From positions 1-36,904 of IMG/VR virus record IMGVR_UViG_3300042347_000200: DNA of 36,904 nucleotides. One strand, written 5' to 3'. The DNA comes from a virus. Taxonomy: Duplodnaviria; Caudoviricetes. This document shows positions 1 to 36,904 of the stretch, piece after piece. Made by a program: the position numbers and the translations under genes. The notes under the pieces were generated by a model that worked only from the letters and a program-made list of their open reading frames with translations, did no database searches and had not been told where the DNA came from. Numbering within the stretch: position 1 is the first letter of the stretch; each line of letters starts with the position of its first letter.

Positions 1-2
1 GG

Positions 3-650
3 TTGACCGAAACAAATAACGGAATCGGGTTTTGGCTTGCTGAATCGCCAAAAGAACCGGCAACGCCGAAGGCGCAAACGAAACCAGAAACAACAGCCTT
101 TGACGCTATGCGCGAATCCCTGCGCGCCGGGGTGCAGGTTGTTACCGCTCCGCAACTGTTCCCGACTCCGCGAGCACTGGCGGAACGTGTCGCAAAGATT
201 GCAGACGTAAAGCCAGGGCATCGGGTACTTGAACCCAGCGCCGGCACTGGTGCGCTATTGGGGGCCATCGGCGGGCGCATGTTTGCCCACAACCCGGAGG
301 CGGGGGCCGTTTCCGCCGTTGAAATAAATCAGTCGTTGGCCGACCGACTCCGCCAAGAATTCCCGCTTACGCATGTCATATGCGACGATTTTCTGAAATG
401 TAACGGCGACCTTGGCGCATTCGACCGAATCGTGATGAATCCTCCTTTTGCCAACGCCGACGACATCAAGCACATAAAGCACGCATTGACCATGCTGAAA
501 CCGGGCGGTCGACTCGTGGCAATCTGTGCCAATGGCCCTCGCCAACGAGAGGCATTATCGCACCTTGGCACATGGGAAGATTTGCCGCCTGGATCGTTTG
601 CTACTTCGGGAACGAATGTCAACGCCGCTCTGCTCGTGGTGCAATCATGA
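3..650 (+). CDS. SAM-dependent DNA methyltransferase (N6-adenine type), probably 5'-truncated by the window edge
   Basis: Motif I VLEPSAGTG, AVEIN and catalytic motif IVMNPPF, followed by LKPGGRLVAI. Confidence 0.8.
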   Translation: MTETNNGIGFWLAESPKEPATPKAQTKPETTAFDAMRESLRAGVQVVTAPQLFPTPRALAERVAKIADVKPGHRVLEPSAGTGALLGAIGGRMFAHNPEAGAVSAVEINQSLADRLRQEFPLTHVICDDFLKCNGDLGAFDRIVMNPPFANADDIKHIKHALTMLKPGGRLVAICANGPRQREALSHLGTWEDLPPGSFATSGTNVNAALLVVQS

Positions 651-793
651 CATCCGCCCGATTCCACCGCCTAGCCCGTTCGATATTCGCCTGCGAGCGC
701 GCCACATCAGACCCGGTTCGCCAAGTCTATTGGGCTAAACACTTTGTCCGGCTGATTAGCCTGGTACGGAATAGCAACGTCTACGGCCAATAG
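647..793 (+). CDS. Small hypothetical protein (48 aa, MTSARFHRLA...)
   Basis: ATG overlaps the upstream stop (ATGA at 647-650). Confidence 0.5.
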   Translation: MTSARFHRLARSIFACERATSDPVRQVYWAKHFVRLISLVRNSNVYGQ

Positions 794-840
794 TTCAATC
801 TCATAGCCGATTCCATGAGTCGGCTATAGGATGCAGACTA
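791..840 (+). promoter_or_regulatory. Intergenic imperfect stem-loop, possible RNase III/processing hairpin
   Basis: ATAGCCGA (803-810) pairs with TCGGCTAT (820-827); imperfect extension to TAGT/ACTA; no U-tract. Confidence 0.4.
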
Positions 841-885
841 GCATCGCATAGCGCCAATATCGGCGCATAACATAGGGGTAACATC

Positions 886-1893
886 ATGAAGACACTAATG
901 AAGCTCGCCAATACCTGCAACAAGAATAGGCTTTCCATGCACGGCCACATTGTCTTTGAAGGCAAAGCAGCACGCGCCACCGATATTGAACTGCACGCGG
1001 TAATCGATTCTGGAGAGTGGGATTTCGATTGCGCCACCGTGGTATCGGTGCAGCAGATCAAGTCGGCAATGGCATTGAACAAAAAGCCTGTATGGTCTGG
1101 AGACACGCTCAACGGTATCAAGCTTGTAAATGCTGGCGATGTTAATGATTGGATACCATTGCCGGCCTTCGATGGCACGCGGATCGAATGCGACGCCTTG
1201 CCGGTCAAACTTTCCCAGGTATTGCCGGCAATGGCCGTTTCGGATATTCGCTACTATCTCAATGGTCTCTGTTTTGACCATAGCGAACGGGCGATCATTG
1301 GTTGTGATGGCCATCGCCTGCACATTGTCAAGAACGCGTATGCTGCCAATGGTCTTACTGGTCAGGCGATTGTCCCCGATGGCGCTTTCAATCTGCTCGG
1401 CGCGAAAAATATCATCCATATGGATTTTTCCGCGACACATTGCCGGATTGGGTATGTTGGCGGGTATCTGATTTGCAAGCTTGTCGACGGAAAGTTTCCC
1501 GACTATTCGCGTGTGTTACCTGCCGATAGCGCACGGTCTAACGTGGTGCCGTTCAATGGCGTGCAAATTGCCGCCGCTAAATCCATTGTCGCCGTGAATA
1601 AGGCTAACAAGGTTAAGTTTGGCACCGCGACAATTAGCACCGATGGCGCATTGTCGGCGTGCGATATAACGGTGCCGTGTTTCGACAAATGGACAATGAC
1701 TCCATTGGCTACTAAGTTCTATGCCAATTCAGGCGAATACTACGATCCGAAACTGTACGGTATCAATGCCGAATATCTGCATGATGCAATGGCGGCTGCG
1801 GATCACGGCACAATCGCCGTTGATGGCGTGAATGATAGCGTGCTGGTATCGAATGGCGATTTCCGTGCCGTGGTTATGCCTTGCCGGATATGA
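886..1893 (+). CDS. DNA polymerase III beta sliding-clamp-like protein (DnaN-like, divergent N-terminus)
   Basis: DIRYYLNG, DGHRL, LVDGKFPDY and C-terminal AVVMPCRI resemble DnaN signatures; GGGG RBS upstream. Confidence 0.75.
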   Translation: MKTLMKLANTCNKNRLSMHGHIVFEGKAARATDIELHAVIDSGEWDFDCATVVSVQQIKSAMALNKKPVWSGDTLNGIKLVNAGDVNDWIPLPAFDGTRIECDALPVKLSQVLPAMAVSDIRYYLNGLCFDHSERAIIGCDGHRLHIVKNAYAANGLTGQAIVPDGAFNLLGAKNIIHMDFSATHCRIGYVGGYLICKLVDGKFPDYSRVLPADSARSNVVPFNGVQIAAAKSIVAVNKANKVKFGTATISTDGALSACDITVPCFDKWTMTPLATKFYANSGEYYDPKLYGINAEYLHDAMAAADHGTIAVDGVNDSVLVSNGDFRAVVMPCRI

Positions 1894-1897
1894 TGCG

Positions 1898-1957
1898 ATG
1901 CTACATTCAATCGGCGCTCTAATCCTAGCCCTTGTGATAATCGTGCTCAGGCCCTAG
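1898..1957 (+). CDS. Putative 19-aa hydrophobic peptide MLHSIGALILALVIIVLRP
   Basis: ATG 4 nt after the upstream stop; single hydrophobic stretch; weak RBS. Confidence 0.3.
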   Translation: MLHSIGALILALVIIVLRP

Positions 1958-1973
1958 AATCCACTCTCCCCTC

Positions 1974-2032
1974 GCCGGTAGCAATTACCGGCTTTGCCCC
2001 CTCGCTGATTACTCGCAGGGGGCTTTTTCTTT
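1974..2032 (+). terminator. Tandem intrinsic terminator-like hairpins at a convergent junction
   Basis: GCCGGTA-GCAAT-TACCGGC-TTT (1974-1995) and GCCCCCT...AGGGGGC-TTTTTCTTT (1996-2032). Confidence 0.6.
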
Positions 2033-2209
2033 GTGGGCATTACAGGCGTTTTGCGCCTCTTGTGCCGTAGGGTATTGCCCGATGGTAGTCCGTGCCGTTT
2101 GCGGGCCGTGTAGGGCCGCGTAGTGGGTAGGATAGCGGATTATGAGATAGTCGTCGGCGCGCATTGTGATCTTTCCCGTTCGCGTCCAGGCTAATTTGTC
2201 AGAATTCAC
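2009..2209 (-). CDS. Hypothetical protein (66 aa)
   Basis: GTG start overlaps the primase 3' end; C-terminal YPTAQEAQNACNAH looks like small phage proteins. Confidence 0.55.
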   Translation of the reverse strand: MNSDKLAWTRTGKITMRADDYLIIRYPTHYAALHGPQTARTTIGQYPTAQEAQNACNAHKEKAPCE

Positions 2210-4742
2210 GTTCGGCCCATGCAGGCGCAGCAGCAGGCACTATATCAAGTCCGGTAATGTGCATAATACCTCCAGATTTGACACGCTCAAATCCTCGCTG
2301 TTCAAGCTCCTGCACAAATCCCTTCTGGGCTTGCACTCCCTCTCCGGCAGATTCAACGAATTTAGAGTAACTCGTATAGGCATCAATCGAACGGCACCGT
2401 TTGCCATGCGCCACCGTGCAGCATTCTTCTAGCCATGCGCCTAGCGTGTCCTCTGCATTCAAGTAATCAGCAATTGCAGCATCCACCGCAGCAGGCCGGG
2501 ACATACCTTTGCTGCGCCATGCTTCGCCACCACGGATTGCCCATGCAAGTATTCCAGGCATTTCAGCGTCAAGCAATTCGCGGATGTTCTCTATCTTCTC
2601 GCCATCCTTGAATGATGATGGGAAATTGACTAGATGGATACGTCGGCGCATTTCCTCACCTACCGAGCGCAGGCGGGGTTTGTGGTTGCCTGCAATCGCC
2701 AGCTTGAATTGAGGGTCGAACTGGAAATAATCGCATCGCATGAATCTGGCTGATATACGATCCCTGCCGGTAAGCGTCTTGATGCGGGATTCATTCCAGC
2801 GTGAATTTTTCTCAGTTTCGGTCGCCGTTACCAATCGCGCCCCGGCAAGGCCGGCAATCTCGGTTGAGTGTTCCGCGCCCTTTGATTCTGAGAATGTCTG
2901 CATAGCTGCGGCTACGGAATAATCGCCGGCAAGCTCGCGCAGGACGTGGATAAATGTACTCTTGCCACTACCGCCAGGGCCATAGACAAACAGGAAACAC
3001 TCGAAACGAGTATCCCCTGTCAAAACGTAATAGCACCATCGGCGCAGGTATTCCACCATCTCCGGGCCACCGTGGGCGCGTTCAAGGACGGACATAAACA
3101 TGGGGATGTCTTTTTCTTCGCACCTTGAAAAGTCTGGCGTGACTTTGGTGCTTTTGGTTATGTAGTGATCTGGACTTGAATCGGATAGCGTTGCAGTTTG
3201 AAGATCAACAACTCCGCCCGGAGTGCTTAACAGAAATATGTTCGAGTCGAATGTTTCGGGGACTGTGCATTTCAGGATTCTGGCAACCTTCTCCACCTTC
3301 TCGATTTTCGGCAGGTCGCACAATGCGCGCCGCGCTGTATCGGATAGTCGCAGGGACATATCCCACCCACTGACACTTACAAGGTGCCGAAGGATTACCT
3401 TACGCGCCGAGTTAGTCCTATCCTTTTCCCAAATGCTGCCGTTCCAGTGCATCCATTTATCCCATTCCGTAACGAACACCCAGTCCTTTCCTTGATTCTG
3501 TAACCAATATCCCGCCATCGCTGGATCGCTGAATTCCGGGCCATCGGGTTCCTCGTCGGCTTTGATAGCCGTATGCCTTGCAACCTTCGCCGGCTTTATC
3601 GCAGGCGCATCGGCTATCTCTGTCGGCTGCACATCAATGGTTAGAGGTATATGCTGCGGCTCTATATCGTCGTCTATGGGTGGCAGATCGTATTCAGACC
3701 AGTCCTCCATTGGGAGCGGATTCATCGGCTCAGGCTCGCCGGCTTGCGCGGATTGCATAGTTTTTTTTTCCTCCTCAAGCCTTTGCTTTTCGAGTTCTCT
3801 GCTGCCGAGTTTCGATACCCTCGGCGCGGCCCATGCCATCAATGCTTCTTTGCTCATCCCCTCCGATAAAGCATCGGCAACATCCCACTTGTTAGGCTTG
3901 TCGCTTGTATCGAGGATGCTAACTTTACACCCAAGGGGGAGCAGGTAGCTAGCCACCTTGAACATTGCTGCCTCACCGACTCCGGTAAGGTCGGCATCAG
4001 GTATCAACAATACATCACGCCCTGCCAGTGGCGTCCAATCGACTCCGGCTATGGCATTGGCACCACCAGGCCATGCTATGCCTATGCGCGAGGCCCAATA
4101 GTGCCGCGAGGCATCGGCGGCTTTCTCGCCTTCGCTGATGACTACCTTTGCTGATGGATTCGCGGTCAGCAGATCGAGGCCGTATATCGGTCGCCGTCCA
4201 TGCGTCCATGCCTTGCTCATCCACTTCGCGGATACGTTGGTGGAGTAGCTGCCATAACTCCACGGGCGATAGTCCTTGTCGCCACCGGGCTTGACGTAGC
4301 GCACCACGTAGCCGAGTAGTGCGCCATCAGCGTCCAGGTACGTCCAGTGCGCGACGTAGGTAAGGTTTTTTATGCTGAAGTCGGTCAACGGTTCCGGTGC
4401 CACCTGATGCTGCCACGTCGCGGCTTTGATTGGCGCTTCGGCTTTGATGCGGGTATCGTCGCGCTGGAATCCGTTGGCGCGCAAACGCTTGATCGCTTCG
4501 CCTTCGTCGCAACCGTCCATCTCCATGACAACATCAATGACGGTGCCGCCGCGCCCGCAACTCTTGCAATGACATTTTTGTACTCCGTCCTTTATATAGA
4601 CCTGCATACTCGGCTTCGATTCGTCGTGGAATATGCAAAGGCAGTCGTATTCGTTTCCGCGCTGCTTTAGTTCGACGCCGTAGCCGGTCAGCAATGTGAC
4701 CATGTCCACGGATCGCTTGAGGGCGTCAAGATCGTCGGTCAT
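2199..4742 (-). CDS. Primase-helicase: CHC2 Zn finger + TOPRIM + D5/P4-alpha-like SF3 helicase
   Basis: CIFHDE...CKSC zinc finger; EGEKAADA and DAD TOPRIM motifs; Walker A GPGGSGKST; IKTLTGRD..SARF; GNHKP; RRRIHL. Start set at ATG 4742 behind AAGGAG RBS. Confidence 0.92.
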   Translation of the reverse strand: MTDDLDALKRSVDMVTLLTGYGVELKQRGNEYDCLCIFHDESKPSMQVYIKDGVQKCHCKSCGRGGTVIDVVMEMDGCDEGEAIKRLRANGFQRDDTRIKAEAPIKAATWQHQVAPEPLTDFSIKNLTYVAHWTYLDADGALLGYVVRYVKPGGDKDYRPWSYGSYSTNVSAKWMSKAWTHGRRPIYGLDLLTANPSAKVVISEGEKAADASRHYWASRIGIAWPGGANAIAGVDWTPLAGRDVLLIPDADLTGVGEAAMFKVASYLLPLGCKVSILDTSDKPNKWDVADALSEGMSKEALMAWAAPRVSKLGSRELEKQRLEEEKKTMQSAQAGEPEPMNPLPMEDWSEYDLPPIDDDIEPQHIPLTIDVQPTEIADAPAIKPAKVARHTAIKADEEPDGPEFSDPAMAGYWLQNQGKDWVFVTEWDKWMHWNGSIWEKDRTNSARKVILRHLVSVSGWDMSLRLSDTARRALCDLPKIEKVEKVARILKCTVPETFDSNIFLLSTPGGVVDLQTATLSDSSPDHYITKSTKVTPDFSRCEEKDIPMFMSVLERAHGGPEMVEYLRRWCYYVLTGDTRFECFLFVYGPGGSGKSTFIHVLRELAGDYSVAAAMQTFSESKGAEHSTEIAGLAGARLVTATETEKNSRWNESRIKTLTGRDRISARFMRCDYFQFDPQFKLAIAGNHKPRLRSVGEEMRRRIHLVNFPSSFKDGEKIENIRELLDAEMPGILAWAIRGGEAWRSKGMSRPAAVDAAIADYLNAEDTLGAWLEECCTVAHGKRCRSIDAYTSYSKFVESAGEGVQAQKGFVQELEQRGFERVKSGGIMHITGLDIVPAAAPAWAEREF

Positions 4743-4897
4743 TTCTCCTTTCCTATCTGCTGTGCGCGCTGGCGAGTAACCCCAAGATGCACCCCGATGG
4801 CCGTCCATGTAAGCCCCTGCTTGCGTAGTTTGCGCGCCTCTTTCTTACGCGACTTGCTCGCATCCAGTAGTTGCCGATATATCTGTTTAGTTTTCAT
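4739..4897 (-). CDS. Small HTH DNA-binding protein (52 aa)
   Basis: GLTWTAIGVHLGVTRQRAQQI HTH pattern; stop overlaps the primase start. Confidence 0.75.
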   Translation of the reverse strand: MKTKQIYRQLLDASKSRKKEARKLRKQGLTWTAIGVHLGVTRQRAQQIGKEK

Positions 4898-4915
4898 TTG
4901 GTTTGCAATTAGGTG

Positions 4916-4943
4916 TTGACACGGCGAATGATATGGGTAGAAT
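4916..4943 (+). promoter_or_regulatory. Sigma70-type rightward promoter for the early operon and cassette array
   Basis: TTGACA (4916-4921), 16 bp, TAGAAT (4938-4943). Confidence 0.7.
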
Positions 4944-4956
4944 CCGTCACTGTCAA
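4928..4956 (-). promoter_or_regulatory. Sigma70-type leftward promoter for HTH/primase
   Basis: On - strand: TTGACA (4956-4951), 17 bp, TATCAT (4933-4928). Confidence 0.7.
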
Positions 4957-4983
4957 CTAACCAATCGAAAAAGGAACCGCACC

Positions 4984-5184
4984 ATGAAAGTCCGCCTGTA
5001 CCTCGTCGAAGAAATCGCCACCAAGAAAACTCGCCTGATCGAAGCCACCAATGCCGCAAGCGCAATGCGCCACGTTGCGGAGTCGCAGTTTAAGTGCGCC
5101 GTCGTTACTAGCACGTCCGAAGCTGCGCGGCTTGTGTCGGGCGGCATCAAGGTGGAGAGTGTGGGGAAGGGTGATGCGGTTTAA
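4984..5184 (+). CDS. Hypothetical phage protein (66 aa, MKVRLYLVEE...)
   Basis: AAGGA RBS; its TAA stop lies within the first attC-like core GTTTAAC. Confidence 0.75.
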   Translation: MKVRLYLVEEIATKKTRLIEATNAASAMRHVAESQFKCAVVTSTSEAARLVSGGIKVESVGKGDAV

Positions 5185-5245
5185 CGCAAAAGCTGTGGGG
5201 CTGGACGCCGCAGGCGGACAGTCCCACACGAGCGACGGGTTGTGC
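5179..5245 (-). repeat. attC-like site 1 (67 bp)
   Basis: GTTTAAC..GCT-GTG-GGG-CTG / CAG-T-CCC-A-CAC-G-AGC..GACGG-GTTGTGC; bulged T, A, G on the + strand 3' arm. Confidence 0.85.
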
Positions 5246-5269
5246 CCCGGCGATTGAACGGAGAACGAA

Positions 5270-5674
5270 ATGCAGCAACATGAACAACTGCGAAAGTACA
5301 ACCGGTGGCGGCGCGGCGACAAGCGCTTAAAGATGTCAGACCCAAAAGAACTCGGCGAACTAATAGACGGCGTGGCCGACCGGCTGGAAGTGCTGGAGCG
5401 CGAACACACGGAGTTCTTCGAGCGCTGGCACGGCGAGAGGCGGAGGCGGGAAAAGCTGGCGCATGACGTTGAGCGCTGCTACCGGATGCTGCTGTCTGAG
5501 CCAGACACGAAGGGCGCTCTATTCAAGGCCGAAAACATCCTGCGCGAGGCGCTGGGCGACCAGAAAGTCGGCTCTGGCGGCACGGCACCCGAGGGGCACA
5601 ACGACAGAGTGGAGGGGCGCGACGCAGCTTCATCGCGGCGCGTCCCTTCGCATGACGGGTTGGAGGGCAAATGA
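5270..5674 (+). CDS. Cassette 1 ORF, hypothetical (134 aa); C-terminus runs through site 2
   Basis: GGAG RBS; stop overlaps the next start (ATGA). Confidence 0.75.
   Translation: MQQHEQLRKYNRWRRGDKRLKMSDPKELGELIDGVADRLEVLEREHTEFFERWHGERRRREKLAHDVERCYRMLLSEPDTKGALFKAENILREALGDQKVGSGGTAPEGHNDRVEGRDAASSRRVPSHDGLEGK
5596..5665 (-). repeat. attC-like site 2 (70 bp)
   Basis: GCACAAC..GTGGAGGGGCGC / GCG-T-CCCTTC-G-CAT-GACGG-GTTGGAG. Confidence 0.85.
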
Positions 5675-6234
5675 CCCAGCGGCAACAAGCGCGGTTTGAA
5701 GGTTTTTCGGTGACGCACTCGAACCCGGCTGACATCGTGATGACAGACAGAGTGGTGGCGCGGAAGATTGTCGAGCACTTCCGTCCGCGCGGTACCGTGC
5801 TTGATCCGTGCCGGGGCGACGGCGCGTTCTTCGACGAAATGCCCGGCGCTGACTGGTGCGAAGTGAGGGAAGGCCGAGACTTTTTTGAGTGGAACACCCA
5901 CGTGGACTGGATTGTGAGCAACCCACCGTTCAGCATTTTTTTCGAGTGGCTGCGGCACAGCATGAGCTTGGCGGATGACATCGTGTATTTGATTCCGCTC
6001 GGGAAGGTTTGGCAGTCAAACAGGGTGCTGCGCATGGTTCATGAGTGGGGCGGGATACGGGAGATTCTGATTGTCGGCAACGGCAGGAAAGAACTCGGGT
6101 TCCCGGTCGGCTTTGCGGTAGGCGCGGTGCATTTTCAGAGGGGGTACCGGGGCGACATGCGCAACGGGTTCTTGCCCTCCAACGCCCAAGTAACCGGCGC
6201 TTCGCCGGCCCTTATGGCGAAGCGTCCGCGTTGA
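5671..6234 (+). CDS. Cassette 2 ORF, small N6-adenine DNA methyltransferase-like protein
   Basis: VLDPCRGDGAF (motif I), DFF and WIVSNPPF (motif IV). Confidence 0.8.
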   Translation: MTQRQQARFEGFSVTHSNPADIVMTDRVVARKIVEHFRPRGTVLDPCRGDGAFFDEMPGADWCEVREGRDFFEWNTHVDWIVSNPPFSIFFEWLRHSMSLADDIVYLIPLGKVWQSNRVLRMVHEWGGIREILIVGNGRKELGFPVGFAVGAVHFQRGYRGDMRNGFLPSNAQVTGASPALMAKRPR

Positions 6235-6248
6235 CTGAAATGTTGGGC
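6177..6248 (-). repeat. attC-like site 3 (72 bp)
   Basis: CTCCAAC..AGT-AAC-CGG-CGCTTCGCC / GGCGAAGCG-T-CCG-C-GTT-G-ACT..GTTGGGC. Confidence 0.9.
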
Positions 6249-6270
6249 GGAATTTTTACGGAGAAATGAC

Positions 6271-6669
6271 ATGAACGGACGAATACTCACCTGCGTTTAT
6301 TGCGGGCACGAATACCCACAGGACACGCCGGCAGCAGGAAGCCAGGTGCTGACGGAGCACATCAAGGTTTGCGAGCGGCACCCGATGCGGAAGGCCGAAG
6401 GCGACATTGCCCTGCTGCGCGGCGCGCTCGTTGGCCTGATCGGCACAGACGGCGAGGATGATCTGCGGCAGATGGAAGCGACGATGCGACTGTTGCCGGC
6501 ACCGGACGCCGACAAGGCGGTTTCGATCAACGCGATTCATGCGCTGCTGGCGACCATGCCGCCCAACGCACGAGGTCAGGCGACTGACGCGGCCTTATCG
6601 CGGCAGGTCGCCTGCACTGACGGGTTGTGCGGCAACGGTAACTACGGAGAGCAAAAAGATGGACGGTGA
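6271..6669 (+). CDS. Cassette 3 ORF, putative Zn-binding protein (CxxC...HxxxC); reads through site 4
   Basis: CVYCG and HIKVCERHP; GGAG RBS. Confidence 0.75.
   Translation: MNGRILTCVYCGHEYPQDTPAAGSQVLTEHIKVCERHPMRKAEGDIALLRGALVGLIGTDGEDDLRQMEATMRLLPAPDADKAVSINAIHALLATMPPNARGQATDAALSRQVACTDGLCGNGNYGEQKDGR
6561..6630 (-). repeat. attC-like site 4 (70 bp)
   Basis: GCCCAAC..GGT-CAGGCGAC-TG / CA-G-GTCGCCTG-C-ACT-GACGG-GTTGTGC; bulge identities differ from the other sites. Confidence 0.8.
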
Positions 6670-6901
6670 TGATATCAAGTGGGACAACAGGAGCATGCCT
6701 CATTACCCGAAGGGCATGCCACTTTGGCAGCGCATGATGTGTCTGCTTGGCTACCACAAAGCCGAGACGCGGCAGACCGCCAAGGGGCACTGCTACGGGT
6801 TCGAGACTGAGGAAGGCAAGCGGAAAGGCGTCTTTGGGCTGCACGACGAGACGCCGATGAAGCTGCGCGACCAGTGCGGCAGATGCGGGACGCTGCTTTG
6901 A
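6659..6901 (+). CDS. Cassette 4 ORF, small Cys/His phage-type protein (80 aa)
   Basis: GGAG RBS; MCLLGYH...CGRCG pattern seen in small prophage proteins. Confidence 0.65.
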   Translation: MDGDDIKWDNRSMPHYPKGMPLWQRMMCLLGYHKAETRQTAKGHCYGFETEEGKRKGVFGLHDETPMKLRDQCGRCGTLL

Positions 6902-6902
6902 C

Positions 6903-6973
6903 GTACAACGCCGACCATGAGGGGCGACAAAAAGCGTAGCTTTTTGGCGTCCCTCTCGATGAACTAGTTGGGC
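6903..6973 (-). repeat. attC-like site 5 (71 bp)
   Basis: GTACAAC..CAT-GAGGGG-CG..CAAAAAGC-GTA-GCTTTTTG..CG-T-CCCTCTC-G-ATG..GTTGGGC. Confidence 0.85.
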
Positions 6974-6998
6974 GGCTGCGCCCGGAGAGGCAACAACG

Positions 6999-7256
6999 AT
7001 GGCAACGATAGCCGAAAAGAACTTTGAGAAAGCCCTGCTTGATCTGGCGGGCGAGGATGTTTCAACCGCCCTGTCTGTGCTGACCGGGTGCTTTGTCAGC
7101 CTGACCCTTGAGGTGCTGCGCCGAAAAGGCCACGTTCCTGACGGCGACATCAAGATCGACGGCGGCGACCAGCGGGACATCACGATTCATCCGCCAAAGA
7201 CGCCCAACGCAAAAGTCAGCGGTGCCGGAACGGCGTCCGCTGGACTGCCGGGTTAG
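6999..7256 (+). CDS. Cassette 5 ORF, hypothetical (85 aa); tail encoded by site 6
   Basis: GAGG RBS; ends PNAKVSGAGTASAGLPG, the translation of the hairpin. Confidence 0.75.
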   Translation: MATIAEKNFEKALLDLAGEDVSTALSVLTGCFVSLTLEVLRRKGHVPDGDIKIDGGDQRDITIHPPKTPNAKVSGAGTASAGLPG

Positions 7257-7258
7257 CC
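7202..7258 (-). repeat. attC-like site 6 (57 bp)
   Basis: GCCCAAC..AGT-CAGCGG-TGCCG-GAA-CGGCG-T-CCGCTG-G-ACT..GTTAGCC. Confidence 0.9.
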
Positions 7259-7271
7259 AACAGGAGGAAAC

Positions 7272-7547
7272 ATGAAACAAGAGATTGCGGAACTGGAACA
7301 AATGCAAAAGCGCCTAGCCGAGATAAAGGCGCTGGCCGAAAAGAATGCAGCGGAACGCGAAGCGGGCGGATGCTACGACGACGAATTGCTGGCCGAGTGC
7401 ATGAGCGTGCTTGAGTATGCGACGTACCATGACGGGCGCTATGGGCAAGACCAAAACTGGGAGAACTTCCAGAGTCCAGCGCAGAAGCTGGTGTTGCGAC
7501 TGGCGAAGCGGCTCGGGCGGAAAGCATACGATGGCTTTGGTGGCTAA
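7272..7547 (+). CDS. Cassette 6 ORF, hypothetical (91 aa)
   Basis: AGGAGG RBS; TAA stop inside core GGCTAAC. Confidence 0.75.
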   Translation: MKQEIAELEQMQKRLAEIKALAEKNAAEREAGGCYDDELLAECMSVLEYATYHDGRYGQDQNWENFQSPAQKLVLRLAKRLGRKAYDGFGG

Positions 7548-7614
7548 CGATCTAGGTAACCGGCGCGACGCCGGCCCTATCGGTGGCGCGTCCGTGTTGA
7601 CCGACGAGTTAGCA
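7542..7614 (-). repeat. attC-like site 7 (73 bp)
   Basis: GGCTAAC..GGT-AAC-CGG-CGCG..CGCG-T-CCG-T-GTT-G-ACC..GTTAGCA. Confidence 0.88.
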
Positions 7615-7631
7615 GGCAAACGGGAAGGGTG

Positions 7632-8336
7632 ATGATGGCTGAGAAAGTGACAATCGGGAATTGCGAACTGTGGCACGGTGACTGCCGCGAAGTGCTGCCG
7701 CTGCTGCCTGATTTTGACTTGCTATTGACAGACCCGCCATATGAGATCGGAACCGCATGGCACGGCGATTTTGCCGGGAAGAACGGGAAGGCCGCAATGT
7801 GGGGAACTGCCCCTGAGTGGGACAAACTTTGCGACGACGGCGTTTCTCTTGGGGTTCAGAAGGCGCAGGAGGCGGTTGTTTGGGGTGGGCATTTGTACGC
7901 ACTTCCTCAACGCTCGCGCTGGCTTTCTTGGGACAAGTGCCAGACTTTCAGCAGCGGCGACTTTGAACTCGCATGGACGAACGGAAGCGGGGCAACGCGG
8001 GTTTTTCGGATGTCTCGGATTGACGCATACCAAAACAGCGGCGAAGGGAAAGAACACCCGACGCAGAAGCCCACGGCCTTGATGGAATGGTGCCTGAGCT
8101 TGCACCCAAAGGCTCGGACGGTTTGTGACCCATTCATGGGCAGCGGAACAACTGGCGTTGCCTGCGCCCGGATGGGGTTGCAGTTCGTCGGCATAGAGCG
8201 TGAGCGCAAATACTTCGAGATTGCCTGCCGCCGAATAGAGCAAGCCTACGCACAGCCTCGGCTGTTCGAGGATACGAAAGTCGGCGCTGGCGAGACGGCG
8301 GTGCAGGGCGACATGCTTTTGCCTGCCAACGTCTGA
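7632..8336 (+). CDS. Cassette 7 ORF, N4-C/N6-A DNA methyltransferase (beta-class motif order)
   Basis: LWHGDC, LTDPPY, HPTQKP, DPFMGSGTTG and FVGIE; start may be 7629, 7632 or 7635. Confidence 0.92.
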   Translation: MMAEKVTIGNCELWHGDCREVLPLLPDFDLLLTDPPYEIGTAWHGDFAGKNGKAAMWGTAPEWDKLCDDGVSLGVQKAQEAVVWGGHLYALPQRSRWLSWDKCQTFSSGDFELAWTNGSGATRVFRMSRIDAYQNSGEGKEHPTQKPTALMEWCLSLHPKARTVCDPFMGSGTTGVACARMGLQFVGIERERKYFEIACRRIEQAYAQPRLFEDTKVGAGETAVQGDMLLPANV

Positions 8337-8391
8337 AATAACCGGGACACGCGGCATCATCGCGTGGCTCCGGTTGATTGACGGGTTAGCC
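8324..8391 (-). repeat. attC-like site 8 (68 bp)
   Basis: TGCCAAC..AAT-AACCGG..CACGCG/CGCGTG..T-CCGGTT-G-ATT-GACGG-GTTAGCC. Confidence 0.88.
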
Positions 8392-8432
8392 GGCTCCCGT
8401 TAAAGGCCGGCACAAGTTGGAGATAAAACCCA

Positions 8433-8594
8433 ATGAAAGCCACAATCGAAGCCGCAATAAAGAACCTGACCGAAAAGGCCCAAGCCGCAAAGCCTGACGA
8501 CGTGCTGAAGTACTCGCAGGCCGCGCTGAACTTGGCGCACACCGAAGCCACGCTGGAAGCAACGCGGCGTGAGAACGAGAAACAGAAGACGTAA
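8433..8594 (+). CDS. Cassette 8 ORF, 53-aa helical protein (MKATIEAAIKNLTEKA...), not in the supplied ORF track
   Basis: GGAG RBS; fills most of the cassette. Confidence 0.7.
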   Translation: MKATIEAAIKNLTEKAQAAKPDDVLKYSQAALNLAHTEATLEATRRENEKQKT

Positions 8595-8625
8595 TGAGCG
8601 GCCGTCACTGGTCAAGGCTGGTGAC

Positions 8626-8688
8626 GGCTAACGCTGGCGTAACCGGCGCTGAGCTTGCGAAGCGTCCGCGTTGACGCAAATGTTAGGC
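8626..8688 (-). repeat. attC-like site 9 (63 bp)
   Basis: GGCTAAC..GCGT-AAC-CGG-CGCT..AGCG-T-CCG-C-GTT-G-ACGC..GTTAGGC. Confidence 0.88.
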
Positions 8689-8706
8689 AACGATTTCGGA
8701 GGAAAC

Positions 8707-8886
8707 ATGGACAACTTTAACGACCTTTACCCGAAACAACGAACTGGTAAAGAGTGCAAGAAAACGGATTGCGACAGGCATAAGAATTATGTTGCATGGC
8801 AGTGCGGCACTTCAAGCCTTAGCTTCTGCATTGAGTGCAAACATGCTCACGTTTCGCAGTACAAGCGCAAGGTGTCTAACGGCTGA
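8707..8886 (+). CDS. Cassette 9 ORF, 59-aa Cys-rich protein
   Basis: GGAGG RBS; five Cys including CIEC. Confidence 0.7.
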   Translation: MDNFNDLYPKQRTGKECKKTDCDRHKNYVAWQCGTSSLSFCIECKHAHVSQYKRKVSNG

Positions 8887-8941
8887 AATAACCGGCGTGC
8901 CGCGCTTTTGCGGCACGTCCGGGTTGATTGATTAGTTCGGC
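8874..8941 (-). repeat. attC-like site 10 (68 bp)
   Basis: GTCTAAC..AAT-AAC-CGG-CGTGCCGC/GCGGCACG-T-CCG-G-GTT-G-ATT..GTTCGGC. Confidence 0.9.
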
Positions 8942-8976
8942 GTCTTGCCGGAGCCGACTTTTGAAAAGGATAAGCG

Positions 8977-9225
8977 ATGGACATTGAACAAGCGTGCCGT
9001 GCGTCTCGGCGCAACAGGGCCAAGGTGCAGGCAGCGAAGGAATGCGGCTGCTATTTCTGTCTCCGATCGTTCCCGTCAACGGATGTTGTTGATTGGGCCG
9101 ACCTGGACGAAATGACGGCGCTTTGCCCGCACTGTGGGATTGACTCGGTGTTGCCATCTGTGACGGACAAGGAAGCACTGATAGCAGCAAACGAACGGTG
9201 GTTCTGTGAGACGCCGAACGTCTGA
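8977..9225 (+). CDS. Cassette 10 ORF, small Zn-ribbon protein (82 aa)
   Basis: CGCYFCL...ALCPHCGIDSV; AAGGA RBS. Confidence 0.8.
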   Translation: MDIEQACRASRRNRAKVQAAKECGCYFCLRSFPSTDVVDWADLDEMTALCPHCGIDSVLPSVTDKEALIAANERWFCETPNV

Positions 9226-9279
9226 ATTCACCGGCCTGCGCGGCTTTTCGCGCAGGTCCGGTGGAATGACGGGTTAGCC
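9213..9279 (-). repeat. attC-like site 11 (67 bp)
   Basis: - strand reads GGCTAAC-CCGTC-ATTCCACCGGACCTGCGCGAAAAGCCGCGCAGGCCGGTGAAT-TCAGAC-GTTCGGC, a canonical top-strand attC layout. Confidence 0.92.
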
Positions 9280-9322
9280 GTGCGCCCGATGAAGGCACGG
9301 CAACACAACAAAGGAAACGACC

Positions 9323-9547
9323 ATGAATGAAGGATACGCAATGGAAATGGCAGCGAAGCAAGCGGGCGTACTTGGTGGCTACGCGAAAGACCCGATGCAG
9401 CAGATGACGTGCGGCGAGAATTTGGAGCGCAAGATTGCCGAGCAGAAGGAGCGGCTGGCGATGTTGGAAAACGCGATGGAGGAAATGAAAGCCACCGGCC
9501 TTTACAACGTGAAGATTTCCACCCTGCGCGACACGATGTCATGGTGA
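9323..9547 (+). CDS. Cassette 11 ORF, hypothetical coiled-coil protein (74 aa)
   Basis: AAGGA RBS; stop 1 nt before the terminal core. Confidence 0.75.
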   Translation: MNEGYAMEMAAKQAGVLGGYAKDPMQQMTCGENLERKIAEQKERLAMLENAMEEMKATGLYNVKISTLRDTMSW

Positions 9548-9548
9548 C

Positions 9549-9567
9549 GGCTAACGTTAAGTAGCCC
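9549..9567 (-). other. Terminal half-site (attI-like simple site or truncated attC)
   Basis: GGCTAAC-GTTAA-GTAGCCC; the core matches the site 11 end (ACGGCTAAC/GTTAGCCGT) but no hairpin body follows. Confidence 0.65.
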
Positions 9568-9585
9568 TACCGTGCAAGGTACACT

Positions 9586-9891
9586 ATGACCTATCGACTG
9601 ACCAAAAAAGCCGCACAGACCCGCCTCGCAGCCATGCGACGAGGCCGGGAGCGTGTGCGCTTGGACGGACCGGCGCCGGAATATCCGCAACCGCTACCAG
9701 AACTTCGTCGGCAGATCATCATCCGTGATTTCGACTTCGGCGAGAAGATTCACACGCTCGACCTGTACCGGACTGATCGCGTCGACTGCTACCGCGTGGT
9801 CGCCGATGGCGTTGAATGGAAAGAGCGCATCGGATGGTCGAAGATTCTGGCGGGACTGCGGAAATCCATGCCGCGTGTCGGATCAATTTAA
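9586..9891 (+). CDS. Hypothetical protein (101 aa)
   Basis: AAGG RBS; co-directional with the operon. Confidence 0.7.
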   Translation: MTYRLTKKAAQTRLAAMRRGRERVRLDGPAPEYPQPLPELRRQIIIRDFDFGEKIHTLDLYRTDRVDCYRVVADGVEWKERIGWSKILAGLRKSMPRVGSI

Positions 9892-9952
9892 TTGCGCGTT
9901 GTAAGTTTCGTGTAAGTTTCAGCAGGAGAATTACACACAAGGAGGTAGCACA

Positions 9953-10138
9953 ATGAAACCTGTACCGCAGTACCAAGCAACAGTAGAGCAGCAGCATCCG
10001 GCGATGGATGGCGTAGCAAATCTTATCGTAGTAGGGCAGACGTTCGGCACCCATGACGAGTGCTGGAACGCTGCTAAAGCGATGACGAAGTTTCCTGTCA
10101 TCCAGTTCAAGGAAGTTCATCATGGGCAGAAGTGCTGA
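9953..10138 (+). CDS. Hypothetical protein (61 aa)
   Basis: AAGGAGG RBS. Confidence 0.65.
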   Translation: MKPVPQYQATVEQQHPAMDGVANLIVVGQTFGTHDECWNAAKAMTKFPVIQFKEVHHGQKC

Positions 10139-10421
10139 AATGTGGCAAGAGCAGCAGGACGAGGATAATCAGCAACCCGATACGCTGGCCGAGGAACAAT
10201 GGAGCATGAGCAACTACAGGCCAGACCCACACCGAATGGCGCAAATCATCGCCGCATCCAGTCTCAAGGATTGCCGCGCCGATCCTAACAACCAATTGGG
10301 CGACTGGCACGATGGTCGCACCACAGCTATCGCGCTGATGTACTACGAGCCGGAAATCCTCGCCGCTGCGAACGAAGTCCGTTTCCTCGTCGGGCAGTAT
10401 AAGTGGAGGCACTTCGCATGA
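10122..10421 (+). CDS. Hypothetical protein (99 aa)
   Basis: AAGGA RBS; stop overlaps the next start. Confidence 0.6.
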   Translation: MGRSAEMWQEQQDEDNQQPDTLAEEQWSMSNYRPDPHRMAQIIAASSLKDCRADPNNQLGDWHDGRTTAIALMYYEPEILAAANEVRFLVGQYKWRHFA

Positions 10422-11200
10422 AAACCATCCTCGACATGCCGGCCAGCGAGTATCACGCTCACGAAGCTGTCAGCAACTCGCTCATCAGCAAGATACTCAA
10501 GTCACCGGCACATGCTCGCGCCTACCTGGACGGTGCCACCGACGAGCAGACTCCAGCAATGGCATTCGGTACTGCCTTCCACATGGCGGTGCTGGAGCCG
10601 GTACGCTTCGCCGAGTCCTACAGCGTGTTCGACATGGACGGGCGCACCAAGGAAGGCAAGGCGGCAAAGCAGGCCATGCTGGACTCAGGGCAGACGATCA
10701 TCAGCGCGACGGATTGGGACACCATTCAAGGTATGTGCGTGTCTATCCTTCGGAACCCTACAGCATCGTCACTCCTGACGGATGGCGTATCCGAATCATC
10801 ATACTTCTGGACGGACAAGGATACCGGGCTTGAATGCAAGTGCCGCCCTGACTTCCAATCAAACGGAACGCCGTACATCGTTGATCTGAAATCCACCGAG
10901 GACGCATCACCGGCAGGATTCGCCCGTAGCATTGCTGCTTACGGCTATCATCGGCAGGCGGCGCACTACATGGCAGGCACCGGAGCGGAGAAGTTCTACT
11001 TCGTTGCCGTCGAGAAAAAGGCACCGTTCGCCGTTGCAGTGTATGAGTTGGACGCTCTGGCTCTGGATCAAGGATGGCGCGAGGTTCGCCGTGCGCTCGA
11101 CTACTGGAAGGACTGCACCACGGCGCAAATGTTCCCCGGCTACCAGGAAGAAATCGTTACGTTGGGCTTGCCAACGTGGGCTATGAAGGAGGATGTATGA
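10418..11200 (+). CDS. RecE/exonuclease VIII-like PD-(D/E)XK nuclease (DUF3799-like)
   Basis: YHAHEAVSNS, SPAH, FGTAFH, KCRPD, IVDLKST, YHRQAAHY and FVAVEK. Confidence 0.9.
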   Translation: MKTILDMPASEYHAHEAVSNSLISKILKSPAHARAYLDGATDEQTPAMAFGTAFHMAVLEPVRFAESYSVFDMDGRTKEGKAAKQAMLDSGQTIISATDWDTIQGMCVSILRNPTASSLLTDGVSESSYFWTDKDTGLECKCRPDFQSNGTPYIVDLKSTEDASPAGFARSIAAYGYHRQAAHYMAGTGAEKFYFVAVEKKAPFAVAVYELDALALDQGWREVRRALDYWKDCTTAQMFPGYQEEIVTLGLPTWAMKEDV

Positions 11201-12090
11201 ACACCGCACTCGTACCGTTCCAAGACATACAACAGATGGCAACCGCTGTCGCCAAGTCCGGCCTGTTCGGAATGAAAACACCGGAGCAGGCTATCGCCCT
11301 GATGCTCGTCGCGCAGTCAGAGGGCTTGCATCCTGCGCGGGCAGCAATGGAGTACCACGTCATACAAGGCCGCCCTGCACTCAAGGCTGATGCCATGCTT
11401 GCGCGGTTCCAGAACGCAGGCGGCAAGGTTAGCTGGAAGTCCTACACCGACGCCGACGTTACCGGCGTGTTCTCGCATCCGTCTGGCGGCGAGGTTTCGA
11501 TTCAATGGACGTTCGACATGGCGACCAAGGCGGGGCTTACCAAGAACCCGACATGGAAGCAGTATCCCCGCGCCATGCTCCGCGCACGGTGCATCAGCGA
11601 GGGCATCCGCACCGTGTATCCAGGCGTATCTGTCGGAATCTATACGCCGGAAGAAGTGCAGGATTTCACACCAGCACCGGAGAAGGACGTTACTCCGCAA
11701 CCAGCACCGACGCCCATGCCTGAGAAGGTGAAGCAAGCCGCAGCCAAGGCTCAAGGCAAGACACACAAGCCTGACCTGAATGTGATTGAAGGCGAGGCTA
11801 CCCATGTGCGCGGCACCATCAGCGGAAATCCGCTTGAAGGCGACCTTACCGGAATCGGCCCCGACCGTCCCGTCGACGACGTGACCAAGGGCAAGGTGTT
11901 GCACGCCTTCGCAAGCGTAGGCTACACGCTCCCGGCGCTGGAAGCAGAGTACGGCAAGCCTCTGTCCGAGTGGATGGAGTCGGATGTTGTCGAGGCGCGG
12001 GAGTTGCTGAAGTCCCTCAAGATTTCCGCTGCACAAGCCAAGGCTCAGGCTGCGGAGATGGCGGCGAATCCTGATGGTGGGGAGATTTGA
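11197..12090 (+). CDS. RecT-like single-strand annealing protein
   Basis: Directly after the exonuclease; YHVIQGRP, WKQYPRAMLRAR and GIYTPEE. Confidence 0.75.
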   Translation: MNTALVPFQDIQQMATAVAKSGLFGMKTPEQAIALMLVAQSEGLHPARAAMEYHVIQGRPALKADAMLARFQNAGGKVSWKSYTDADVTGVFSHPSGGEVSIQWTFDMATKAGLTKNPTWKQYPRAMLRARCISEGIRTVYPGVSVGIYTPEEVQDFTPAPEKDVTPQPAPTPMPEKVKQAAAKAQGKTHKPDLNVIEGEATHVRGTISGNPLEGDLTGIGPDRPVDDVTKGKVLHAFASVGYTLPALEAEYGKPLSEWMESDVVEARELLKSLKISAAQAKAQAAEMAANPDGGEI

Positions 12091-12092
12091 GC

Positions 12093-12314
12093 ATGATTTC
12101 CGACGATGGAACAGACGCCGAATGCGGCGACGAGACTGACGACAACGAACCCGGCTACTGCCCACAGTGCAGCGGTAGCGGCGAGGGCATGTACGATGGA
12201 ACGCGGTGCGGCAGTTGCGGTGGCTCAGGAGTCGAGCGCAACGACGATGGACGCGAGGATTGGGAGGCCGACCGTGCCGACGAGCGCAACGATGCGGCCA
12301 AGTTCGATGACTAA
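12093..12314 (+). CDS. Small acidic protein with DnaJ-type CxxCxGxG zinc repeats
   Basis: CPQCSGSG and CGSCGGSG. Confidence 0.65.
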   Translation: MISDDGTDAECGDETDDNEPGYCPQCSGSGEGMYDGTRCGSCGGSGVERNDDGREDWEADRADERNDAAKFDD

Positions 12315-12543
12315 CGCAATCAGCAGACAAGCCGCGCAAACGCTTGAGCGCAAACTGATGTCCTCGCCAGTGCCATTGGCAGTGTTCGTGACGTATGGCG
12401 GCAGTTGGGTGGCGACTAAAGTGACAACGGCGCTATTCAGGACGCAACTCGAAAAGACGCCGAACTCGTTGATGGGCGTATACACAATTGATGCAAACAT
12501 GGTCGACTTGGCCGATGACTTTTTTAACAGTGGGGTGCGTTAA
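12307..12543 (+). CDS. Hypothetical protein (78 aa, MTNAISRQ...)
   Basis: Overlaps both neighbours; TAATG coupling to ssb. Confidence 0.6.
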   Translation: MTNAISRQAAQTLERKLMSSPVPLAVFVTYGGSWVATKVTTALFRTQLEKTPNSLMGVYTIDANMVDLADDFFNSGVR

Positions 12544-12935
12544 TGAATAACTGGAATTTCACCGGCAATCTCGGACGGTCAGCAGAGCAAAAGTTTGTTG
12601 GCGACAATAGCCTCGTATCGTTCTCCGTAGCCGTTAAGTCGGGCTTTGGCGACAAGGCTGTGACAACCTGGGCGAACTGTCAGATGTGGGGCAAGCGCGG
12701 CGAGTCCGTGTTGCCGTATCTCAACAAGGGGCAGTTGGTCGGCATCAGCGGGGAGGCTACCCTGCGCATGTACGAGAAGAAGGATGGCGGCCAGGGTGCA
12801 TCGCTTGATGTGCGCGTGAATGACCTGACGCTGCTTGGCAAGTCGGAGGCATCGCAGCAGGAAGCATCCCCCGTTACAGAGCATTCAGCGGCGAAGGCGA
12901 ATGCTTACGTTGTTGATGATGACGAAGCGTTCTGA
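12543..12935 (+). CDS. ssb: Single-stranded DNA-binding protein
   Basis: GNLGR, FSVAV, TTW.NC.MWGK, YLNKGQLV and acidic tail DDDEAF. Confidence 0.93.
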   Translation: MNNWNFTGNLGRSAEQKFVGDNSLVSFSVAVKSGFGDKAVTTWANCQMWGKRGESVLPYLNKGQLVGISGEATLRMYEKKDGGQGASLDVRVNDLTLLGKSEASQQEASPVTEHSAAKANAYVVDDDEAF

Positions 12936-13123
12936 TGAACCGAAAAGAGCAACTAGCCTTCACCCGCCTTGAGATCGAGAACGCGGAACTTCGCGCCTCG
13001 AACTCTCGGCACATCGAGGTGTATCGGGATCAGTCGATCGAACTGATCGACTTGCGAACGAATCTGGCAATGGTTCGGCGGTTTGCTGAAGAACTTTACG
13101 CGGAGACTAATTTACATGGCTGA
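12935..13123 (+). CDS. Hypothetical protein (62 aa)
   Basis: TGATG coupling to ssb. Confidence 0.6.
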   Translation: MNRKEQLAFTRLEIENAELRASNSRHIEVYRDQSIELIDLRTNLAMVRRFAEELYAETNLHG

Positions 13124-13325
13124 CTTCGCCACATGGGCGCAACCGACCCTAGCCAAACTCGCCGCCGACCAGCAAGCCGAGATAGTGCGGCTCAACAATG
13201 CTCAATGCGACACGCTACGGGTACTCGTAGAGTTGGCTGCGGAATATGCGCGAGTGTGCGATATGTTTTGTAAGGTTCCTGTCAAGAATCCGGCTTATCG
13301 TGCGGCTATGGACGCAATCAAATGA
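13116..13325 (+). CDS. Hypothetical protein (MADFATWAQPTL...)
   Basis: GGAG RBS; ATGA overlap with the next gene. Confidence 0.6.
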   Translation: MADFATWAQPTLAKLAADQQAEIVRLNNAQCDTLRVLVELAAEYARVCDMFCKVPVKNPAYRAAMDAIK

Positions 13326-13660
13326 CTCCTACCTTCCGCAAGTGGCACGACGCCGACGACGCCGGTACTCCGCTGCTCATTACGAAGCAACTGGAAGATT
13401 TGACCGGCAGCAAGGAATACTCTGTCGACGTCCGAGGGCCGAAGCAGCACCACACGCGGTTTGTGTGCGAAGTGCTGCTGTACCGCGACGAGGGGCATAT
13501 CGACGCATGGGCAGACACGACAACCGGAAGCCTATACGTCGATGGGCGGTGCTTGTCGGGGCCGCTGGAGTTTGTTGGCAAGCCGAAGCCTACGGGTCGC
13601 ACTGTGCCGAATTGGAGAAAGCGGCAGCAGGAAGGGGATTTGAGGACGAGGATATGGTGA
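13322..13660 (+). CDS. Hypothetical protein (112 aa)
   Basis: Translationally coupled on both sides. Confidence 0.6.
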   Translation: MTPTFRKWHDADDAGTPLLITKQLEDLTGSKEYSVDVRGPKQHHTRFVCEVLLYRDEGHIDAWADTTTGSLYVDGRCLSGPLEFVGKPKPTGRTVPNWRKRQQEGDLRTRIW

Positions 13661-14130
13661 TGAAAAAGAAGCTCACCTTAAACGAAACCATACGCCTTAA
13701 CGAGAAGGCTCTGCGCGGCCTTTGCTTCGCGGCAGGTAAGCCAATGCCAGAAGGCTTCGATACGCCCGCCAAAGAGGTTAAAACACGCGCTCCGAGCAAG
13801 CCACCGGAGTACCCACTGGAACACGAAGAACAAAAGAACTTCGTCAAGTGGTTCAGGATGCAATATCCGAAGGTTCGCATCTTCGCCGTACCGAATGCCG
13901 CCATGCGGGATTACAAACTCGCAGCGTATTTAGTTGCGGAAGGACTCACGGCAGGAGTACCGGATTTGCTAGTGCTTGACTGGAAACTAGGCATCGAAAT
14001 GAAGCGCGTCAAAGGTTCAACAATCAGCGACGATCAACGCGAATGGGAAATCTACCTTCGCAACATCGGATGGCATCACATCTATGCCTACGGGTGCAAG
14101 GACGCCATTGAAAAGGTGCAGCAACTATGA
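13660..14130 (+). CDS. VRR-NUC family endonuclease
   Basis: EHEEQ, FAVPN, EGLTAGVPDL, IEMKR and S.DQ.EW. Confidence 0.85.
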   Translation: MKKKLTLNETIRLNEKALRGLCFAAGKPMPEGFDTPAKEVKTRAPSKPPEYPLEHEEQKNFVKWFRMQYPKVRIFAVPNAAMRDYKLAAYLVAEGLTAGVPDLLVLDWKLGIEMKRVKGSTISDDQREWEIYLRNIGWHHIYAYGCKDAIEKVQQL

Positions 14131-14309
14131 ACCGCAGCTACGAGGAGGATAAAACACAATGTACCGCAATCGGACAGAACAAGAAACGATGCGCCAGGAT
14201 AGCAACGCATTCCTGCGGCGGCAATGCGTACTGCGAGAGGCACAACCAGATGGCTATCCGCGACAGGGCGAACTCTGTTCCGCTGAAAGCATCGAAGCCA
14301 TCATCCTAG
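14127..14309 (+). CDS. Small Cys/His protein (60 aa)
   Basis: ATGA overlap; QCTA...RC...YCERH. Confidence 0.6.
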   Translation: MNRSYEEDKTQCTAIGQNKKRCARIATHSCGGNAYCERHNQMAIRDRANSVPLKASKPSS

Positions 14310-14363
14310 ACTCAGTGGCGCAGAGGGATCGTGAATACATCGTGCGACAAATCGGGAGGATCA

Positions 14364-14606
14364 ATGAAGCCAACGAAAAAGCCGTTTCACGCCGATCTGA
14401 TAGTGTTCTTTGCCTGCTGGTCGGTTGCCTGTTTCGTGGCGGGACTGTGGATGGGTGAGGAACGAGCGACCCAAGCCCCCAAGGTCTGTGCCAAGGTATT
14501 AGGGATGCAGCCAGTGAGTAGCACGGCAGATACATGCACCTACATCATGGGTACACAGGGTCGTGCGTACTGGAAATATCTGGCGGTGAAGGAGGAAAAG
14601 AAATGA
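14364..14606 (+). CDS. Small membrane protein
   Basis: GGAGG RBS; hydrophobic LIVFFACWSVACFVAGLW. Confidence 0.6.
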   Translation: MKPTKKPFHADLIVFFACWSVACFVAGLWMGEERATQAPKVCAKVLGMQPVSSTADTCTYIMGTQGRAYWKYLAVKEEKK

Positions 14607-14755
14607 ACACCTTCCTGCTCAACCTGCGATACGGATTCGAGATGACCCTCGCGTACCTCGCCGGCAACATGGGCGACGAGGCTTCGATGGACAACCATGT
14701 ACGCGAGGCCGACAAGGTCTGGATGGAGCTTTGGAAGATAGGAGCGGTGAGATGA
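14603..14755 (+). CDS. Hypothetical protein (50 aa)
   Basis: AAGGAGG RBS; ATGA overlaps on both sides. Confidence 0.6.
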   Translation: MNTFLLNLRYGFEMTLAYLAGNMGDEASMDNHVREADKVWMELWKIGAVR

Positions 14756-15147
14756 ACAAAGATGACGTACGGCTGATAGCGGATCAGTGTTTTGTAGATC
14801 GCAGAAATAATGTGCTACCTACTAAGACATTCATGGGCAACGATGACGAACTACAAAACTTCGCCGCTCGACTTGAAGCGGAGTGGATGAAGGATGCGGA
14901 GCCGGTGTTTGAGGTTGGCTTCGGTTGGCTGAAAACAAAGCGCGGGAACATGGCGCCTTGACCGAACGGAACTCTGCTTTACCTCCACCCCGCATCCATC
15001 CCGGAAGGCATGGTGCTGGTGCCGAAGGAACCGACTGAGGAGATGATTAGGCACGGGAACATATCAATGAGTTCTGCTAACCCGAAAGATCACACAGTTA
15101 GAGGGTGCTACATGAACATGATCGCCGCCGCGCAAGGAGAGAAGTGA
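14752..15147 (+). pseudogene. Phage hypothetical gene interrupted by one in-frame TGA (14959-14961)
   Basis: Same frame continues after the stop: ...GNMAP*PNGTLLYLHPASIPEGMVLVPKEPTEEM...MIAAAQGEK, then TGATG coupling to the next ORF. Confidence 0.7.
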
Positions 15148-15254
15148 TGAACTACATGACACCTAGCGATTTTCAATTCGCAGTAAACTGGCGCATCGCT
15201 GAACTGGAAGCTGAGAACGCCGAGTTGCGGAAGGATGCTGCGCGTGGAAGCTGA
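15147..15254 (+). CDS. Short ORF (35 aa, ...LEAENAELRKDAAR), possibly the N-terminal part of a frameshifted gene
   Basis: AAGGAG RBS; overlaps 15235-15540 in another frame. Confidence 0.45.
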   Translation: MNYMTPSDFQFAVNWRIAELEAENAELRKDAARGS

Positions 15255-15540
15255 ATTACGGGAGCAACTCGCCGCCATGACGAAGGAACGGGATGAGGCA
15301 CTAAGCTACATCAATGAGATTCCAGCAAGGCAAAGCGACCTCATCAAATCCAAAGCCAGAGAAGCAAAGCTGCGGGAGGCGTTGGCTGCAATACGCGAAT
15401 GCGCGGATGCTTCATTCGCCCTCCCCATCGACTCAACCGCGCTTGATGAACGACTCAAGCAGGAGAGGGAGCGGTGTGCGAAGGTCTGTGTAAAACAAAA
15501 TCTTGAGGGTTGCGCTGAGGCAATACGGAGCCTTACTTAA
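15235..15540 (+). CDS. Hypothetical coiled-coil phage protein
   Basis: ERERCAKVC...CAEAIRS pattern; last + strand early gene, convergent with the lysis block. Confidence 0.6.
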   Translation: MLRVEAELREQLAAMTKERDEALSYINEIPARQSDLIKSKAREAKLREALAAIRECADASFALPIDSTALDERLKQERERCAKVCVKQNLEGCAEAIRSLT

Positions 15541-15979
15541 CCGGAAAGCCCACTCCCCTTGCCCAGCCCTGCCACAGTCCTACTGTTGCGGCGTCTTGGG
15601 CGCAGTCTTGGATGAAGGTTCCACTAGCAGGAATTGATTCCGCGCCGGCTGCATCAGTTCCACCGGAACTGTTGGCAGCACCGGACACGCCACAGCTACC
15701 GGAGTGTGCTGGCAGGCTGGCAATGTAGTTAGCAACAGCAGTAGAACGGGCAGCAGCAATTTTTTTGGGTATCGCATCTTTAATCTCCTTGGTTACTTTT
15801 GCGTGTTCTGATTCGATTCGCGCTTTCTCCATCTCAGCCGCCTTGCCGAGTGTAGCAACTTCAATCTTGTAGGCGTTGAACGCTCTAACGTCCTCGCGCC
15901 AGAGCTTGTAAAACATTGCGGTGCTGGCGATCAGCAATCCTATCAGAACAAGTTTCCAGTTTGCCAGCAAGAAGGTCAT
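15533..15979 (-). CDS. Rz: Inner-membrane spanin (Rz-like)
   Basis: N-terminal TM helix plus coiled coil; last gene of the lysis block; contains a nested lipoprotein ORF. Confidence 0.8.
   Translation of the reverse strand: MTFLLANWKLVLIGLLIASTAMFYKLWREDVRAFNAYKIEVATLGKAAEMEKARIESEHAKVTKEIKDAIPKKIAAARSTAVANYIASLPAHSGSCGVSGAANSSGGTDAAGAESIPASGTFIQDCAQDAATVGLWQGWARGVGFPVK
15580..15777 (-). CDS. Rz1: Outer-membrane spanin lipoprotein (Rz1-like), fully embedded
   Basis: Basic N-terminus, Leu-rich signal, lipobox-like LPAC and Pro-rich mature part in an alternative frame. Confidence 0.8.
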   Translation of the reverse strand: MRYPKKLLLPVLLLLLTTLPACQHTPVAVACPVLPTVPVELMQPARNQFLLVEPSSKTAPKTPQQ

Positions 15980-16236
15980 TTCCGTGACTCCGAGTAGATT
16001 TTGAATACTGCCGCCTGCAATGCAGCAAACGGAACTGTTACAGCGCCAATCACCGCTGCTGCTTCAATGCCGGAAGTCAGCGAAGTCGTGAAAGCATACC
16101 GCCACGCCTGAATCGTTATCTCCCACGTCATCCATGTTGTGACGTACAGCAGGAACGCATGAACGCTGACAAAGTTCTTGCGCTCAAGCCATCCCCACAG
16201 GGTACGAGGGCGATCTGCGAGACGATCTTCGGTCAC
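15976..16236 (-). CDS. Putative holin (2 TM helices)
   Basis: Two hydrophobic segments; lies between lysin and spanins; GTGA overlap start (alternative start 16251). Confidence 0.6.
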   Translation of the reverse strand: MTEDRLADRPRTLWGWLERKNFVSVHAFLLYVTTWMTWEITIQAWRYAFTTSLTSGIEAAAVIGAVTVPFAALQAAVFKIYSESRK

Positions 16237-16625
16237 GATATCTCCAGCCAAACTTCCTCATTTCGCTTTGTTGCTGCGTCGATTAAATCAATCAATCTCT
16301 GATTGACCCCTGCACACTGAGCAATGCCAGTGAGAGTCCGTACAGCACCCAAAAGCGGACAACCGTGAGTGTCAGCCTCCGTGTTGCCTCCATGAATTCT
16401 GACGCCCTCAAATCCTGGCACGTCATGGACGTAGGGCATGATCCGCTTGAATCGGTTCGACATGGTGAGCGTGACTCTGTACCGCCCGCGAGGTATAGCC
16501 GTGTCGCCATCTATCTTTACCTCCCGTTCAGGGTCTTCGAGTGTCTCTCCAAGATACTTCCCGTCGACAAACAGTTTTCCGAAGTTAAAGCGGCCTTCGG
16601 CATCGCGGAATAATTCGAGGTTCAT
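16233..16625 (-). CDS. Putative endolysin, DUF5675-like L,D-peptidase
   Basis: TLED, AIPRGRY, VPGFEGVRIHGGN and THGCPLLG; position in the lysis block. Confidence 0.75.
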   Translation of the reverse strand: MNLELFRDAEGRFNFGKLFVDGKYLGETLEDPEREVKIDGDTAIPRGRYRVTLTMSNRFKRIMPYVHDVPGFEGVRIHGGNTEADTHGCPLLGAVRTLTGIAQCAGVNQRLIDLIDAATKRNEEVWLEIS

Positions 16626-16921
16626 TTCTCATGCCCATTCTGCGCCAGCCTGTCGGCAAGTCTATCGAACTTCTCACCAAGCGTTTTGAATCCAGCACTG
16701 AATGCGGCTTCCAACTTATCAAAGCGCGAATCAAGCTCCTGCTTGACGTAGTGATTACTGGCGATCTGGATTCGCAAGTCCTGAAGTGCCTTGGCGTCCT
16801 CGTCATGTTTCACGAATAGCAGGGCAATTTGCTTCGCCTGGAACTCGTCCTTGCTTCGCAAGAACCATCCTAATCCGCCAACCATAGTAACCACTCCTAG
16901 TTGAATAATCCATTCAGGCAT
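16622..16921 (-). CDS. Membrane-anchored coiled-coil protein (holin/antiholin-like)
   Basis: N-terminal TM, then coiled coil; GAAGGA RBS; ATGA overlap with the lysin. Confidence 0.6.
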   Translation of the reverse strand: MPEWIIQLGVVTMVGGLGWFLRSKDEFQAKQIALLFVKHDEDAKALQDLRIQIASNHYVKQELDSRFDKLEAAFSAGFKTLGEKFDRLADRLAQNGHEK

Positions 16922-16968
16922 GATTCGTTCCTTCCCGCCCTCTGTGGGGCAGATGCGTTGACCTATAT

Positions 16969-17262
16969 TCAGGTAAGACCTTCGTTCTTTGCTGCGCCTT
17001 CGCAATGCCCTGCTTGAATCTTATCCAGTACCCATCGAAGTCCAGCCCAAGGTTGCTCAGTAGCAACTCCGCATTCCGCGCTCAGAGTGAAGTACCCACT
17101 AAATCCGCACAAGGCCGCCAACAATTTGTCCATTGCGCGAAGAACATCTTTGCCGTAGATATTTTCTTCCAGCATGATTGCGGCTAGGCTGATGGGCACT
17201 GACAGCAACGCGGCGATGCTGAATGGCAGCCATAGGACTAGGATGATGGCGAGTTTCTTCAT
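16969..17262 (-). CDS. Hypothetical membrane protein (97 aa)
   Basis: Hydrophobic N-terminus; TLSAECG...GHC. Confidence 0.65.
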   Translation of the reverse strand: MKKLAIILVLWLPFSIAALLSVPISLAAIMLEENIYGKDVLRAMDKLLAALCGFSGYFTLSAECGVATEQPWAGLRWVLDKIQAGHCEGAAKNEGLT

Positions 17263-17711
17263 CGTTGCGACCTCAATATTGCACGAGCAGCAGCGTTCGT
17301 GTGAACCTTATGATATGCGCGTGAGTAGTTTGGCGACTCTGGATCAATCAATTCAGCTTCGGTCACAGGTGGATTAGCAGCAGCGGCAATTTGCAGCGAC
17401 CGGATCAGAAGATCATCAATGATCGTTCGAATTAGCCCCTGCTCAATGGCTTGTTTTTCAAGAGCGAGAATTTGCTGATCAAGTTTCGCAACGCGAGCAG
17501 CTTCTATCATCTCCGCTGGTTTCGGCGTGACGATCAGATACGGTGCGTCATCAATCTCTTGGTTGTAGAAAAGATTGTCATCCCCGCGAACGGGGTCGGC
17601 AATCTCAATGACACCGCACGCTGCACGAATCTCAGGAGTGTCGAGTTTGCTGCGGCCTTTATATGGCGCGTCAATATTCACGCGCTTGAGTGTTTCTTGA
17701 TCTATGAACAT
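17259..17711 (-). CDS. Putative tail fibre assembly/chaperone protein
   Basis: Immediately downstream of the tail fibre; size and position only. Confidence 0.5.
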   Translation of the reverse strand: MFIDQETLKRVNIDAPYKGRSKLDTPEIRAACGVIEIADPVRGDDNLFYNQEIDDAPYLIVTPKPAEMIEAARVAKLDQQILALEKQAIEQGLIRTIIDDLLIRSLQIAAAANPPVTEAELIDPESPNYSRAYHKVHTNAAARAILRSQR

Positions 17712-17717
17712 TTCTTA

Positions 17718-20084
17718 TTACCTCGCTGGTGATGGTGCGACATTGCTGCCGCCGAATGGGTGTTCCGCAAATGCGGCGAAGATGATGGTATTGCCAGAAC
17801 CGTTGACATTTGCATAGTTAGCACGCGGCTTAAATCCGTTACTCAGAATATCATCAGGATTAGTCACTCGGTAGTCATCCTCGGCGGCGGCCAGATTCGC
17901 ATATAGTCCTAGCCCGCCAGCGTTGTATGTATCTCTCGCTGTATCCCACAAAACCCAATTTGTAGCAGCGGCGGAAGCATTTTTAAGAAGAATAAATCTC
18001 GGCCTAAATCCGCAATACACAAACGGCCCATCAGCCGATCCATTCCCCGTATAACTCCCGAACTTACTGAATCCGGCGACTTCTGCAAAGCAGTAGGCGA
18101 CGTAGTTCCCATTGAGTTCATTGTGGTTCTGCATCGTACCAAGGGAGACTACAGTAGTCGTTGGTGACGTGTTATTCCACCAAGCTATCTGCCCTGTTAC
18201 CTGTGCGTTCGTAAGGTCTAACCGCAAGCCCCCTGTGTTACCGATGGCGGAGTGATATACCCCCCAATCGTTTATTCCCGCAGATGCCCCCGCAGAACGT
18301 TCCTTGATGATAATAAAACTCGGAGCCTTGCCTAACCCATGCCCCACAGTAGCGTTTGCTCCTGTTCCCGTATAGGTAACAATCGAGAACCCCGCCGTCT
18401 GGTTCGCACTGACCGTGGAGGTGATACTTCCATCCGTGTTGCTTGCTCCTGCGCCATTGGCTTTCCACATCCAGTCGATGTAGGTCGCTGCGTTCGTGTT
18501 CATCTGCGCTAACGCACCACCAGAATACCCATCTGAGTTGAACGCCGTCAGTCCGGTAGCTTCTGTAGTTTCTGCACCTGTTGTATTTGATTCCAGTTGC
18601 TTCTGCACACCACGAACAGCATCGTACAACGCATGATCCGTAGCCCCGCTGCGACCCTTCGTCCACACCAGATCAGGCTGGAAGGCTTGGCCTGTCACAT
18701 TGAACGAAGCACCTGTACCAGTGCGAGTCTTGGCGTTGAAGTAGGATGCTGGCTTGGTGATCGCCACCGCAGGAAGGTTCGCGGTGCAGAGGGCTTTGAA
18801 TCCGGTTGGTGGTGTGTGGGTGAAGGGGCGCTGTCCGAAGTTAATGTGTACTGCACCAGTACCAGAAGATGAACCATATCCAACGCAAGGGAAAAGAGTC
18901 CCACTAAGACTTGAAAACGCAGTGCCTTGCGTACTATTGTTTTTGTAGAAACTTAGCGTAGCTGCGTCCGCATCATATAGCACACCAATCAAATCCGCAG
19001 TGGTGAAGGTTGCACCATAGGCAACCGATCCTGCGTTATTTCCAGCATTACCTGACGTGCTGATATAGCTGTACCCAACTGAACTAGAGTAGGGATAGTT
19101 GTTTAACGGCTGTGCACTTCCGCACACACCTAGGGCTATTTGATTTCCTACAGCAGAAATATAAACTTCCCAATACCATTTACCACTCAGTGGTAACGCT
19201 TGGGTTGCTCTTGCCGTAGAAAGCACAGTAGCACCGAAATTCAGTGCCGCATCACCCAATGAACCAGCGTTAGAGTCAAGAGGATTCAACGTCGCATAGT
19301 TATTCGTCGGCGTATCAACCATATGGTCATACGTCACGCCAGCAGTCAGACTGACATTATTCAACGTCCAGTTGTTTGCATTCCCGCTGCGATCATAGCC
19401 AAGCGTGGTAAGCGACGTGGCATCATCGAAGGGCAGGTAGAAACCATTGGTTCCGTAAGTGCCAGTGTAGGGTTTGGGAACCCATACGCCATCGGGATTG
19501 GTTTCGCCGAAGCTGGAAGGTGTGAGTGCTTGGCCGTCTATGAAGTAAATGTCGGAGAGGTAGCCGTCGAATAGACTTTGCAGTGTACCTGTTGTGCTTT
19601 CCATCCCAATGCTATGTAGAAGTGCTGCATTAAACAGCGTGTTGTAATTTTGCGCTGGCATTGTTCCCGTAGTTATTTGCTGAACTCCATTGACAAATAA
19701 ACGAATGCGGCTATCTGAAACTGAGTGCGCCGTCTGTGCCTGTGTGGTATCAAAAACAATTACAAAATGATAATGTGCCAATAGGTCACGGTATAGTGGC
19801 GTCGGAGTAACTTGGTACTGGGTAGCACCAGAGGCGCGTTCAAATATCTCCGTTGGGAAGATATGCGCACGATCTAACGAGAAGTTTCCATCCACGCAGA
19901 ACAACGATTCGTTTAATCCAGTTCTAGCAAGTTTTACCCAACAGGAATATGTAAATTTCTGTCTATTGCTTGCGCTTGGTGTCCTGCTCAAATACGCGCT
20001 CGCGCTCGCCCGTAGCCGCAACGAGTTCTCAATCTGATAGCTGGCAGAAGCACCAGAACCAGCATATAGTCCGGGAATGCTCAT
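17718..20084 (-). CDS. Tail fibre/receptor-binding protein with ConA/LamG-like and SPRY-like domains
   Basis: FTYSCWVK, FDGYLSDIYFIDGQAL, GKWYWEV..IGVLYD..LSFYKN and PPTGFKAL; G/T/S/N-rich; ATGA overlap start. Confidence 0.8.
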   Translation of the reverse strand: MSIPGLYAGSGASASYQIENSLRLRASASAYLSRTPSASNRQKFTYSCWVKLARTGLNESLFCVDGNFSLDRAHIFPTEIFERASGATQYQVTPTPLYRDLLAHYHFVIVFDTTQAQTAHSVSDSRIRLFVNGVQQITTGTMPAQNYNTLFNAALLHSIGMESTTGTLQSLFDGYLSDIYFIDGQALTPSSFGETNPDGVWVPKPYTGTYGTNGFYLPFDDATSLTTLGYDRSGNANNWTLNNVSLTAGVTYDHMVDTPTNNYATLNPLDSNAGSLGDAALNFGATVLSTARATQALPLSGKWYWEVYISAVGNQIALGVCGSAQPLNNYPYSSSVGYSYISTSGNAGNNAGSVAYGATFTTADLIGVLYDADAATLSFYKNNSTQGTAFSSLSGTLFPCVGYGSSSGTGAVHINFGQRPFTHTPPTGFKALCTANLPAVAITKPASYFNAKTRTGTGASFNVTGQAFQPDLVWTKGRSGATDHALYDAVRGVQKQLESNTTGAETTEATGLTAFNSDGYSGGALAQMNTNAATYIDWMWKANGAGASNTDGSITSTVSANQTAGFSIVTYTGTGANATVGHGLGKAPSFIIIKERSAGASAGINDWGVYHSAIGNTGGLRLDLTNAQVTGQIAWWNNTSPTTTVVSLGTMQNHNELNGNYVAYCFAEVAGFSKFGSYTGNGSADGPFVYCGFRPRFILLKNASAAATNWVLWDTARDTYNAGGLGLYANLAAAEDDYRVTNPDDILSNGFKPRANYANVNGSGNTIIFAAFAEHPFGGSNVAPSPAR

Positions 20085-20869
20085 GCAGAAGCTCCCGCAG
20101 TTGCACAATGAACATTGGTGCCGTCACAGTAGCCGGCAATGACATACGTTCCCGTCGCGCTGATTGCAGAGAGGAATGACGATGTGACTTTGGTATTTGC
20201 GTGGGCGGTAATCGCGTAATTGCTACCATTCACCAACTTGATTGTAATCCAACAGGGAGATGCAGGAATGTTCGTGAATGTCAGCACGCCACCAGCAGTA
20301 GGCGTGCAATCGAAAAATAGCTTTCCAGCGGCACCAATGTCGAACGATAGATCGTTGTCTGTTGCTTTTGTTCCGTACTGTGGAAGTGTGAATGTCTGCG
20401 AGGTGCTAAGTGTGGCAACAGTTGCACCTTCCACCGCCACTACGCCAGCACTCACTCGCGTCAGCGTGGTATCCGAGGCGTGACCGAGTTCAAGTGAACC
20501 GACCCCCAATGCTTCCGTAGTGGAATCAACTATTCCAGCGACCGGCAACCCCGTCGCATTGGTTAGCGTACCTGACGATGGCGTTCCTAGTGCGCCACCG
20601 TTAATTACCGGAGCACCGGCAGTTCCGACGTTCACGGCGAGGGCAGTAGTGATTCCGGTTCCTGGCGTAACCCCCGCCCACGTTGTCAGATCAGCGTCGT
20701 AAGCCTGTATCGTAACCCCAAGATCAGTGGAATCGTACTTGGTAGCAACGGCGACCGCGACTGCATCAAAGTCTGCCTTAATCTCAGTACCCTTGACGAG
20801 TTTGGCTGGATTGCCAGTAAGCAGCGCATCCTTTGCCGCATAGTCCGTGATAACGATGTAGTCACTCAT
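20081..20869 (-). CDS. Tail fibre/tail-attachment structural protein
   Basis: A/T/G-rich; ALGTPSSGTLTNATGLP motif; within the tail module. Confidence 0.7.
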   Translation of the reverse strand: MSDYIVITDYAAKDALLTGNPAKLVKGTEIKADFDAVAVAVATKYDSTDLGVTIQAYDADLTTWAGVTPGTGITTALAVNVGTAGAPVINGGALGTPSSGTLTNATGLPVAGIVDSTTEALGVGSLELGHASDTTLTRVSAGVVAVEGATVATLSTSQTFTLPQYGTKATDNDLSFDIGAAGKLFFDCTPTAGGVLTFTNIPASPCWITIKLVNGSNYAITAHANTKVTSSFLSAISATGTYVIAGYCDGTNVHCATAGASA

Positions 20870-22404
20870 AGCCGTCCATCCTTTGTAAACAAGTCAATCC
20901 GCTGAATTGCTATCTGATACCCGCCTACTTGCGCCTCTAAACCAAACTGTAGCACGCGCCCTGAACTGCTACCTTGAACTGACATTACGTTGATCGCCAC
21001 ATTCCCTGAGTATTCAGAAATTCCATATTCGGCTGTTCCATATTCGGCTTGATTCGACAAGCCAGAAAGCGTCGAAGTCTGCGAATACTGTGCACTATTG
21101 TAGTCATAGCCCCACTTGAATACTACGGTCTGATTCGACAGCCCAATGAGTGTTACAAGTACCCTTTTCAGAATCGAAGTCTGGATAGGATTACCGAAGT
21201 CAATCCATGTGGTGTAGTACGACATCCGATACACGGAAGCATCGTCGTAGTACCCTGTATGGTCGCCAAGATATCCCGCATTCCCAATATACAGAACACG
21301 ATCTTTTGTCTCGTAGAACGACTTTGCAACCAGCGTCCACATTGATGTTCTCGCCGCGCCATTCTCCAGAATAGAGCGCATATCGAAACAATAGGTGTTC
21401 GCCGTCGCCGGAAGCGTTATCAGGTAGAAATTGTTAGCCGCGCTGTACACCGACTTGATGTTCTCTGTATTCTCCAGATCAACCGCGCCCATAAAATCTA
21501 CCTGCACGTTCTGGCTGAGTTTGCGAATCGGAGCCGATTTCTCCTGAATTGTTCGCAGCAACGAACGAACGCCGCTATCCGACAGGAACACAACATCTTC
21601 ACCAGCATTCTGTACCGAGTCCCTTGCGATGCATCCGACGCCAACAATCGAATCCTGCAATTTCATTGTCGAAGGGGTATCCGCACCGGAGTAGATCAGG
21701 ATTTGGAATCGCCCCATGATGAACAGGAAGTTATTGTGTGCCGCAAGAGCAACAATCTCGTCGCCACCGGATGGCCATACCTGGCCGACGTTCAGTGATC
21801 CTGATGTCCCCCCCGTCCAGACATGCGGCGAAAGCAAGTCACTGAACACCACAGTCTGCTTGTCGGTCGAAATATCTGCCGCCCATACCCGCCCGTAGGC
21901 ACTGATCGCCTCGTTGCACTGATACACGGTTCCAGCAGTTCCTGCTTTCTCGTTCAAACGCCGAAACGTGGTTGCCGATACAGCAGGATCATAAATTAGC
22001 GGATCGTACCCACGTTGCCAAAACATCGCCACACCGTTCAGTTGGCAGAATTTCCAGTTGTTTGCGCTTATCGTTGGAGCTACACCACCACCACCATAGG
22101 TTAGCGTAACCAGTGTGGTGCCGCTCAGTTTGAACAGGAATCCTCCGCCAGCACATAGCGTAGTAGCCGTTCCGTCGTTCTGGATCAGTTCTCCGATGCA
22201 AGTAATGTTGCTTGTGGATAAGTCGGTATTCGCCGTACTCGCTCGCGTCCATCCCTTCCGCGATGCAACCCTGCCCGACTTGTCGATAATGCAGTTGTTC
22301 GCCTCCAGAGCAAACGATGCCGGCAGATCGACAGGCGAATCCGATAGGTTCAGGCCGTTGAAGCCTGGTGCTGAAATCGAGAAGGGGGTGATCTGGTCAG
22401 CCAC
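20866..22404 (-). CDS. Podoviral tail tube/nozzle protein (tubular B / stabilisation-like)
   Basis: 512 aa beta-rich; FNGLN...ANN...RKG N-terminal pattern; follows the adaptor gene. Confidence 0.7.
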   Translation of the reverse strand: MADQITPFSISAPGFNGLNLSDSPVDLPASFALEANNCIIDKSGRVASRKGWTRASTANTDLSTSNITCIGELIQNDGTATTLCAGGGFLFKLSGTTLVTLTYGGGGVAPTISANNWKFCQLNGVAMFWQRGYDPLIYDPAVSATTFRRLNEKAGTAGTVYQCNEAISAYGRVWAADISTDKQTVVFSDLLSPHVWTGGTSGSLNVGQVWPSGGDEIVALAAHNNFLFIMGRFQILIYSGADTPSTMKLQDSIVGVGCIARDSVQNAGEDVVFLSDSGVRSLLRTIQEKSAPIRKLSQNVQVDFMGAVDLENTENIKSVYSAANNFYLITLPATANTYCFDMRSILENGAARTSMWTLVAKSFYETKDRVLYIGNAGYLGDHTGYYDDASVYRMSYYTTWIDFGNPIQTSILKRVLVTLIGLSNQTVVFKWGYDYNSAQYSQTSTLSGLSNQAEYGTAEYGISEYSGNVAINVMSVQGSSSGRVLQFGLEAQVGGYQIAIQRIDLFTKDGRL

Positions 22405-23052
22405 TTAGGTAGCCTCGAAACAGTCGAATTCCATGAACCGCTCCTTCTCCAGCGAGATATAGTCGCTCAGAATCGACTTATACAGCCCGTATGCCTCTCC
22501 AGAGGTCAGCCCGCCATCTTCGCCCCTCTCAACCAATGCGCGGGCGTATGCGCCTGCTATGACCGGTTCAGAGGGTACTGTGATGATGTCGGCGTCTGCC
22601 GTCAGAGTCGTCTGCGGGACAATCATGTTGAACTTGAGCGAATAGACCGCCATCGGGGTAGGGAACAACTCCACTTTGCTGTCCGTCCCGTCCGTCCCAT
22701 TCCATGCGTAATAGCATGGTACGCTCGATGACACCGCGCTCAACTGCTGCTGATCGAGTATCCACTGAATCGGGACGTTGCGAAGCGTGAGCTTGTTGGT
22801 CGTGTCGTTGACCGTAATATCCCGCTGCCGAATGCCTGATCCGGTAACTGTGTAGGTGCTGGTTCCGGCTACCGTTGGAATGGTGATGGTAGTTGATAAA
22901 GCGTCCCAGTTCCATGCGTCCTCCACTTGTCTGCGGGAATCGTTGATGTAGCGCCCAATCAGCGTGGAGTAAGCACTCGTTGTGACGCTGGCAACGCTGG
23001 ATTCGCGTAGGCGGGAGAGGACTTCGTTAACACATTCCAAATACGTTGCCAT
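22405..23052 (-). CDS. Head-tail adaptor (tail tubular protein A-like)
   Basis: TYLECVNEVLSRLRE...AWNW N-terminus; size and synteny. Confidence 0.72.
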   Translation of the reverse strand: MATYLECVNEVLSRLRESSVASVTTSAYSTLIGRYINDSRRQVEDAWNWDALSTTITIPTVAGTSTYTVTGSGIRQRDITVNDTTNKLTLRNVPIQWILDQQQLSAVSSSVPCYYAWNGTDGTDSKVELFPTPMAVYSLKFNMIVPQTTLTADADIITVPSEPVIAGAYARALVERGEDGGLTSGEAYGLYKSILSDYISLEKERFMEFDCFEAT

Positions 23053-25046
23053 TATTGGTTTGCTCCTGACATCATTCCTTGAATGTTACTTGCTCCACCA
23101 ACAATCGGGGCCATCCTAGCTGTAGACATTGGCCTTGCAATAGCAGCACGTCTTGCCGCATCTTTTGAAAGCAATTCTCTCAACAAAGCCGGGTCAGCCA
23201 ATACTTTAGCGGCTTCTCTTGTCACATCATCAACCGTTGATTTTGCGGTTTCTCGCGCAAGTTTGTTAGCCACAGCAACCCAAACATTAAGCAAGTTTGG
23301 CAGTTGGAATGCCCGTTCATCTCCGAGATTAGCTTTTGCCAACTTCTGCAATTCCTGAACTTCTCCAGTAATCTGTGAAGCATTACGAAGCCCAGAAATC
23401 TTGCTCATCTGTCCAAGATTAAACATATCAGACAATTGCTGGTTCGGCCTTCCAGTTGCCTGACGGATCAACCTCTCTTGAGCAGGAATAGCCTCAGTCG
23501 CCTTCAAGAAGGCTTCTGGCGATTGCTCCATCTTCTGCGACAGCGCGGTTCCAACTTTCATCTGATTCGCCGGAACAGACTGGAATGCAAAGATACGGTT
23601 TGCCTGCGCCCATTCAGGCGATTTCTCTGACAGCCATGCGCCTAGCGCATTCTTCGCTTCTCGTAGTTCGTAACCTAGAGTCTCGTCCGTAGATGCCGGA
23701 GACTTCATCAGGCGGTTGACTTCCTTTTCCATCAATCGGTACTGATTCTGCAATGACTTGATGGAGTATTTAGCGAACTGTTCAGGCATGTCCTCTTTGT
23801 ACGGGGTCTGCTGCCAATCAGTGAAAACACCTTGATACACCGTCTTTGCAGGAGCATCCTTGCCAATCTGCGTGGCCCTTGGAACATTCCCTGCGCTTCG
23901 TTCTTCGATTCCAAGAGCGCGAGTGACAGCGGGACGATCCATGATTTCGTTAAGCGCACGGTCGCCAGAAACTTCGCCTTGCGGGTATAGTTTCTGTGCT
24001 GTAGCTGTTCTTGCTGCTTTAACTTTCGCTAGTGCTATATCATCAGCAGACATACCAATCAGCGGATCAATCGGAGCATTCCTTCCTCCAGATAGCGTTC
24101 CCATCATTTCACGGGAAGCCCCTTGCTGTGCAGCAGCAATCGCATTCAGATTTTCTCCACCAGGCATCTTGGAAATTTCACTCTCAAGTGCGGCAACTCG
24201 CGCCCCTGCGGGAGCCTTTACTTGCTGCCCAATGCGGGCCTGACCAAGAGTTTGTGCAGTAGTCAGTGGTTGTCCTAGCTCAGAAACATCAACCCCCTTG
24301 GTACTGAGTATCTTCAGCACAGCGTCTTTTTCTGCTGGCTGAAGTTGATCGAGAACCATTTTTTGCCCGATGGAAGCGCGGCCTCCTTTGGATAGCGTTG
24401 CCCAAAGCGAATTTCCAACGTTCCTTGCTGCACCAGACATATTCGATACAACTTTTGCCAGCGCAGGGCTTCCGAGAGCAGCAGTAATACCTGCGCCGAA
24501 CAATCCACCTTCCGCTGCATCGCCACCCTGGGCCGCAGACAAACCGGCCCCCGTCGCGCCACCGGCTGCAATATTCTTCAGGTACGTTGACGTTGCTTCA
24601 GCGACTTTCGGGATTGCCGGTGCGCGTGATGCGGCAGCAAATGCTCCTGAGCCTGCTGCTTGTGCAATTGGGTCAAGTAATCCTCCAGCAAGATAAGCGC
24701 CGCTACTCTTATCCGCTACGTCTTGGGCCAAGCTAGCCTCGCTACGCAACCACGGAGCATCAAGCATCTTCGCCGGGATGTCGAGAATCTTTCCGCCAAG
24801 TGCACCAGCACCAGCAACTATGTCGCCAACGATGTTCCTTGCAGTGCCACGTTCAGCGCGGATCATTGACTTTGTTGCACGTTGCTTTTGCTCTGCGATC
24901 TGTTCGGGCGATAAAGTCGGCTTTGACGGTACGGCGACTTCAGAGCGTAGCCGGCGAACTTCCTCAGCAAGCACACCGGCTGCTTCCGTGTCTCCGGCAG
25001 CATCAGCCTTCAGGAAGGCCGCTTCGACTTGAGCAAGATCAGCCAT
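23052..25046 (-). CDS. Putative internal virion/DNA ejection protein (664 aa)
   Basis: Ala/Gly-rich helical protein; last of three large genes in the ejection-protein position. Confidence 0.6.
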   Translation of the reverse strand: MADLAQVEAAFLKADAAGDTEAAGVLAEEVRRLRSEVAVPSKPTLSPEQIAEQKQRATKSMIRAERGTARNIVGDIVAGAGALGGKILDIPAKMLDAPWLRSEASLAQDVADKSSGAYLAGGLLDPIAQAAGSGAFAAASRAPAIPKVAEATSTYLKNIAAGGATGAGLSAAQGGDAAEGGLFGAGITAALGSPALAKVVSNMSGAARNVGNSLWATLSKGGRASIGQKMVLDQLQPAEKDAVLKILSTKGVDVSELGQPLTTAQTLGQARIGQQVKAPAGARVAALESEISKMPGGENLNAIAAAQQGASREMMGTLSGGRNAPIDPLIGMSADDIALAKVKAARTATAQKLYPQGEVSGDRALNEIMDRPAVTRALGIEERSAGNVPRATQIGKDAPAKTVYQGVFTDWQQTPYKEDMPEQFAKYSIKSLQNQYRLMEKEVNRLMKSPASTDETLGYELREAKNALGAWLSEKSPEWAQANRIFAFQSVPANQMKVGTALSQKMEQSPEAFLKATEAIPAQERLIRQATGRPNQQLSDMFNLGQMSKISGLRNASQITGEVQELQKLAKANLGDERAFQLPNLLNVWVAVANKLARETAKSTVDDVTREAAKVLADPALLRELLSKDAARRAAIARPMSTARMAPIVGGASNIQGMMSGANQ

Positions 25047-26203
25047 TATTTGTACTTCTCCAAAGCGGCATCAACAGCAGAACCAGTAGGCTTCCCGCCA
25101 CTAATAGGCGCACCACCTTCTTGAGCAGCAGACTGGTCGACGGCCTTCTTCCAGTTGCCGTAGTGCATTTTCACTTGATTTAGGCCATTGCGGAGTTTTG
25201 CTTGGCTCTGACCTTTCTTCAGCGATGCAATTGTTGCCTGAAGCATCTCAAGTTCTCTCACAGCAACCTGCCCCAACGCGCCGCCAGTAGGCGAAGCCTG
25301 CCGCATCGCTTGCAATTCATTGAATCCGAGATTTGCCTTGATGGTATCCAAAGTCGCATCCAGATCGTAAGCTTTAGTTCCAGGAATCATCCCAAGAACT
25401 TCACCAGTCAGTCCGGTAGAGAAGAATCCAGTCTCTTTCAGCGCCTCGTCAACCTTCTGAATTACGAGCTTCGATTTCATCTCAGTTGTATCTGAGATAG
25501 CCTTGTTTTTGGCCGTCATGTCTTTCGGCCCACCTGGAATTGGCTCCAAATTACCATCAGCGGTGTAACGGTATCCGGCAGGCGGCTTACCAAGCCCACT
25601 AGCGCCCTGTTGTTTTGATTGAGCAAGCGCAAGCATTGCCTGTCGGTTCTCAATCATTGCATTACGGTACTGGCTCAAATCTTCGCCACGTTGTTTTGCA
25701 ATGGCTGCTTGGCTTTCTATCTCTTTTTCGCGCAATCTCAAGCGTTCCATTGCCTCTGTTTTCTTCAGATCAAACGCCTCAGTCTCTTGGAACTCCTGCT
25801 TTCTCTCGCCAAGAGCTTGTTTGCGAGAAGCCATAAGCATCTCTTGCTCCTTTGCCTCCTGTTGCTTTGCCAACATAATCAACTTCATCGCCGTCTGCTG
25901 ATCGCCAGCTTGTGCGAATTGTGCCGCCTTCGCTTTCAGTCCAGCCGAAGTCGTCAGGTCGCCGCCCGTCGACATTACGCTCTCACGCAACTTGGCTTGT
26001 TCGGCAGCGGGATTAACATAGCCCATGCCCTCGGCAGCAACTCCGCCCAACATGCCGCCTCCACGAAACATCTGTCCAGCCGCACGCTGAAACGGGTCTT
26101 GCGAAGCGTATTTGTCAGCCGCTACACCAAGATTCGCATTCTGCTGCTGCTGTATCTGCCACGGTTGCGGCCCGAATAGACTTTCTACGATATTGTCAGC
26201 CAT
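25046..26203 (-). CDS. Putative internal virion/DNA ejection protein (385 aa)
   Basis: Coiled coil; PPAGY..LEPIPGGP and GGALGQVAVREL; TAATG coupling. Confidence 0.6.
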   Translation of the reverse strand: MADNIVESLFGPQPWQIQQQQNANLGVAADKYASQDPFQRAAGQMFRGGGMLGGVAAEGMGYVNPAAEQAKLRESVMSTGGDLTTSAGLKAKAAQFAQAGDQQTAMKLIMLAKQQEAKEQEMLMASRKQALGERKQEFQETEAFDLKKTEAMERLRLREKEIESQAAIAKQRGEDLSQYRNAMIENRQAMLALAQSKQQGASGLGKPPAGYRYTADGNLEPIPGGPKDMTAKNKAISDTTEMKSKLVIQKVDEALKETGFFSTGLTGEVLGMIPGTKAYDLDATLDTIKANLGFNELQAMRQASPTGGALGQVAVRELEMLQATIASLKKGQSQAKLRNGLNQVKMHYGNWKKAVDQSAAQEGGAPISGGKPTGSAVDAALEKYK

Positions 26204-28125
26204 TACAGCGGCCTCCCGGTGAATGGATCAAACTTGTACTGCTGATTGACAGCAGGATTCGTGTAATTCGCTACGGCATTCCCCGCCCCACTCAGCATCG
26301 CACCCCACGGACTGTACGCATTCGCCGGCTGCATCGTTTGCGCCGCACTGTTCATGCCCTGCGCCAATAGTCCTCCGGCTGCCGCATTCGACGTTTGACG
26401 GCCTAAATCCATGCCCATAGTCAAAGCCTGTTGCCCAAGTCCTTCAAGCGTCTGAGCACCTCCTAGAGCCGTCTTGTACGGATCGTATGCGGCGGTTTGT
26501 CCTGCATACATTCCCTTCGTCAGATCGCCACCAGTGCCGACCATTCCCGCGCCGAACTTCGCGTAATCCATGCCACCCTGTGTCGCCTGTGCAGCCAAGC
26601 CCAAATCCTGTTGGCGTTGTGCGTTCATCAGTGCTTCCAAGCGAGGATTAGCCGCACCCATCATTCCGGTTGCGCCGGTAGCCAAGCCATACGTCCCACG
26701 GTTGAACTCGCCGGAGAGCATCTGCGACATATCGCGGTCGCGTCCGGTAGCAAGCAATGCCTGCTGATCCCGCATGTACTTCATCGCCTGCGCTTGCGGG
26801 TCTTGGGCAAGGTACTGGTTGCCTAGCGACATGGCGCGTTGTCCAGCATCGCCCATCGGAGCGAAGGCGGCAGGAGCGTTCTGATACTGACTGAGCATCT
26901 GACCAGACTGAGCCATCAGTGCATCTTGTTGCGCCTTGACATCAGGAGTCAGGTTATATCCTGCACCTATTACGTTGCCGTTCGCGTCCTTGGTGAAGTC
27001 GGATTGCCCGAATCTCGTTGTAACGCCGATTGGTTTGAACTTAGCAGCATCGGCGGCGATTTTCGCTGCTTCGATTTGTGCAGCAGCGGCTTTCGATGCG
27101 GCGTCTTGCGCTGCATTTCCAGACAAGTATCCGCCAACGGCACTTAGCCCCCCGGAAAGTAGGCCGGAGGAATTCAGGGCTTTCAGGGTTTGATTTGCGG
27201 TTCCGAGTGGGTTATCTGCGGCTTGTTGGAGAAGTTGTTGATACCACGGAGTAGATGCAAGTCCAGCGCCAGCAGATAGGTTCAACGGAACCTGCGTAAG
27301 CGATTGCTCAAGCCCAGGAATGCTCGACATTTGCCCAGAGTAGTTTGTGAAGTCAGGATATAGACTTGAAAGATCAAGCGACGATCCTCCGCTAGTTCCA
27401 GCCCCGCTACCGTAGTCAGTAAGTTCGTTCCACCAATCAGTTCCTTCAAGCATACCGCCCCCTGCATTCGATAACGCTGCCGCTCCTCCCAATGCGCCAG
27501 CAGTCCCTGATAAAGCCGTTCCGTAGCCGACATTCATTCCCAATGAACTTAGTTGTCCTGCGCTCATTCCAGAACCTAGCATTCCAGAGCCAGCCCCCAC
27601 TTCTGCACCCCACAATCCAGCACCAGCAGGGCCAAGCAGATAGCCACCACCGGCAATCAGGGCTGCCATCATTAATGGATTGCTGAATAACCCGCCATCG
27701 TCATCACGCGCTGACTGTTGCGCCGGTGACTGATCGTAGTTGAATTGCTGTCCTGCGGAAACGTCTGCTGGAGACAGGTAATTTGCAAATCCAGACTGAA
27801 GCAAGTATCCGGCTTGTTGTGGGTCGAAAACATTGTCAAAAAGATTCTGCGCTCCCCATCTGTACCCTTGCCCAAACGAATCCAGACCTCCCATGCCAGC
27901 GGCAATGAATGCTCTCTGCTCGTTGTTCAGATACGAAGGATTGGCGTTGTAGAGGGCGATTACCTTCTCTACTTGAGGGTCAGAGACAGCCCTAGCAACA
28001 TACGAGGCAGACTCTCCGTGTTCTGGAGCGCCCACGTTTTTCATTGATCCGTCCGGTTGCTTCACATAGACAGGTTGCCCCGCCCCGCCCCCCCACTCGA
28101 TCAATCCATTAGCGTATGTTGCCAT
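26203..28125 (-). CDS. Putative DNA transfer/pilot protein (640 aa)
   Basis: G/A/Q/M-rich with GG-hydrophobic segments, as in podoviral ejection proteins. Confidence 0.6.
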   Translation of the reverse strand: MATYANGLIEWGGGAGQPVYVKQPDGSMKNVGAPEHGESASYVARAVSDPQVEKVIALYNANPSYLNNEQRAFIAAGMGGLDSFGQGYRWGAQNLFDNVFDPQQAGYLLQSGFANYLSPADVSAGQQFNYDQSPAQQSARDDDGGLFSNPLMMAALIAGGGYLLGPAGAGLWGAEVGAGSGMLGSGMSAGQLSSLGMNVGYGTALSGTAGALGGAAALSNAGGGMLEGTDWWNELTDYGSGAGTSGGSSLDLSSLYPDFTNYSGQMSSIPGLEQSLTQVPLNLSAGAGLASTPWYQQLLQQAADNPLGTANQTLKALNSSGLLSGGLSAVGGYLSGNAAQDAASKAAAAQIEAAKIAADAAKFKPIGVTTRFGQSDFTKDANGNVIGAGYNLTPDVKAQQDALMAQSGQMLSQYQNAPAAFAPMGDAGQRAMSLGNQYLAQDPQAQAMKYMRDQQALLATGRDRDMSQMLSGEFNRGTYGLATGATGMMGAANPRLEALMNAQRQQDLGLAAQATQGGMDYAKFGAGMVGTGGDLTKGMYAGQTAAYDPYKTALGGAQTLEGLGQQALTMGMDLGRQTSNAAAGGLLAQGMNSAAQTMQPANAYSPWGAMLSGAGNAVANYTNPAVNQQYKFDPFTGRPL

Positions 28126-28126
28126 A

Positions 28127-28339
28127 TCAAATCTCCATCACTTCTTCTTTGCGCGGCCTTCCTCGCTTCGGTTTCAGCACTTCTTGCGCTTCGGCGGCTT
28201 GCGTGACTTTGACGGCTTCATCGGCATGGGCTTCATTTCCTACCTCCTCGTAACCTTCGTGAGTACGCATGTGGCGAATGTCGTCCTCGCTTGAGAACGC
28301 TACAAAGTTGCCACTGCGCTTGCAACGGAATTTAACCAC
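28127..28339 (-). CDS. Hypothetical protein with AT-hook-like KRGRPRK
   Basis: GTG start overlaps the upstream stop; start uncertain. Confidence 0.6.
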   Translation of the reverse strand: MVKFRCKRSGNFVAFSSEDDIRHMRTHEGYEEVGNEAHADEAVKVTQAAEAQEVLKPKRGRPRKEEVMEI

Positions 28340-28964
28340 CCTGCACCACCGCAGCACTCAGTACCGCCGACGCCGACGCTGAAACAAGCAGTCGAATACA
28401 CGCAACAGGGGCCGAATATGTTGCTTCGGATGACGCAGACTTTGCGCCTGCAGAGTTGTCGAACCAGAGCGACGGATGCGAACTGCGACCGTCTTGGTAG
28501 GAATGCTGAACCTTGTAGGTAACAGTTCCGCTAACCAATGTCACACCAATTCCAATGGCGATTGGCGAAGTATCCAGATTCGGGTTGATGGTGTTCGATA
28601 CTGAGTCTATCAGGTTGCCGACAACGATTGTCGTGGCTACTGCAGCAGATGCCGTAATCGCAGTGATCGTCTTGAAATACTTGGTTGTATTCGAGTTGCC
28701 AGCATTCGTACCCGCAACCGTTTCCGATTGCGCCCGACCGTTTGAGTCGGTTCCGGTAAAGGTGAATGTGATACCTGCATCGTTTCCGCCTGAAGTCAGT
28801 CGGACAAGATGCGCTCCGTTGAGAGTAATCGTTGCAACACCCGCCGTTGCGAATGCTCCGTTAATTAGGATTGCCCCTGCCCCCGGAGATTGCGAAGCGC
28901 AGACACCATCGGCATCTACCGCAGTAGGACTAAGCAAGAGTGGGCCGAATGAGTTTACATCCAT
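28332..28964 (-). CDS. Virion structural protein (A/T/G/S-rich)
   Basis: GGAG RBS; composition and position after the capsid genes. Confidence 0.6.
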   Translation of the reverse strand: MDVNSFGPLLLSPTAVDADGVCASQSPGAGAILINGAFATAGVATITLNGAHLVRLTSGGNDAGITFTFTGTDSNGRAQSETVAGTNAGNSNTTKYFKTITAITASAAVATTIVVGNLIDSVSNTINPNLDTSPIAIGIGVTLVSGTVTYKVQHSYQDGRSSHPSLWFDNSAGAKSASSEATYSAPVACIRLLVSASASAVLSAAVVQGG

Positions 28965-28980
28965 GTCTGTTCTCCAATGC

Positions 28981-29003
28981 AAGAACCCCCTCCGAAGAGG
29001 GGG
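28981..29003 (-). terminator. Intrinsic terminator
   Basis: CCCCCTC-TTCG-GAGGGGG-TTCTT on - strand. Confidence 0.75.
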
Positions 29004-29009
29004 CTGTTA

Positions 29010-29363
29010 TTACCAGGCCGGACGCCCGACGAGAATCTTGATTGTCGCACCGTTCAAGGCATCAGCCGCGAACTCCGCAACGTCAGCATGGATGGTGAAA
29101 AGAACCGTGTTTGCAGAGCCAACAGACGCTCCTATAACAGCACCATCACCACCAGCGTCAAAGTAATCGACAGTGAGACTCGTGCCGATAACCATGTCAC
29201 CGAGAGCAACGCCAGGAACAGTCATGTTGACCGACAGGGTGTCACCGATAGCAACTGCGTCCTGATCTGAAATGGTTCCGGTAACAGCCCACATCTCACT
29301 GAATGCGCCTTGGAACTGCTTGTTTCCCTGTTCAACACGATCAACCGTGATTGTATTCGCCAT
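29010..29363 (-). CDS. Putative capsid decoration/minor head protein
   Basis: AAGGAG RBS; VPGVALGD; directly after the major capsid gene. Confidence 0.6.
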   Translation of the reverse strand: MANTITVDRVEQGNKQFQGAFSEMWAVTGTISDQDAVAIGDTLSVNMTVPGVALGDMVIGTSLTVDYFDAGGDGAVIGASVGSANTVLFTIHADVAEFAADALNGATIKILVGRPAW

Positions 29364-29387
29364 GATGAATCTCCTTTCAAGTTAAGT

Positions 29388-29409
29388 GGGGGAAGCCGAA
29401 GCCTCCCCC
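29388..29409 (-). terminator. UUCG hairpin after the capsid gene (weak terminator or mRNA stabiliser)
   Basis: GGGGGAGGC-TTCG-GCTTCCCCC on - strand; poor U-tract. Confidence 0.55.
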
Positions 29410-29416
29410 GGATTCA

Positions 29417-30445
29417 TCAGGCCGGAACGATCAGAGCCACGCCAGCATATCCGCGAAGGTTCTTCACGCCATACACCGTGTCAGCCGTCACCAGAGTCGA
29501 GAGGTACTCTTGCTTGTACTGAGCCTGAGTGCGAACCGACTGCTGCTCAACAAGGACGTTGGCTTCCTTGTGGAACAACGAACAGACGCGGTACTTGGTA
29601 GCCGAGTGACCAGTGAAGTCATACGACAGGCCGAACGCATCAGTTCCGGTGGTAGCCGAAGCAGTTCCAGAGAACAGGGTAGCCGTGGCATCGTCGGTTG
29701 CTTCGCAATGCAGCCACGGGCAGTTGGACGATTGGAAAATCTCCACGCCGTACAGGTTGCCGAGGCGACCAGTGCGGATCGTATCGCCGGAACCCACGAA
29801 GGCTTGCTCAGTGAAGCGCGGGATGCCACGCAGCACTTTGGCTTCGACCGGGGGGATAACCAGACTCAATTCGCTGGAATTCACATCGCTGTCTTCCAGC
29901 AACTGAATCGCGGTACGCAGACCAACATCGGTAATTGCAGTGCCGTTGCCGTCGCCGGAACCGTCGAATGCCGTCGATCCGTCACCACCGATCTTGGCGG
30001 TTTCCCACGCATTCGTCAGGGAGACAGTGCCGTTACCGGACTGCCAGTAGTGACCCAACAGCATCAGGTCTTGGTCAACCTGCTTCGCCAGAGCGTAGCC
30101 GCCGTCATCGGTGTAGAACTGACGCATGGAAGCGTGAGCCTGCATCTCGGCAATATCCTCGTAGAAGCGCGAGTATTCGTAGTGCTTGTTGATGAGAACC
30201 TGAATTTCCGAGTTGCTGTCGGCAACAACGGTAACGAGGGTAGCAGCAGCCTTAGCCGATGCAGAGCCACGGGCCGGAACGGGCATGTGGATGGTGTCAC
30301 CCTTCTTGCCCTTGAAGTTCATGCGGCGGGTGAGGTTGGCGACGACCAGTTTCGCCTTGTATGCGGCAACAACTTCGTCGGACCATTGTTCCGGTACGAA
30401 GTAGCCGGCGGTCGATACGGTGGTAATACCAGTGGGGTAAGCCAT
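29417..30445 (-). CDS. Major capsid protein
   Basis: FVPEQWS, GKKGDTIHMP, YALAKQVD, GRLGNLYGV and DTVYGVK; AGGAG RBS; follows the scaffold gene. Confidence 0.9.
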   Translation of the reverse strand: MAYPTGITTVSTAGYFVPEQWSDEVVAAYKAKLVVANLTRRMNFKGKKGDTIHMPVPARGSASAKAAATLVTVVADSNSEIQVLINKHYEYSRFYEDIAEMQAHASMRQFYTDDGGYALAKQVDQDLMLLGHYWQSGNGTVSLTNAWETAKIGGDGSTAFDGSGDGNGTAITDVGLRTAIQLLEDSDVNSSELSLVIPPVEAKVLRGIPRFTEQAFVGSGDTIRTGRLGNLYGVEIFQSSNCPWLHCEATDDATATLFSGTASATTGTDAFGLSYDFTGHSATKYRVCSLFHKEANVLVEQQSVRTQAQYKQEYLSTLVTADTVYGVKNLRGYAGVALIVPA

Positions 30446-30489
30446 GAAAGTCTCCTAAAATGTCAGGTTAGACCCCACCGAAGCGAGTG

Positions 30490-31290
30490 TTACTTTACTC
30501 GCCCCTCTCGATACGCTGCGTCAATCTCATTCTGCATCGCGTCGAACTTGGAAGGGTCACGAAGTTTCAATCTAATCAGATCAGACCTTCGGTAAACCTT
30601 CTTTGAACTCTCGCCAGAACCTCCGGTATCAACTGCGGCAGACTGTAGCGTTTTGGCGCGGGAGGCTTTTTCCTCATCCGGCACAGAAACATCCGGCTTT
30701 GCAGCCTTAATCTGTCGCAACTGCTTGAAGGTACTTAACAACTCGTCTGCTGCATCGACATCGTAGCCTTCAGCTTCCTTGAACAGTTTGACCCGTACCT
30801 TGGATTCGCCGACCCACTTCGCAAACTCTGCGTCCTGGACGACTTGCCCGAAATCGGGATGCAACTGCGCCAACTTCTGCTGTGCCTGCGCCCGTTGTGC
30901 GGCTAGAGCATACTGCTCGGCCTGTAGCACACGCGGATTCGACTCGATCTGCCTACGAATTGCTTCTTGCGGGTTCTCGAAGAAATCTACCTCTTTGGGC
31001 TGCTCTTCTTGTTCCTTTGGCTTAATTTGTGCCTTGATTAGCTCATCGGCAAGTCTCCGAAGTTCGCCAGCTTCATTCGCGTACCGGCCAAGATTCGACT
31101 TGTCCTTTTCCGCGAGTTCGATAATCTCCTTTACAGTTTTCCCGCGATACCGCTCCGGGAATTCCTGAGAGACTATGCTTTCCGGCTTTACTTCGTTACT
31201 TTCCGCGCTCTGGGCCTCGATTTCCGCAGCCACAGTTTCAAGTTCACCGACGTCCTGTTCGACGTCTTGGATTTCAGCCATTTGTGCCAC
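30490..31290 (-). CDS. Capsid scaffolding protein
   Basis: Acidic helical protein; PERYRGK, EAGELRR and C-terminal AYREGRVK; between portal and capsid. Confidence 0.8.
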   Translation of the reverse strand: MAQMAEIQDVEQDVGELETVAAEIEAQSAESNEVKPESIVSQEFPERYRGKTVKEIIELAEKDKSNLGRYANEAGELRRLADELIKAQIKPKEQEEQPKEVDFFENPQEAIRRQIESNPRVLQAEQYALAAQRAQAQQKLAQLHPDFGQVVQDAEFAKWVGESKVRVKLFKEAEGYDVDAADELLSTFKQLRQIKAAKPDVSVPDEEKASRAKTLQSAAVDTGGSGESSKKVYRRSDLIRLKLRDPSKFDAMQNEIDAAYREGRVK

Positions 31291-31319
31291 TCCCTAAGTA
31301 GAAGCTACGATTTGAATGC

Positions 31320-31348
31320 TTTATAACGGATACTTACTAACCTGTCAA
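31320..31348 (-). promoter_or_regulatory. Sigma70-type promoter upstream of scaffold/capsid
   Basis: TTGACA, 17 bp, TATAAA on - strand. Confidence 0.65.
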
Positions 31349-31585
31349 CTATTCACCCCTTGATTCTTTCCGGGCGTTCTTTTCACGGGCATTGGCCTCT
31401 CGTATCGAAGCCCAACGGTCATAGGCTCCGGGAAACCCAGGATCAGTGCCGTCCAGAGCGATTCTCGGCATCCCGATAATCTTGTTCATCGTCCCGCCAC
31501 ACGCGCATGGGGCGCTATCCTCTGCAATGTACCGCTCCGCCGTCCTGCCACAGGCAGCGCACCGCATGTCAATCAGTTGTCTCAA
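31349..31585 (-). CDS. Small Zn-ribbon protein (FmdB-like)
   Basis: CAACG...CACGG; TTG start behind GAGGAG RBS. Confidence 0.7.
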   Translation of the reverse strand: MRQLIDMRCAACGRTAERYIAEDSAPCACGGTMNKIIGMPRIALDGTDPGFPGAYDRWASIREANAREKNARKESRGE

Positions 31586-31811
31586 GTTTCTTCTCCTCAT
31601 AGACCTGTTCGCTCACCGACTGCAAACTTAGTAACCACCGCATGATACTGATTTCCCCGCGCCGGAAGTGAAGCGTCTTTTCGTCCTGTACCGATGAAAG
31701 GTCGTTTGTCGCGGCAAGCATCTGCTCTACATCAAACATTAAATCCTTCCACGCTTCCTCTCCCATCATGCTCAGTCGTTGCTCATAGTAGCGTTGCAGT
31801 TCTGGCGTCAT
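31569..31811 (-). CDS. Small head-module protein (80 aa, MTPELQRYYE...)
   Basis: GGAG RBS; position directly after the portal gene. Confidence 0.7.
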   Translation of the reverse strand: MTPELQRYYEQRLSMMGEEAWKDLMFDVEQMLAATNDLSSVQDEKTLHFRRGEISIMRWLLSLQSVSEQVYEEKKLETTD

Positions 31812-31836
31812 CACAACTCTTCTCCCCAACGAATAA

Positions 31837-33861
31837 CTACATCGCTTGATCCACGTATTCCTTGTCCTTCATGTTCTTTTCACGAGTCACCATCATCTGC
31901 ATCTTGGCGATGTTCTCGTTGCTCATAATGTCCTTTTCGGCGATCATCAATTCGGCGATCTTTGCCCTTCGCTCGAAGTCCTTACCCTCTTGGTCATCGT
32001 CAAGATTGTTGCTCAACGCCGAAATCATCTTCGCTTTTGCTTCTTCTGGAGCGAGTTGCGCTTCAACCGTGGTCTTCTGCGCTTCGGCCTGCAACTTCTG
32101 CACTTCAGCCTGTTTCTTCGCCATCTCAAGCTGCACACCCTGCTGCGCCATCTGCTGCTGCTGCGGATCAGGTTGCGATTGCTTCGCCATCTGTTCAAGC
32201 ATCTGCTCACGGTTGTTCAGCGAGGAATTCCTGATTATTCCCTGCATCAGGATCGGCGTCAGTGGCGATTGCGCCCCAAGAGTCTGAATCAGGAATGCCA
32301 ACTGCTTCTGCTCGTACTCACGGGCAATGATGCCAAGAGTCGCAGTCGGGATGAACTTCACATCAGCACTCGGATACCGCTCCGGTGCGAACTGCATGTA
32401 TCGCCACGCGGCCTTGCAGATGAACGGGATCAGGAAGTCCTCCTGGAAATTCACCAGAGTACGCTTGTACTTCTTAATCATGGTCGCCGTCGCCATGTCC
32501 ATGTTCGTATCACGCGCAACCTGCGATACCGATCCATTGGAATCAATCGTCGCCGTCGCCATCAGCAACATGCGCTCGAATTCCTTACTGGTGGTCATCG
32601 CCGCACCGTCGTTTGTACCGAAATGGAACGGCAACAGGATTTCATTCGGGTTTCCGTTGGTCATCACGCCCTTTCCGGGCTTGACCTCGAACTTCGCGCC
32701 TCGCGGCCAGCGGGTAGCGTCAATCGCTACCATCGGAGCAACCGTCAGGGCCAGTGCGTCCATGTGTGAGCGCATCGAACCATCGACTGCGGCCTGCATA
32801 TTGGATGCTTTTTCGGCAGTTCCGCGCCCCAACAGGCGATTTGGCACTGTATCCGCCTGATAGCAGATAACCGGCCTGTCCTTCATCATGTAGGGGGATT
32901 CTTCGGCTTTCAGCAGTGTTCCGTCATTGGCGATGATGATGATCGCCTCAACCATGTCGGAATAGTCTTCTATGGACTCAGAAACGCCTTCAATTTCAGC
33001 AAATTCCTCTTTCGACAGGTACTCACGCGGCACAAGACCGTAGTAGGTCAGCAGTTTTACCTTGTCGTCCTCGAAATTCCTCGCTTCGGTCGTCGCCTCG
33101 ATGTCGTCAGAGTCGTACATCGCTCCAATATCGACGTTCAGGTACTTTCCAGACGCAATTCCCTGTGCAATCTTGTGGATCGAGACATATCGCTCAATCG
33201 CCACGCCCATACAGTCGTCAATCGACGTTCCATTCGGGTCAAACAGGAAATTTCTCGGATTTACCGGGGCCAATTTGACGGAAATCCGGTCTTTTTCACC
33301 AACCCCATACGCAGCAGTCTGCGCGTCAATCGGAACCTGCATGGGTTTGTACTGTTTTTCGCTGCCGACAGTGATTTCGGCGATGCCCGTCCCGTAAATC
33401 TCGCCCATCAGCGTGATTTGGTCGATACTTTTGCGGATTTTGTCCTGCGCGAAGTCCTCGTACAGCTTCGCTTTCATCACCTCAACATCGACGCTACCGG
33501 ATTTGTCCTCAATATCGTCCTTGATGTCGAAAAACTCGCCCTGGCCGAAGATCGCTTCCATTATCTCGGCATGGCGTGTCTCGATGGCCTGCTGTGTTGC
33601 CGGTGAGATTACCCGACTGCGTTCGGATTCCCTTGCTTTGTCGCTGGCGTCCCACACTCCGCGCCAGATGCGCTCGTATTTGTCCCACAGGTCTTGGTAA
33701 TTTTGATCCCTATATTCCCGCCACCTCTCGCAGTGGTCGCTGACAAAGGCCGTAAGCTCCTTGTCGTTCTCGGTAGGCTCGTAATAAATGGTCGCCGGTT
33801 CTTCAGTCGTGTCATCCACGACATGCCCTGTGTTCTCGAAATTCACTTTGTCGGCGTCCAT
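31837..33861 (-). CDS. Portal protein
   Basis: 674 aa between terL and scaffold; IYGTGI and NFLFDP; Q-rich C-terminal coiled coil; AAGGAG RBS. Confidence 0.88.
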   Translation of the reverse strand: MDADKVNFENTGHVVDDTTEEPATIYYEPTENDKELTAFVSDHCERWREYRDQNYQDLWDKYERIWRGVWDASDKARESERSRVISPATQQAIETRHAEIMEAIFGQGEFFDIKDDIEDKSGSVDVEVMKAKLYEDFAQDKIRKSIDQITLMGEIYGTGIAEITVGSEKQYKPMQVPIDAQTAAYGVGEKDRISVKLAPVNPRNFLFDPNGTSIDDCMGVAIERYVSIHKIAQGIASGKYLNVDIGAMYDSDDIEATTEARNFEDDKVKLLTYYGLVPREYLSKEEFAEIEGVSESIEDYSDMVEAIIIIANDGTLLKAEESPYMMKDRPVICYQADTVPNRLLGRGTAEKASNMQAAVDGSMRSHMDALALTVAPMVAIDATRWPRGAKFEVKPGKGVMTNGNPNEILLPFHFGTNDGAAMTTSKEFERMLLMATATIDSNGSVSQVARDTNMDMATATMIKKYKRTLVNFQEDFLIPFICKAAWRYMQFAPERYPSADVKFIPTATLGIIAREYEQKQLAFLIQTLGAQSPLTPILMQGIIRNSSLNNREQMLEQMAKQSQPDPQQQQMAQQGVQLEMAKKQAEVQKLQAEAQKTTVEAQLAPEEAKAKMISALSNNLDDDQEGKDFERRAKIAELMIAEKDIMSNENIAKMQMMVTREKNMKDKEYVDQAM

Positions 33862-33900
33862 CTTTACTCCTTGACTGCGGTAAGAACCTATCCGGTTAGC

Positions 33901-33929
33901 AACTTACTACATTGCCATCTTCCTGTCAA
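33901..33929 (-). promoter_or_regulatory. Sigma70-type promoter upstream of portal
   Basis: TTGACA, 17 bp, TAAGTT on - strand. Confidence 0.5.
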
Positions 33930-34026
33930 TATTGTAGAATATCCACATCGGGACAGGGCCGGCCAGCCTTTCCACTGCCACTTCAGCGGATTACCGATAC
34001 CATCCTTTTACCATGTGGGGTATCCA

Positions 34027-34509
34027 GTGATTACACAATCCAGGCTCAAAGAGCTTCTTCACTACAACGAAGAAACAGGCGTTTTTACGCGTAAAACCAC
34101 AAGAGGCCCGAAAGCAATAAAAGGGCAAATTGCAGGGTCTGAGAATAGTTTTGGATACATGACAATAGGTATAGATGGTAAATATTACAAATCACATAGG
34201 CTTGCTTGGCTCTATGTTCATGGCGAGTTCCCATCTAACGACATTGACCACATAAACGGCATCAGGTCCGAAAACATGATCCGCAATCTTAGGGTTGTGA
34301 CAGTTGGCGAAAATATGCAGAACCAAAAAGGCCCAAGGAGTAACAATAAAACTGGGGTTTTAGGTGTTTGTGAGCATAGTGGAAGATATGTTGCTCAAAT
34401 ACAGGTCAATAAAAAGCATATCCATATCGGAATGTACTCTACTGCGGAAGAAGCTCACGAAGCATACTTGGCAGAGAAACGTAAAATTCATCCGGCCTGC
34501 ACTATCTAA
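34027..34509 (+). CDS. HNH endonuclease with C-terminal AP2-like domain (free-standing homing endonuclease)
   Basis: LKELLHYNEETG, HRLAWLY, IDHING..N...NLR, TGVLGV and TAEEAHEAY; visibly AT-richer than its flanks. Confidence 0.9.
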   Translation: MITQSRLKELLHYNEETGVFTRKTTRGPKAIKGQIAGSENSFGYMTIGIDGKYYKSHRLAWLYVHGEFPSNDIDHINGIRSENMIRNLRVVTVGENMQNQKGPRSNNKTGVLGVCEHSGRYVAQIQVNKKHIHIGMYSTAEEAHEAYLAEKRKIHPACTI

Positions 34510-35786
34510 CACCCTGCAACAACATCTAAAGGTTCCCATTCATCCGCTGTTTCATTTGGGTCGCCATAAATCGTGTCATGGAGATGCGCGATTAGGGAAA
34601 GCGCGTCGGCCCCGTCATCGTGAACCTTCTGTGAAGGGAACATTAGCAACTGATCCTTCAGCTTGTCATGGTTGCCGTCATCACTGAATATTATCCTGCC
34701 GTGTTCAAACCGGCCCTGCAATGCGAAGATCACGCGATTGGCAATTGCATCAACTCCTTTTTTGCTTGAACCGGAAGTCGATATTGCTTCAATGTGGGCA
34801 TATACATTGTTCTTCCTCTGAAGATCAGTAAGGTACGGCATCACCGCCCTCATCAAACTTCCTTTTTCTATCCCCACGCAGATAGGCTTGTATGTCCTGA
34901 TCGCCATGAGGATTCTCACAGCAGTTTCCCTTACATCCTTTCGGAACATATCAACCTTCTTTACCCACCATGTTCCCTCGTCAGTAATCTTCACCACCGC
35001 AATAGCTGTATCGTCCAAATGCTTCTTTTTATTCGGGTCGCTCACATCCTCGAATCCAGCCAGATCGACTGCGATGTAGTAACTCCCATTCTTCGGTTCA
35101 GGGCCAGACTTAAACCATTCTTCCTTGAATATGTCGGCCCCCATCGTATCAAACGAAGCCATGTATTCCTGCTTGAAGGCCATCGTACTCATTGAACGCT
35201 TTGCAGCTTCAATTTCAGACCGAGAGATTAATGGATTGTCGTACGTTGTGAGATGCCAGGACTTCCATTCTTCGTCAGTCCCGGCCATTCCAAGGTCGAA
35301 ATAATCACGGAATAAACTGATGCCAGGATTTGGCGTTCCAATGAATAGCGCAGTACCCTCCATATCCGAAAGTGCAGGCCGGATAATCAATTCCCAAACG
35401 TTATCCTTCATCATTTGCATCTCGTCTAGGGTGCAGTGGTACAACTTCATCCCTCGGAGTGAATCAGGAGAGTCAGCACCTCTGACGTAGATCGTTATCC
35501 CATTCACCAACTTAATCTCGCCATTATTCACATTAGATTTCGAGATAACCAACGCACCAAGCTCAAGCAGCAAATCCCAACACAAAACTCTCGCCATTCC
35601 CTGCGTCGGCGCGACGTACATCACCCCTGCATCTTTGCTTGGACATTCCAATGCCTTTATCAATGTATTAACAACAGAGAATCTAGTTTTACCACAACGT
35701 CTTCCGGCGACAATAGTCTTGAACCGAGAATTGTCCTTGATCGCCTCTTTTTGCCACGGAATGAAATCAAATCGTAATTCGCTCAT
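34506..35786 (-). CDS. terL: Terminase large subunit
   Basis: Walker A AGRRCGKT, YVAPT, SLRG..TLDE, IGTP, AVDLA and HDDGADAL. Confidence 0.95.
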   Translation of the reverse strand: MSELRFDFIPWQKEAIKDNSRFKTIVAGRRCGKTRFSVVNTLIKALECPSKDAGVMYVAPTQGMARVLCWDLLLELGALVISKSNVNNGEIKLVNGITIYVRGADSPDSLRGMKLYHCTLDEMQMMKDNVWELIIRPALSDMEGTALFIGTPNPGISLFRDYFDLGMAGTDEEWKSWHLTTYDNPLISRSEIEAAKRSMSTMAFKQEYMASFDTMGADIFKEEWFKSGPEPKNGSYYIAVDLAGFEDVSDPNKKKHLDDTAIAVVKITDEGTWWVKKVDMFRKDVRETAVRILMAIRTYKPICVGIEKGSLMRAVMPYLTDLQRKNNVYAHIEAISTSGSSKKGVDAIANRVIFALQGRFEHGRIIFSDDGNHDKLKDQLLMFPSQKVHDDGADALSLIAHLHDTIYGDPNETADEWEPLDVVAGC

Positions 35787-36268
35787 ACAACTTCCTGCGT
35801 ATCAACAACCAATCCTTCAACATCCTTAATATTCGGCGCAGCAATCCCTTTCAACTGCACATCACCAATCACAATTGTGATTCCGTTACTTCCAAACCCA
35901 CTCGCCCTCTCCTCCCGATCACCCCACTCCACCCGCGACATCTTCGCCGCCTGCTTCCCATACGTCTCCGCCTGCAACCTCGCCAGCGGCACACTCTCCA
36001 CACTCGCATCCCTCACTACCTGCAACCCCTCATACACCAATCCATCCGCGAAACACCTCTTCGCCAACTCCCACTCCGCCATCCTCTCAGCCTTCCCCTC
36101 CAACCACCGACGCATCACCATCCACGGCATCGCATTACTCCGCGCAATGTTCCTAGGGTCTTCACCCTCCGCTACCCGCGTCATTATCAGCGCCAATGCC
36201 CCTTCCTCGCCATGCTCAGCAATCATCCTGTCCATTCTCGCCCACCCTTCGTTTGTCAGTCTTCCCAT
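35783..36268 (-). CDS. terS: Putative terminase small subunit
   Basis: ATGA-coupled upstream of terL; HTH-like N-terminus and helical core; size. Confidence 0.65.
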   Translation of the reverse strand: MGRLTNEGWARMDRMIAEHGEEGALALIMTRVAEGEDPRNIARSNAMPWMVMRRWLEGKAERMAEWELAKRCFADGLVYEGLQVVRDASVESVPLARLQAETYGKQAAKMSRVEWGDREERASGFGSNGITIVIGDVQLKGIAAPNIKDVEGLVVDTQEVV

Positions 36269-36286
36269 GACTTAGCATAGCATTTT

Positions 36287-36295
36287 TGTGGATAA
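36287..36295 (-). promoter_or_regulatory. Consensus DnaA box
   Basis: TGTGGATAA, the reverse complement of TTATCCACA. Confidence 0.4.
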
Positions 36296-36691
36296 CTTTT
36301 GAATAGCCGTTTTGCGAGGGGATGGGTATGGCTAAAACTCACGCCCCAGCCGACTCAAAGCCCCCCCCCATCGAGCTAACGCTGCGCTGCACCATGCGCA
36401 GTGAGCACTAACCAACCAAGCCGACGACCATGCGAGCATCGCATCGCCCAGGGATACGCGACTAGGTATCGGCAGCTTGCCGGTATCGGATCACGCAGGC
36501 CAGCTCCCAGGTAGCGGCATCGTCTCCGACACATGCCAAGGATGCGCGCCAGCTTGCAGGCCGCCGATGCCACTCCGATGCCATAGCGTGCCCAGGGTGC
36601 GGCGATTACTGGAGAGGGGATAGAGCGCCTACATGTAGGTCGAACTCGGTACAGCGCCGCCTTGCATCAAGCACCATACGTTACCCGTATC

Positions 36692-36900
36692 ACGCTCCCT
36701 AACACTCCCTAATCTGATCTACACTCCCTAACACTCCCTAATCTGATCTACGCTCCCCAAGACTCCCCAAGTAGGGAGGGAGGGAAATAGGGAGGGAAAA
36801 AGGGAGGCAGGGAGGGACAGGGAGCGTATTACATTGGTGTTCGTATGCGCGTGTACGGAGGCTTATAGTAAAAGCACTCCCTTTGCCTCCCTGACTCCCT
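36692..36900. repeat. Iteron-like CTCCC/GGGAG repeat field, putative replication origin
   Basis: 29-bp tandem repeat (36692-36720 and 36721-36749) plus a partial third copy; six CTCCC face about six GGGAG; three more CTCCC at the window end. Confidence 0.7.
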
Positions 36901-36904
36901 AAAT

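Follow-up and report, generated by a model that had tools for sequence, protein, structure and literature searches.

An Integrase-Less Lake Phage Array of attC-Headed Cassettes with Genes on the attC Bottom Strand: A Probable Integron Platform Served in Trans

Introduction

Integrons are known as bacterial devices, in which strand-selective recombination places the captured genes under the control of the Pc promoter, and recent work portrays them as repositories of anti-phage defence. The way in which new cassettes arise is described as largely unknown (PMC5371416). CALINs and integrons have already been published in phage genomes by Qi 2023 (PMC9892861); the available part of that report describes integrase-less attC clusters with methyltransferase cassettes, much like the locus studied here, and phage attC sites recombined by IntI1 with a preference for the bottom strand. 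Bottom-strand ORFs, an attI kept without intI, and exchange between phages do not appear in that part of the text. We rechecked two of these CALINs: the one of TJE1 is canonical, and in MW202573 both detected sites (2/2) have their bottom strand on the strand that codes the ORFs.

Near-identical attC sites (58/59 nt), the same bulges, and a similar attI are found in class 1 integrons and in the sedentary chromosomal integrons of betaproteobacteria such as Pseudothauera nasutitermitis (L149/L267), and the attC-attI-intI geometry of these systems is that of the IntI-carrying relatives of our phage. Their ORFs, however, precede the attC on the top strand and are read from Pc, whereas here they follow the attC on the bottom strand, intI is absent, and the newest cassette would be promoter-distal. 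In the inverted integron-integrase group of Treponema (Cury et al., 10.1101/030866), intI and the cassette genes share one direction, as far as the available text goes, a likeness with our case; there, it is intI that is turned relative to attC, whereas in the phage relatives only the ORFs are turned and the intI-attC arrangement is the usual one (intI on the attC bottom strand in 25/25 loci), which sets them outside that group. Finally, the single-cassette insertions at attG sites (Loot et al., 10.1101/2022.09.11.507474) also involve IntI in trans and sites outside an integron; in the portion of that source at hand, attG is a short core, while the attI-like site at 9553 described below is longer and conserved among phages, and 11 cassettes have accumulated at it.

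Array Layout and Hairpin Polarity

The window, i.e., the whole 36.9-kb stretch of lake-phage DNA analysed, contains 11 AAC...GTT hairpins within 5183-9275, and all 11 are attC sites, with an imperfect hairpin, AAC/GTT R boxes, an unpaired central spacer, and L boxes. Our bottom-strand detector (AAC, a spacer of 5-6 nt, 3 bp, a bulged G, 6 bp with an optional middle bulge, and a bulged T on the 3' arm) recovered 10/11 of them, every one on +, and nothing in the rest of the 36.9 kb; shuffled windows (n = 10) gave 0 sites in each. The strict version missed site 4, which has a C at the expected G position. The features of the locus are as follows:

4916..4943, +: sigma-70-like promoter, candidate driver of the array (11/12 consensus bases; consensus match only)
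4956-4928, -: divergent sigma-70-like promoter overlapping 4916-4943 (11/12 consensus bases; consensus match only)
4984..5184, +: platform gene g0, 66 aa; stop overlaps the AAC of the left junction; kept in L247, L255, L256, L258, and L259
5183..5241, +: attC 1, bulges G/A/T, heading cassette 1; its AAC at 5183 is the left array junction; L247 has another hairpin after 5186
5270..5674, +: ORF 1, reading through attC 2
5600..5661, +: attC 2, G/T (fold and detector)
5671..6234, +: ORF 2, DNA methyltransferase (phrog_799, E 1e-27); stop inside attC 3
6181..6244, +: attC 3, G/C/T, travelling with ORF 3 (6181-6567 100% identical in L065)
6271..6669, +: ORF 3, reading through attC 4; homologue in the G447 prophage
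6565..6626, +: attC 4, atypical, C at the G position (folding; missed by the strict detector)
6659..6901, +: ORF 4 (ORF call)
6907..6969, +: attC 5, G/T/T (fold and detector)
6999..7256, +: ORF 5 (phrog_18086), reading through attC 6
7206..7254, +: attC 6, G/T (fold and detector)
7272..7547, +: ORF 6; stop overlaps the next AAC
7546..7610, +: attC 7, G/T/T (fold and detector)
7635..8336, +: ORF 7, N6/N4 DNA methyltransferase (PF01555); stop inside attC 8
8328..8387, +: attC 8, G/T (fold and detector)
8433..8594, +: ORF 8 (ORF call)
8630..8684, +: attC 9, G/C/T (fold and detector)
8707..8886, +: ORF 9, Cys-rich; stop inside attC 10
8878..8937, +: attC 10, G/G/T (fold and detector)
8977..9225, +: ORF 10 (phrog_30788); stop inside attC 11
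9217..9275, +: attC 11, G/T; 1-2 mismatches to betaproteobacterial attC sites (L149, L085, L128, L091)
9323..9547, +: ORF 11, attI-proximal; absent in 4/4 runs compared
9553..9582, +: attI-like primary site, a half-site without hairpin, predicted entry point and part of the platform (conserved half-site, profile score)
9586..9891, +: platform gene g12, 101 aa, at the position occupied by intI in related phages

In 10/11 sites, a G and a T separated by 6 bp, with or without a further base between them, are extrahelical on the arm that faces the cleaved AAC. According to Nivina 2016, such bulges are a feature of the bottom strand, where they face the AAC that is cleaved, and the attC-aadA7 bottom strand given as a reference in Table S3 of Qi 2023 (PMC9892861), in the part available, has the same layout as the hairpins of the window. 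The 11 array ORFs are all on + (11/11), that is, on the attC bottom strand, each downstream of its own attC; the canonical cassette, whose top-strand ORF precedes its attC and faces away from Pc, is thus not what the locus displays. The initial annotation had described the 11 ORFs as antisense to canonical attC polarity and + strand folding as favoured, and both points held, constrained DNA folding giving the more stable fold on + rather than on - at 11/11 sites. The array ends are also as it had proposed, with a full hairpin on the left and, on the right, an AAC (9553) that finds no hairpin partner even under a loose scan.

Two of the array ORFs encode DNA methyltransferases. Seven have no stop of their own and stay in frame through the crossover AAC, the stop being supplied by the next hairpin; among viral read-through cassettes, the AAC is in frame 0 in 64/70. 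Moreover, the 3' flank of each hairpin and the 5' flank of the following site are complementary at a mean of 7.5 of 10 positions vs. 4.3 for the other pairs, a difference reached in 0/100000 permutations.

Right-Hand Site and Integrase

On a profile built from only 11 bacterial intI-adjacent sites, AAC 9553 ranks third of the 1174 AAC sites, two non-array sites ranking higher. It scores 5.9 on this bacterial attI profile vs. -1.4 on the profile of 31 phage-IntI sites; the half-site is conserved across phages, and in IntI-less viral loci 23/25 non-hairpin terminal sites fit the bacterial profile better. On these scores, the right-hand site looks like a host-type bacterial attI. No tyrosine recombinase was found in the genome (CheckV 100% complete), with no PF00589 match at E<=1 and no PHROG integrase among its 52 ORFs, so the intI in cis of a complete integron is missing. 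Neither strand has a promoter-like site near 9553 and the ORFs point towards the attI-like site, which leaves no Pc there. By our detector and the PF00589 search rather than IntegronFinder, the array is a CALIN, defined as >=2 same-strand attC within 4 kb with no neighbouring intI.

In related phages, the terminal site is followed by an intact IntI where the window phage has g12. One such IntI (G029), encoded by a phage that also has tape measure and tail fibre J genes, exceeds the TIGR02249 cut-off of 265 with 453 bits. Half of the viral IntI loci (25/50) have upstream attC sites, and in 25/25 of them the bottom strand is on the intI strand; 21 of these loci are inverted, 1 was called canonical, and 3 were left uncalled. 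In a 44-row IntI tree, 29 viral IntIs group at 92/91 support, with 14/15 inverted loci; the sampling comprised only 8 bacterial rows and started from a viral query, so a phage-only IntI clade is not established. As for g12, a role as recombinase or accessory factor receives no support: it has no match in Pfam, PHROG, NCBIfam, or PADLOC, an atlas match of 0.79 only, and a model (pLDDT 80) for which Foldseek returned nothing at E<=0.001 (best Z 4.1).

Our main reading, to which we give a probability of about 0.8, is that the locus is an integrase-less phage integron platform, with 11 attC-headed cassettes that end at an attI-like site, bottom-strand genes, cassettes likely moved by IntI in trans (most likely that of the host), and a far-end phage early promoter from which the array is likely read. 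According to known IntI chemistry, the folded + strand would be cut at the 5'-arm AAC; attC x attC recombination would excise a circle, and attC x attI would insert one at 9553. Insertion there would, therefore, place the newest cassette farthest from the promoter and keep the oldest one closest to it, opposite to Pc logic. The array would be transcribed within the early operon leading to recE/recT/ssb. In a host integron, such bottom-strand genes would face away from Pc and hence be silent; conversely, host cassettes captured at 9553 would be antisense. The promoter-distal entry suggested by the initial annotation is supported by the attI-like sequence, by the IntI that follows the terminal site in relatives, and by the absence of cassette 11 in 4/4 runs.

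Instead of the host chromosome, the source of the IntI could also be a temperate phage that carries intI and is either co-infecting or resident, with the same cassettes and the same site, a possibility that deserves attention even if we consider it clearly the less probable source. IntI-carrying phages do exist and share cassette 3 at 100%, run X7 has cassette 1 joined to their type of attI, and a full IntI adjoins an array in 5/100 viral records tested. One has to keep in mind, however, that integrases prefer their cognate attI, and it is the bacterial profile that the 9553 site fits (5.9), its phage-IntI score being -1.4.

Cassette Unit and Exchange between Phages

As judged from the breakpoints compared, the cassette is shown to run from AAC through hairpin and ORF to the next AAC, with the attC upstream of its ORF, and the alignments show units to be exchanged between phages precisely at AACs. 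Cassette 3 (387 bp, AAC to AAC) recurs with 100% identity in L065, a different type of phage with a long tail, and in a 99%-identical relative, the same pair of AACs encloses an entirely different array. L247 has AAC breakpoints at both array ends, and the L260 breakpoint is also at an AAC. Public contigs show joints at 6564>7546 and 9216/9220>9553 (the intervening sequence being marked not known for 3 of 4 joints) and loose ends at 5183, 5602, 5603, and 6181. In all 16 pairs whose ORF regions are >=80% identical, the upstream hairpin reaches an identity of >=0.91; in the 15 non-syntenic pairs, it is the better kept one in 7, and the downstream hairpin in 0. These mappings, which the initial annotation had proposed as a check, uphold its unit of upstream attC plus ORF, although the downstream hairpin is the better kept one in two pairs of lower identity (65-67%), which count against it. 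Both the cassette-end complementarity and the AAC crossover on the bottom strand come from comparison, not biochemistry. It is likely that cassettes are swapped among phages at these exact junctions by a borrowed host integrase.

A shuffling of the array mainly by phage RecET homologous recombination between similar hairpins, IntI being minor today, seems unlikely to us. It is true that recE/recT lie just downstream of the array, and that hairpin 2 is retained with ORF 1 while the next ORF differs (L256, with 3 hairpin differences, L258/L259, and a loose end at 5662), the switch being at the 3' end of the shared hairpin; these cases fit near-identical attC variants, but also a 3'-arm crossover or a RecET swap. 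Most breakpoints, however, coincide with an AAC that is flanked by dissimilar hairpins, an insertion at the half-site offers only a few shared bases, and each unit retains its end complementarity. Somewhat less likely still is a frozen relic, in which a formerly complete phage integron has shed its intI and is left with cassette loss alone: intI is indeed lacking in cis and all public-contig joints can be read as losses, but L247 and L260 hold different cassettes on the same platform, and cassette 3 is without mismatch to its copy in the other phage type. Lastly, that the - strand recombines, or that each hairpin belongs to the upstream ORF in a canonical layout whose bulges merely look inverted, is very improbable and largely refuted by the junctions already, since the hairpin-2 cases and the low-rate top-strand recombination of some attC (Nivina 2016) are outweighed by the 5'-arm AAC breakpoints, the 7 to 0 co-travel, the left hairpin and right half-site, and the intI position in relatives.

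The population comparison covers four runs on the array and is therefore thin, and none of the 13 g0/g12 loci has an empty platform site. Among 401 genomes, ORF 3 has 2 matches, one strong (the prophage of G447) and one weak; attG insertion may account for the single cassette-3 homologue in a transposable prophage.

Viral and Bacterial Arrays

The initial annotation had suggested a phage-specific cassette class and a survey of ORF-versus-attC orientation. We ran this survey, and it supports such a class: 49/58 viral arrays are inverted, 1 is canonical, and 8 are tied, vs. 0/13 inverted bacterial arrays, on loci chosen by hairpin patterns from the window itself. Of 32 bacterial cassettes, 31 have the ORF on the top strand ahead of the attC. 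The orientation caller is a heuristic using start codon and ribosome-binding site, and it left 29/163 viral cassettes ambiguous and called 9 canonical. A longest-ORF caller had given 2 false canonical calls on the window itself and was dropped because of this noise. A chromosomal-integron attC of Pseudothauera shares 58/59 nt with hairpin 11, and there the ORF is on the opposite strand. All tested bacterial genomes from the attC pattern scan carry IntI (5/5), and 26/301 genomes of that scan's bacterial family match the array, with single hairpins among the matches listed. The inverted ORF/attC layout was not found described in the literature searched.

These results suggest a widespread phage version with reversed genes, in which the same recombination chemistry would serve the phage, and a layout separating two gene pools that have recombination sites in common; if host integrase is borrowed, the phage pool would be beyond reach of the host integron promoter. 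At even odds, we propose a parallel phage integron economy, in which integrase-less phages would keep a host-type attI to borrow host IntI and temperate phages would carry their own IntI branch, around one common pool of cassettes with host attC and reversed genes frame-locked to the crossover; with the genes reversed, phage operons could use this pool, host Pc could not read it, and captured host defence cassettes would be silenced. Since the attC sites are nearly the host's while the genes are phage genes, such cassettes must have been made anew; if this is true, they offer a way into the question of cassette genesis, with concrete cases in host-like attC sites joined to reversed phage genes and in a methyltransferase known from cassette and backbone. 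The inverted layout would escape annotation tools in which the strands of ORF and attC are not compared.

Metatranscriptome contigs, which carry neither strand nor level, cover 20/30 bins. PADLOC matches of the cassettes are methyltransferase models or weak. ORF 2 has no relatives in the viral contigs searched, and its search of the phages collection returned one match, the MW202573 methyltransferase, without attC nearby; the same methyltransferase gene occurs both within a cassette and in a phage backbone.

Genomic Context of the Array

The window is an entire virus record with a completeness rating of 100% and encodes terminase, portal, major head and virion proteins, a primase-helicase, RecE, RecT and SSB. 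No tape measure protein was matched among its genes; a short tail is therefore likely. No tyrosine recombinase is encoded anywhere in this complete record, and the array, which is a real feature, is by definition a CALIN (attC cluster without a neighbouring integrase). It lies between a divergent pair of predicted promoters and recE/recT, and the public runs containing it are for the most part lake-water metagenomes.

4916-4956, both strands: overlapping divergent sigma-70-like promoters, predicted from sequence likeness
4739-4900, − strand: small HTH-like gene (weak PF13384 match), preceded by the leftward promoter and followed by the primase-helicase gene
33694-34509, + strand: HNH endonuclease gene between the terminase and portal genes, on the strand opposite to theirs

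Polarity of the attC Hairpins

The array consists of 11 hairpins followed by a terminal half-site at 9553; an attC detector found no site elsewhere in the genome and none in each of 10 shuffled control windows. As the initial annotation had claimed, the bulged G and T lie on the 3′ arm of the + strand in 10/11 hairpins, hairpin 4 being the exception, with a C at the usual G position, and + strand folding is favoured, being more stable than that of the − strand in all 11. Polarity was calibrated on two external references: the aadA7 bottom strand, which has the same layout as our hairpins on + (Qi 2023, PMC9892861), and the chromosome of Pseudothauera nasutitermitis, whose complete integron has an attC differing from hairpin 11 by one mismatch, with the cassette ORF on the strand opposite to that matching hairpin 11 and intI on the bottom strand. 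All 11 array ORFs were indeed on +, most with a purine-rich leader ahead of the ATG, and their cassettes fail the canonical integron orientation rule. The ends are also as annotated, with hairpin 1, owned by the array according to locus L247 (see below), on the left and, on the right, the half-site at 9553, where no attC fold is possible.

A phage-specific cassette class had been suggested, and the orientation survey with the same hairpin pattern agrees: among 58 arrays in viral contigs, 49 were inverted, 1 canonical and 8 ambiguous (125, 9 and 29 of 163 cassettes, respectively), versus no inverted array in bacterial genomes (13/13 canonical; 31/32 cassettes canonical, 1 inverted), the genome scan covering 12 of 64 collection parts and flanks coming from 80 of 129 loci. 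The tally excludes units whose ends were poorly complementary and those with gaps outside 120-1000 bases. A second bacterial set of 19 cassettes gave 18 canonical and 1 ambiguous. The provirus record L015 holds a canonical, host-like integron fragment: its cassettes are near-identical and in tandem, and its intI match is broken.

CALINs and integrons in phages have already been described (PMC9892861). Rechecked here, the published phage CALIN MW202573 (locus L369, 2073-2336) proved inverted at both detected sites, whereas that of TJE1 is canonical. We found no report of bottom-strand ORFs in the accessible parts of PMC9892861, PMC5027507, 10.1101/030866, 10.1101/2022.09.11.507474, PMC8946536, PMC8876359, PMC8618304, PMC5371416 and PMC11511950; subscription papers and bioRxiv supplements lay outside the search, and an earlier description may exist.

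The Cassette Unit

The 3′ flank of each hairpin is complementary to the bases preceding the next AAC, the crossover triplet (7.5/10 versus 4.3; 0/100000 permutations), which is a mark of once-circular cassettes. Window 6181-6567 (hairpin 3 and ORF 3) is identical in L065, another viral locus, identity beginning and ending at AAC; as L065 was retrieved via hairpin 3 itself, it is the downstream break that is unbiased. In L247, both flanks are 99% identical to the window and the array differs between 5186 and 9550; hairpin 1 is therefore part of the array and the half-site part of the platform (the flanking phage genes). Locus L260 shares cassettes 7-10, then carries other cassettes as far as the same half-site. 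Across 199 units, 16 pairs were at least 80% identical between hairpins, the upstream hairpin being at least 0.91 identical in 16/16; in 15 non-syntenic pairs, it was better kept than the downstream one in 7 and the reverse held in 0. Among four public runs, joints at AAC (joint ends only) skip cassettes 4-6 in two and cassette 11 in three, and cassette 11 has no cover in any of the four.

These comparisons show that, as the initial annotation had proposed, a unit is an ORF with its upstream hairpin, and that in homologous cassettes the two travel together, with one reservation: in a few loci (L256, L258/L259 and one loose end in public runs), hairpin 2 stays with ORF 1 and the next ORF has changed. 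A swap by RecET may have produced these cases. In L256, hairpin 2 carries 3 differences from the window amid otherwise near-identical DNA, and the simplest reading is therefore a look-alike attC heading a different cassette.

ORF 1 and ORF 7 end in coding sequence (5563-5586, 8276-8299) similar to the 5′ arm of hairpin 6 (7211-7234), which suggests decayed attC arms absorbed into genes. The cassette-7 methyltransferase gene (7629-8307) also occurs without any attC in related phage backbones (L256 8646-9324, L258 6361-7039), at a place equivalent to window 13662-13675; the L256 copy (94% nt identity) retains part of the arm-like tail. In a bacterial genome (G447, locus L365, ~9890-10263), a transposable prophage carries a lone cassette-3 homologue (84% nt), inserted amid its head genes together with an upstream hairpin of its own; the start codon differs.

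The Right-Hand Site and the Integrase

A profile built from 11 bacterial sites adjacent to intI places 9553 3rd of 1174 AAC sites, versus 81-894 for the 11 hairpin AACs. By inspection, a similar site precedes g12, the right flanking gene, in 13/13 distinct upstream regions, attC being detected upstream in 10. The g12 product (9586-9891) belongs to a conserved 101-aa family (301 homologues) preceded by an attI-like site across divergent phages; at its position, L256 has a different gene and half-site.

Other phages with the same arrays carry an intact IntI directly after the terminal site; G029, a temperate phage with a long tail, carries cassette 3 and encodes an excisionase, an integrase and, in addition, an IntI scoring 453 bits. 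Among fifty viral loci with IntI relatives (L288-L337), 25 have attC upstream; in 25/25 of these the intI strand holds the attC bottom strand, as in ordinary integrons, and in 21/25 the ORFs are inverted. Many of the fifty share a compact attI 64-90 bases upstream of intI, and intI would therefore end the cassette operon as its last gene.

Most arrays lack IntI: a full one was found in 5 of 100 viral records tested, many of them fragments. Bacterial genomes from the pattern scan, bearing the names Rhodocyclaceae and Sterolibacteriaceae, had IntI in 5/5 tested. The bacterial profile is a better fit than the phage-IntI one for site 9553, as it is for 23/25 terminal sites in loci that lack IntI, which points to a host enzyme as the IntI probably acting on our array.

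Proposed Mechanism and Translation Across the Crossover

Structure, polarity, unit boundaries, exchange and attI likeness are observed for the array, as is IntI in its relatives; from these sequences, it would work like an integron without its own integrase, by a mechanism in part inferred. IntI in trans would cleave the folded + strand at AAC; circles would be excised between hairpins, then inserted at 9553; the early promoter would transcribe the array toward recET, leaving newly gained cassettes promoter-distal; and a host Pc (integron cassette promoter) would not express the genes. We give this overall mechanism a probability of roughly 80%, the enzyme source being its least certain step.

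In seven array ORFs, no stop codon comes before the crossover; each of them passes through AAC in frame 0, as do 64 of 70 viral read-through cassettes, 22 of which end two codons past AAC, within the next hairpin. In ordinary integrons, the expression of an array is shaped by translation of its cassettes (PMC11511950), which may bear on this read-through.

Follow-up and report, generated by a model that had tools for sequence, protein, structure and literature searches.

The integron is regarded as a bacterial device, and clusters of its attC sites in phages as rare captured fragments. Two or more attC sites spaced no more than 3 kb apart and lacking an intI are termed a CALIN; 17 CALINs were reported in 10,705 phage genomes, and five of six phage attC sites tested recombined with IntI1 (PMC9892861). 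An earlier note on the DNA studied here had held that such arrays are unrecognised in phages, a claim not supported in view of this survey. In its available portions the phage CALINs are small (3 attC sites in TJE1, 2–4 in Table S1), and the direction of those in TJE1 and PH101 is called typical; we confirmed canonical polarity for two TJE1 sites. The attC polarity is understood to bring genes under control of the integron promoter (PMC8946536, accessible part).

The DNA analysed here, called the window, is a stretch of 36,904 nucleotides that makes up the whole of a tailed-phage record. The phage came from lake water.

Results

Eleven attC sites delimit single-gene cassettes

Eleven imperfect palindromes of 57–73 bp lie within 5179..9567, each at the start given by the earlier note, and all 11 begin with nnnnAAC and end with GTTnnnn as it had described. 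Sites 1–3 and 5–11 were called from core anatomy and a bacterial attC profile; the canonical top strand is the minus strand throughout.

5179–5245, minus strand: attC site 1
5596–5665, minus strand: attC site 2
6177–6248, minus strand: attC site 3
6561–6630, minus strand: attC site 4, the sole site with G instead of C at the L'' bulge position
6903–6973, minus strand: attC site 5
7202–7258, minus strand: attC site 6
7542–7614, minus strand: attC site 7
8324–8391, minus strand: attC site 8
8626–8688, minus strand: attC site 9
8874–8941, minus strand: attC site 10
9213–9279, minus strand: attC site 11

The proposed attC identity is borne out by the cores, by stem covariation and by matches to bacterial attC profiles. 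AAC and GTT are invariant across 16 aligned sites (the 11 of the window and five from the related genome L002). In the same 16 sites, 13 of 14 stem pairs have changes on both sides, the structure used being derived from these sequences, and 96.6% of cells are paired, versus 75.0% in shuffles (0 of 500 as high) and 31–47% in slid controls. Folding z-scores against shuffles range from −1.3 to −4.8 across the window sites. A profile of 33 intI-adjacent bacterial attC sites matched 10 of the 11 with E ≤ 0.002 and the remaining one with E = 0.4, every match falling on the minus strand; an Rfam search gave no relevant match. Read on the minus strand, 10 sites show the 7-5-8 layout and C at position 4 of L'', and nine have 6/6 L-box pairing; the extrahelical base, the unpaired central spacer and the variable terminal structure are present. 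Published attC lengths span 57–141 bp (PMC5371416, accessible part).

Right cores are complementary to the left core of the following site at 41 of 44 variable positions (perfectly in 8 of 11 cases), a value reached in none of 200,000 permutations; to the left core of their own site they are complementary at 23 of 44. The units between sites behave as blocks bounded at G^TT crossovers with complementary cores at both ends, and units shared with other loci have their edges at AAC. Each of the 11 holds one ORF and measures 248–782 bp, in agreement with the earlier description. With 11 sites, gaps below 800 bp and no intI, the array fits the CALIN definition.

4984..5184, plus strand: first early gene (66 aa), without family assignment and not itself a cassette; the same gene is in L002
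5185..5601, plus strand: cassette 1, 417 bp; hairpin, then ORF 5270–5674, 134 aa, no assigned family, reading through site 2
5602..6182, plus strand: cassette 2, 581 bp; ORF 5671–6234, DNA methyltransferase (phrog_799, E 1e-27)
6183..6566, plus strand: cassette 3, 384 bp; ORF 6271–6669, 132 aa, no assigned family, reading through site 4
6567..6908, plus strand: cassette 4, 342 bp; ORF 6659–6901, 80 aa, no assigned family
6909..7207, plus strand: cassette 5, 299 bp; ORF 6999–7256, 85 aa, phrog_18086 (no assigned function)
7208..7547, plus strand: cassette 6, 340 bp; ORF 7272–7547, 91 aa, no assigned family, stop codon in the next core
7548..8329, plus strand: cassette 7, 782 bp; ORF 7635–8336, N6/N4 DNA methyltransferase (PF01555, E 1e-20)
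8330..8631, plus strand: cassette 8, 302 bp; ORF 8433–8594, 53 aa, no assigned family
8632..8879, plus strand: cassette 9, 248 bp; ORF 8707–8886, 59 aa, cysteine-rich, no assigned family
8880..9218, plus strand: cassette 10, 339 bp; ORF 8977–9225, 82 aa, CxxC motifs, phrog_30788
9219..9554, plus strand: cassette 11, 336 bp; ORF 9323–9547, 74 aa, no assigned family; adjoins the attI-like site

The TAA stop of the first early gene sits in the left core of site 1, which forms the fixed left border of the array, also in L002.

Cassette genes are antisense to the attC polarity

Because the bulged bases sit on the downstream arm of the plus strand, all 11 cassette genes are antisense to the attC polarity. 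A second orientation classifier likewise called the 10 internal units of the window antisense (10/10). Neither the reversed polarity of every cassette nor the terminal attI-like site described below appears in the earlier note.

Comparison loci were fetched with a pattern built from two window sites, and flanks were obtained for 80 of 111 viral and 80 of at least 121 GTDB matches. By simple ORF rules, on which both classifiers rest, the first called 118 viral units antisense, 11 sense and 44 ambiguous, and the GTDB units, among the matches listed, 18 antisense, 99 sense and 13 ambiguous. The second called 113 viral units antisense, 2 sense and 58 unclear; the corresponding GTDB numbers, among the matches listed, were 12, 31 and 87. 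The antisense orientation extends to other phage arrays, whereas bacterial loci tend towards sense. The polarity assignment was controlled in 16 fetched loci with an intI match, in all of which intI is found downstream of the sites, on the other strand, and the minus-strand layout agrees with the attC-aadA7 sequence in Table S3 of Qi et al. (PMC9892861, available portions). Folding with AAC/GTT enforced did not separate the two strands of the sites.

Reversed cassettes also occur in host arrays (L155 and L130, both beside intI, and L133); one of them encodes a protein 58% identical to a phage cassette protein. Conversely, one host-type cassette was seen in a phage (L064). Our literature search found no paper on reversed cassette arrays in phages. 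The reversed layout violates the rule by which attC polarity serves to put genes under the integron promoter.

The right border of the array resembles a host attI

Four further features flank the cassettes.

4916..4943, plus strand: sigma-70-type promoter match, TTGACA-16-TAGAAT, 11/12 consensus
9549..9568, minus strand: attI-like docking site, core GGCTAAC followed by GTTAAGTAGCCCT on the plus strand
9569..9580, no strand assigned: conserved near-palindrome ACCGTGCAAGGT, 13–14 nt behind the crossover and directly before the next start codon
9586..9891, plus strand: conserved 101-aa gene belonging to no known family, in a fixed position after the attI-like site

The last unit closes with a twelfth left core (GGCTAAC, 9549–9555), after which the attI-like site stands in place of a hairpin; crossover is predicted between 9554 and 9555. 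The segment 9549–9568 is the fixed right border also in L002 and in a second relative, L329, and it matches the chromosomal attI of Rhodocyclaceae at 10 of 11 nt (L308, L317). Compared with the site 130–165 nt upstream of host intI, the border agreed in at least 8 of its 11 nt in 8 of 25 loci; the reverse-complement control did so in 1 of 25. Judged by sequence and position, the head of the array thus appears to carry an attI site.

This site is the array end far from the early promoter. The match at 4916..4943, which has a leftward promoter-like site (4956–4928) back to back with it, likely drives the early operon through the whole array. No promoter match pointing into the array was found at the attI-like site, the sole 11/12 matches lying at 4916–4956 at the opposite end, and the cassette genes are unreadable from the attI side. 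The near-palindrome ACCGTGCAAGGT is possibly an accessory binding site. The attI-like site, palindrome and 101-aa gene form a module present in 25 of the 28 loci of the 101-aa gene family; among 25 searched records of that family (L248 and L249 included) no IntI exceeded the cut-off.

Cassette exchange at the core sites

Change of gene content at AA^C in relatives, which the earlier note had proposed as a test, is seen in sister genomes and in lake contigs; this evidence is drawn from assembled contigs. The flanks of L002 are 99.2% and 98.6% identical to the window, homology ending at 5186 and restarting at 9550, and between them L002 carries a different array of five cassettes. In L329, cassettes 7–10 (99.7%), the first cassette of L002, a variant of cassette 11 and a new methyltransferase cassette precede the same right flank. 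At least four array forms occur between 99% identical flanks.

Contigs from the lake skip exactly cassette 11 (336 bp; runs X5, X7, X9) or cassettes 4–6 (981 bp; runs X10, X13, X15, X16), and in run X10 also cassettes 8–11 (1225 bp, the short side of the joint being 28 nt). Overlap at the skip joints is 2–5 nt around AAC, and in near-identical alleles identity stops at −5 to +4 nt relative to AA^C. Three joints (3364, 332 and 4026/3903 bp) equal no sum of cassettes; these have unassigned sequence between their sides and are interpreted as replacements.

Individual cassettes recur among phages, at 97–100% identity between unrelated arrays. Cassette 1 is found with other neighbours in L281 (97% identity across the BLAST match) and L056 (88%), and cassette 3 at 100% over 364 bp in L105, where it follows a different neighbour. 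Units 86% and 82% identical to cassettes 9 (edges at the cores) and 11 are present in L031 and L070, and the cassette 7 family is widespread in phages (31 tblastn matches in the fetched loci). In L281, cassettes 1 and 10 stand side by side ahead of attI and intI, cassette 10 as a 100% identical copy that adjoins them.

T4-type phages have early-promoter stem-loop cassettes. The hairpins in the window could be regulatory stem-loops of that sort, or repeats used in homologous recombination by the ExoVIII/RecT-like pair encoded just downstream (10418–12090), the sites being ~63% alike among themselves. However, the joints share just 2–5 nt, even at the repeat-free attI end, and identity between alleles ends at the cores. 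The arms are complementary within each site though divergent between sites, their bulges and spacers obey attC geometry and match bacterial attC profiles, and L003 has the same recombination genes without an array. We regard such an origin as very improbable.

Source of the integrase

The claimed absence of an integrase was confirmed: the record, 100% complete by CheckV and classed as linear, encodes no tyrosine recombinase by PF00589 search, and the 44 ORFs scanned against PHROGs included no phage-integrase family. It lacks the intI in cis of a complete integron. The best reading is that IntI is supplied in trans. The suggestion that the host provides it is upheld in part: the host-like attI speaks for it, but phages with their own IntI share the cassette pool. 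We infer that the host is the most likely source, since the attI-like site resembles host attI; IntI is encoded by 69 of 121 genomes of a candidate host family, Rhodocyclaceae.

With the same array and chemistry, the enzyme could come mainly from co-infecting or resident IntI phages, in which case the window phage would belong, as a dependent member, to an integron network confined to phages. Three phages (L035, L072, L281) have an intI immediately after a reversed array, running in the direction of the cassette genes; their IntIs group with local support of 0.993 in a small unrooted tree of 10 sequences, and L281, whose IntI scores E 4e-147, shares cassettes 1 and 10 with the window. Among the 77 viral records tested, however, only three had an IntI of their own, compared with 69 of the 121 genomes in that candidate host family. 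The attI sites of IntI phages (TTAAATTCTCC, TTAAATTCAAC) match 5–6 of the window's 11 nt by eye and host sites up to 10, and non-cognate attI/IntI pairs recombine poorly (PMC8946536, accessible part). Phages as the main source are therefore unlikely.

The 101-aa gene occupies the place of intI in L035, L072 and L281. The array might then be a relic, built when an ancestor had intI at this position, its variants being old reassorted or eroded alleles; the contig differences show neither direction nor time. Against this stand the 97–100% identity of cassettes between unrelated arrays, the number of array forms between near-identical flanks, and retention of the attI and 101-aa module in 25 of 28 loci in a family with no IntI over the cut-off in 25 searched records. 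We judge a relic quite improbable.

Discussion

Taken together, we conclude with a probability of roughly 0.78 that the window holds a mirror-image integron array in a tailed-phage early operon, with a host-like terminal attI, exchange at AA^C, and IntI acting in trans, most likely the chromosomal enzyme of a betaproteobacterial host. IntI would fold and cut the plus strand of the window, which corresponds to the attC bottom strand. New cassettes would be added chiefly at the right-hand attI and lost through attC × attC excision. If all cassette genes are read from the promoter at 4916–4943, the newest cassette would therefore be transcribed last, opposite to the order in bacterial integrons. 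Each gene would have its own hairpin in front and often take its stop codon or C-terminus from its neighbour's hairpin. The likely benefit is that accessory genes, anti-restriction DNA methyltransferases among them, can be sampled rapidly. Host-type cassettes inserted by IntI would lie antisense to the phage promoter.

A joint reading goes further, and we offer it tentatively as somewhat doubtful: that phages run their own reversed integron system on the host enzyme, with a one-way filter and a 101-aa helper. If so, phages have copied host attI, turned it backwards into the early operon and kept a separate reversed cassette pool. Phage genes would be expressed in phages only and silent when parked in host integrons (L130, L133, L155), and host cassettes, of which many code for anti-phage defence, would be antisense when IntI drops them into a phage (one case, L064). 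The 101-aa product would serve as a phage helper, either binding the neighbouring palindrome or stimulating the host's IntI.

An integrase-less phage here has a working-looking platform, the content of which varies with single-base precision among co-occurring sister genomes. Phage mosaicism would gain a site-specific mechanism, tying phage accessory genes to the host cassette pool, which holds anti-phage defence genes (bioRxiv 10.1101/2024.07.02.601719, available part). Clear predictions follow from the reversed layout as to which strand is chosen, at which end cassettes insert and how they are expressed. The origin of cassettes also becomes more approachable with a second pool whose orientation is independent. 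How cassettes are made is, to our knowledge, an open question.

Comparison with known integrons

Phage attC clusters were already known; the unusual parts of the window array are its reversed polarity and its terminal attI-like site. It resembles the published phage CALINs in being an attC cluster without intI, often with DNA methyltransferase cassettes (PMC9892861), and differs in having 11 cassettes, all reversed, a terminal attI-like site and several alleles. For virulent-phage CALINs, the available portions of that paper report no attI, reversed polarity or sister-genome turnover.

Class 1 mobile integrons (IntI1, attI1, attC-aadA7) share the attC anatomy, the G^TT crossover and the change of order by excision and insertion. 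Their attI1, seen in L144, L159 and L192, is unlike the window site, their cargo differs, and their Pc beside attI drives the newest cassette, unlike in the window.

The sedentary chromosomal integrons of Betaproteobacteria (Rhodocyclaceae and relatives: L133, L148, L155, L308, L317) have the same attC family, a near-identical attI core, the core-complementarity signature and the same arrangement of attC strand to attI. In them intI lies beside attI and genes are mostly sense (99 of 117 called units, among the matches listed), whereas the window has no intI, antisense genes and its promoter at the end far from attI. The complete phage integrons L035, L072 and L281 resemble it in their reversed cassettes, operon array and common cassettes (1, the 7 family and 10), but have a different attI sequence and encode IntI behind it, where the window has the 101-aa gene.

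The attC sites bound true cassettes in the phage early region

The phage record is classed as linear and 100% complete, and no cultured phage is close to it, matches to the major capsid protein being just 23–30% identical. Neither a tyrosine recombinase gene nor LexA-type boxes above chance were found in the record. The features that bear on the analysis are:

2199–4808, primase-helicase
4739–4897, minus strand, 52-aa ORF
4916–4956, the only strong promoter matches, at the array end opposite the docking site
5179–9279, attC sites 1–11
5185–9554, cassettes 1–11
9549–9568, attI-like docking site (right border)
9586–9891, plus strand, 101-aa gene
early operon, rightward, with exonuclease VIII, RecT-like protein and SSB
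minus strand, terminase, portal, capsid and tail proteins

The 52-aa ORF precedes the primase, looks like an HTH regulator and sits behind back-to-back promoter-like sites, each with 11/12 consensus matches. The segment at 3–1893, which diverges from sister contig L002, contains genes for a methyltransferase and for a protein like the DNA polymerase beta clamp (a below-cut-off match to TIGR00663, E 6e-13); near the record end (36690–36850) are short tandem repeats, CTCCC-containing units followed by GGGAG-containing units. Between 91 and 100% of sampled words from 4000–11000 were present in 14 lake-water DNA runs, four of which are possible source runs.

All 11 hairpins described in the earlier note are present in the sequence at the places and sizes claimed. 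Of the 44 variable core positions, 41 are complementary between the right core of a site and the left core of its successor (8 of 11 core pairs perfect), as against 23 between the right and left cores of one site; the former value was reached by none of 200,000 permutations. This cross-unit complementarity is the strongest sign that the sites bound true cassettes. The stems also covary, and a profile made solely from bacterial attC sites, 33 of them beside intI, after removal of sites matching our search pattern, recovers 10 of the 11 at E ≤ 0.002. A covariance model built from the window sites, which match it by construction, found no further sites in the window, and an Rfam scan of the window gave nothing on the sites and a single chance match (E 0.85). 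A strict scanner with both spacers fixed at 5 nt found 3 of the 11 sites and one spurious site at 19359. Sites were called by profile search plus geometry allowing a 5- or 6-nt spacer, with no matches on reversed sequences.

Cassette genes are antisense to canonical cassettes

Read on the minus strand, every site has the order R''(7)-5-L''(8)...L'-R', and in 10 of the 11 an additional C occupies L'' position 4; the attC-aadA7 control listed in Table S3 of Qi et al. 2023 (PMC9892861) has the same extra-C placement. A tally of C at the bulge position across all loci was left out of the evidence, as the scoring biased it. Because all cassette genes lie on the plus strand and the attC top strand is the minus strand, the genes are antisense to those of canonical cassettes. 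A twelfth core, predicted by this reversed polarity, closes the last unit at 9549–9555, and as a control, all 16 loci with an intI match have called sites upstream of intI on the opposite strand. The placement of the bulges, the presence of the twelfth core and the controls with intI each indicate the minus strand, and canonical, plus-strand polarity was rejected on these grounds; constrained folding did not separate the two strands of the sites.

Each unit runs from hairpin to ribosome site to gene, the gene starting 6–44 nt behind the site. In 8 of the 11 units the gene stops inside or past the next site, as it does in 67 of the 90 reversed units from other phages, and a neighboring cassette is therefore able to change the C-terminus of the product. 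The cassette 10 product is 82 aa in the window vs 108 aa in sister contig L329.

A single pattern derived from sites 3 and 9 defined the sample of comparison loci (111 viral and at least 121 GTDB matches), and flanks were obtained for 80 of the 111 viral matches and for 80 of the GTDB matches; 636 sites were called across it and none on reversed sequence. By an ORF-based rule, the distinct viral units comprised 118 antisense, 11 sense and 44 ambiguous, and the distinct GTDB units, among the matches listed, 18 antisense, 99 sense and 13 ambiguous. Under a second rule, which relies on ribosome sites, the viral units split 113, 2 and 58 and, again among the matches listed, the GTDB units 12, 31 and 87. 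Only one of the 11 viral "sense" units, in phage locus L064, is convincing, the others resembling errors of the ORF rule, and phage contigs within bins probably account for some of the GTDB "antisense" loci; one such locus, L181, also has the 101-aa gene.

Cassettes of each type also occur in arrays of the other. Three bacterial arrays, namely L155 and L130 (both beside intI) and L133 (18 sites), contain, among their sense cassettes, one or two that are reversed and phage-like:

L155, 3912–4491 and 5997–6409
L133, 5705–6375
L130, 5220–5648

One in L155 is first at attI, and its product shares 58% identity with a cassette-encoded protein from phage L029. Conversely, L064 carries at 985–1845 a canonical host-type cassette antisense to its neighbors, whose 227-aa product looks, by its motifs, like a trypsin-like protease. 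Another phage contig, L076, has several short arrays; two of its sites lie on the opposite strand, with genes again antisense to them. No sites were detected around the methylase of MW202573, and no relatives of the cassette-2 protein were found in viral contigs. Four distant relatives of the cassette-10 protein (41–44%) had no detected site nearby, though the profile may miss such sites.

Gene content changes at AA^C

The earlier note had proposed gain, loss and reordering of genes precisely at AA^C, and the gene content of relatives does change there, both in the alternative arrays of the two sister contigs and in lake joints of whole-cassette length. L002 is 99.2% identical to the window over 2113–5186 and 98.6% identical over 9550–15979, with five other cassettes between; one of these (L002 7554–8195) codes for a member of the RNA ligase family (PF09414, E 1e-18). 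In L329 the order is cassettes 7–10, the first cassette of L002, a variant of cassette 11 and a further methyltransferase cassette, followed by the same right flank. Single cassettes are also common to other phages, with edges at the cores: cassettes 1 (L056, L281), 3 (L105), 9 (L031), 10 (L281, L282) and 11 (L070).

Turnover evidence consists of assembled contigs throughout. In lake sequencing runs X5, X7 and X9, contigs join 9216 to 9553, skipping 336 bp equal to cassette 11 (short sides 30–43 nt). Others join 6564 to 7546, lacking 981 bp equal to cassettes 4–6, with short sides of 26 nt in X10 and X13 and of 78 and 112 nt in X15 and X16. A weak X10 joint, with a 28-nt short side, connects 8324 to 9550 (1225 bp, cassettes 8–11). 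At loose contig ends at 5187, 5603, 8331, 9220 and 9556, the contig carries on in a different attC-like sequence; at those before 6181 and 9553, it carries on in different sequence. Three joints equal no sum of cassettes, which counts against turnover. Depth and one shared substitution hint that one X5 contig is an L002-like allele beside a window-type allele. Arrays that lack cassette 11, arrays that have it and arrays that have a further cassette behind it form a series consistent with growth at the attI end, a direction that we infer. From exact-match extension, 7 of 15 anchored tests halted at internal substitutions and were left out of the junction evidence, as were two tests with no anchor. 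The region occurs as contigs in RNA runs X15 and X16, from which neither strand nor level can be read; its shares in runs X17–X23 were small.

An attI-like docking site and the gene behind it

The right border of the array is AAC followed by GTTAAGTAGCC, and further phage arrays have it at their ends. Two host intI loci, L308 and L317, match it at 10 of 11 nt. In the family of a Rhodocyclaceae genome, where 69 of 121 genomes encode IntI, the best AAC+11 match at 30 intI loci usually lies 130–165 nt upstream of intI; it reaches at least 8 of 11 nt in 8 of the 25 loci with enough sequence, as against 1 of 25 for the reverse-complement control. Over 201 genomes of the order, the pattern count was uninformative because control matches were about equally frequent. 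Four betaproteobacterial genomes (G115, G164, G251, G207) have the motif in 2–3 copies on different contigs with similar downstream sequence. Within 9556–9585, a GTAG(A/C)C-like box follows the crossover and is repeated about 18 nt on, as GTACAC in the window and as GTAGAC in L254, L258 and L262, an arrangement reminiscent of the attI1 direct repeats.

A near-palindrome and the 101-aa gene lie behind the docking site. The gene has 301 homologues, and 25 of the 28 viral loci of the family have the same docking-site module at 13–14 nt spacing. Where a site lies within 1.5 kb of the module (20 loci, some near-duplicates), core complementarity is full in 14 and 3/4 in 6. Most arrays lack the gene behind them; in the pattern-derived set, it follows the array at 3 viral loci and at 1 MAG locus. 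In three phages, intI occupies its position. The protein belongs to no Pfam, PHROGs or NCBIfam family; its best Atlas score is 0.79, and its structural model has pLDDT 76.6 and pTM 0.46. Against solved chains, the best fold-search Z was 3.8, and no viral structure matched at E below 0.001, leaving an arm-type DNA-binding fold unsupported. Unrelated extensions of longer family members (UbiA, HNH, an integrase fragment) are probably chimeric gene calls, and BLASTP found no similarity to the gene behind the L076 array. Just behind the gene, at 9895–9925, TGTAAGTTTC occurs twice as a short direct repeat.

Mechanism and source of the integrase

Movement is of complete units that break at AA^C and overlap by 2–5 nt, a pattern that speaks against homologous recombination driven by genes of the phage itself. 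IntI supplied in trans would fold the plus strand, excise cassettes by attC x attC recombination and insert them at attI. Its source is most likely a host enzyme, given the host-like attI and the presence of IntI in only 3 of 77 viral records. Those three phages make supply by a helper phage possible, as each encodes IntI directly behind a reversed array and their IntIs group together in a 10-sequence unrooted tree:

L035, 1906–2940, IntI
L072, 6243–7229, IntI
L281, 2326 onward, IntI

A second tyrosine recombinase adjoins the IntI of L035 and of L281.

Two ideas may explain the polarity. Replication running with early transcription would place the recombining strand on the lagging-strand template, a placement described in PMC5371416 as favoring attC folding and excision. 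The second idea is that a phage or host cassette that enters an array of the other pool would lie antisense there, and hence would likely be silent.

Relation to known integron arrays

Judged from its sequence, the window element appears to work like an integron array and falls within the definition of a CALIN; with no intI and no promoter at attI, it is not a complete integron. Among 10,705 phage genomes, Qi et al. 2023 (PMC9892861) found 17 CALINs, and they showed IntI1 activity for five phage attC sites. A literature search that covered few subscription journals yielded no description of phage arrays with reversed cassettes or of attI mimicry by phages. The CALIN of phage TJE1 has canonical polarity, whereas the window array is reversed, and the usual layout of integron cassettes is inverted in the window cassettes.

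Follow-up and report, generated by a model that had tools for sequence, protein, structure and literature searches.

An array of eleven attC units with bottom-strand genes in a phage without an integrase

Eleven short genes follow one another in the window, i.e. the whole stretch of 36,904 nucleotides analysed here (freshwater phage record IMGVR_UViG_3300042347_000200), and each is preceded by a hairpin with AAC and GTT ends. What are these hairpins, to which gene does each belong, and what could move them in a phage that encodes no integrase?

Matched ends and attC geometry

An earlier note on this DNA had claimed that the GTT end of each site matches the AAC end of the next site across the gene, and took this as the footprint of circular intermediates. 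All 11 pairs are present, with the places and scores claimed. Over positions 4–10 the cognate ends match at 67/77 positions against a permutation mean of 41.9, and none of 1,000,000 permutations of the ends scored as high. The two cores of one hairpin are mostly unmatched, as was also claimed: at positions 4–7, the rest of the 7-nt core, 41/44 positions match between cognate ends vs 23/44 within one hairpin. Eight of the 11 R′ cores break GTTRRRY and three fit it, in agreement with the same note. The cassette ends are not all unique, the 3′ end being identical in units 8 and 11; over positions 4–12 five units have their cognate end as the only best partner, five have a tie, and for one another end scores better. 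A second copy of the unit 10 end motif (12455–12465) sits within a gene and is not an attC site. When joined between AA and C, which is the correct cut, a circularised unit re-forms a paired R box from its own two ends; on folding, two of the 11 sites do no better circular than linear. Of the circular-intermediate footprint, the attC-type end signature is found, and the eight contig runs, in which rare forms are dropped, contain no go-back joint matching any unit. Matched ends are a known signature of attC cassettes and, taken alone, ordinary.

The folded sites have the geometry of attC. Such sites are defined by extrahelical G16 and T23/24, 6 bp apart, and only AAC is conserved in all of them (PMC5027507). 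Here, a strict detector finds an L box whose extrahelical G (16) and T (23/24) stand 6 bp from each other, on the arm opposite to AAC, in 10/11 sites, and arm alignment finds it in 11/11. The detector placed ten sites on the minus strand and none on the plus strand, and returned none in 10 simulated windows. Specifically, the bulges lie on the plus-strand GTT arm in all 11 sites, and the minus strand has a nearly invariant C16 and an invariant A24, which are the complements of bottom-strand G16 and T23/24 (PMC5027507). The AAC and GTT triplets are conserved, R′ and R″ are complementary in the circular form, and the lengths (57–73 nt) fall inside the attC range of 57–141 nt; beyond the triplet GTTRRRY is not followed, this consensus being typical rather than universal. 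Structure is kept while sequence varies: changes on both sides occur in 16/21 pairs of a structure derived from these same 16 sequences. Rfam gave no match at gathering score in the window. The array is also a CALIN as defined in PMC4889954, i.e. an attC cluster on one strand with spacing below 4 kb and no intI nearby.

Since the extrahelical bases put the attC top strand on minus while all 11 genes lie on plus, each unit consists of a hairpin and its downstream gene, bounded between AA and C (Table 1). The array opens with a hairpin and closes without one. The canonical polarity, in which the gene is on the top strand and attC at the gene 3′ end, is seen in none of the units. Seven of the 11 cassette proteins have no PHROGs family and ten have no Pfam hit; atlas look-ups of units 1 and 3 returned unnamed clusters only, and orphan methyltransferases account for two units.

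Table 1 Features of the array and its borders (window coordinates)
Feature	Position	Strand	Remarks
Sigma-70-type promoter-like site	4916..4943	+	11/12 consensus match only; distal end, points into array
Divergent promoter-like site	4956-4928		Beside the 4916..4943 site; consensus match only
66-aa phage gene before array	4984..5184	+	Not a cassette; stop overlaps fixed left junction AAC (5183-5185)
Unit 1	5186..5602	+	attC hairpin, leader, ORF from 5270; L285 and L004 100% (417 nt), L352 92% (at attI)
~24-nt Rhodocyclales genomic repeat	5564..5587	+	Near unit 1 3′ end
Unit 2	5603..6183	+	Hairpin, ORF from 5671, DNA methyltransferase (phrog_799)
Unit 3	6184..6567	+	Hairpin, ORF from 6271; L401 100% (384 nt), immediately ahead of attI and intI
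Unit 4	6568..6909	+	Hairpin, ORF 6659-6901; sole site missed by strict detector
Unit 5	6910..7208	+	Hairpin, ORF from 6999 (phrog_18086, unknown-function)
Unit 6	7209..7548	+	Hairpin, ORF 7272-7547
Unit 7	7549..8330	+	Hairpin, ORF from 7632, N6/N4 DNA methyltransferase (PF01555)
~24-nt Rhodocyclales genomic repeat	8277..8300	+	Start of unit 7 shared tail
Unit 8	8331..8632	+	Hairpin, ORF 8433-8594
Unit 9	8633..8880	+	Hairpin, ORF from 8707, Cys-rich; 86% across whole unit in L065
Unit 10	8881..9219	+	Hairpin, ORF from 8977 (phrog_30788, unknown-function); L285 100% (339 nt), immediately ahead of attI and intI
~24-nt Rhodocyclales genomic repeat	8938..8961	-	Reverse copy, unit 10 leader
Unit 11	9220..9555	+	Hairpin, ORF 9323-9547; skipped exactly by joint in runs X5, X7, X13
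attI-like array end	9553..9564	-	AAC without hairpin after; no intI behind

Turnover of the units and source of the integrase

Cassette units differ between near-identical phages and are gained or lost in wild populations. The flanks of phage L001 are 99% identical to those of the window (24/3073 and 87/6427 bases differ), and between the same two AAC points, where both breaks fall, it carries a wholly different array sharing no cassette gene. The left junction AAC is found in L001 and also in L278, in each with different hairpins after it. At the other end, a joint from 9216 to 9553, with 5 shared letters, skips the 336 nt of unit 11 beside the attI-like site in three of eight runs; unit 11 is likely the newest of the array. 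The units move as discrete pieces cut in AAC. Another joint, from 6564 to 7546 (units 4–6 skipped; X15, X18, X19, X20), was not counted as a deletion here, the X20 contig being L401-like upstream. A scan of one metagenome returned two short contigs. Shared cassettes were searched again on more loci, as the first locus set held too few phage pairs. The hairpin is kept with the downstream gene in 6/8 pairs and with the upstream gene in 2/15, the pairs not being independent; this linkage rule is thus broken by 2/8 and 2/15 pairs, and one hairpin stands in front of different genes in the window, in L004 and in L006.

The integrase is likely supplied by another phage or the host. PF00589 has no match in this phage record, which is 100% complete, so an intI in cis, as in a complete integron, is lacking. 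Units 1, 3 and 10 have 100% identical copies, with the hairpin in front, in the IntI-encoding phages L285 (TIGR02249, 482 bits) and L401. Run X7 contains both this phage and the L352-type IntI phage. IntI was above the cut-off in only 3/50 array-bearing viral records searched, and 46/50, many of them fragments, had no match at E 1e-30. The array, attI and intI all lie on one strand in five phage records, and among 80 IntI loci no upstream site lies on the intI strand, as an inverted integrase would require. The attI-like end of the array is identical over 12/12 nt to the junction before intI in L191 and over 10 nt to that in L279, and it coincides with the unit polymorphism. A consensus scan found no promoter-like site at this end, from which the Pc of a complete integron would read into the array, the best site being at the opposite end.

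Together, these data strongly favour the view that 11 attC sites with genes on the attC bottom strand have outer arms that are split, giving the matched ends, and that an integron integrase of another phage or of the host, acting in trans, likely excises the units, bounded between AA and C, circularises them and inserts them. New units would enter at the attI-like site (9553), and the array would be transcribed from the far-end promoter towards attI; RNA runs X19 and X20, both from one sample, cover parts of the array in a way that bears on neither transcription nor its strand.

Alternatives and the length of the end pairing

Ordinary polarity, with each hairpin belonging to the upstream gene and cut between G and TT on the plus strand, is barely credible: the 2/15 pairs in which a hairpin stays downstream of the same gene speak for it, but the bulges are on the wrong arm, the array starts with a hairpin and ends without one, and it is already contradicted by the unit 11 joint, which takes away the upstream hairpin, and by the identical units in L285 and L401. 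Action on the hairpins by another recombinase, either XerC/D of the host or a short tyrosine recombinase of a phage, is very improbable. The lack of an integrase in this record and in most array-bearing records would suit it, yet identical units stand at attI before full IntI genes, and the bulge geometry is that read by IntI. Somewhat less improbable, although still quite doubtful, is that the sites are attC by descent and, in phages lacking an integrase, are now shuffled mainly by the phage RecE/RecT-like system through homology of similar hairpins and cassette tails. Exonuclease VIII and RecT-like genes lie about 0.9–1.5 kb downstream of the array, L004 combines window-type and L006-type arrays in a mosaic, the same hairpin is found with unrelated genes, and methyltransferase cassettes are mosaic within one chassis; against this, the breaks are located at AAC and involve no more than 5 shared letters, and among the loose ends listed at least nine rows are at AAC junctions and at least one at a GTT junction.

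The earlier note had further suggested that the pairing past the 7-bp core may bear on how cassettes are created; one such process would be the copying of an end into an inverted repeat. The extra pairing is real, since positions 8–12 match at 38/55 vs a permutation mean of 24.7 (0/200,000 permutations as high), and its fall to background by position 13–14 could come from a fixed-length process. However, canonical bacterial cassettes show the same profile (3.57 of 5 vs 1.84, n=30). The pairing is therefore generic, reaching about 12–13 nt in bacterial cassettes likewise, and is weak evidence on cassette creation; unrelated genes moreover share ends, so that many ends, as in cassettes of one chassis, are inherited rather than newly made. 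A creation footprint is accordingly unlikely, if the least unlikely of these alternatives. The same length would be expected under selection for a folded integrase arm. The arm of a Xer-type recombinase is roughly 11 bp, and under the reading we prefer, an integrase supplied in trans, pairing to 12–13 nt may be kept because the integrase would need duplex over the full length of its binding arm when the unit is circular.

Viral polarity and shared chassis

Integrons are regarded as devices of bacteria, in which strand selectivity ensures that cassettes insert in sense orientation behind Pc. The reversed polarity dominates viral contigs and not bacterial genomes. By a ribosome-binding-site heuristic, which leaves many units uncalled, 142 viral units comprise 85 bottom, 3 top and 54 uncalled or both, vs 5 bottom, 30 top and 58 remaining among 93 bacterial units. 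Longest-ORF calling (66 bottom, 37 top, 44 ambiguous) was too noisy, mis-called window units, and was replaced; purine skew is negative in 141/142 viral units but also in 63/93 bacterial ones, and skew-labelled profiles were left unused. In the IntI phage loci, four units are called top; they come from L364 and L366, of which L366 appears mis-called. We found no description of reversed cassette-gene polarity in print. Such a reversal might leave phage cassettes unexpressed in host integrons, and those of the host unexpressed in the phage. Host arrays hold defence genes, and if the reversal separates the two pools, phage arrays would be a candidate list of anti-defence genes facing them, to which this array would add its two orphan methyltransferases.

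Cassette tails are common to unrelated genes and start at an abundant Rhodocyclales genomic repeat of ~24 nt; matches to the 3′ tail of unit 7 occur in 56 viral stretches. The repeat resembles the DNA uptake sequences of Neisseriaceae and Pasteurellaceae in distribution, being dispersed over both strands of some genomes in hundreds of copies, and differs from them in sequence and family. Besides the mosaic methyltransferase cassettes of one chassis, there is a unit of 71 nt without an ORF, and one methyltransferase gene occurs both inside and outside a cassette. Tentatively, and with the odds against it, phages of Rhodocyclales-type hosts could run a mirror-image integron economy, in which a phage IntI lineage would serve a pool of reversed cassettes common to unrelated phages, those without an integrase such as the present one included, and new cassettes would arise when genes are swapped into an existing chassis with the abundant, uptake-sequence-like host repeat as 3′ crossover and the ribosome-binding site as 5′ crossover. 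How cassettes form de novo is described as mostly unknown (PMC5371416). If true, gene swapping into chassis would be a testable route of cassette genesis without reverse transcription, for which the shared chassis, the ORF-less unit and the methyltransferase found in and outside a cassette offer a concrete system.

Relation to known systems

The array resembles integron cassettes and their attC sites (Nivina et al. 2016, PMC5027507; ACID, PMC2674596) in its R and L boxes, 5–6 nt spacers, AAC cut, extrahelical G and T 6 bp apart, length of 57–73 nt and definition in the circular form. It differs from them (PMC5027507) in that all 11 genes lie on the bottom strand with the hairpin preceding the gene, most cores break GTTRRRY, and expression would start at the end far from attI. 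The fixed left junction, at the stop codon of an ordinary phage gene, may be what is left of a target like the attG secondary sites (bioRxiv 10.1101/2022.09.11.507474). In content the array is like the phage CALINs of Qi et al. (2023, PMC9892861), which are attC clusters without intI that carry orphan DNA methyltransferases; among 50,697 phage records, the array has a DNA match only in the phage MW202573 of that study. In MW202573, 4 sites lie on minus beneath annotated plus-strand genes, while TJE1 is canonical; reversed genes go unmentioned in the text portions of Qi et al. considered. Unlike those CALINs, with 2–4 sites in the figure legends and supplement rows, the present array has 11 sites, an attI-like end and turnover in natural populations. 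In the Treponema integrons with an inverted integrase (Cury et al. 2016, PMC4889954; PMC13323075), intI and the cassette genes are likewise transcribed in the same direction. There, however, intI is on the attC strand (PMC4889954), whereas the IntI-bearing phage loci keep the usual site–intI orientation at every upstream site and have the genes flipped: the same integron chemistry serves genes of the opposite strand in many phages, and identical cassettes pass from one phage to others unrelated to it.

Polarity of the sites and setting of the array

In attC sites, two extrahelical bases of the recombinogenic bottom strand, a G (16) and a T (23/24), are spaced by 6 bp and sit on the arm opposite AAC (PMC5027507). 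All 11 sites of the window place these extrahelical bulges on the plus-strand GTT arm, and a detector for canonical top-strand geometry recovered 10 of the 11 on the minus strand, none on the plus strand and none in simulated windows (0/10). The 11 cassette genes, four of which have PHROG matches, likewise lie on the plus strand. The plus strand is therefore the attC bottom strand, and each unit consists of a hairpin, a leader and a gene, with its 3' limit between the AA and the C of AAC. A covariance model built from the window sites found no further strong sites in the window. Additionally, 7 of the 11 cassette ORFs end at a stop codon supplied by the following unit, and their C-termini therefore vary with position; the protein of unit 1 has 134 aa in the window vs 112 aa in the viral locus L285.

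The record is rated 100% complete and contains genes for terminase, portal, major head protein, primase-helicase, exonuclease VIII, a RecT-like protein and SSB; no tyrosine recombinase was found in the whole 36,904-base window. The public DNA runs best holding this phage are lake water metagenomes. The position of the array is listed below together with a second variable region and a relative that has no array.

Locations of features in the window and in compared loci
Feature	Location	Remark
Array	between primase and exonuclease genes	behind strong promoter-like site 4916-4943
Second variable region	window 1-2100	methyltransferase, sliding-clamp-like gene; differs among relatives; attC sites absent
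Relative without array between primase and exonuclease	L002 8700-10060	92% in exonuclease VIII
ORFs with stop codon from next unit	window 5270-9225	units 1, 2, 3, 5, 7, 9, 10
Shared tail of unit 7 (leader also shared in L285, L311)	window 7608-8330; L285 1481-1987; L311, L302, L312, L292, L294	
~24-nt repeat	window 5564, 8277, 8938-8961; L153; genomes G001, G005	
Unit 7 methyltransferase gene outside any cassette	L004 8646-9340; L006 6361-7039	L004 copy 94% identical
Published phage CALIN MW202573	L284 2069-3738	4 sites on minus, genes on plus

Natural variants and the source of the integrase

Natural variants confirm that the unit is a hairpin with its downstream gene, bounded at AAC. The closely related locus L001 shows 24 differences from the window over 3073 bases of the left flank and 87 over 6427 bases of the right flank; its array of 2091 nt is unlike that of the window, with likeness limited to the hairpins and both breaks at AAC. 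Among 339 sites, the hairpin had stayed with its downstream gene in 6 of 8 pairs, against 2 of 15 for the gene upstream (Fisher p 0.006, the pairs not being independent). In sequencing runs X5, X7 and X13, a joint links 9216 with 9553 and leaves out precisely unit 11 with its upstream hairpin; it is read from two sides (the shorter 30-43 nt) between which the letters are not known. Run X1, from which the window may derive, contains unit 11. No circle junctions were seen in the contigs of 8 runs. Loci L079 and L141 contain tandem cassettes that are nearly identical (89-97% alike), possibly through amplification.

The array ends in an AAC without a hairpin, and the 12 nt at this point are identical to the junction before intI in a Rhodocyclaceae genome. 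Locus L285 holds units 1 and 10, and locus L401 unit 3, all at 100% identity and with the hairpin in front; unit 10 in the former and unit 3 in the latter adjoin an attI-like junction, followed by intI. The L285 IntI scores 482 bits on TIGR02249, and an IntI above the cut-off was present in 3 of the 50 array-bearing viral records searched. In five phage records, cassette genes, attI and intI all lie on one strand. Four phage IntIs used as queries retrieved 301 related stretches, of which 80 were kept; of the units upstream of intI in these, 40 were called bottom, 4 top and 3 both, with 26 uncalled. A quick IntI tree, whose rows were picked by likeness to phage IntI and include only 6 bacterial ones, has an all-viral group of 48 rows (SH-aLRT 100) with 15 of the 17 reversed rows. 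Run X7 also contains ends of an IntI-bearing phage of the L352 type alongside the window phage. We infer that the window units are recombined by an integrase acting in trans. L285 and L352 represent one temperate phage, which has 3 units in the former and 1 in the latter between identical junctions before intI.

Matching ends and the making of new cassettes

The earlier note had claimed that the GTT end of each site matches the AAC end of the next across the ORF; all 11 pairs are present with the scores it gave, and the cognate pairing (67/77 at positions 4-10) was equalled by none of 1,000,000 permutations of shuffled ends. That each cassette has its own matching ends holds in that the pairs exist, but they are less unique than this implies, the cognate end being the sole best in 5 of 11 cases, tied in 5 and beaten in 1. 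A cassette's own attC is established to be the one present in its circular form (PMC2674596). Past the core, at positions 8-12, cognate ends match at 38/55 against a permutation mean of 24.7 (0/200,000 as high). The same positions match at 3.57 of 5 vs 1.84 in canonical bacterial units (n=30) and at 2.98 vs 1.82 in reversed viral units (n=85), from at least 140 bacterial loci (4/64 parts of bacterial genomes; 80 with flanks) and at least 130 viral loci (29/64 parts of viral contigs; 80 with full flanks), all found with one hairpin pattern; in both the signal is back at background by position 13-14. Pairing beyond the core is thus generic, common to canonical bacterial and reversed viral units; the matching of the ends is genuine and unremarkable. 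On the simplest reading, selection would favour extra pairing that keeps the circular site double-stranded over the whole integrase arm, which is roughly 11 bp long in Xer-type recombinases. We found no discussion of pairing outside the R box in the accessible part of PMC7439510.

A different feature may bear on how cassettes arise. A total of 56 viral stretches match the 3' tail of unit 7, which runs from a ~24-nt repeat to AAC and ends 58 ORFs (49 distinct), among them 37 distinct methyltransferases and several unrelated ORFs; likeness among the tails begins at the repeat. Both leader and tail of the unit 7 type also accompany an Ead/Ea22-like gene, present in L285 and L311, and viral loci L314, L327 and L332 carry an ORF-less 71-nt unit of leader, repeat and tail only. 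Outside any cassette, the unit 7 methyltransferase gene lies between two ordinary phage genes with attC absent, and its likeness to unit 7 stops just after the repeat. These patterns would fit a route in which new cassettes arise when the gene of an existing chassis is exchanged at the repeat. All 4 window hits to the repeat lie inside the array, and its density in phage arrays is 4 times that in flanks (48 in 146 kb vs 34 in 414 kb). Of five genomes tested, two are rich in the repeat: a Sulfuritalea MAG has 399 copies in 4.9 Mb and a Rhodocyclaceae MAG has 222 in 1.7 Mb. The other three have 3-9 copies each; the repeat hints at the host group.

Reversed genes and relation to known systems

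When ORFs were called by their ribosome-binding sites, the viral set of 142 units had 85 bottom and 3 top, and the bacterial set of 93 had 30 top and 5 bottom; both sets were gathered with one pattern and lean towards Betaproteobacteria. The sole bacterial locus with mostly reversed units, L206 of a Propionivibrio MAG, supplies 4 of the 5 bacterial bottom calls and is possibly a prophage.

The reversal might separate phage and host cassettes: a reversed cassette at a host attI would face Pc and stay silent, and one from the host, once inserted in the phage array, would run against the promoter of the phage. Alternatively, genes co-oriented with replication would make the bottom strand the lagging-strand template, an arrangement reported to raise excision (PMC5371416); this second possibility would depend on the direction of phage replication.

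PMC9892861 has already reported phage CALINs (attC clusters without intI) and the action of IntI1 on attC sites of phages. In the open literature searched, we found neither a description of phage cassettes that are reversed throughout nor one of the ~24-nt repeat; the figures and Supplementary File 1 of PMC9892861 may show gene orientation. Of two published phage CALINs checked, MW202573 is reversed like the window and TJE1 is canonical. The system is an integrase-less phage integron array with an attI-like end, reversed genes and visible turnover, and is a variant of known integrons.

Follow-up and report, generated by a model that had tools for sequence, protein, structure and literature searches.

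The window, by which we mean the whole stretch of DNA that was analysed (36,904 nucleotides), is a linear freshwater phage record of 36.9 kb, 100% complete by CheckV, and it carries 11 integron-type cassettes whose genes are written backwards relative to attC. With 11 attC sites in 4.1 kb and intI absent from the 36.9-kb record, the array is a CALIN. Searches of the window for a tyrosine recombinase gave no PF00589 match and no tblastn match, and an Rfam scan of 4800-10000, with E up to 1, gave no match. Among 50,697 records of cultured phages none covers the array, the best match being 6%. The window also codes for exonuclease VIII and a RecT-like protein.

All of the features described here lie on the plus strand. 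Transcription of ORF0 and the array is predicted to start at a sigma-70-like promoter (TTGACA-16-TAGAAT, 4916..4943; 11/12 consensus matches, a consensus match only) at the end distal to the attI-like site. ORF0 (4984..5184) is a backbone gene at the left array border, and its stop is the TAA of the first core. Site 1 (5179..5245; AAC 5183, GTT 5239), with its bottom strand as the coding strand, is followed by cassette 1 (5185..5601), which is made up of hairpin 1, a leader, and ORF1 (5270-5674), ending in HN plus a tail from site 2. Site 2 (5596..5665; AAC 5600, GTT 5659) precedes cassette 2 (5602..6182), whose ORF2 (5671-6234) is DNA methyltransferase-like (phrog_799, 1e-27) and ends in SN plus tail, and site 3 (6177..6248; AAC 6181, GTT 6242) precedes cassette 3 (6183..6566) with ORF3 (6271-6669; PN plus tail). 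At site 4 (6561..6630; AAC 6565, GTT 6624) the usual extrahelical G is replaced by C; the gene of cassette 4 (6567..6908), ORF4 (6659-6901), ends on a TGA of its own that lies 8 nt ahead of the core and overlaps a TTG in the Asn frame. Cassette 5 (6909..7207), after site 5 (6903..6973; AAC 6907, GTT 6967), carries ORF5 (6999-7256; PN plus tail), with non-cassette alleles in L104-L107, and cassette 6 (7208..7547), after site 6 (7202..7258; AAC 7206, GTT 7252), carries ORF6 (7272-7547), which stops on the core TAA.

Site 7 (7542..7614; AAC 7546, GTT 7608) leads into cassette 7 (7548..8329), where ORF7 (7632/7635-8336) encodes an N6/N4 DNA methyltransferase (PF01555, 1e-20) ending in ANV. Beyond site 8 (8324..8391; AAC 8328, GTT 8385), cassette 8 (8330..8631) holds ORF8 (8433-8594), whose own stop begins 38 nt before the core; beyond site 9 (8626..8688; AAC 8630, GTT 8682), cassette 9 (8632..8879) holds ORF9 (8707-8886), ending in SNG. 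Site 10 (8874..8941; AAC 8878, GTT 8935) and cassette 10 (8880..9218; ORF10, 8977-9225, ending in PNV) come next, then site 11 (9213..9279; AAC 9217, GTT 9273) and cassette 11 (9219..9554), the cassette closest to the attI-like site, with ORF11 (9323-9547) and its own TGA 8 nt before the core. The right array border is an attI-like half-site (9549..9572; AAC 9553), where the Asn frame reads NVK and a stop. This half-site stands at the border of the backbone, resembles the candidate attI before IntI of L318, and is conserved ahead of ORF12 homologues. ORF12 (9586..9891) occupies the slot that intI takes in related phages; Pfam and PHROG gave no match for it, and an Atlas match of 0.79 to a hypothetical cluster is a lead only.

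Judged by sequence, each of the 11 hairpins is an attC site, and the coding strand is its bottom strand, the one predicted to recombine. All 11 have inverted cores, RYYYAAC ... GTTRRRY, with AAC and GTT invariant, around an imperfect hairpin in which 13/18 consensus pairs show compensatory changes. The coding strand carries a G at GTT-9, unpaired on the 3' arm, in 10/11 sites, a T 7-8 nt 5' of the extrahelical G in 11/11, and AAC-G at the 5' core in 11/11. In the available text of PMC2727003, AAC-G and the extrahelical G and T are the marks of the attC bottom strand, and the same marks match the aadA7 bottom strand as printed in the part of the PMC9892861 supplement available to us. The ORF of a canonical cassette lies on the top strand and is followed by its own attC; here every ORF of the window is on the bottom strand with the hairpin upstream. 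A site model, itself trained on phage sites, found about 1,309 sites at a score of at least 20 and 0 in shuffled sequence. Viral cassettes (n = 628) divide into 573 inverted, 13 canonical, and 42 unclear, and genomic cassettes of the same site family (n = 205) into 17 inverted, 129 canonical, and 59 unclear. This site family occurs in complete bacterial integrons, and in 4/5 genomes the same motif is found in canonical arrays that adjoin an IntI scoring above the TIGR02249 cut-off.

Each mobile unit extends from AAC to AAC and comprises hairpin, leader, and gene; because the sites are inverted attC, the left AAC is the correct place for the predicted crossover. Breakpoints fall at AAC in L097, L055, L062, L098, L184, and joints from public runs, a comparison that cannot resolve the base within AAC. 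The backbone of L055 is common with the window up to 5186 and resumes at 9550, the two flanks of the whole array, and L062 matches 5183-5603. Two cassettes recur with 100% identity among new neighbours and beside phage-encoded IntI: the leader and ORF of cassette 3 in L184, and cassette 10 from AAC to AAC in L097 (identical over 8878-9219), each adjoining attI and IntI. Lake and freshwater contigs matching this phage in public runs contain an AAC-to-AAC joint of 6564-7546; another, 9216-9553, is flagged "between: not known," and cassette 11 is apparently missing from contigs of runs X5 and X7. The RNA runs X19-X22 are contigs, giving neither strand nor level, and X21 and X22, whose share is small, contain only relatives. 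Over 571 cassettes, the two ends of the same cassette pair at 6.4/9 positions and in-array pairs at 4.0/9; a cassette's own ends pair better in 457 cases, worse in 57, and equally well in 57, and the excised-circle form is the more stably folded in 10/11 window cassettes.

An integrase is present in relatives, including L097, L184, and L319; the L319 genome scores 450 bits against TIGR02249 (cut-off 265) at the matching position, and the tyrosine-recombinase catalytic motifs are intact in 10 aligned proteins. We predict that IntI acts on the present array in trans, from related phages, prophages, or the host. In a quick tree of 55 proteins, 21/24 IntI of inverted arrays group in a single clade, unstarred and with SH-aLRT 85, while 3 lie outside it, the protein set having been collected with a member of the main clade; the tree does not establish one origin of phage IntI.

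The preliminary description had pointed out that seven cassette ORFs (1, 2, 3, 5, 7, 9, and 10) have no stop before the predicted crossover and that all seven read the core AAC as Asn. Both statements hold: the coordinates check, the dipeptides are HN, SN, PN, PN, AN, SN, and PN, and the stops start at 5672, 6232, 6667, 7254, 8334, 8884, and 9223. The remaining five ORFs ahead of cores stop on the core TAA (ORF0, ORF6) or 8 nt (ORF4, ORF11) or 38 nt (ORF8) upstream. The chance value of about (1/3)^6 was, however, too small; 7/7 gives p ~0.004, because the Asn frame is common (911/2027 cases of AAC with R-box-like context in long phage ORFs, a background of ~45%) and TAAC is uncrossable in the xAA frame.

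A count over many arrays bears out the proposal of a standardised frame. Read-through, stop-less cassettes number 294/571, and the Asn frame is used in 291/294 of their junctions, in 229/231 protein families, in 138/140 read-through junctions of loci fetched by right-arm patterns, and in 40/40 junctions of loci fetched by integrase (27/27 among the new ones), although sites and genes are related and the counts are not independent. Genes in the other frames read through in 1/103 cases (xAA; 38 expected) and 2/101 cases (xxA; 67 expected). Such genes end within 18 nt of the core in 204 cases, 201 of them with a stop, and the stop that they carry inside the cassette is either the core TAA or a TGA located 8 or 11 nt upstream; the base preceding the TGA at -8 is never C (0/64 vs 22/120 read-through genes, p 6e-5). 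Genes were called with an in-house codon-score caller, which recovered the window ORFs in 10/10 cassettes scored; an artefact of that caller was rejected, internal AAC in the same ORFs splitting 1219:907:544, the background.

The tails vary with the neighbour and are not conserved, as had been proposed for shuffling. Cassette 1 ends in NG, NA, NV, or with a 24-residue tail according to what follows it, and in 77/105 anchored homologues of ORF3 xN stands in the same place, with 67 distinct tails. Tail length runs from 2 to >30 residues; at least a quarter of tails are one residue after Asn, and the ORF3 homologues P0028 and P0087 run from Asn into long extensions. The tails themselves are likely tolerated, not functional.

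The preliminary description also held that the Asn frame supplies a stop at every site. The read-through stops are there, but a stop comes up in the other two frames as well at each of the 12 window sites, with only 1/24 site-frame pairs fusing to the next gene, which rules out the Asn frame as the sole supplier of stops. Nor are these stops a phage invention, since untranslated bacterial sites are equally rich in them (28.9% vs 31.4% at +6; 80% vs 81% in the hairpin). To judge by such sites, the Asn-frame stops are largely inherited from attC. What sets the frame apart over 563 acceptors is that a stop is reached by the next start in 95% of cases vs 75% and 75% in the other frames, with 11 fusions to the next gene vs 69 and 56. 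By arithmetic, a difference of 95% vs 75% needs many rounds of re-pairing before it can account for a bias of 99:1, the ratio being 11 after 10 and 126 after 20. Arg makes up 8.5% of the Asn frame in phage sites vs 16.3% in bacterial ones and is alike in the other frames (25.0 vs 22.9; 15.6 vs 13.9); in the phage vs bacterial comparison, 82/179 vs 28/93 substitutions are at the third position of the Asn frame. Judged by comparative measures of this kind, phage sites are under protein-level selection in the Asn frame.

Frequent translational coupling had been suggested as well. It applies to 69/124 acceptors whose Asn frame exits the hairpin and to 79/563 overall, a minority, and we reject it as a general property. 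Asn-frame start codons near the core are found in canonical cassettes (46/72) and on the untranslated bacterial strand (98/228), and ribosome-binding motifs are not enriched at such starts (12/98 vs 23/246 in the control); re-initiation is weakly supported for these reasons, and as a phage-specific trait it was discarded.

We consider it probable that the array is an integrase-less phage integron with its cassettes backwards, in which the predicted crossover lies in the last codons and selection likely fixed the Asn frame. IntI is predicted to cross over at AA|C on the attC bottom strand and, since the cassettes lie backwards, that point falls among the final codons of every gene. Those genes that lie in the Asn frame read on, their tail and stop being supplied by the following cassette or by attI, and selection would have left this as the sole frame permitted to enter a neighbour's hairpin. 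It may have prevailed because attC already had stops there, and short, uncharged, Ala/Gly/Ser-rich tails and rare fusions may also have favoured it; other frames would give Arg-rich tails and overrun the next start about 1/4 of the time, a cost that would compound over re-pairings. More weakly, the next gene might be expressed more easily when ribosomes enter the hairpin, either reading through or re-initiating where an Asn-frame start overlaps the stop.

The frame could instead be a by-product of origin, if attC joins native genes at or near an in-frame Asn or if the cassettes descend from a few ancestral 3' adaptor ends. Several observations lean this way: similarity to the non-cassette alleles of L104, L106, L107, L163, L176, and L193 breaks off 1-29 nt short of the core, an in-frame AAC of L104 occupies the place of the L103 core, a pre-core peptide KVGxGxTA is common to 5 unrelated families, and the last 9-10 nt before the core fit one consensus in all classes. 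We nevertheless regard such a bias as an unlikely source of the lock. Within coding DNA only ~45% of AAC triplets are in the Asn frame; genes in other frames do arrive (204), yet 201 have a stop; the lock spans 229/231 families; and phage and bacterial sites differ solely in the Asn frame.

Less credible again is the thought that the tails are the purpose, with the array serving as a protein-variation device that diversifies C-termini for half-life, binding, or localisation. The 67 tails on one family, their range of lengths, and the extensions of P0028 and P0087 would suit it, but the tails are of low complexity and come from constrained hairpin sequence, many being the single residue past Asn noted above, in non-cassette homologues the conserved domain is followed at once by unrelated residues and the end of the protein, and 277/571 cassettes never acquire any tail. 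Finally, the hairpins might be regulatory RNA or DNA repeats swapped through homology by a phage RecT-like annealase and not by IntI. Although the window encodes the exonuclease and RecT-like protein and no integrase, and some alignments extend 17-64 nt beyond AAC into the next hairpin, such overruns are expected because hairpins resemble each other; most breakpoints are at AAC, even at attI, where only ~5 nt are shared, the extrahelical G and T are conserved, and identical cassettes sit beside phage IntI with intact catalytic motifs. We hold annealase swapping to be very improbable.

In the integron cassette as it is taught, attC comes after the gene and the crossover lies outside the coding sequence. 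Here the prediction is that this recombination chemistry cuts genes internally, within a pool of cassettes that many phages have in common and that keeps one reading frame across 229 protein families. An inverted phage integron of the kind we favour would show how site-specific shuffling can suit tightly packed operons, and would account for a common class of odd C-terminal tails among database proteins. Alleles with and without the cassette form, 89-93% identical, offer a handle on how cassettes are made. More tentatively, phages could have an integron lineage of their own (IntI, attI, and a mirror-image cassette pool) with attC as a standardised in-frame protein joint, and cassettes might be born when native phage genes acquire attC, fused by IntI close to an in-frame Asn; the near-identical pairs of alleles would then be cassette genesis caught in progress.

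In the literature searched we found no description of an inverted, frame-locked cassette design. Among the closest known systems is that of Qi et al. (2023, PMC9892861), who, in the text available, describe phage attC clusters without an integrase and with DNA methyltransferase cargo, as in this array, and report that IntI1 recombined phage attC of similar build (5/6 phage sites tested); that text makes no mention of inverted cassettes, in-gene crossover, or a fixed frame. One of its 17 CALINs, MW202573, is of the same kind as ours, with four coding-strand sites and ORFs ending in MPNV, KPNV, and KSN plus tail, and phage TJE1, tested there, has the canonical arrangement. With classical integrons, as set out in the accessible portions of PMC2727003 and PMC4889954, the array shares the attC fold, the extrahelical bases, the AA|C crossover, and the attI-intI geometry; it differs in that the genes are on the bottom strand and co-oriented with intI where intI is present, the hairpin precedes the gene, and the crossover cuts the gene end. 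Canonical genes seldom enter their own attC (16/118), and those that do are spread over the frames (6, 2, and 8) without a lock.

The review in PMC8876359, in the part available, describes ORF-11 of attI1, which spans the crossover and needs a stop from the incoming cassette, and short ORFs in attC whose translation through the hairpins is reported to relieve a ribosome block. ORF-11 is a single leader peptide, 11 residues long and part of the platform, whereas here hundreds of unrelated cargo genes, on the opposite strand, use one frame. In the Treponema inverted integron-integrase group (PMC4889954, same portions), intI and the cassette genes point the same way, as here, but it is intI that is flipped relative to attC; in the phages the intI-attC relation is canonical and the genes are flipped. 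Synthetic attC placed in peptide linkers and lacZ (PMC7439510, in the excerpts at hand) are both coding and recombinogenic; those joints were designed in the laboratory, and the phage sites would be their natural, frame-standardised, protein-coding counterparts.

Frame-locked inverted cassettes are real, general and mechanistically coherent. In the consensus fold of the hairpins, the AAC and GTT cores are paired, the spacer is unpaired, and a G and a T stand unpaired on the 3' arm; compensatory changes occur in 13 of its 18 pairs. On the coding strand a G follows AAC at 11/11 window sites and 10/11 have the extra G; in the available text of PMC2727003, AAC-G and extrahelical bases identify the bottom strand, the one that recombines. 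We collected 270 viral and 101 genomic loci using three patterns and two proteins, and the site model gave about 1,309 hits at a score of at least 20 and none in shuffles. Among 628 distinct viral cassettes the gene lies on the bottom strand of attC (inverted) in 573, on the top strand (canonical) in 13 and is unclear in 42, versus 17, 129 and 59 of 205 genomic cassettes. An integron integrase (IntI) above the TIGR02249 cut-off was present in four of five genomes checked, three of these beside canonical arrays. Because of these fold marks, orientation counts and integrases, the window hairpins are to be regarded as members of the true attC family, turned backwards in phages. Canonical-scoring cassettes also occur in viral loci L255, L005 and L028; some viral contigs hold ordinary arrays.

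Translation bears out that ORFs 1, 2, 3, 5, 7, 9 and 10 read their left AAC as Asn, and all stop positions in the preliminary description are correct. Its chance figure of (1/3)^6 was too strong: about 45% of comparable AAC triplets in phage genes are Asn codons (911/2027; 1219/2670 inside cassette genes), giving p ~0.004 for 7/7, and the other two frames likewise meet a stop at 12/12 window sites. Gene ends could be called in 571 of the 573 inverted cassettes; the 571 come from 159 loci, with some contigs contributing more than one, and from 437 protein families. The gene runs through the core in 294 of these cassettes, ends on the core's TAA in 108 and ends upstream of that in 169 (79 at -8, 25 at -11). 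The non-random frame use that had been proposed recurs throughout, with the Asn frame in 291/294 read-through junctions, 229/231 at one per family, 138/140 in loci fetched by right-arm patterns, and 40/40 in the IntI-anchored set (27/27 for junctions not previously seen). With neutral stops near the core, 38 of 103 genes in the xAA frame and 67 of 101 in the xxA frame would be expected to read through, yet only one and two do so (525 clusters). The rule is therefore that Asn-frame genes may borrow a stop and genes in other frames must bring their own, a lock evident across the sequences compared.

Tails were also expected to vary with the neighbour, and they do: 32 clusters have differing downstream sites, with the class kept in 27. 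For ORF3, 771 homologues were found and 120 of them listed; anchoring was possible for 105, of which 77 show xN at one shared position, followed by 67 distinct tails, which shows tail swapping at the sequence level. Two homologues, P0028 and P0087, run past the Asn into long extensions and may be genes fused in frame where the cassettes meet. Five unrelated protein families, those of ORF1 and ORF7 among them, have a stretch encoding KVGxGxTA a short way upstream of the core. This stretch (repeat D3; window 5563-5586, 7211-7234 and 8276-8299) is similar to the left arm of site 6 and may be an old attC tail taken up into genes.

Cassette boundaries can be read from exchanged segments. Window 8878-9219 is 100% identical in L097, which carries window cassette 1 directly upstream, and L055 has the same backbone on both sides, up to 5186 on the left and from 9550 on the right, around a different set of cassettes. 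The leader pairs with its own cassette 3' end beyond the core at 6.4 of 9 positions versus 4.0 for in-array pairing; own-end pairing is better in 457 cassettes, worse in 57 and equal in 57. Judged by these comparisons, the exchange unit reaches from AAC to AAC. In contigs of public runs not marked as the window's source, joint 6564-7546 appears cleanly in X19 and X20, which represent one sample, and with a short side and a flag in X16 and X18; joint 9216-9553, in X5 and X7, is flagged "between: not known", and X7 lacks depth over most of cassette 11. These joints are between-population differences, not excision caught in the act. L104-L107 carry an ORF5 that has no attC and is 89-93% identical, the resemblance being confined to the coding region, and three further cassette/non-cassette pairs (L163, L176, L193) were found among 525 clusters. 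Across all these non-cassette alleles (L104 match 3001-3210), identity is 82-93% and similarity ends 1-29 nt before the core; they offer material for the study of cassette genesis.

What favours the Asn frame? Across 563 acceptors, it reaches a stop no later than the next start in 95% versus 75% for each other frame, fuses to the next gene 11 times versus 69 and 56, and runs to more than 40 codons in 20 cases versus 113 and 114. Tails read in it are uncharged, at -0.1 per 10 residues versus +2.3 and +1.1. Much of this advantage is inherited from attC, because untranslated bacterial sites match phage sites for Asn-frame stops at +6 (28.9% versus 31.4%) and inside the hairpin (80% versus 81%). 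Phage and bacterial sites differ in the Asn frame alone: Arg there makes up 8.5% versus 16.3%, third-position substitutions number 82/179 versus 28/93, and stops hold at 77-83% in all three hairpin-length classes versus 48-94%. An existing attC property would thus have been co-opted and later refined by selection; either many rounds of re-pairing or a higher cost for each event would be needed to turn a 95:75 advantage into a 99:1 lock. We infer both this selective reason and any effect on translation. The suggested translational coupling held in part: in 69/124 cases an Asn frame leaving the hairpin ends close to the next start (-12 to +4), versus 46/238 and 34/220 for the other frames. An Asn-frame ATG, GTG or TTG stands at -9 in 5/5 non-read-through window junctions, and C never directly precedes the TGA at -8 (0/64). 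Re-initiation there is hinted at faintly, since canonical cassettes have the same start-codon bias (46/72).

In L319, a prophage-like locus, seven inverted sites are found with intI downstream of them in the same orientation. Its IntI as query retrieved 62 viral loci, 33 with sites, whose cassettes are 75 inverted, none canonical and three unclear. Catalytic motifs are intact in the alignment, and phages, by their gene content, encode IntI, which would act on window-type sites. In a quick tree 21/24 IntI of inverted arrays grouped together, which does not demonstrate a single origin. IntI-anchored loci have a conserved attI 60-150 nt upstream of intI, and the Asn frame of this attI usually meets a stop in ten codons or fewer. 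Window cassette 3 lies at the attI of L184 and cassette 10 at that of L097, both 100% identical, and the window half-site resembles the candidate attI of L318.

The 36.9-kb window carries a tailed-phage gene set (primase, exonuclease VIII, RecT-like protein, capsid, portal, terminase), and a search of it found no tyrosine recombinase. The array (5179-9572) comprises 11 hairpins and one half-site. A small inverted repeat at 8601-8628, between the ORF8 stop and core 9, is possibly a separate hairpin. Three DNA methyltransferase-like genes (3-650, 5671-6234, 7632-8336), two of them cassettes, likely protect from restriction. ORF12 (9586-9891; 101 residues, no match in a family search) adjoins the array end at the place occupied by intI in other phages; it has this position in L055, L113, L135, L149, L234 and L239 too, and a similar attI-like stretch lies upstream of it in most of them. 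Overlapping, divergent sigma-70-like promoters (4916-4956; 11/12 consensus matches each) are predicted at the end distant from attI, which would put the newest cassette at the greatest distance from the promoter, a layout opposite to that of the classical integron Pc.

Known systems come close at several points. In the available text of a review (PMC8876359), ORF-11 of attI1 uses a stop codon provided by the first cassette, and ribosome passage is helped by short ORFs within attC; recombination falls between A and C of RYYYAAC (PMC7439510, as available). Phage CALINs, attC clusters without an integrase, were reported by Qi et al. 2023 (PMC9892861). MW202573 (2073-3732), the CALIN of their Fig. 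2D, is inverted, with Asn-frame read-through and PNV-type ends; the inversion and these ends go unremarked in the accessible portion of that paper. TJE1 is a canonical array; at 77-1046, two of its ORFs enter their own attC, where the core AAC is likewise Asn (NNEF...). Our literature search, with most subscription papers outside it, returned no paper on inverted phage cassettes or the frame lock. In the inverted-integrase group, as PMC4889954 presents it in the part available, intI is flipped, not the genes. The window array is a new form of integron cassette, not new recombination chemistry.
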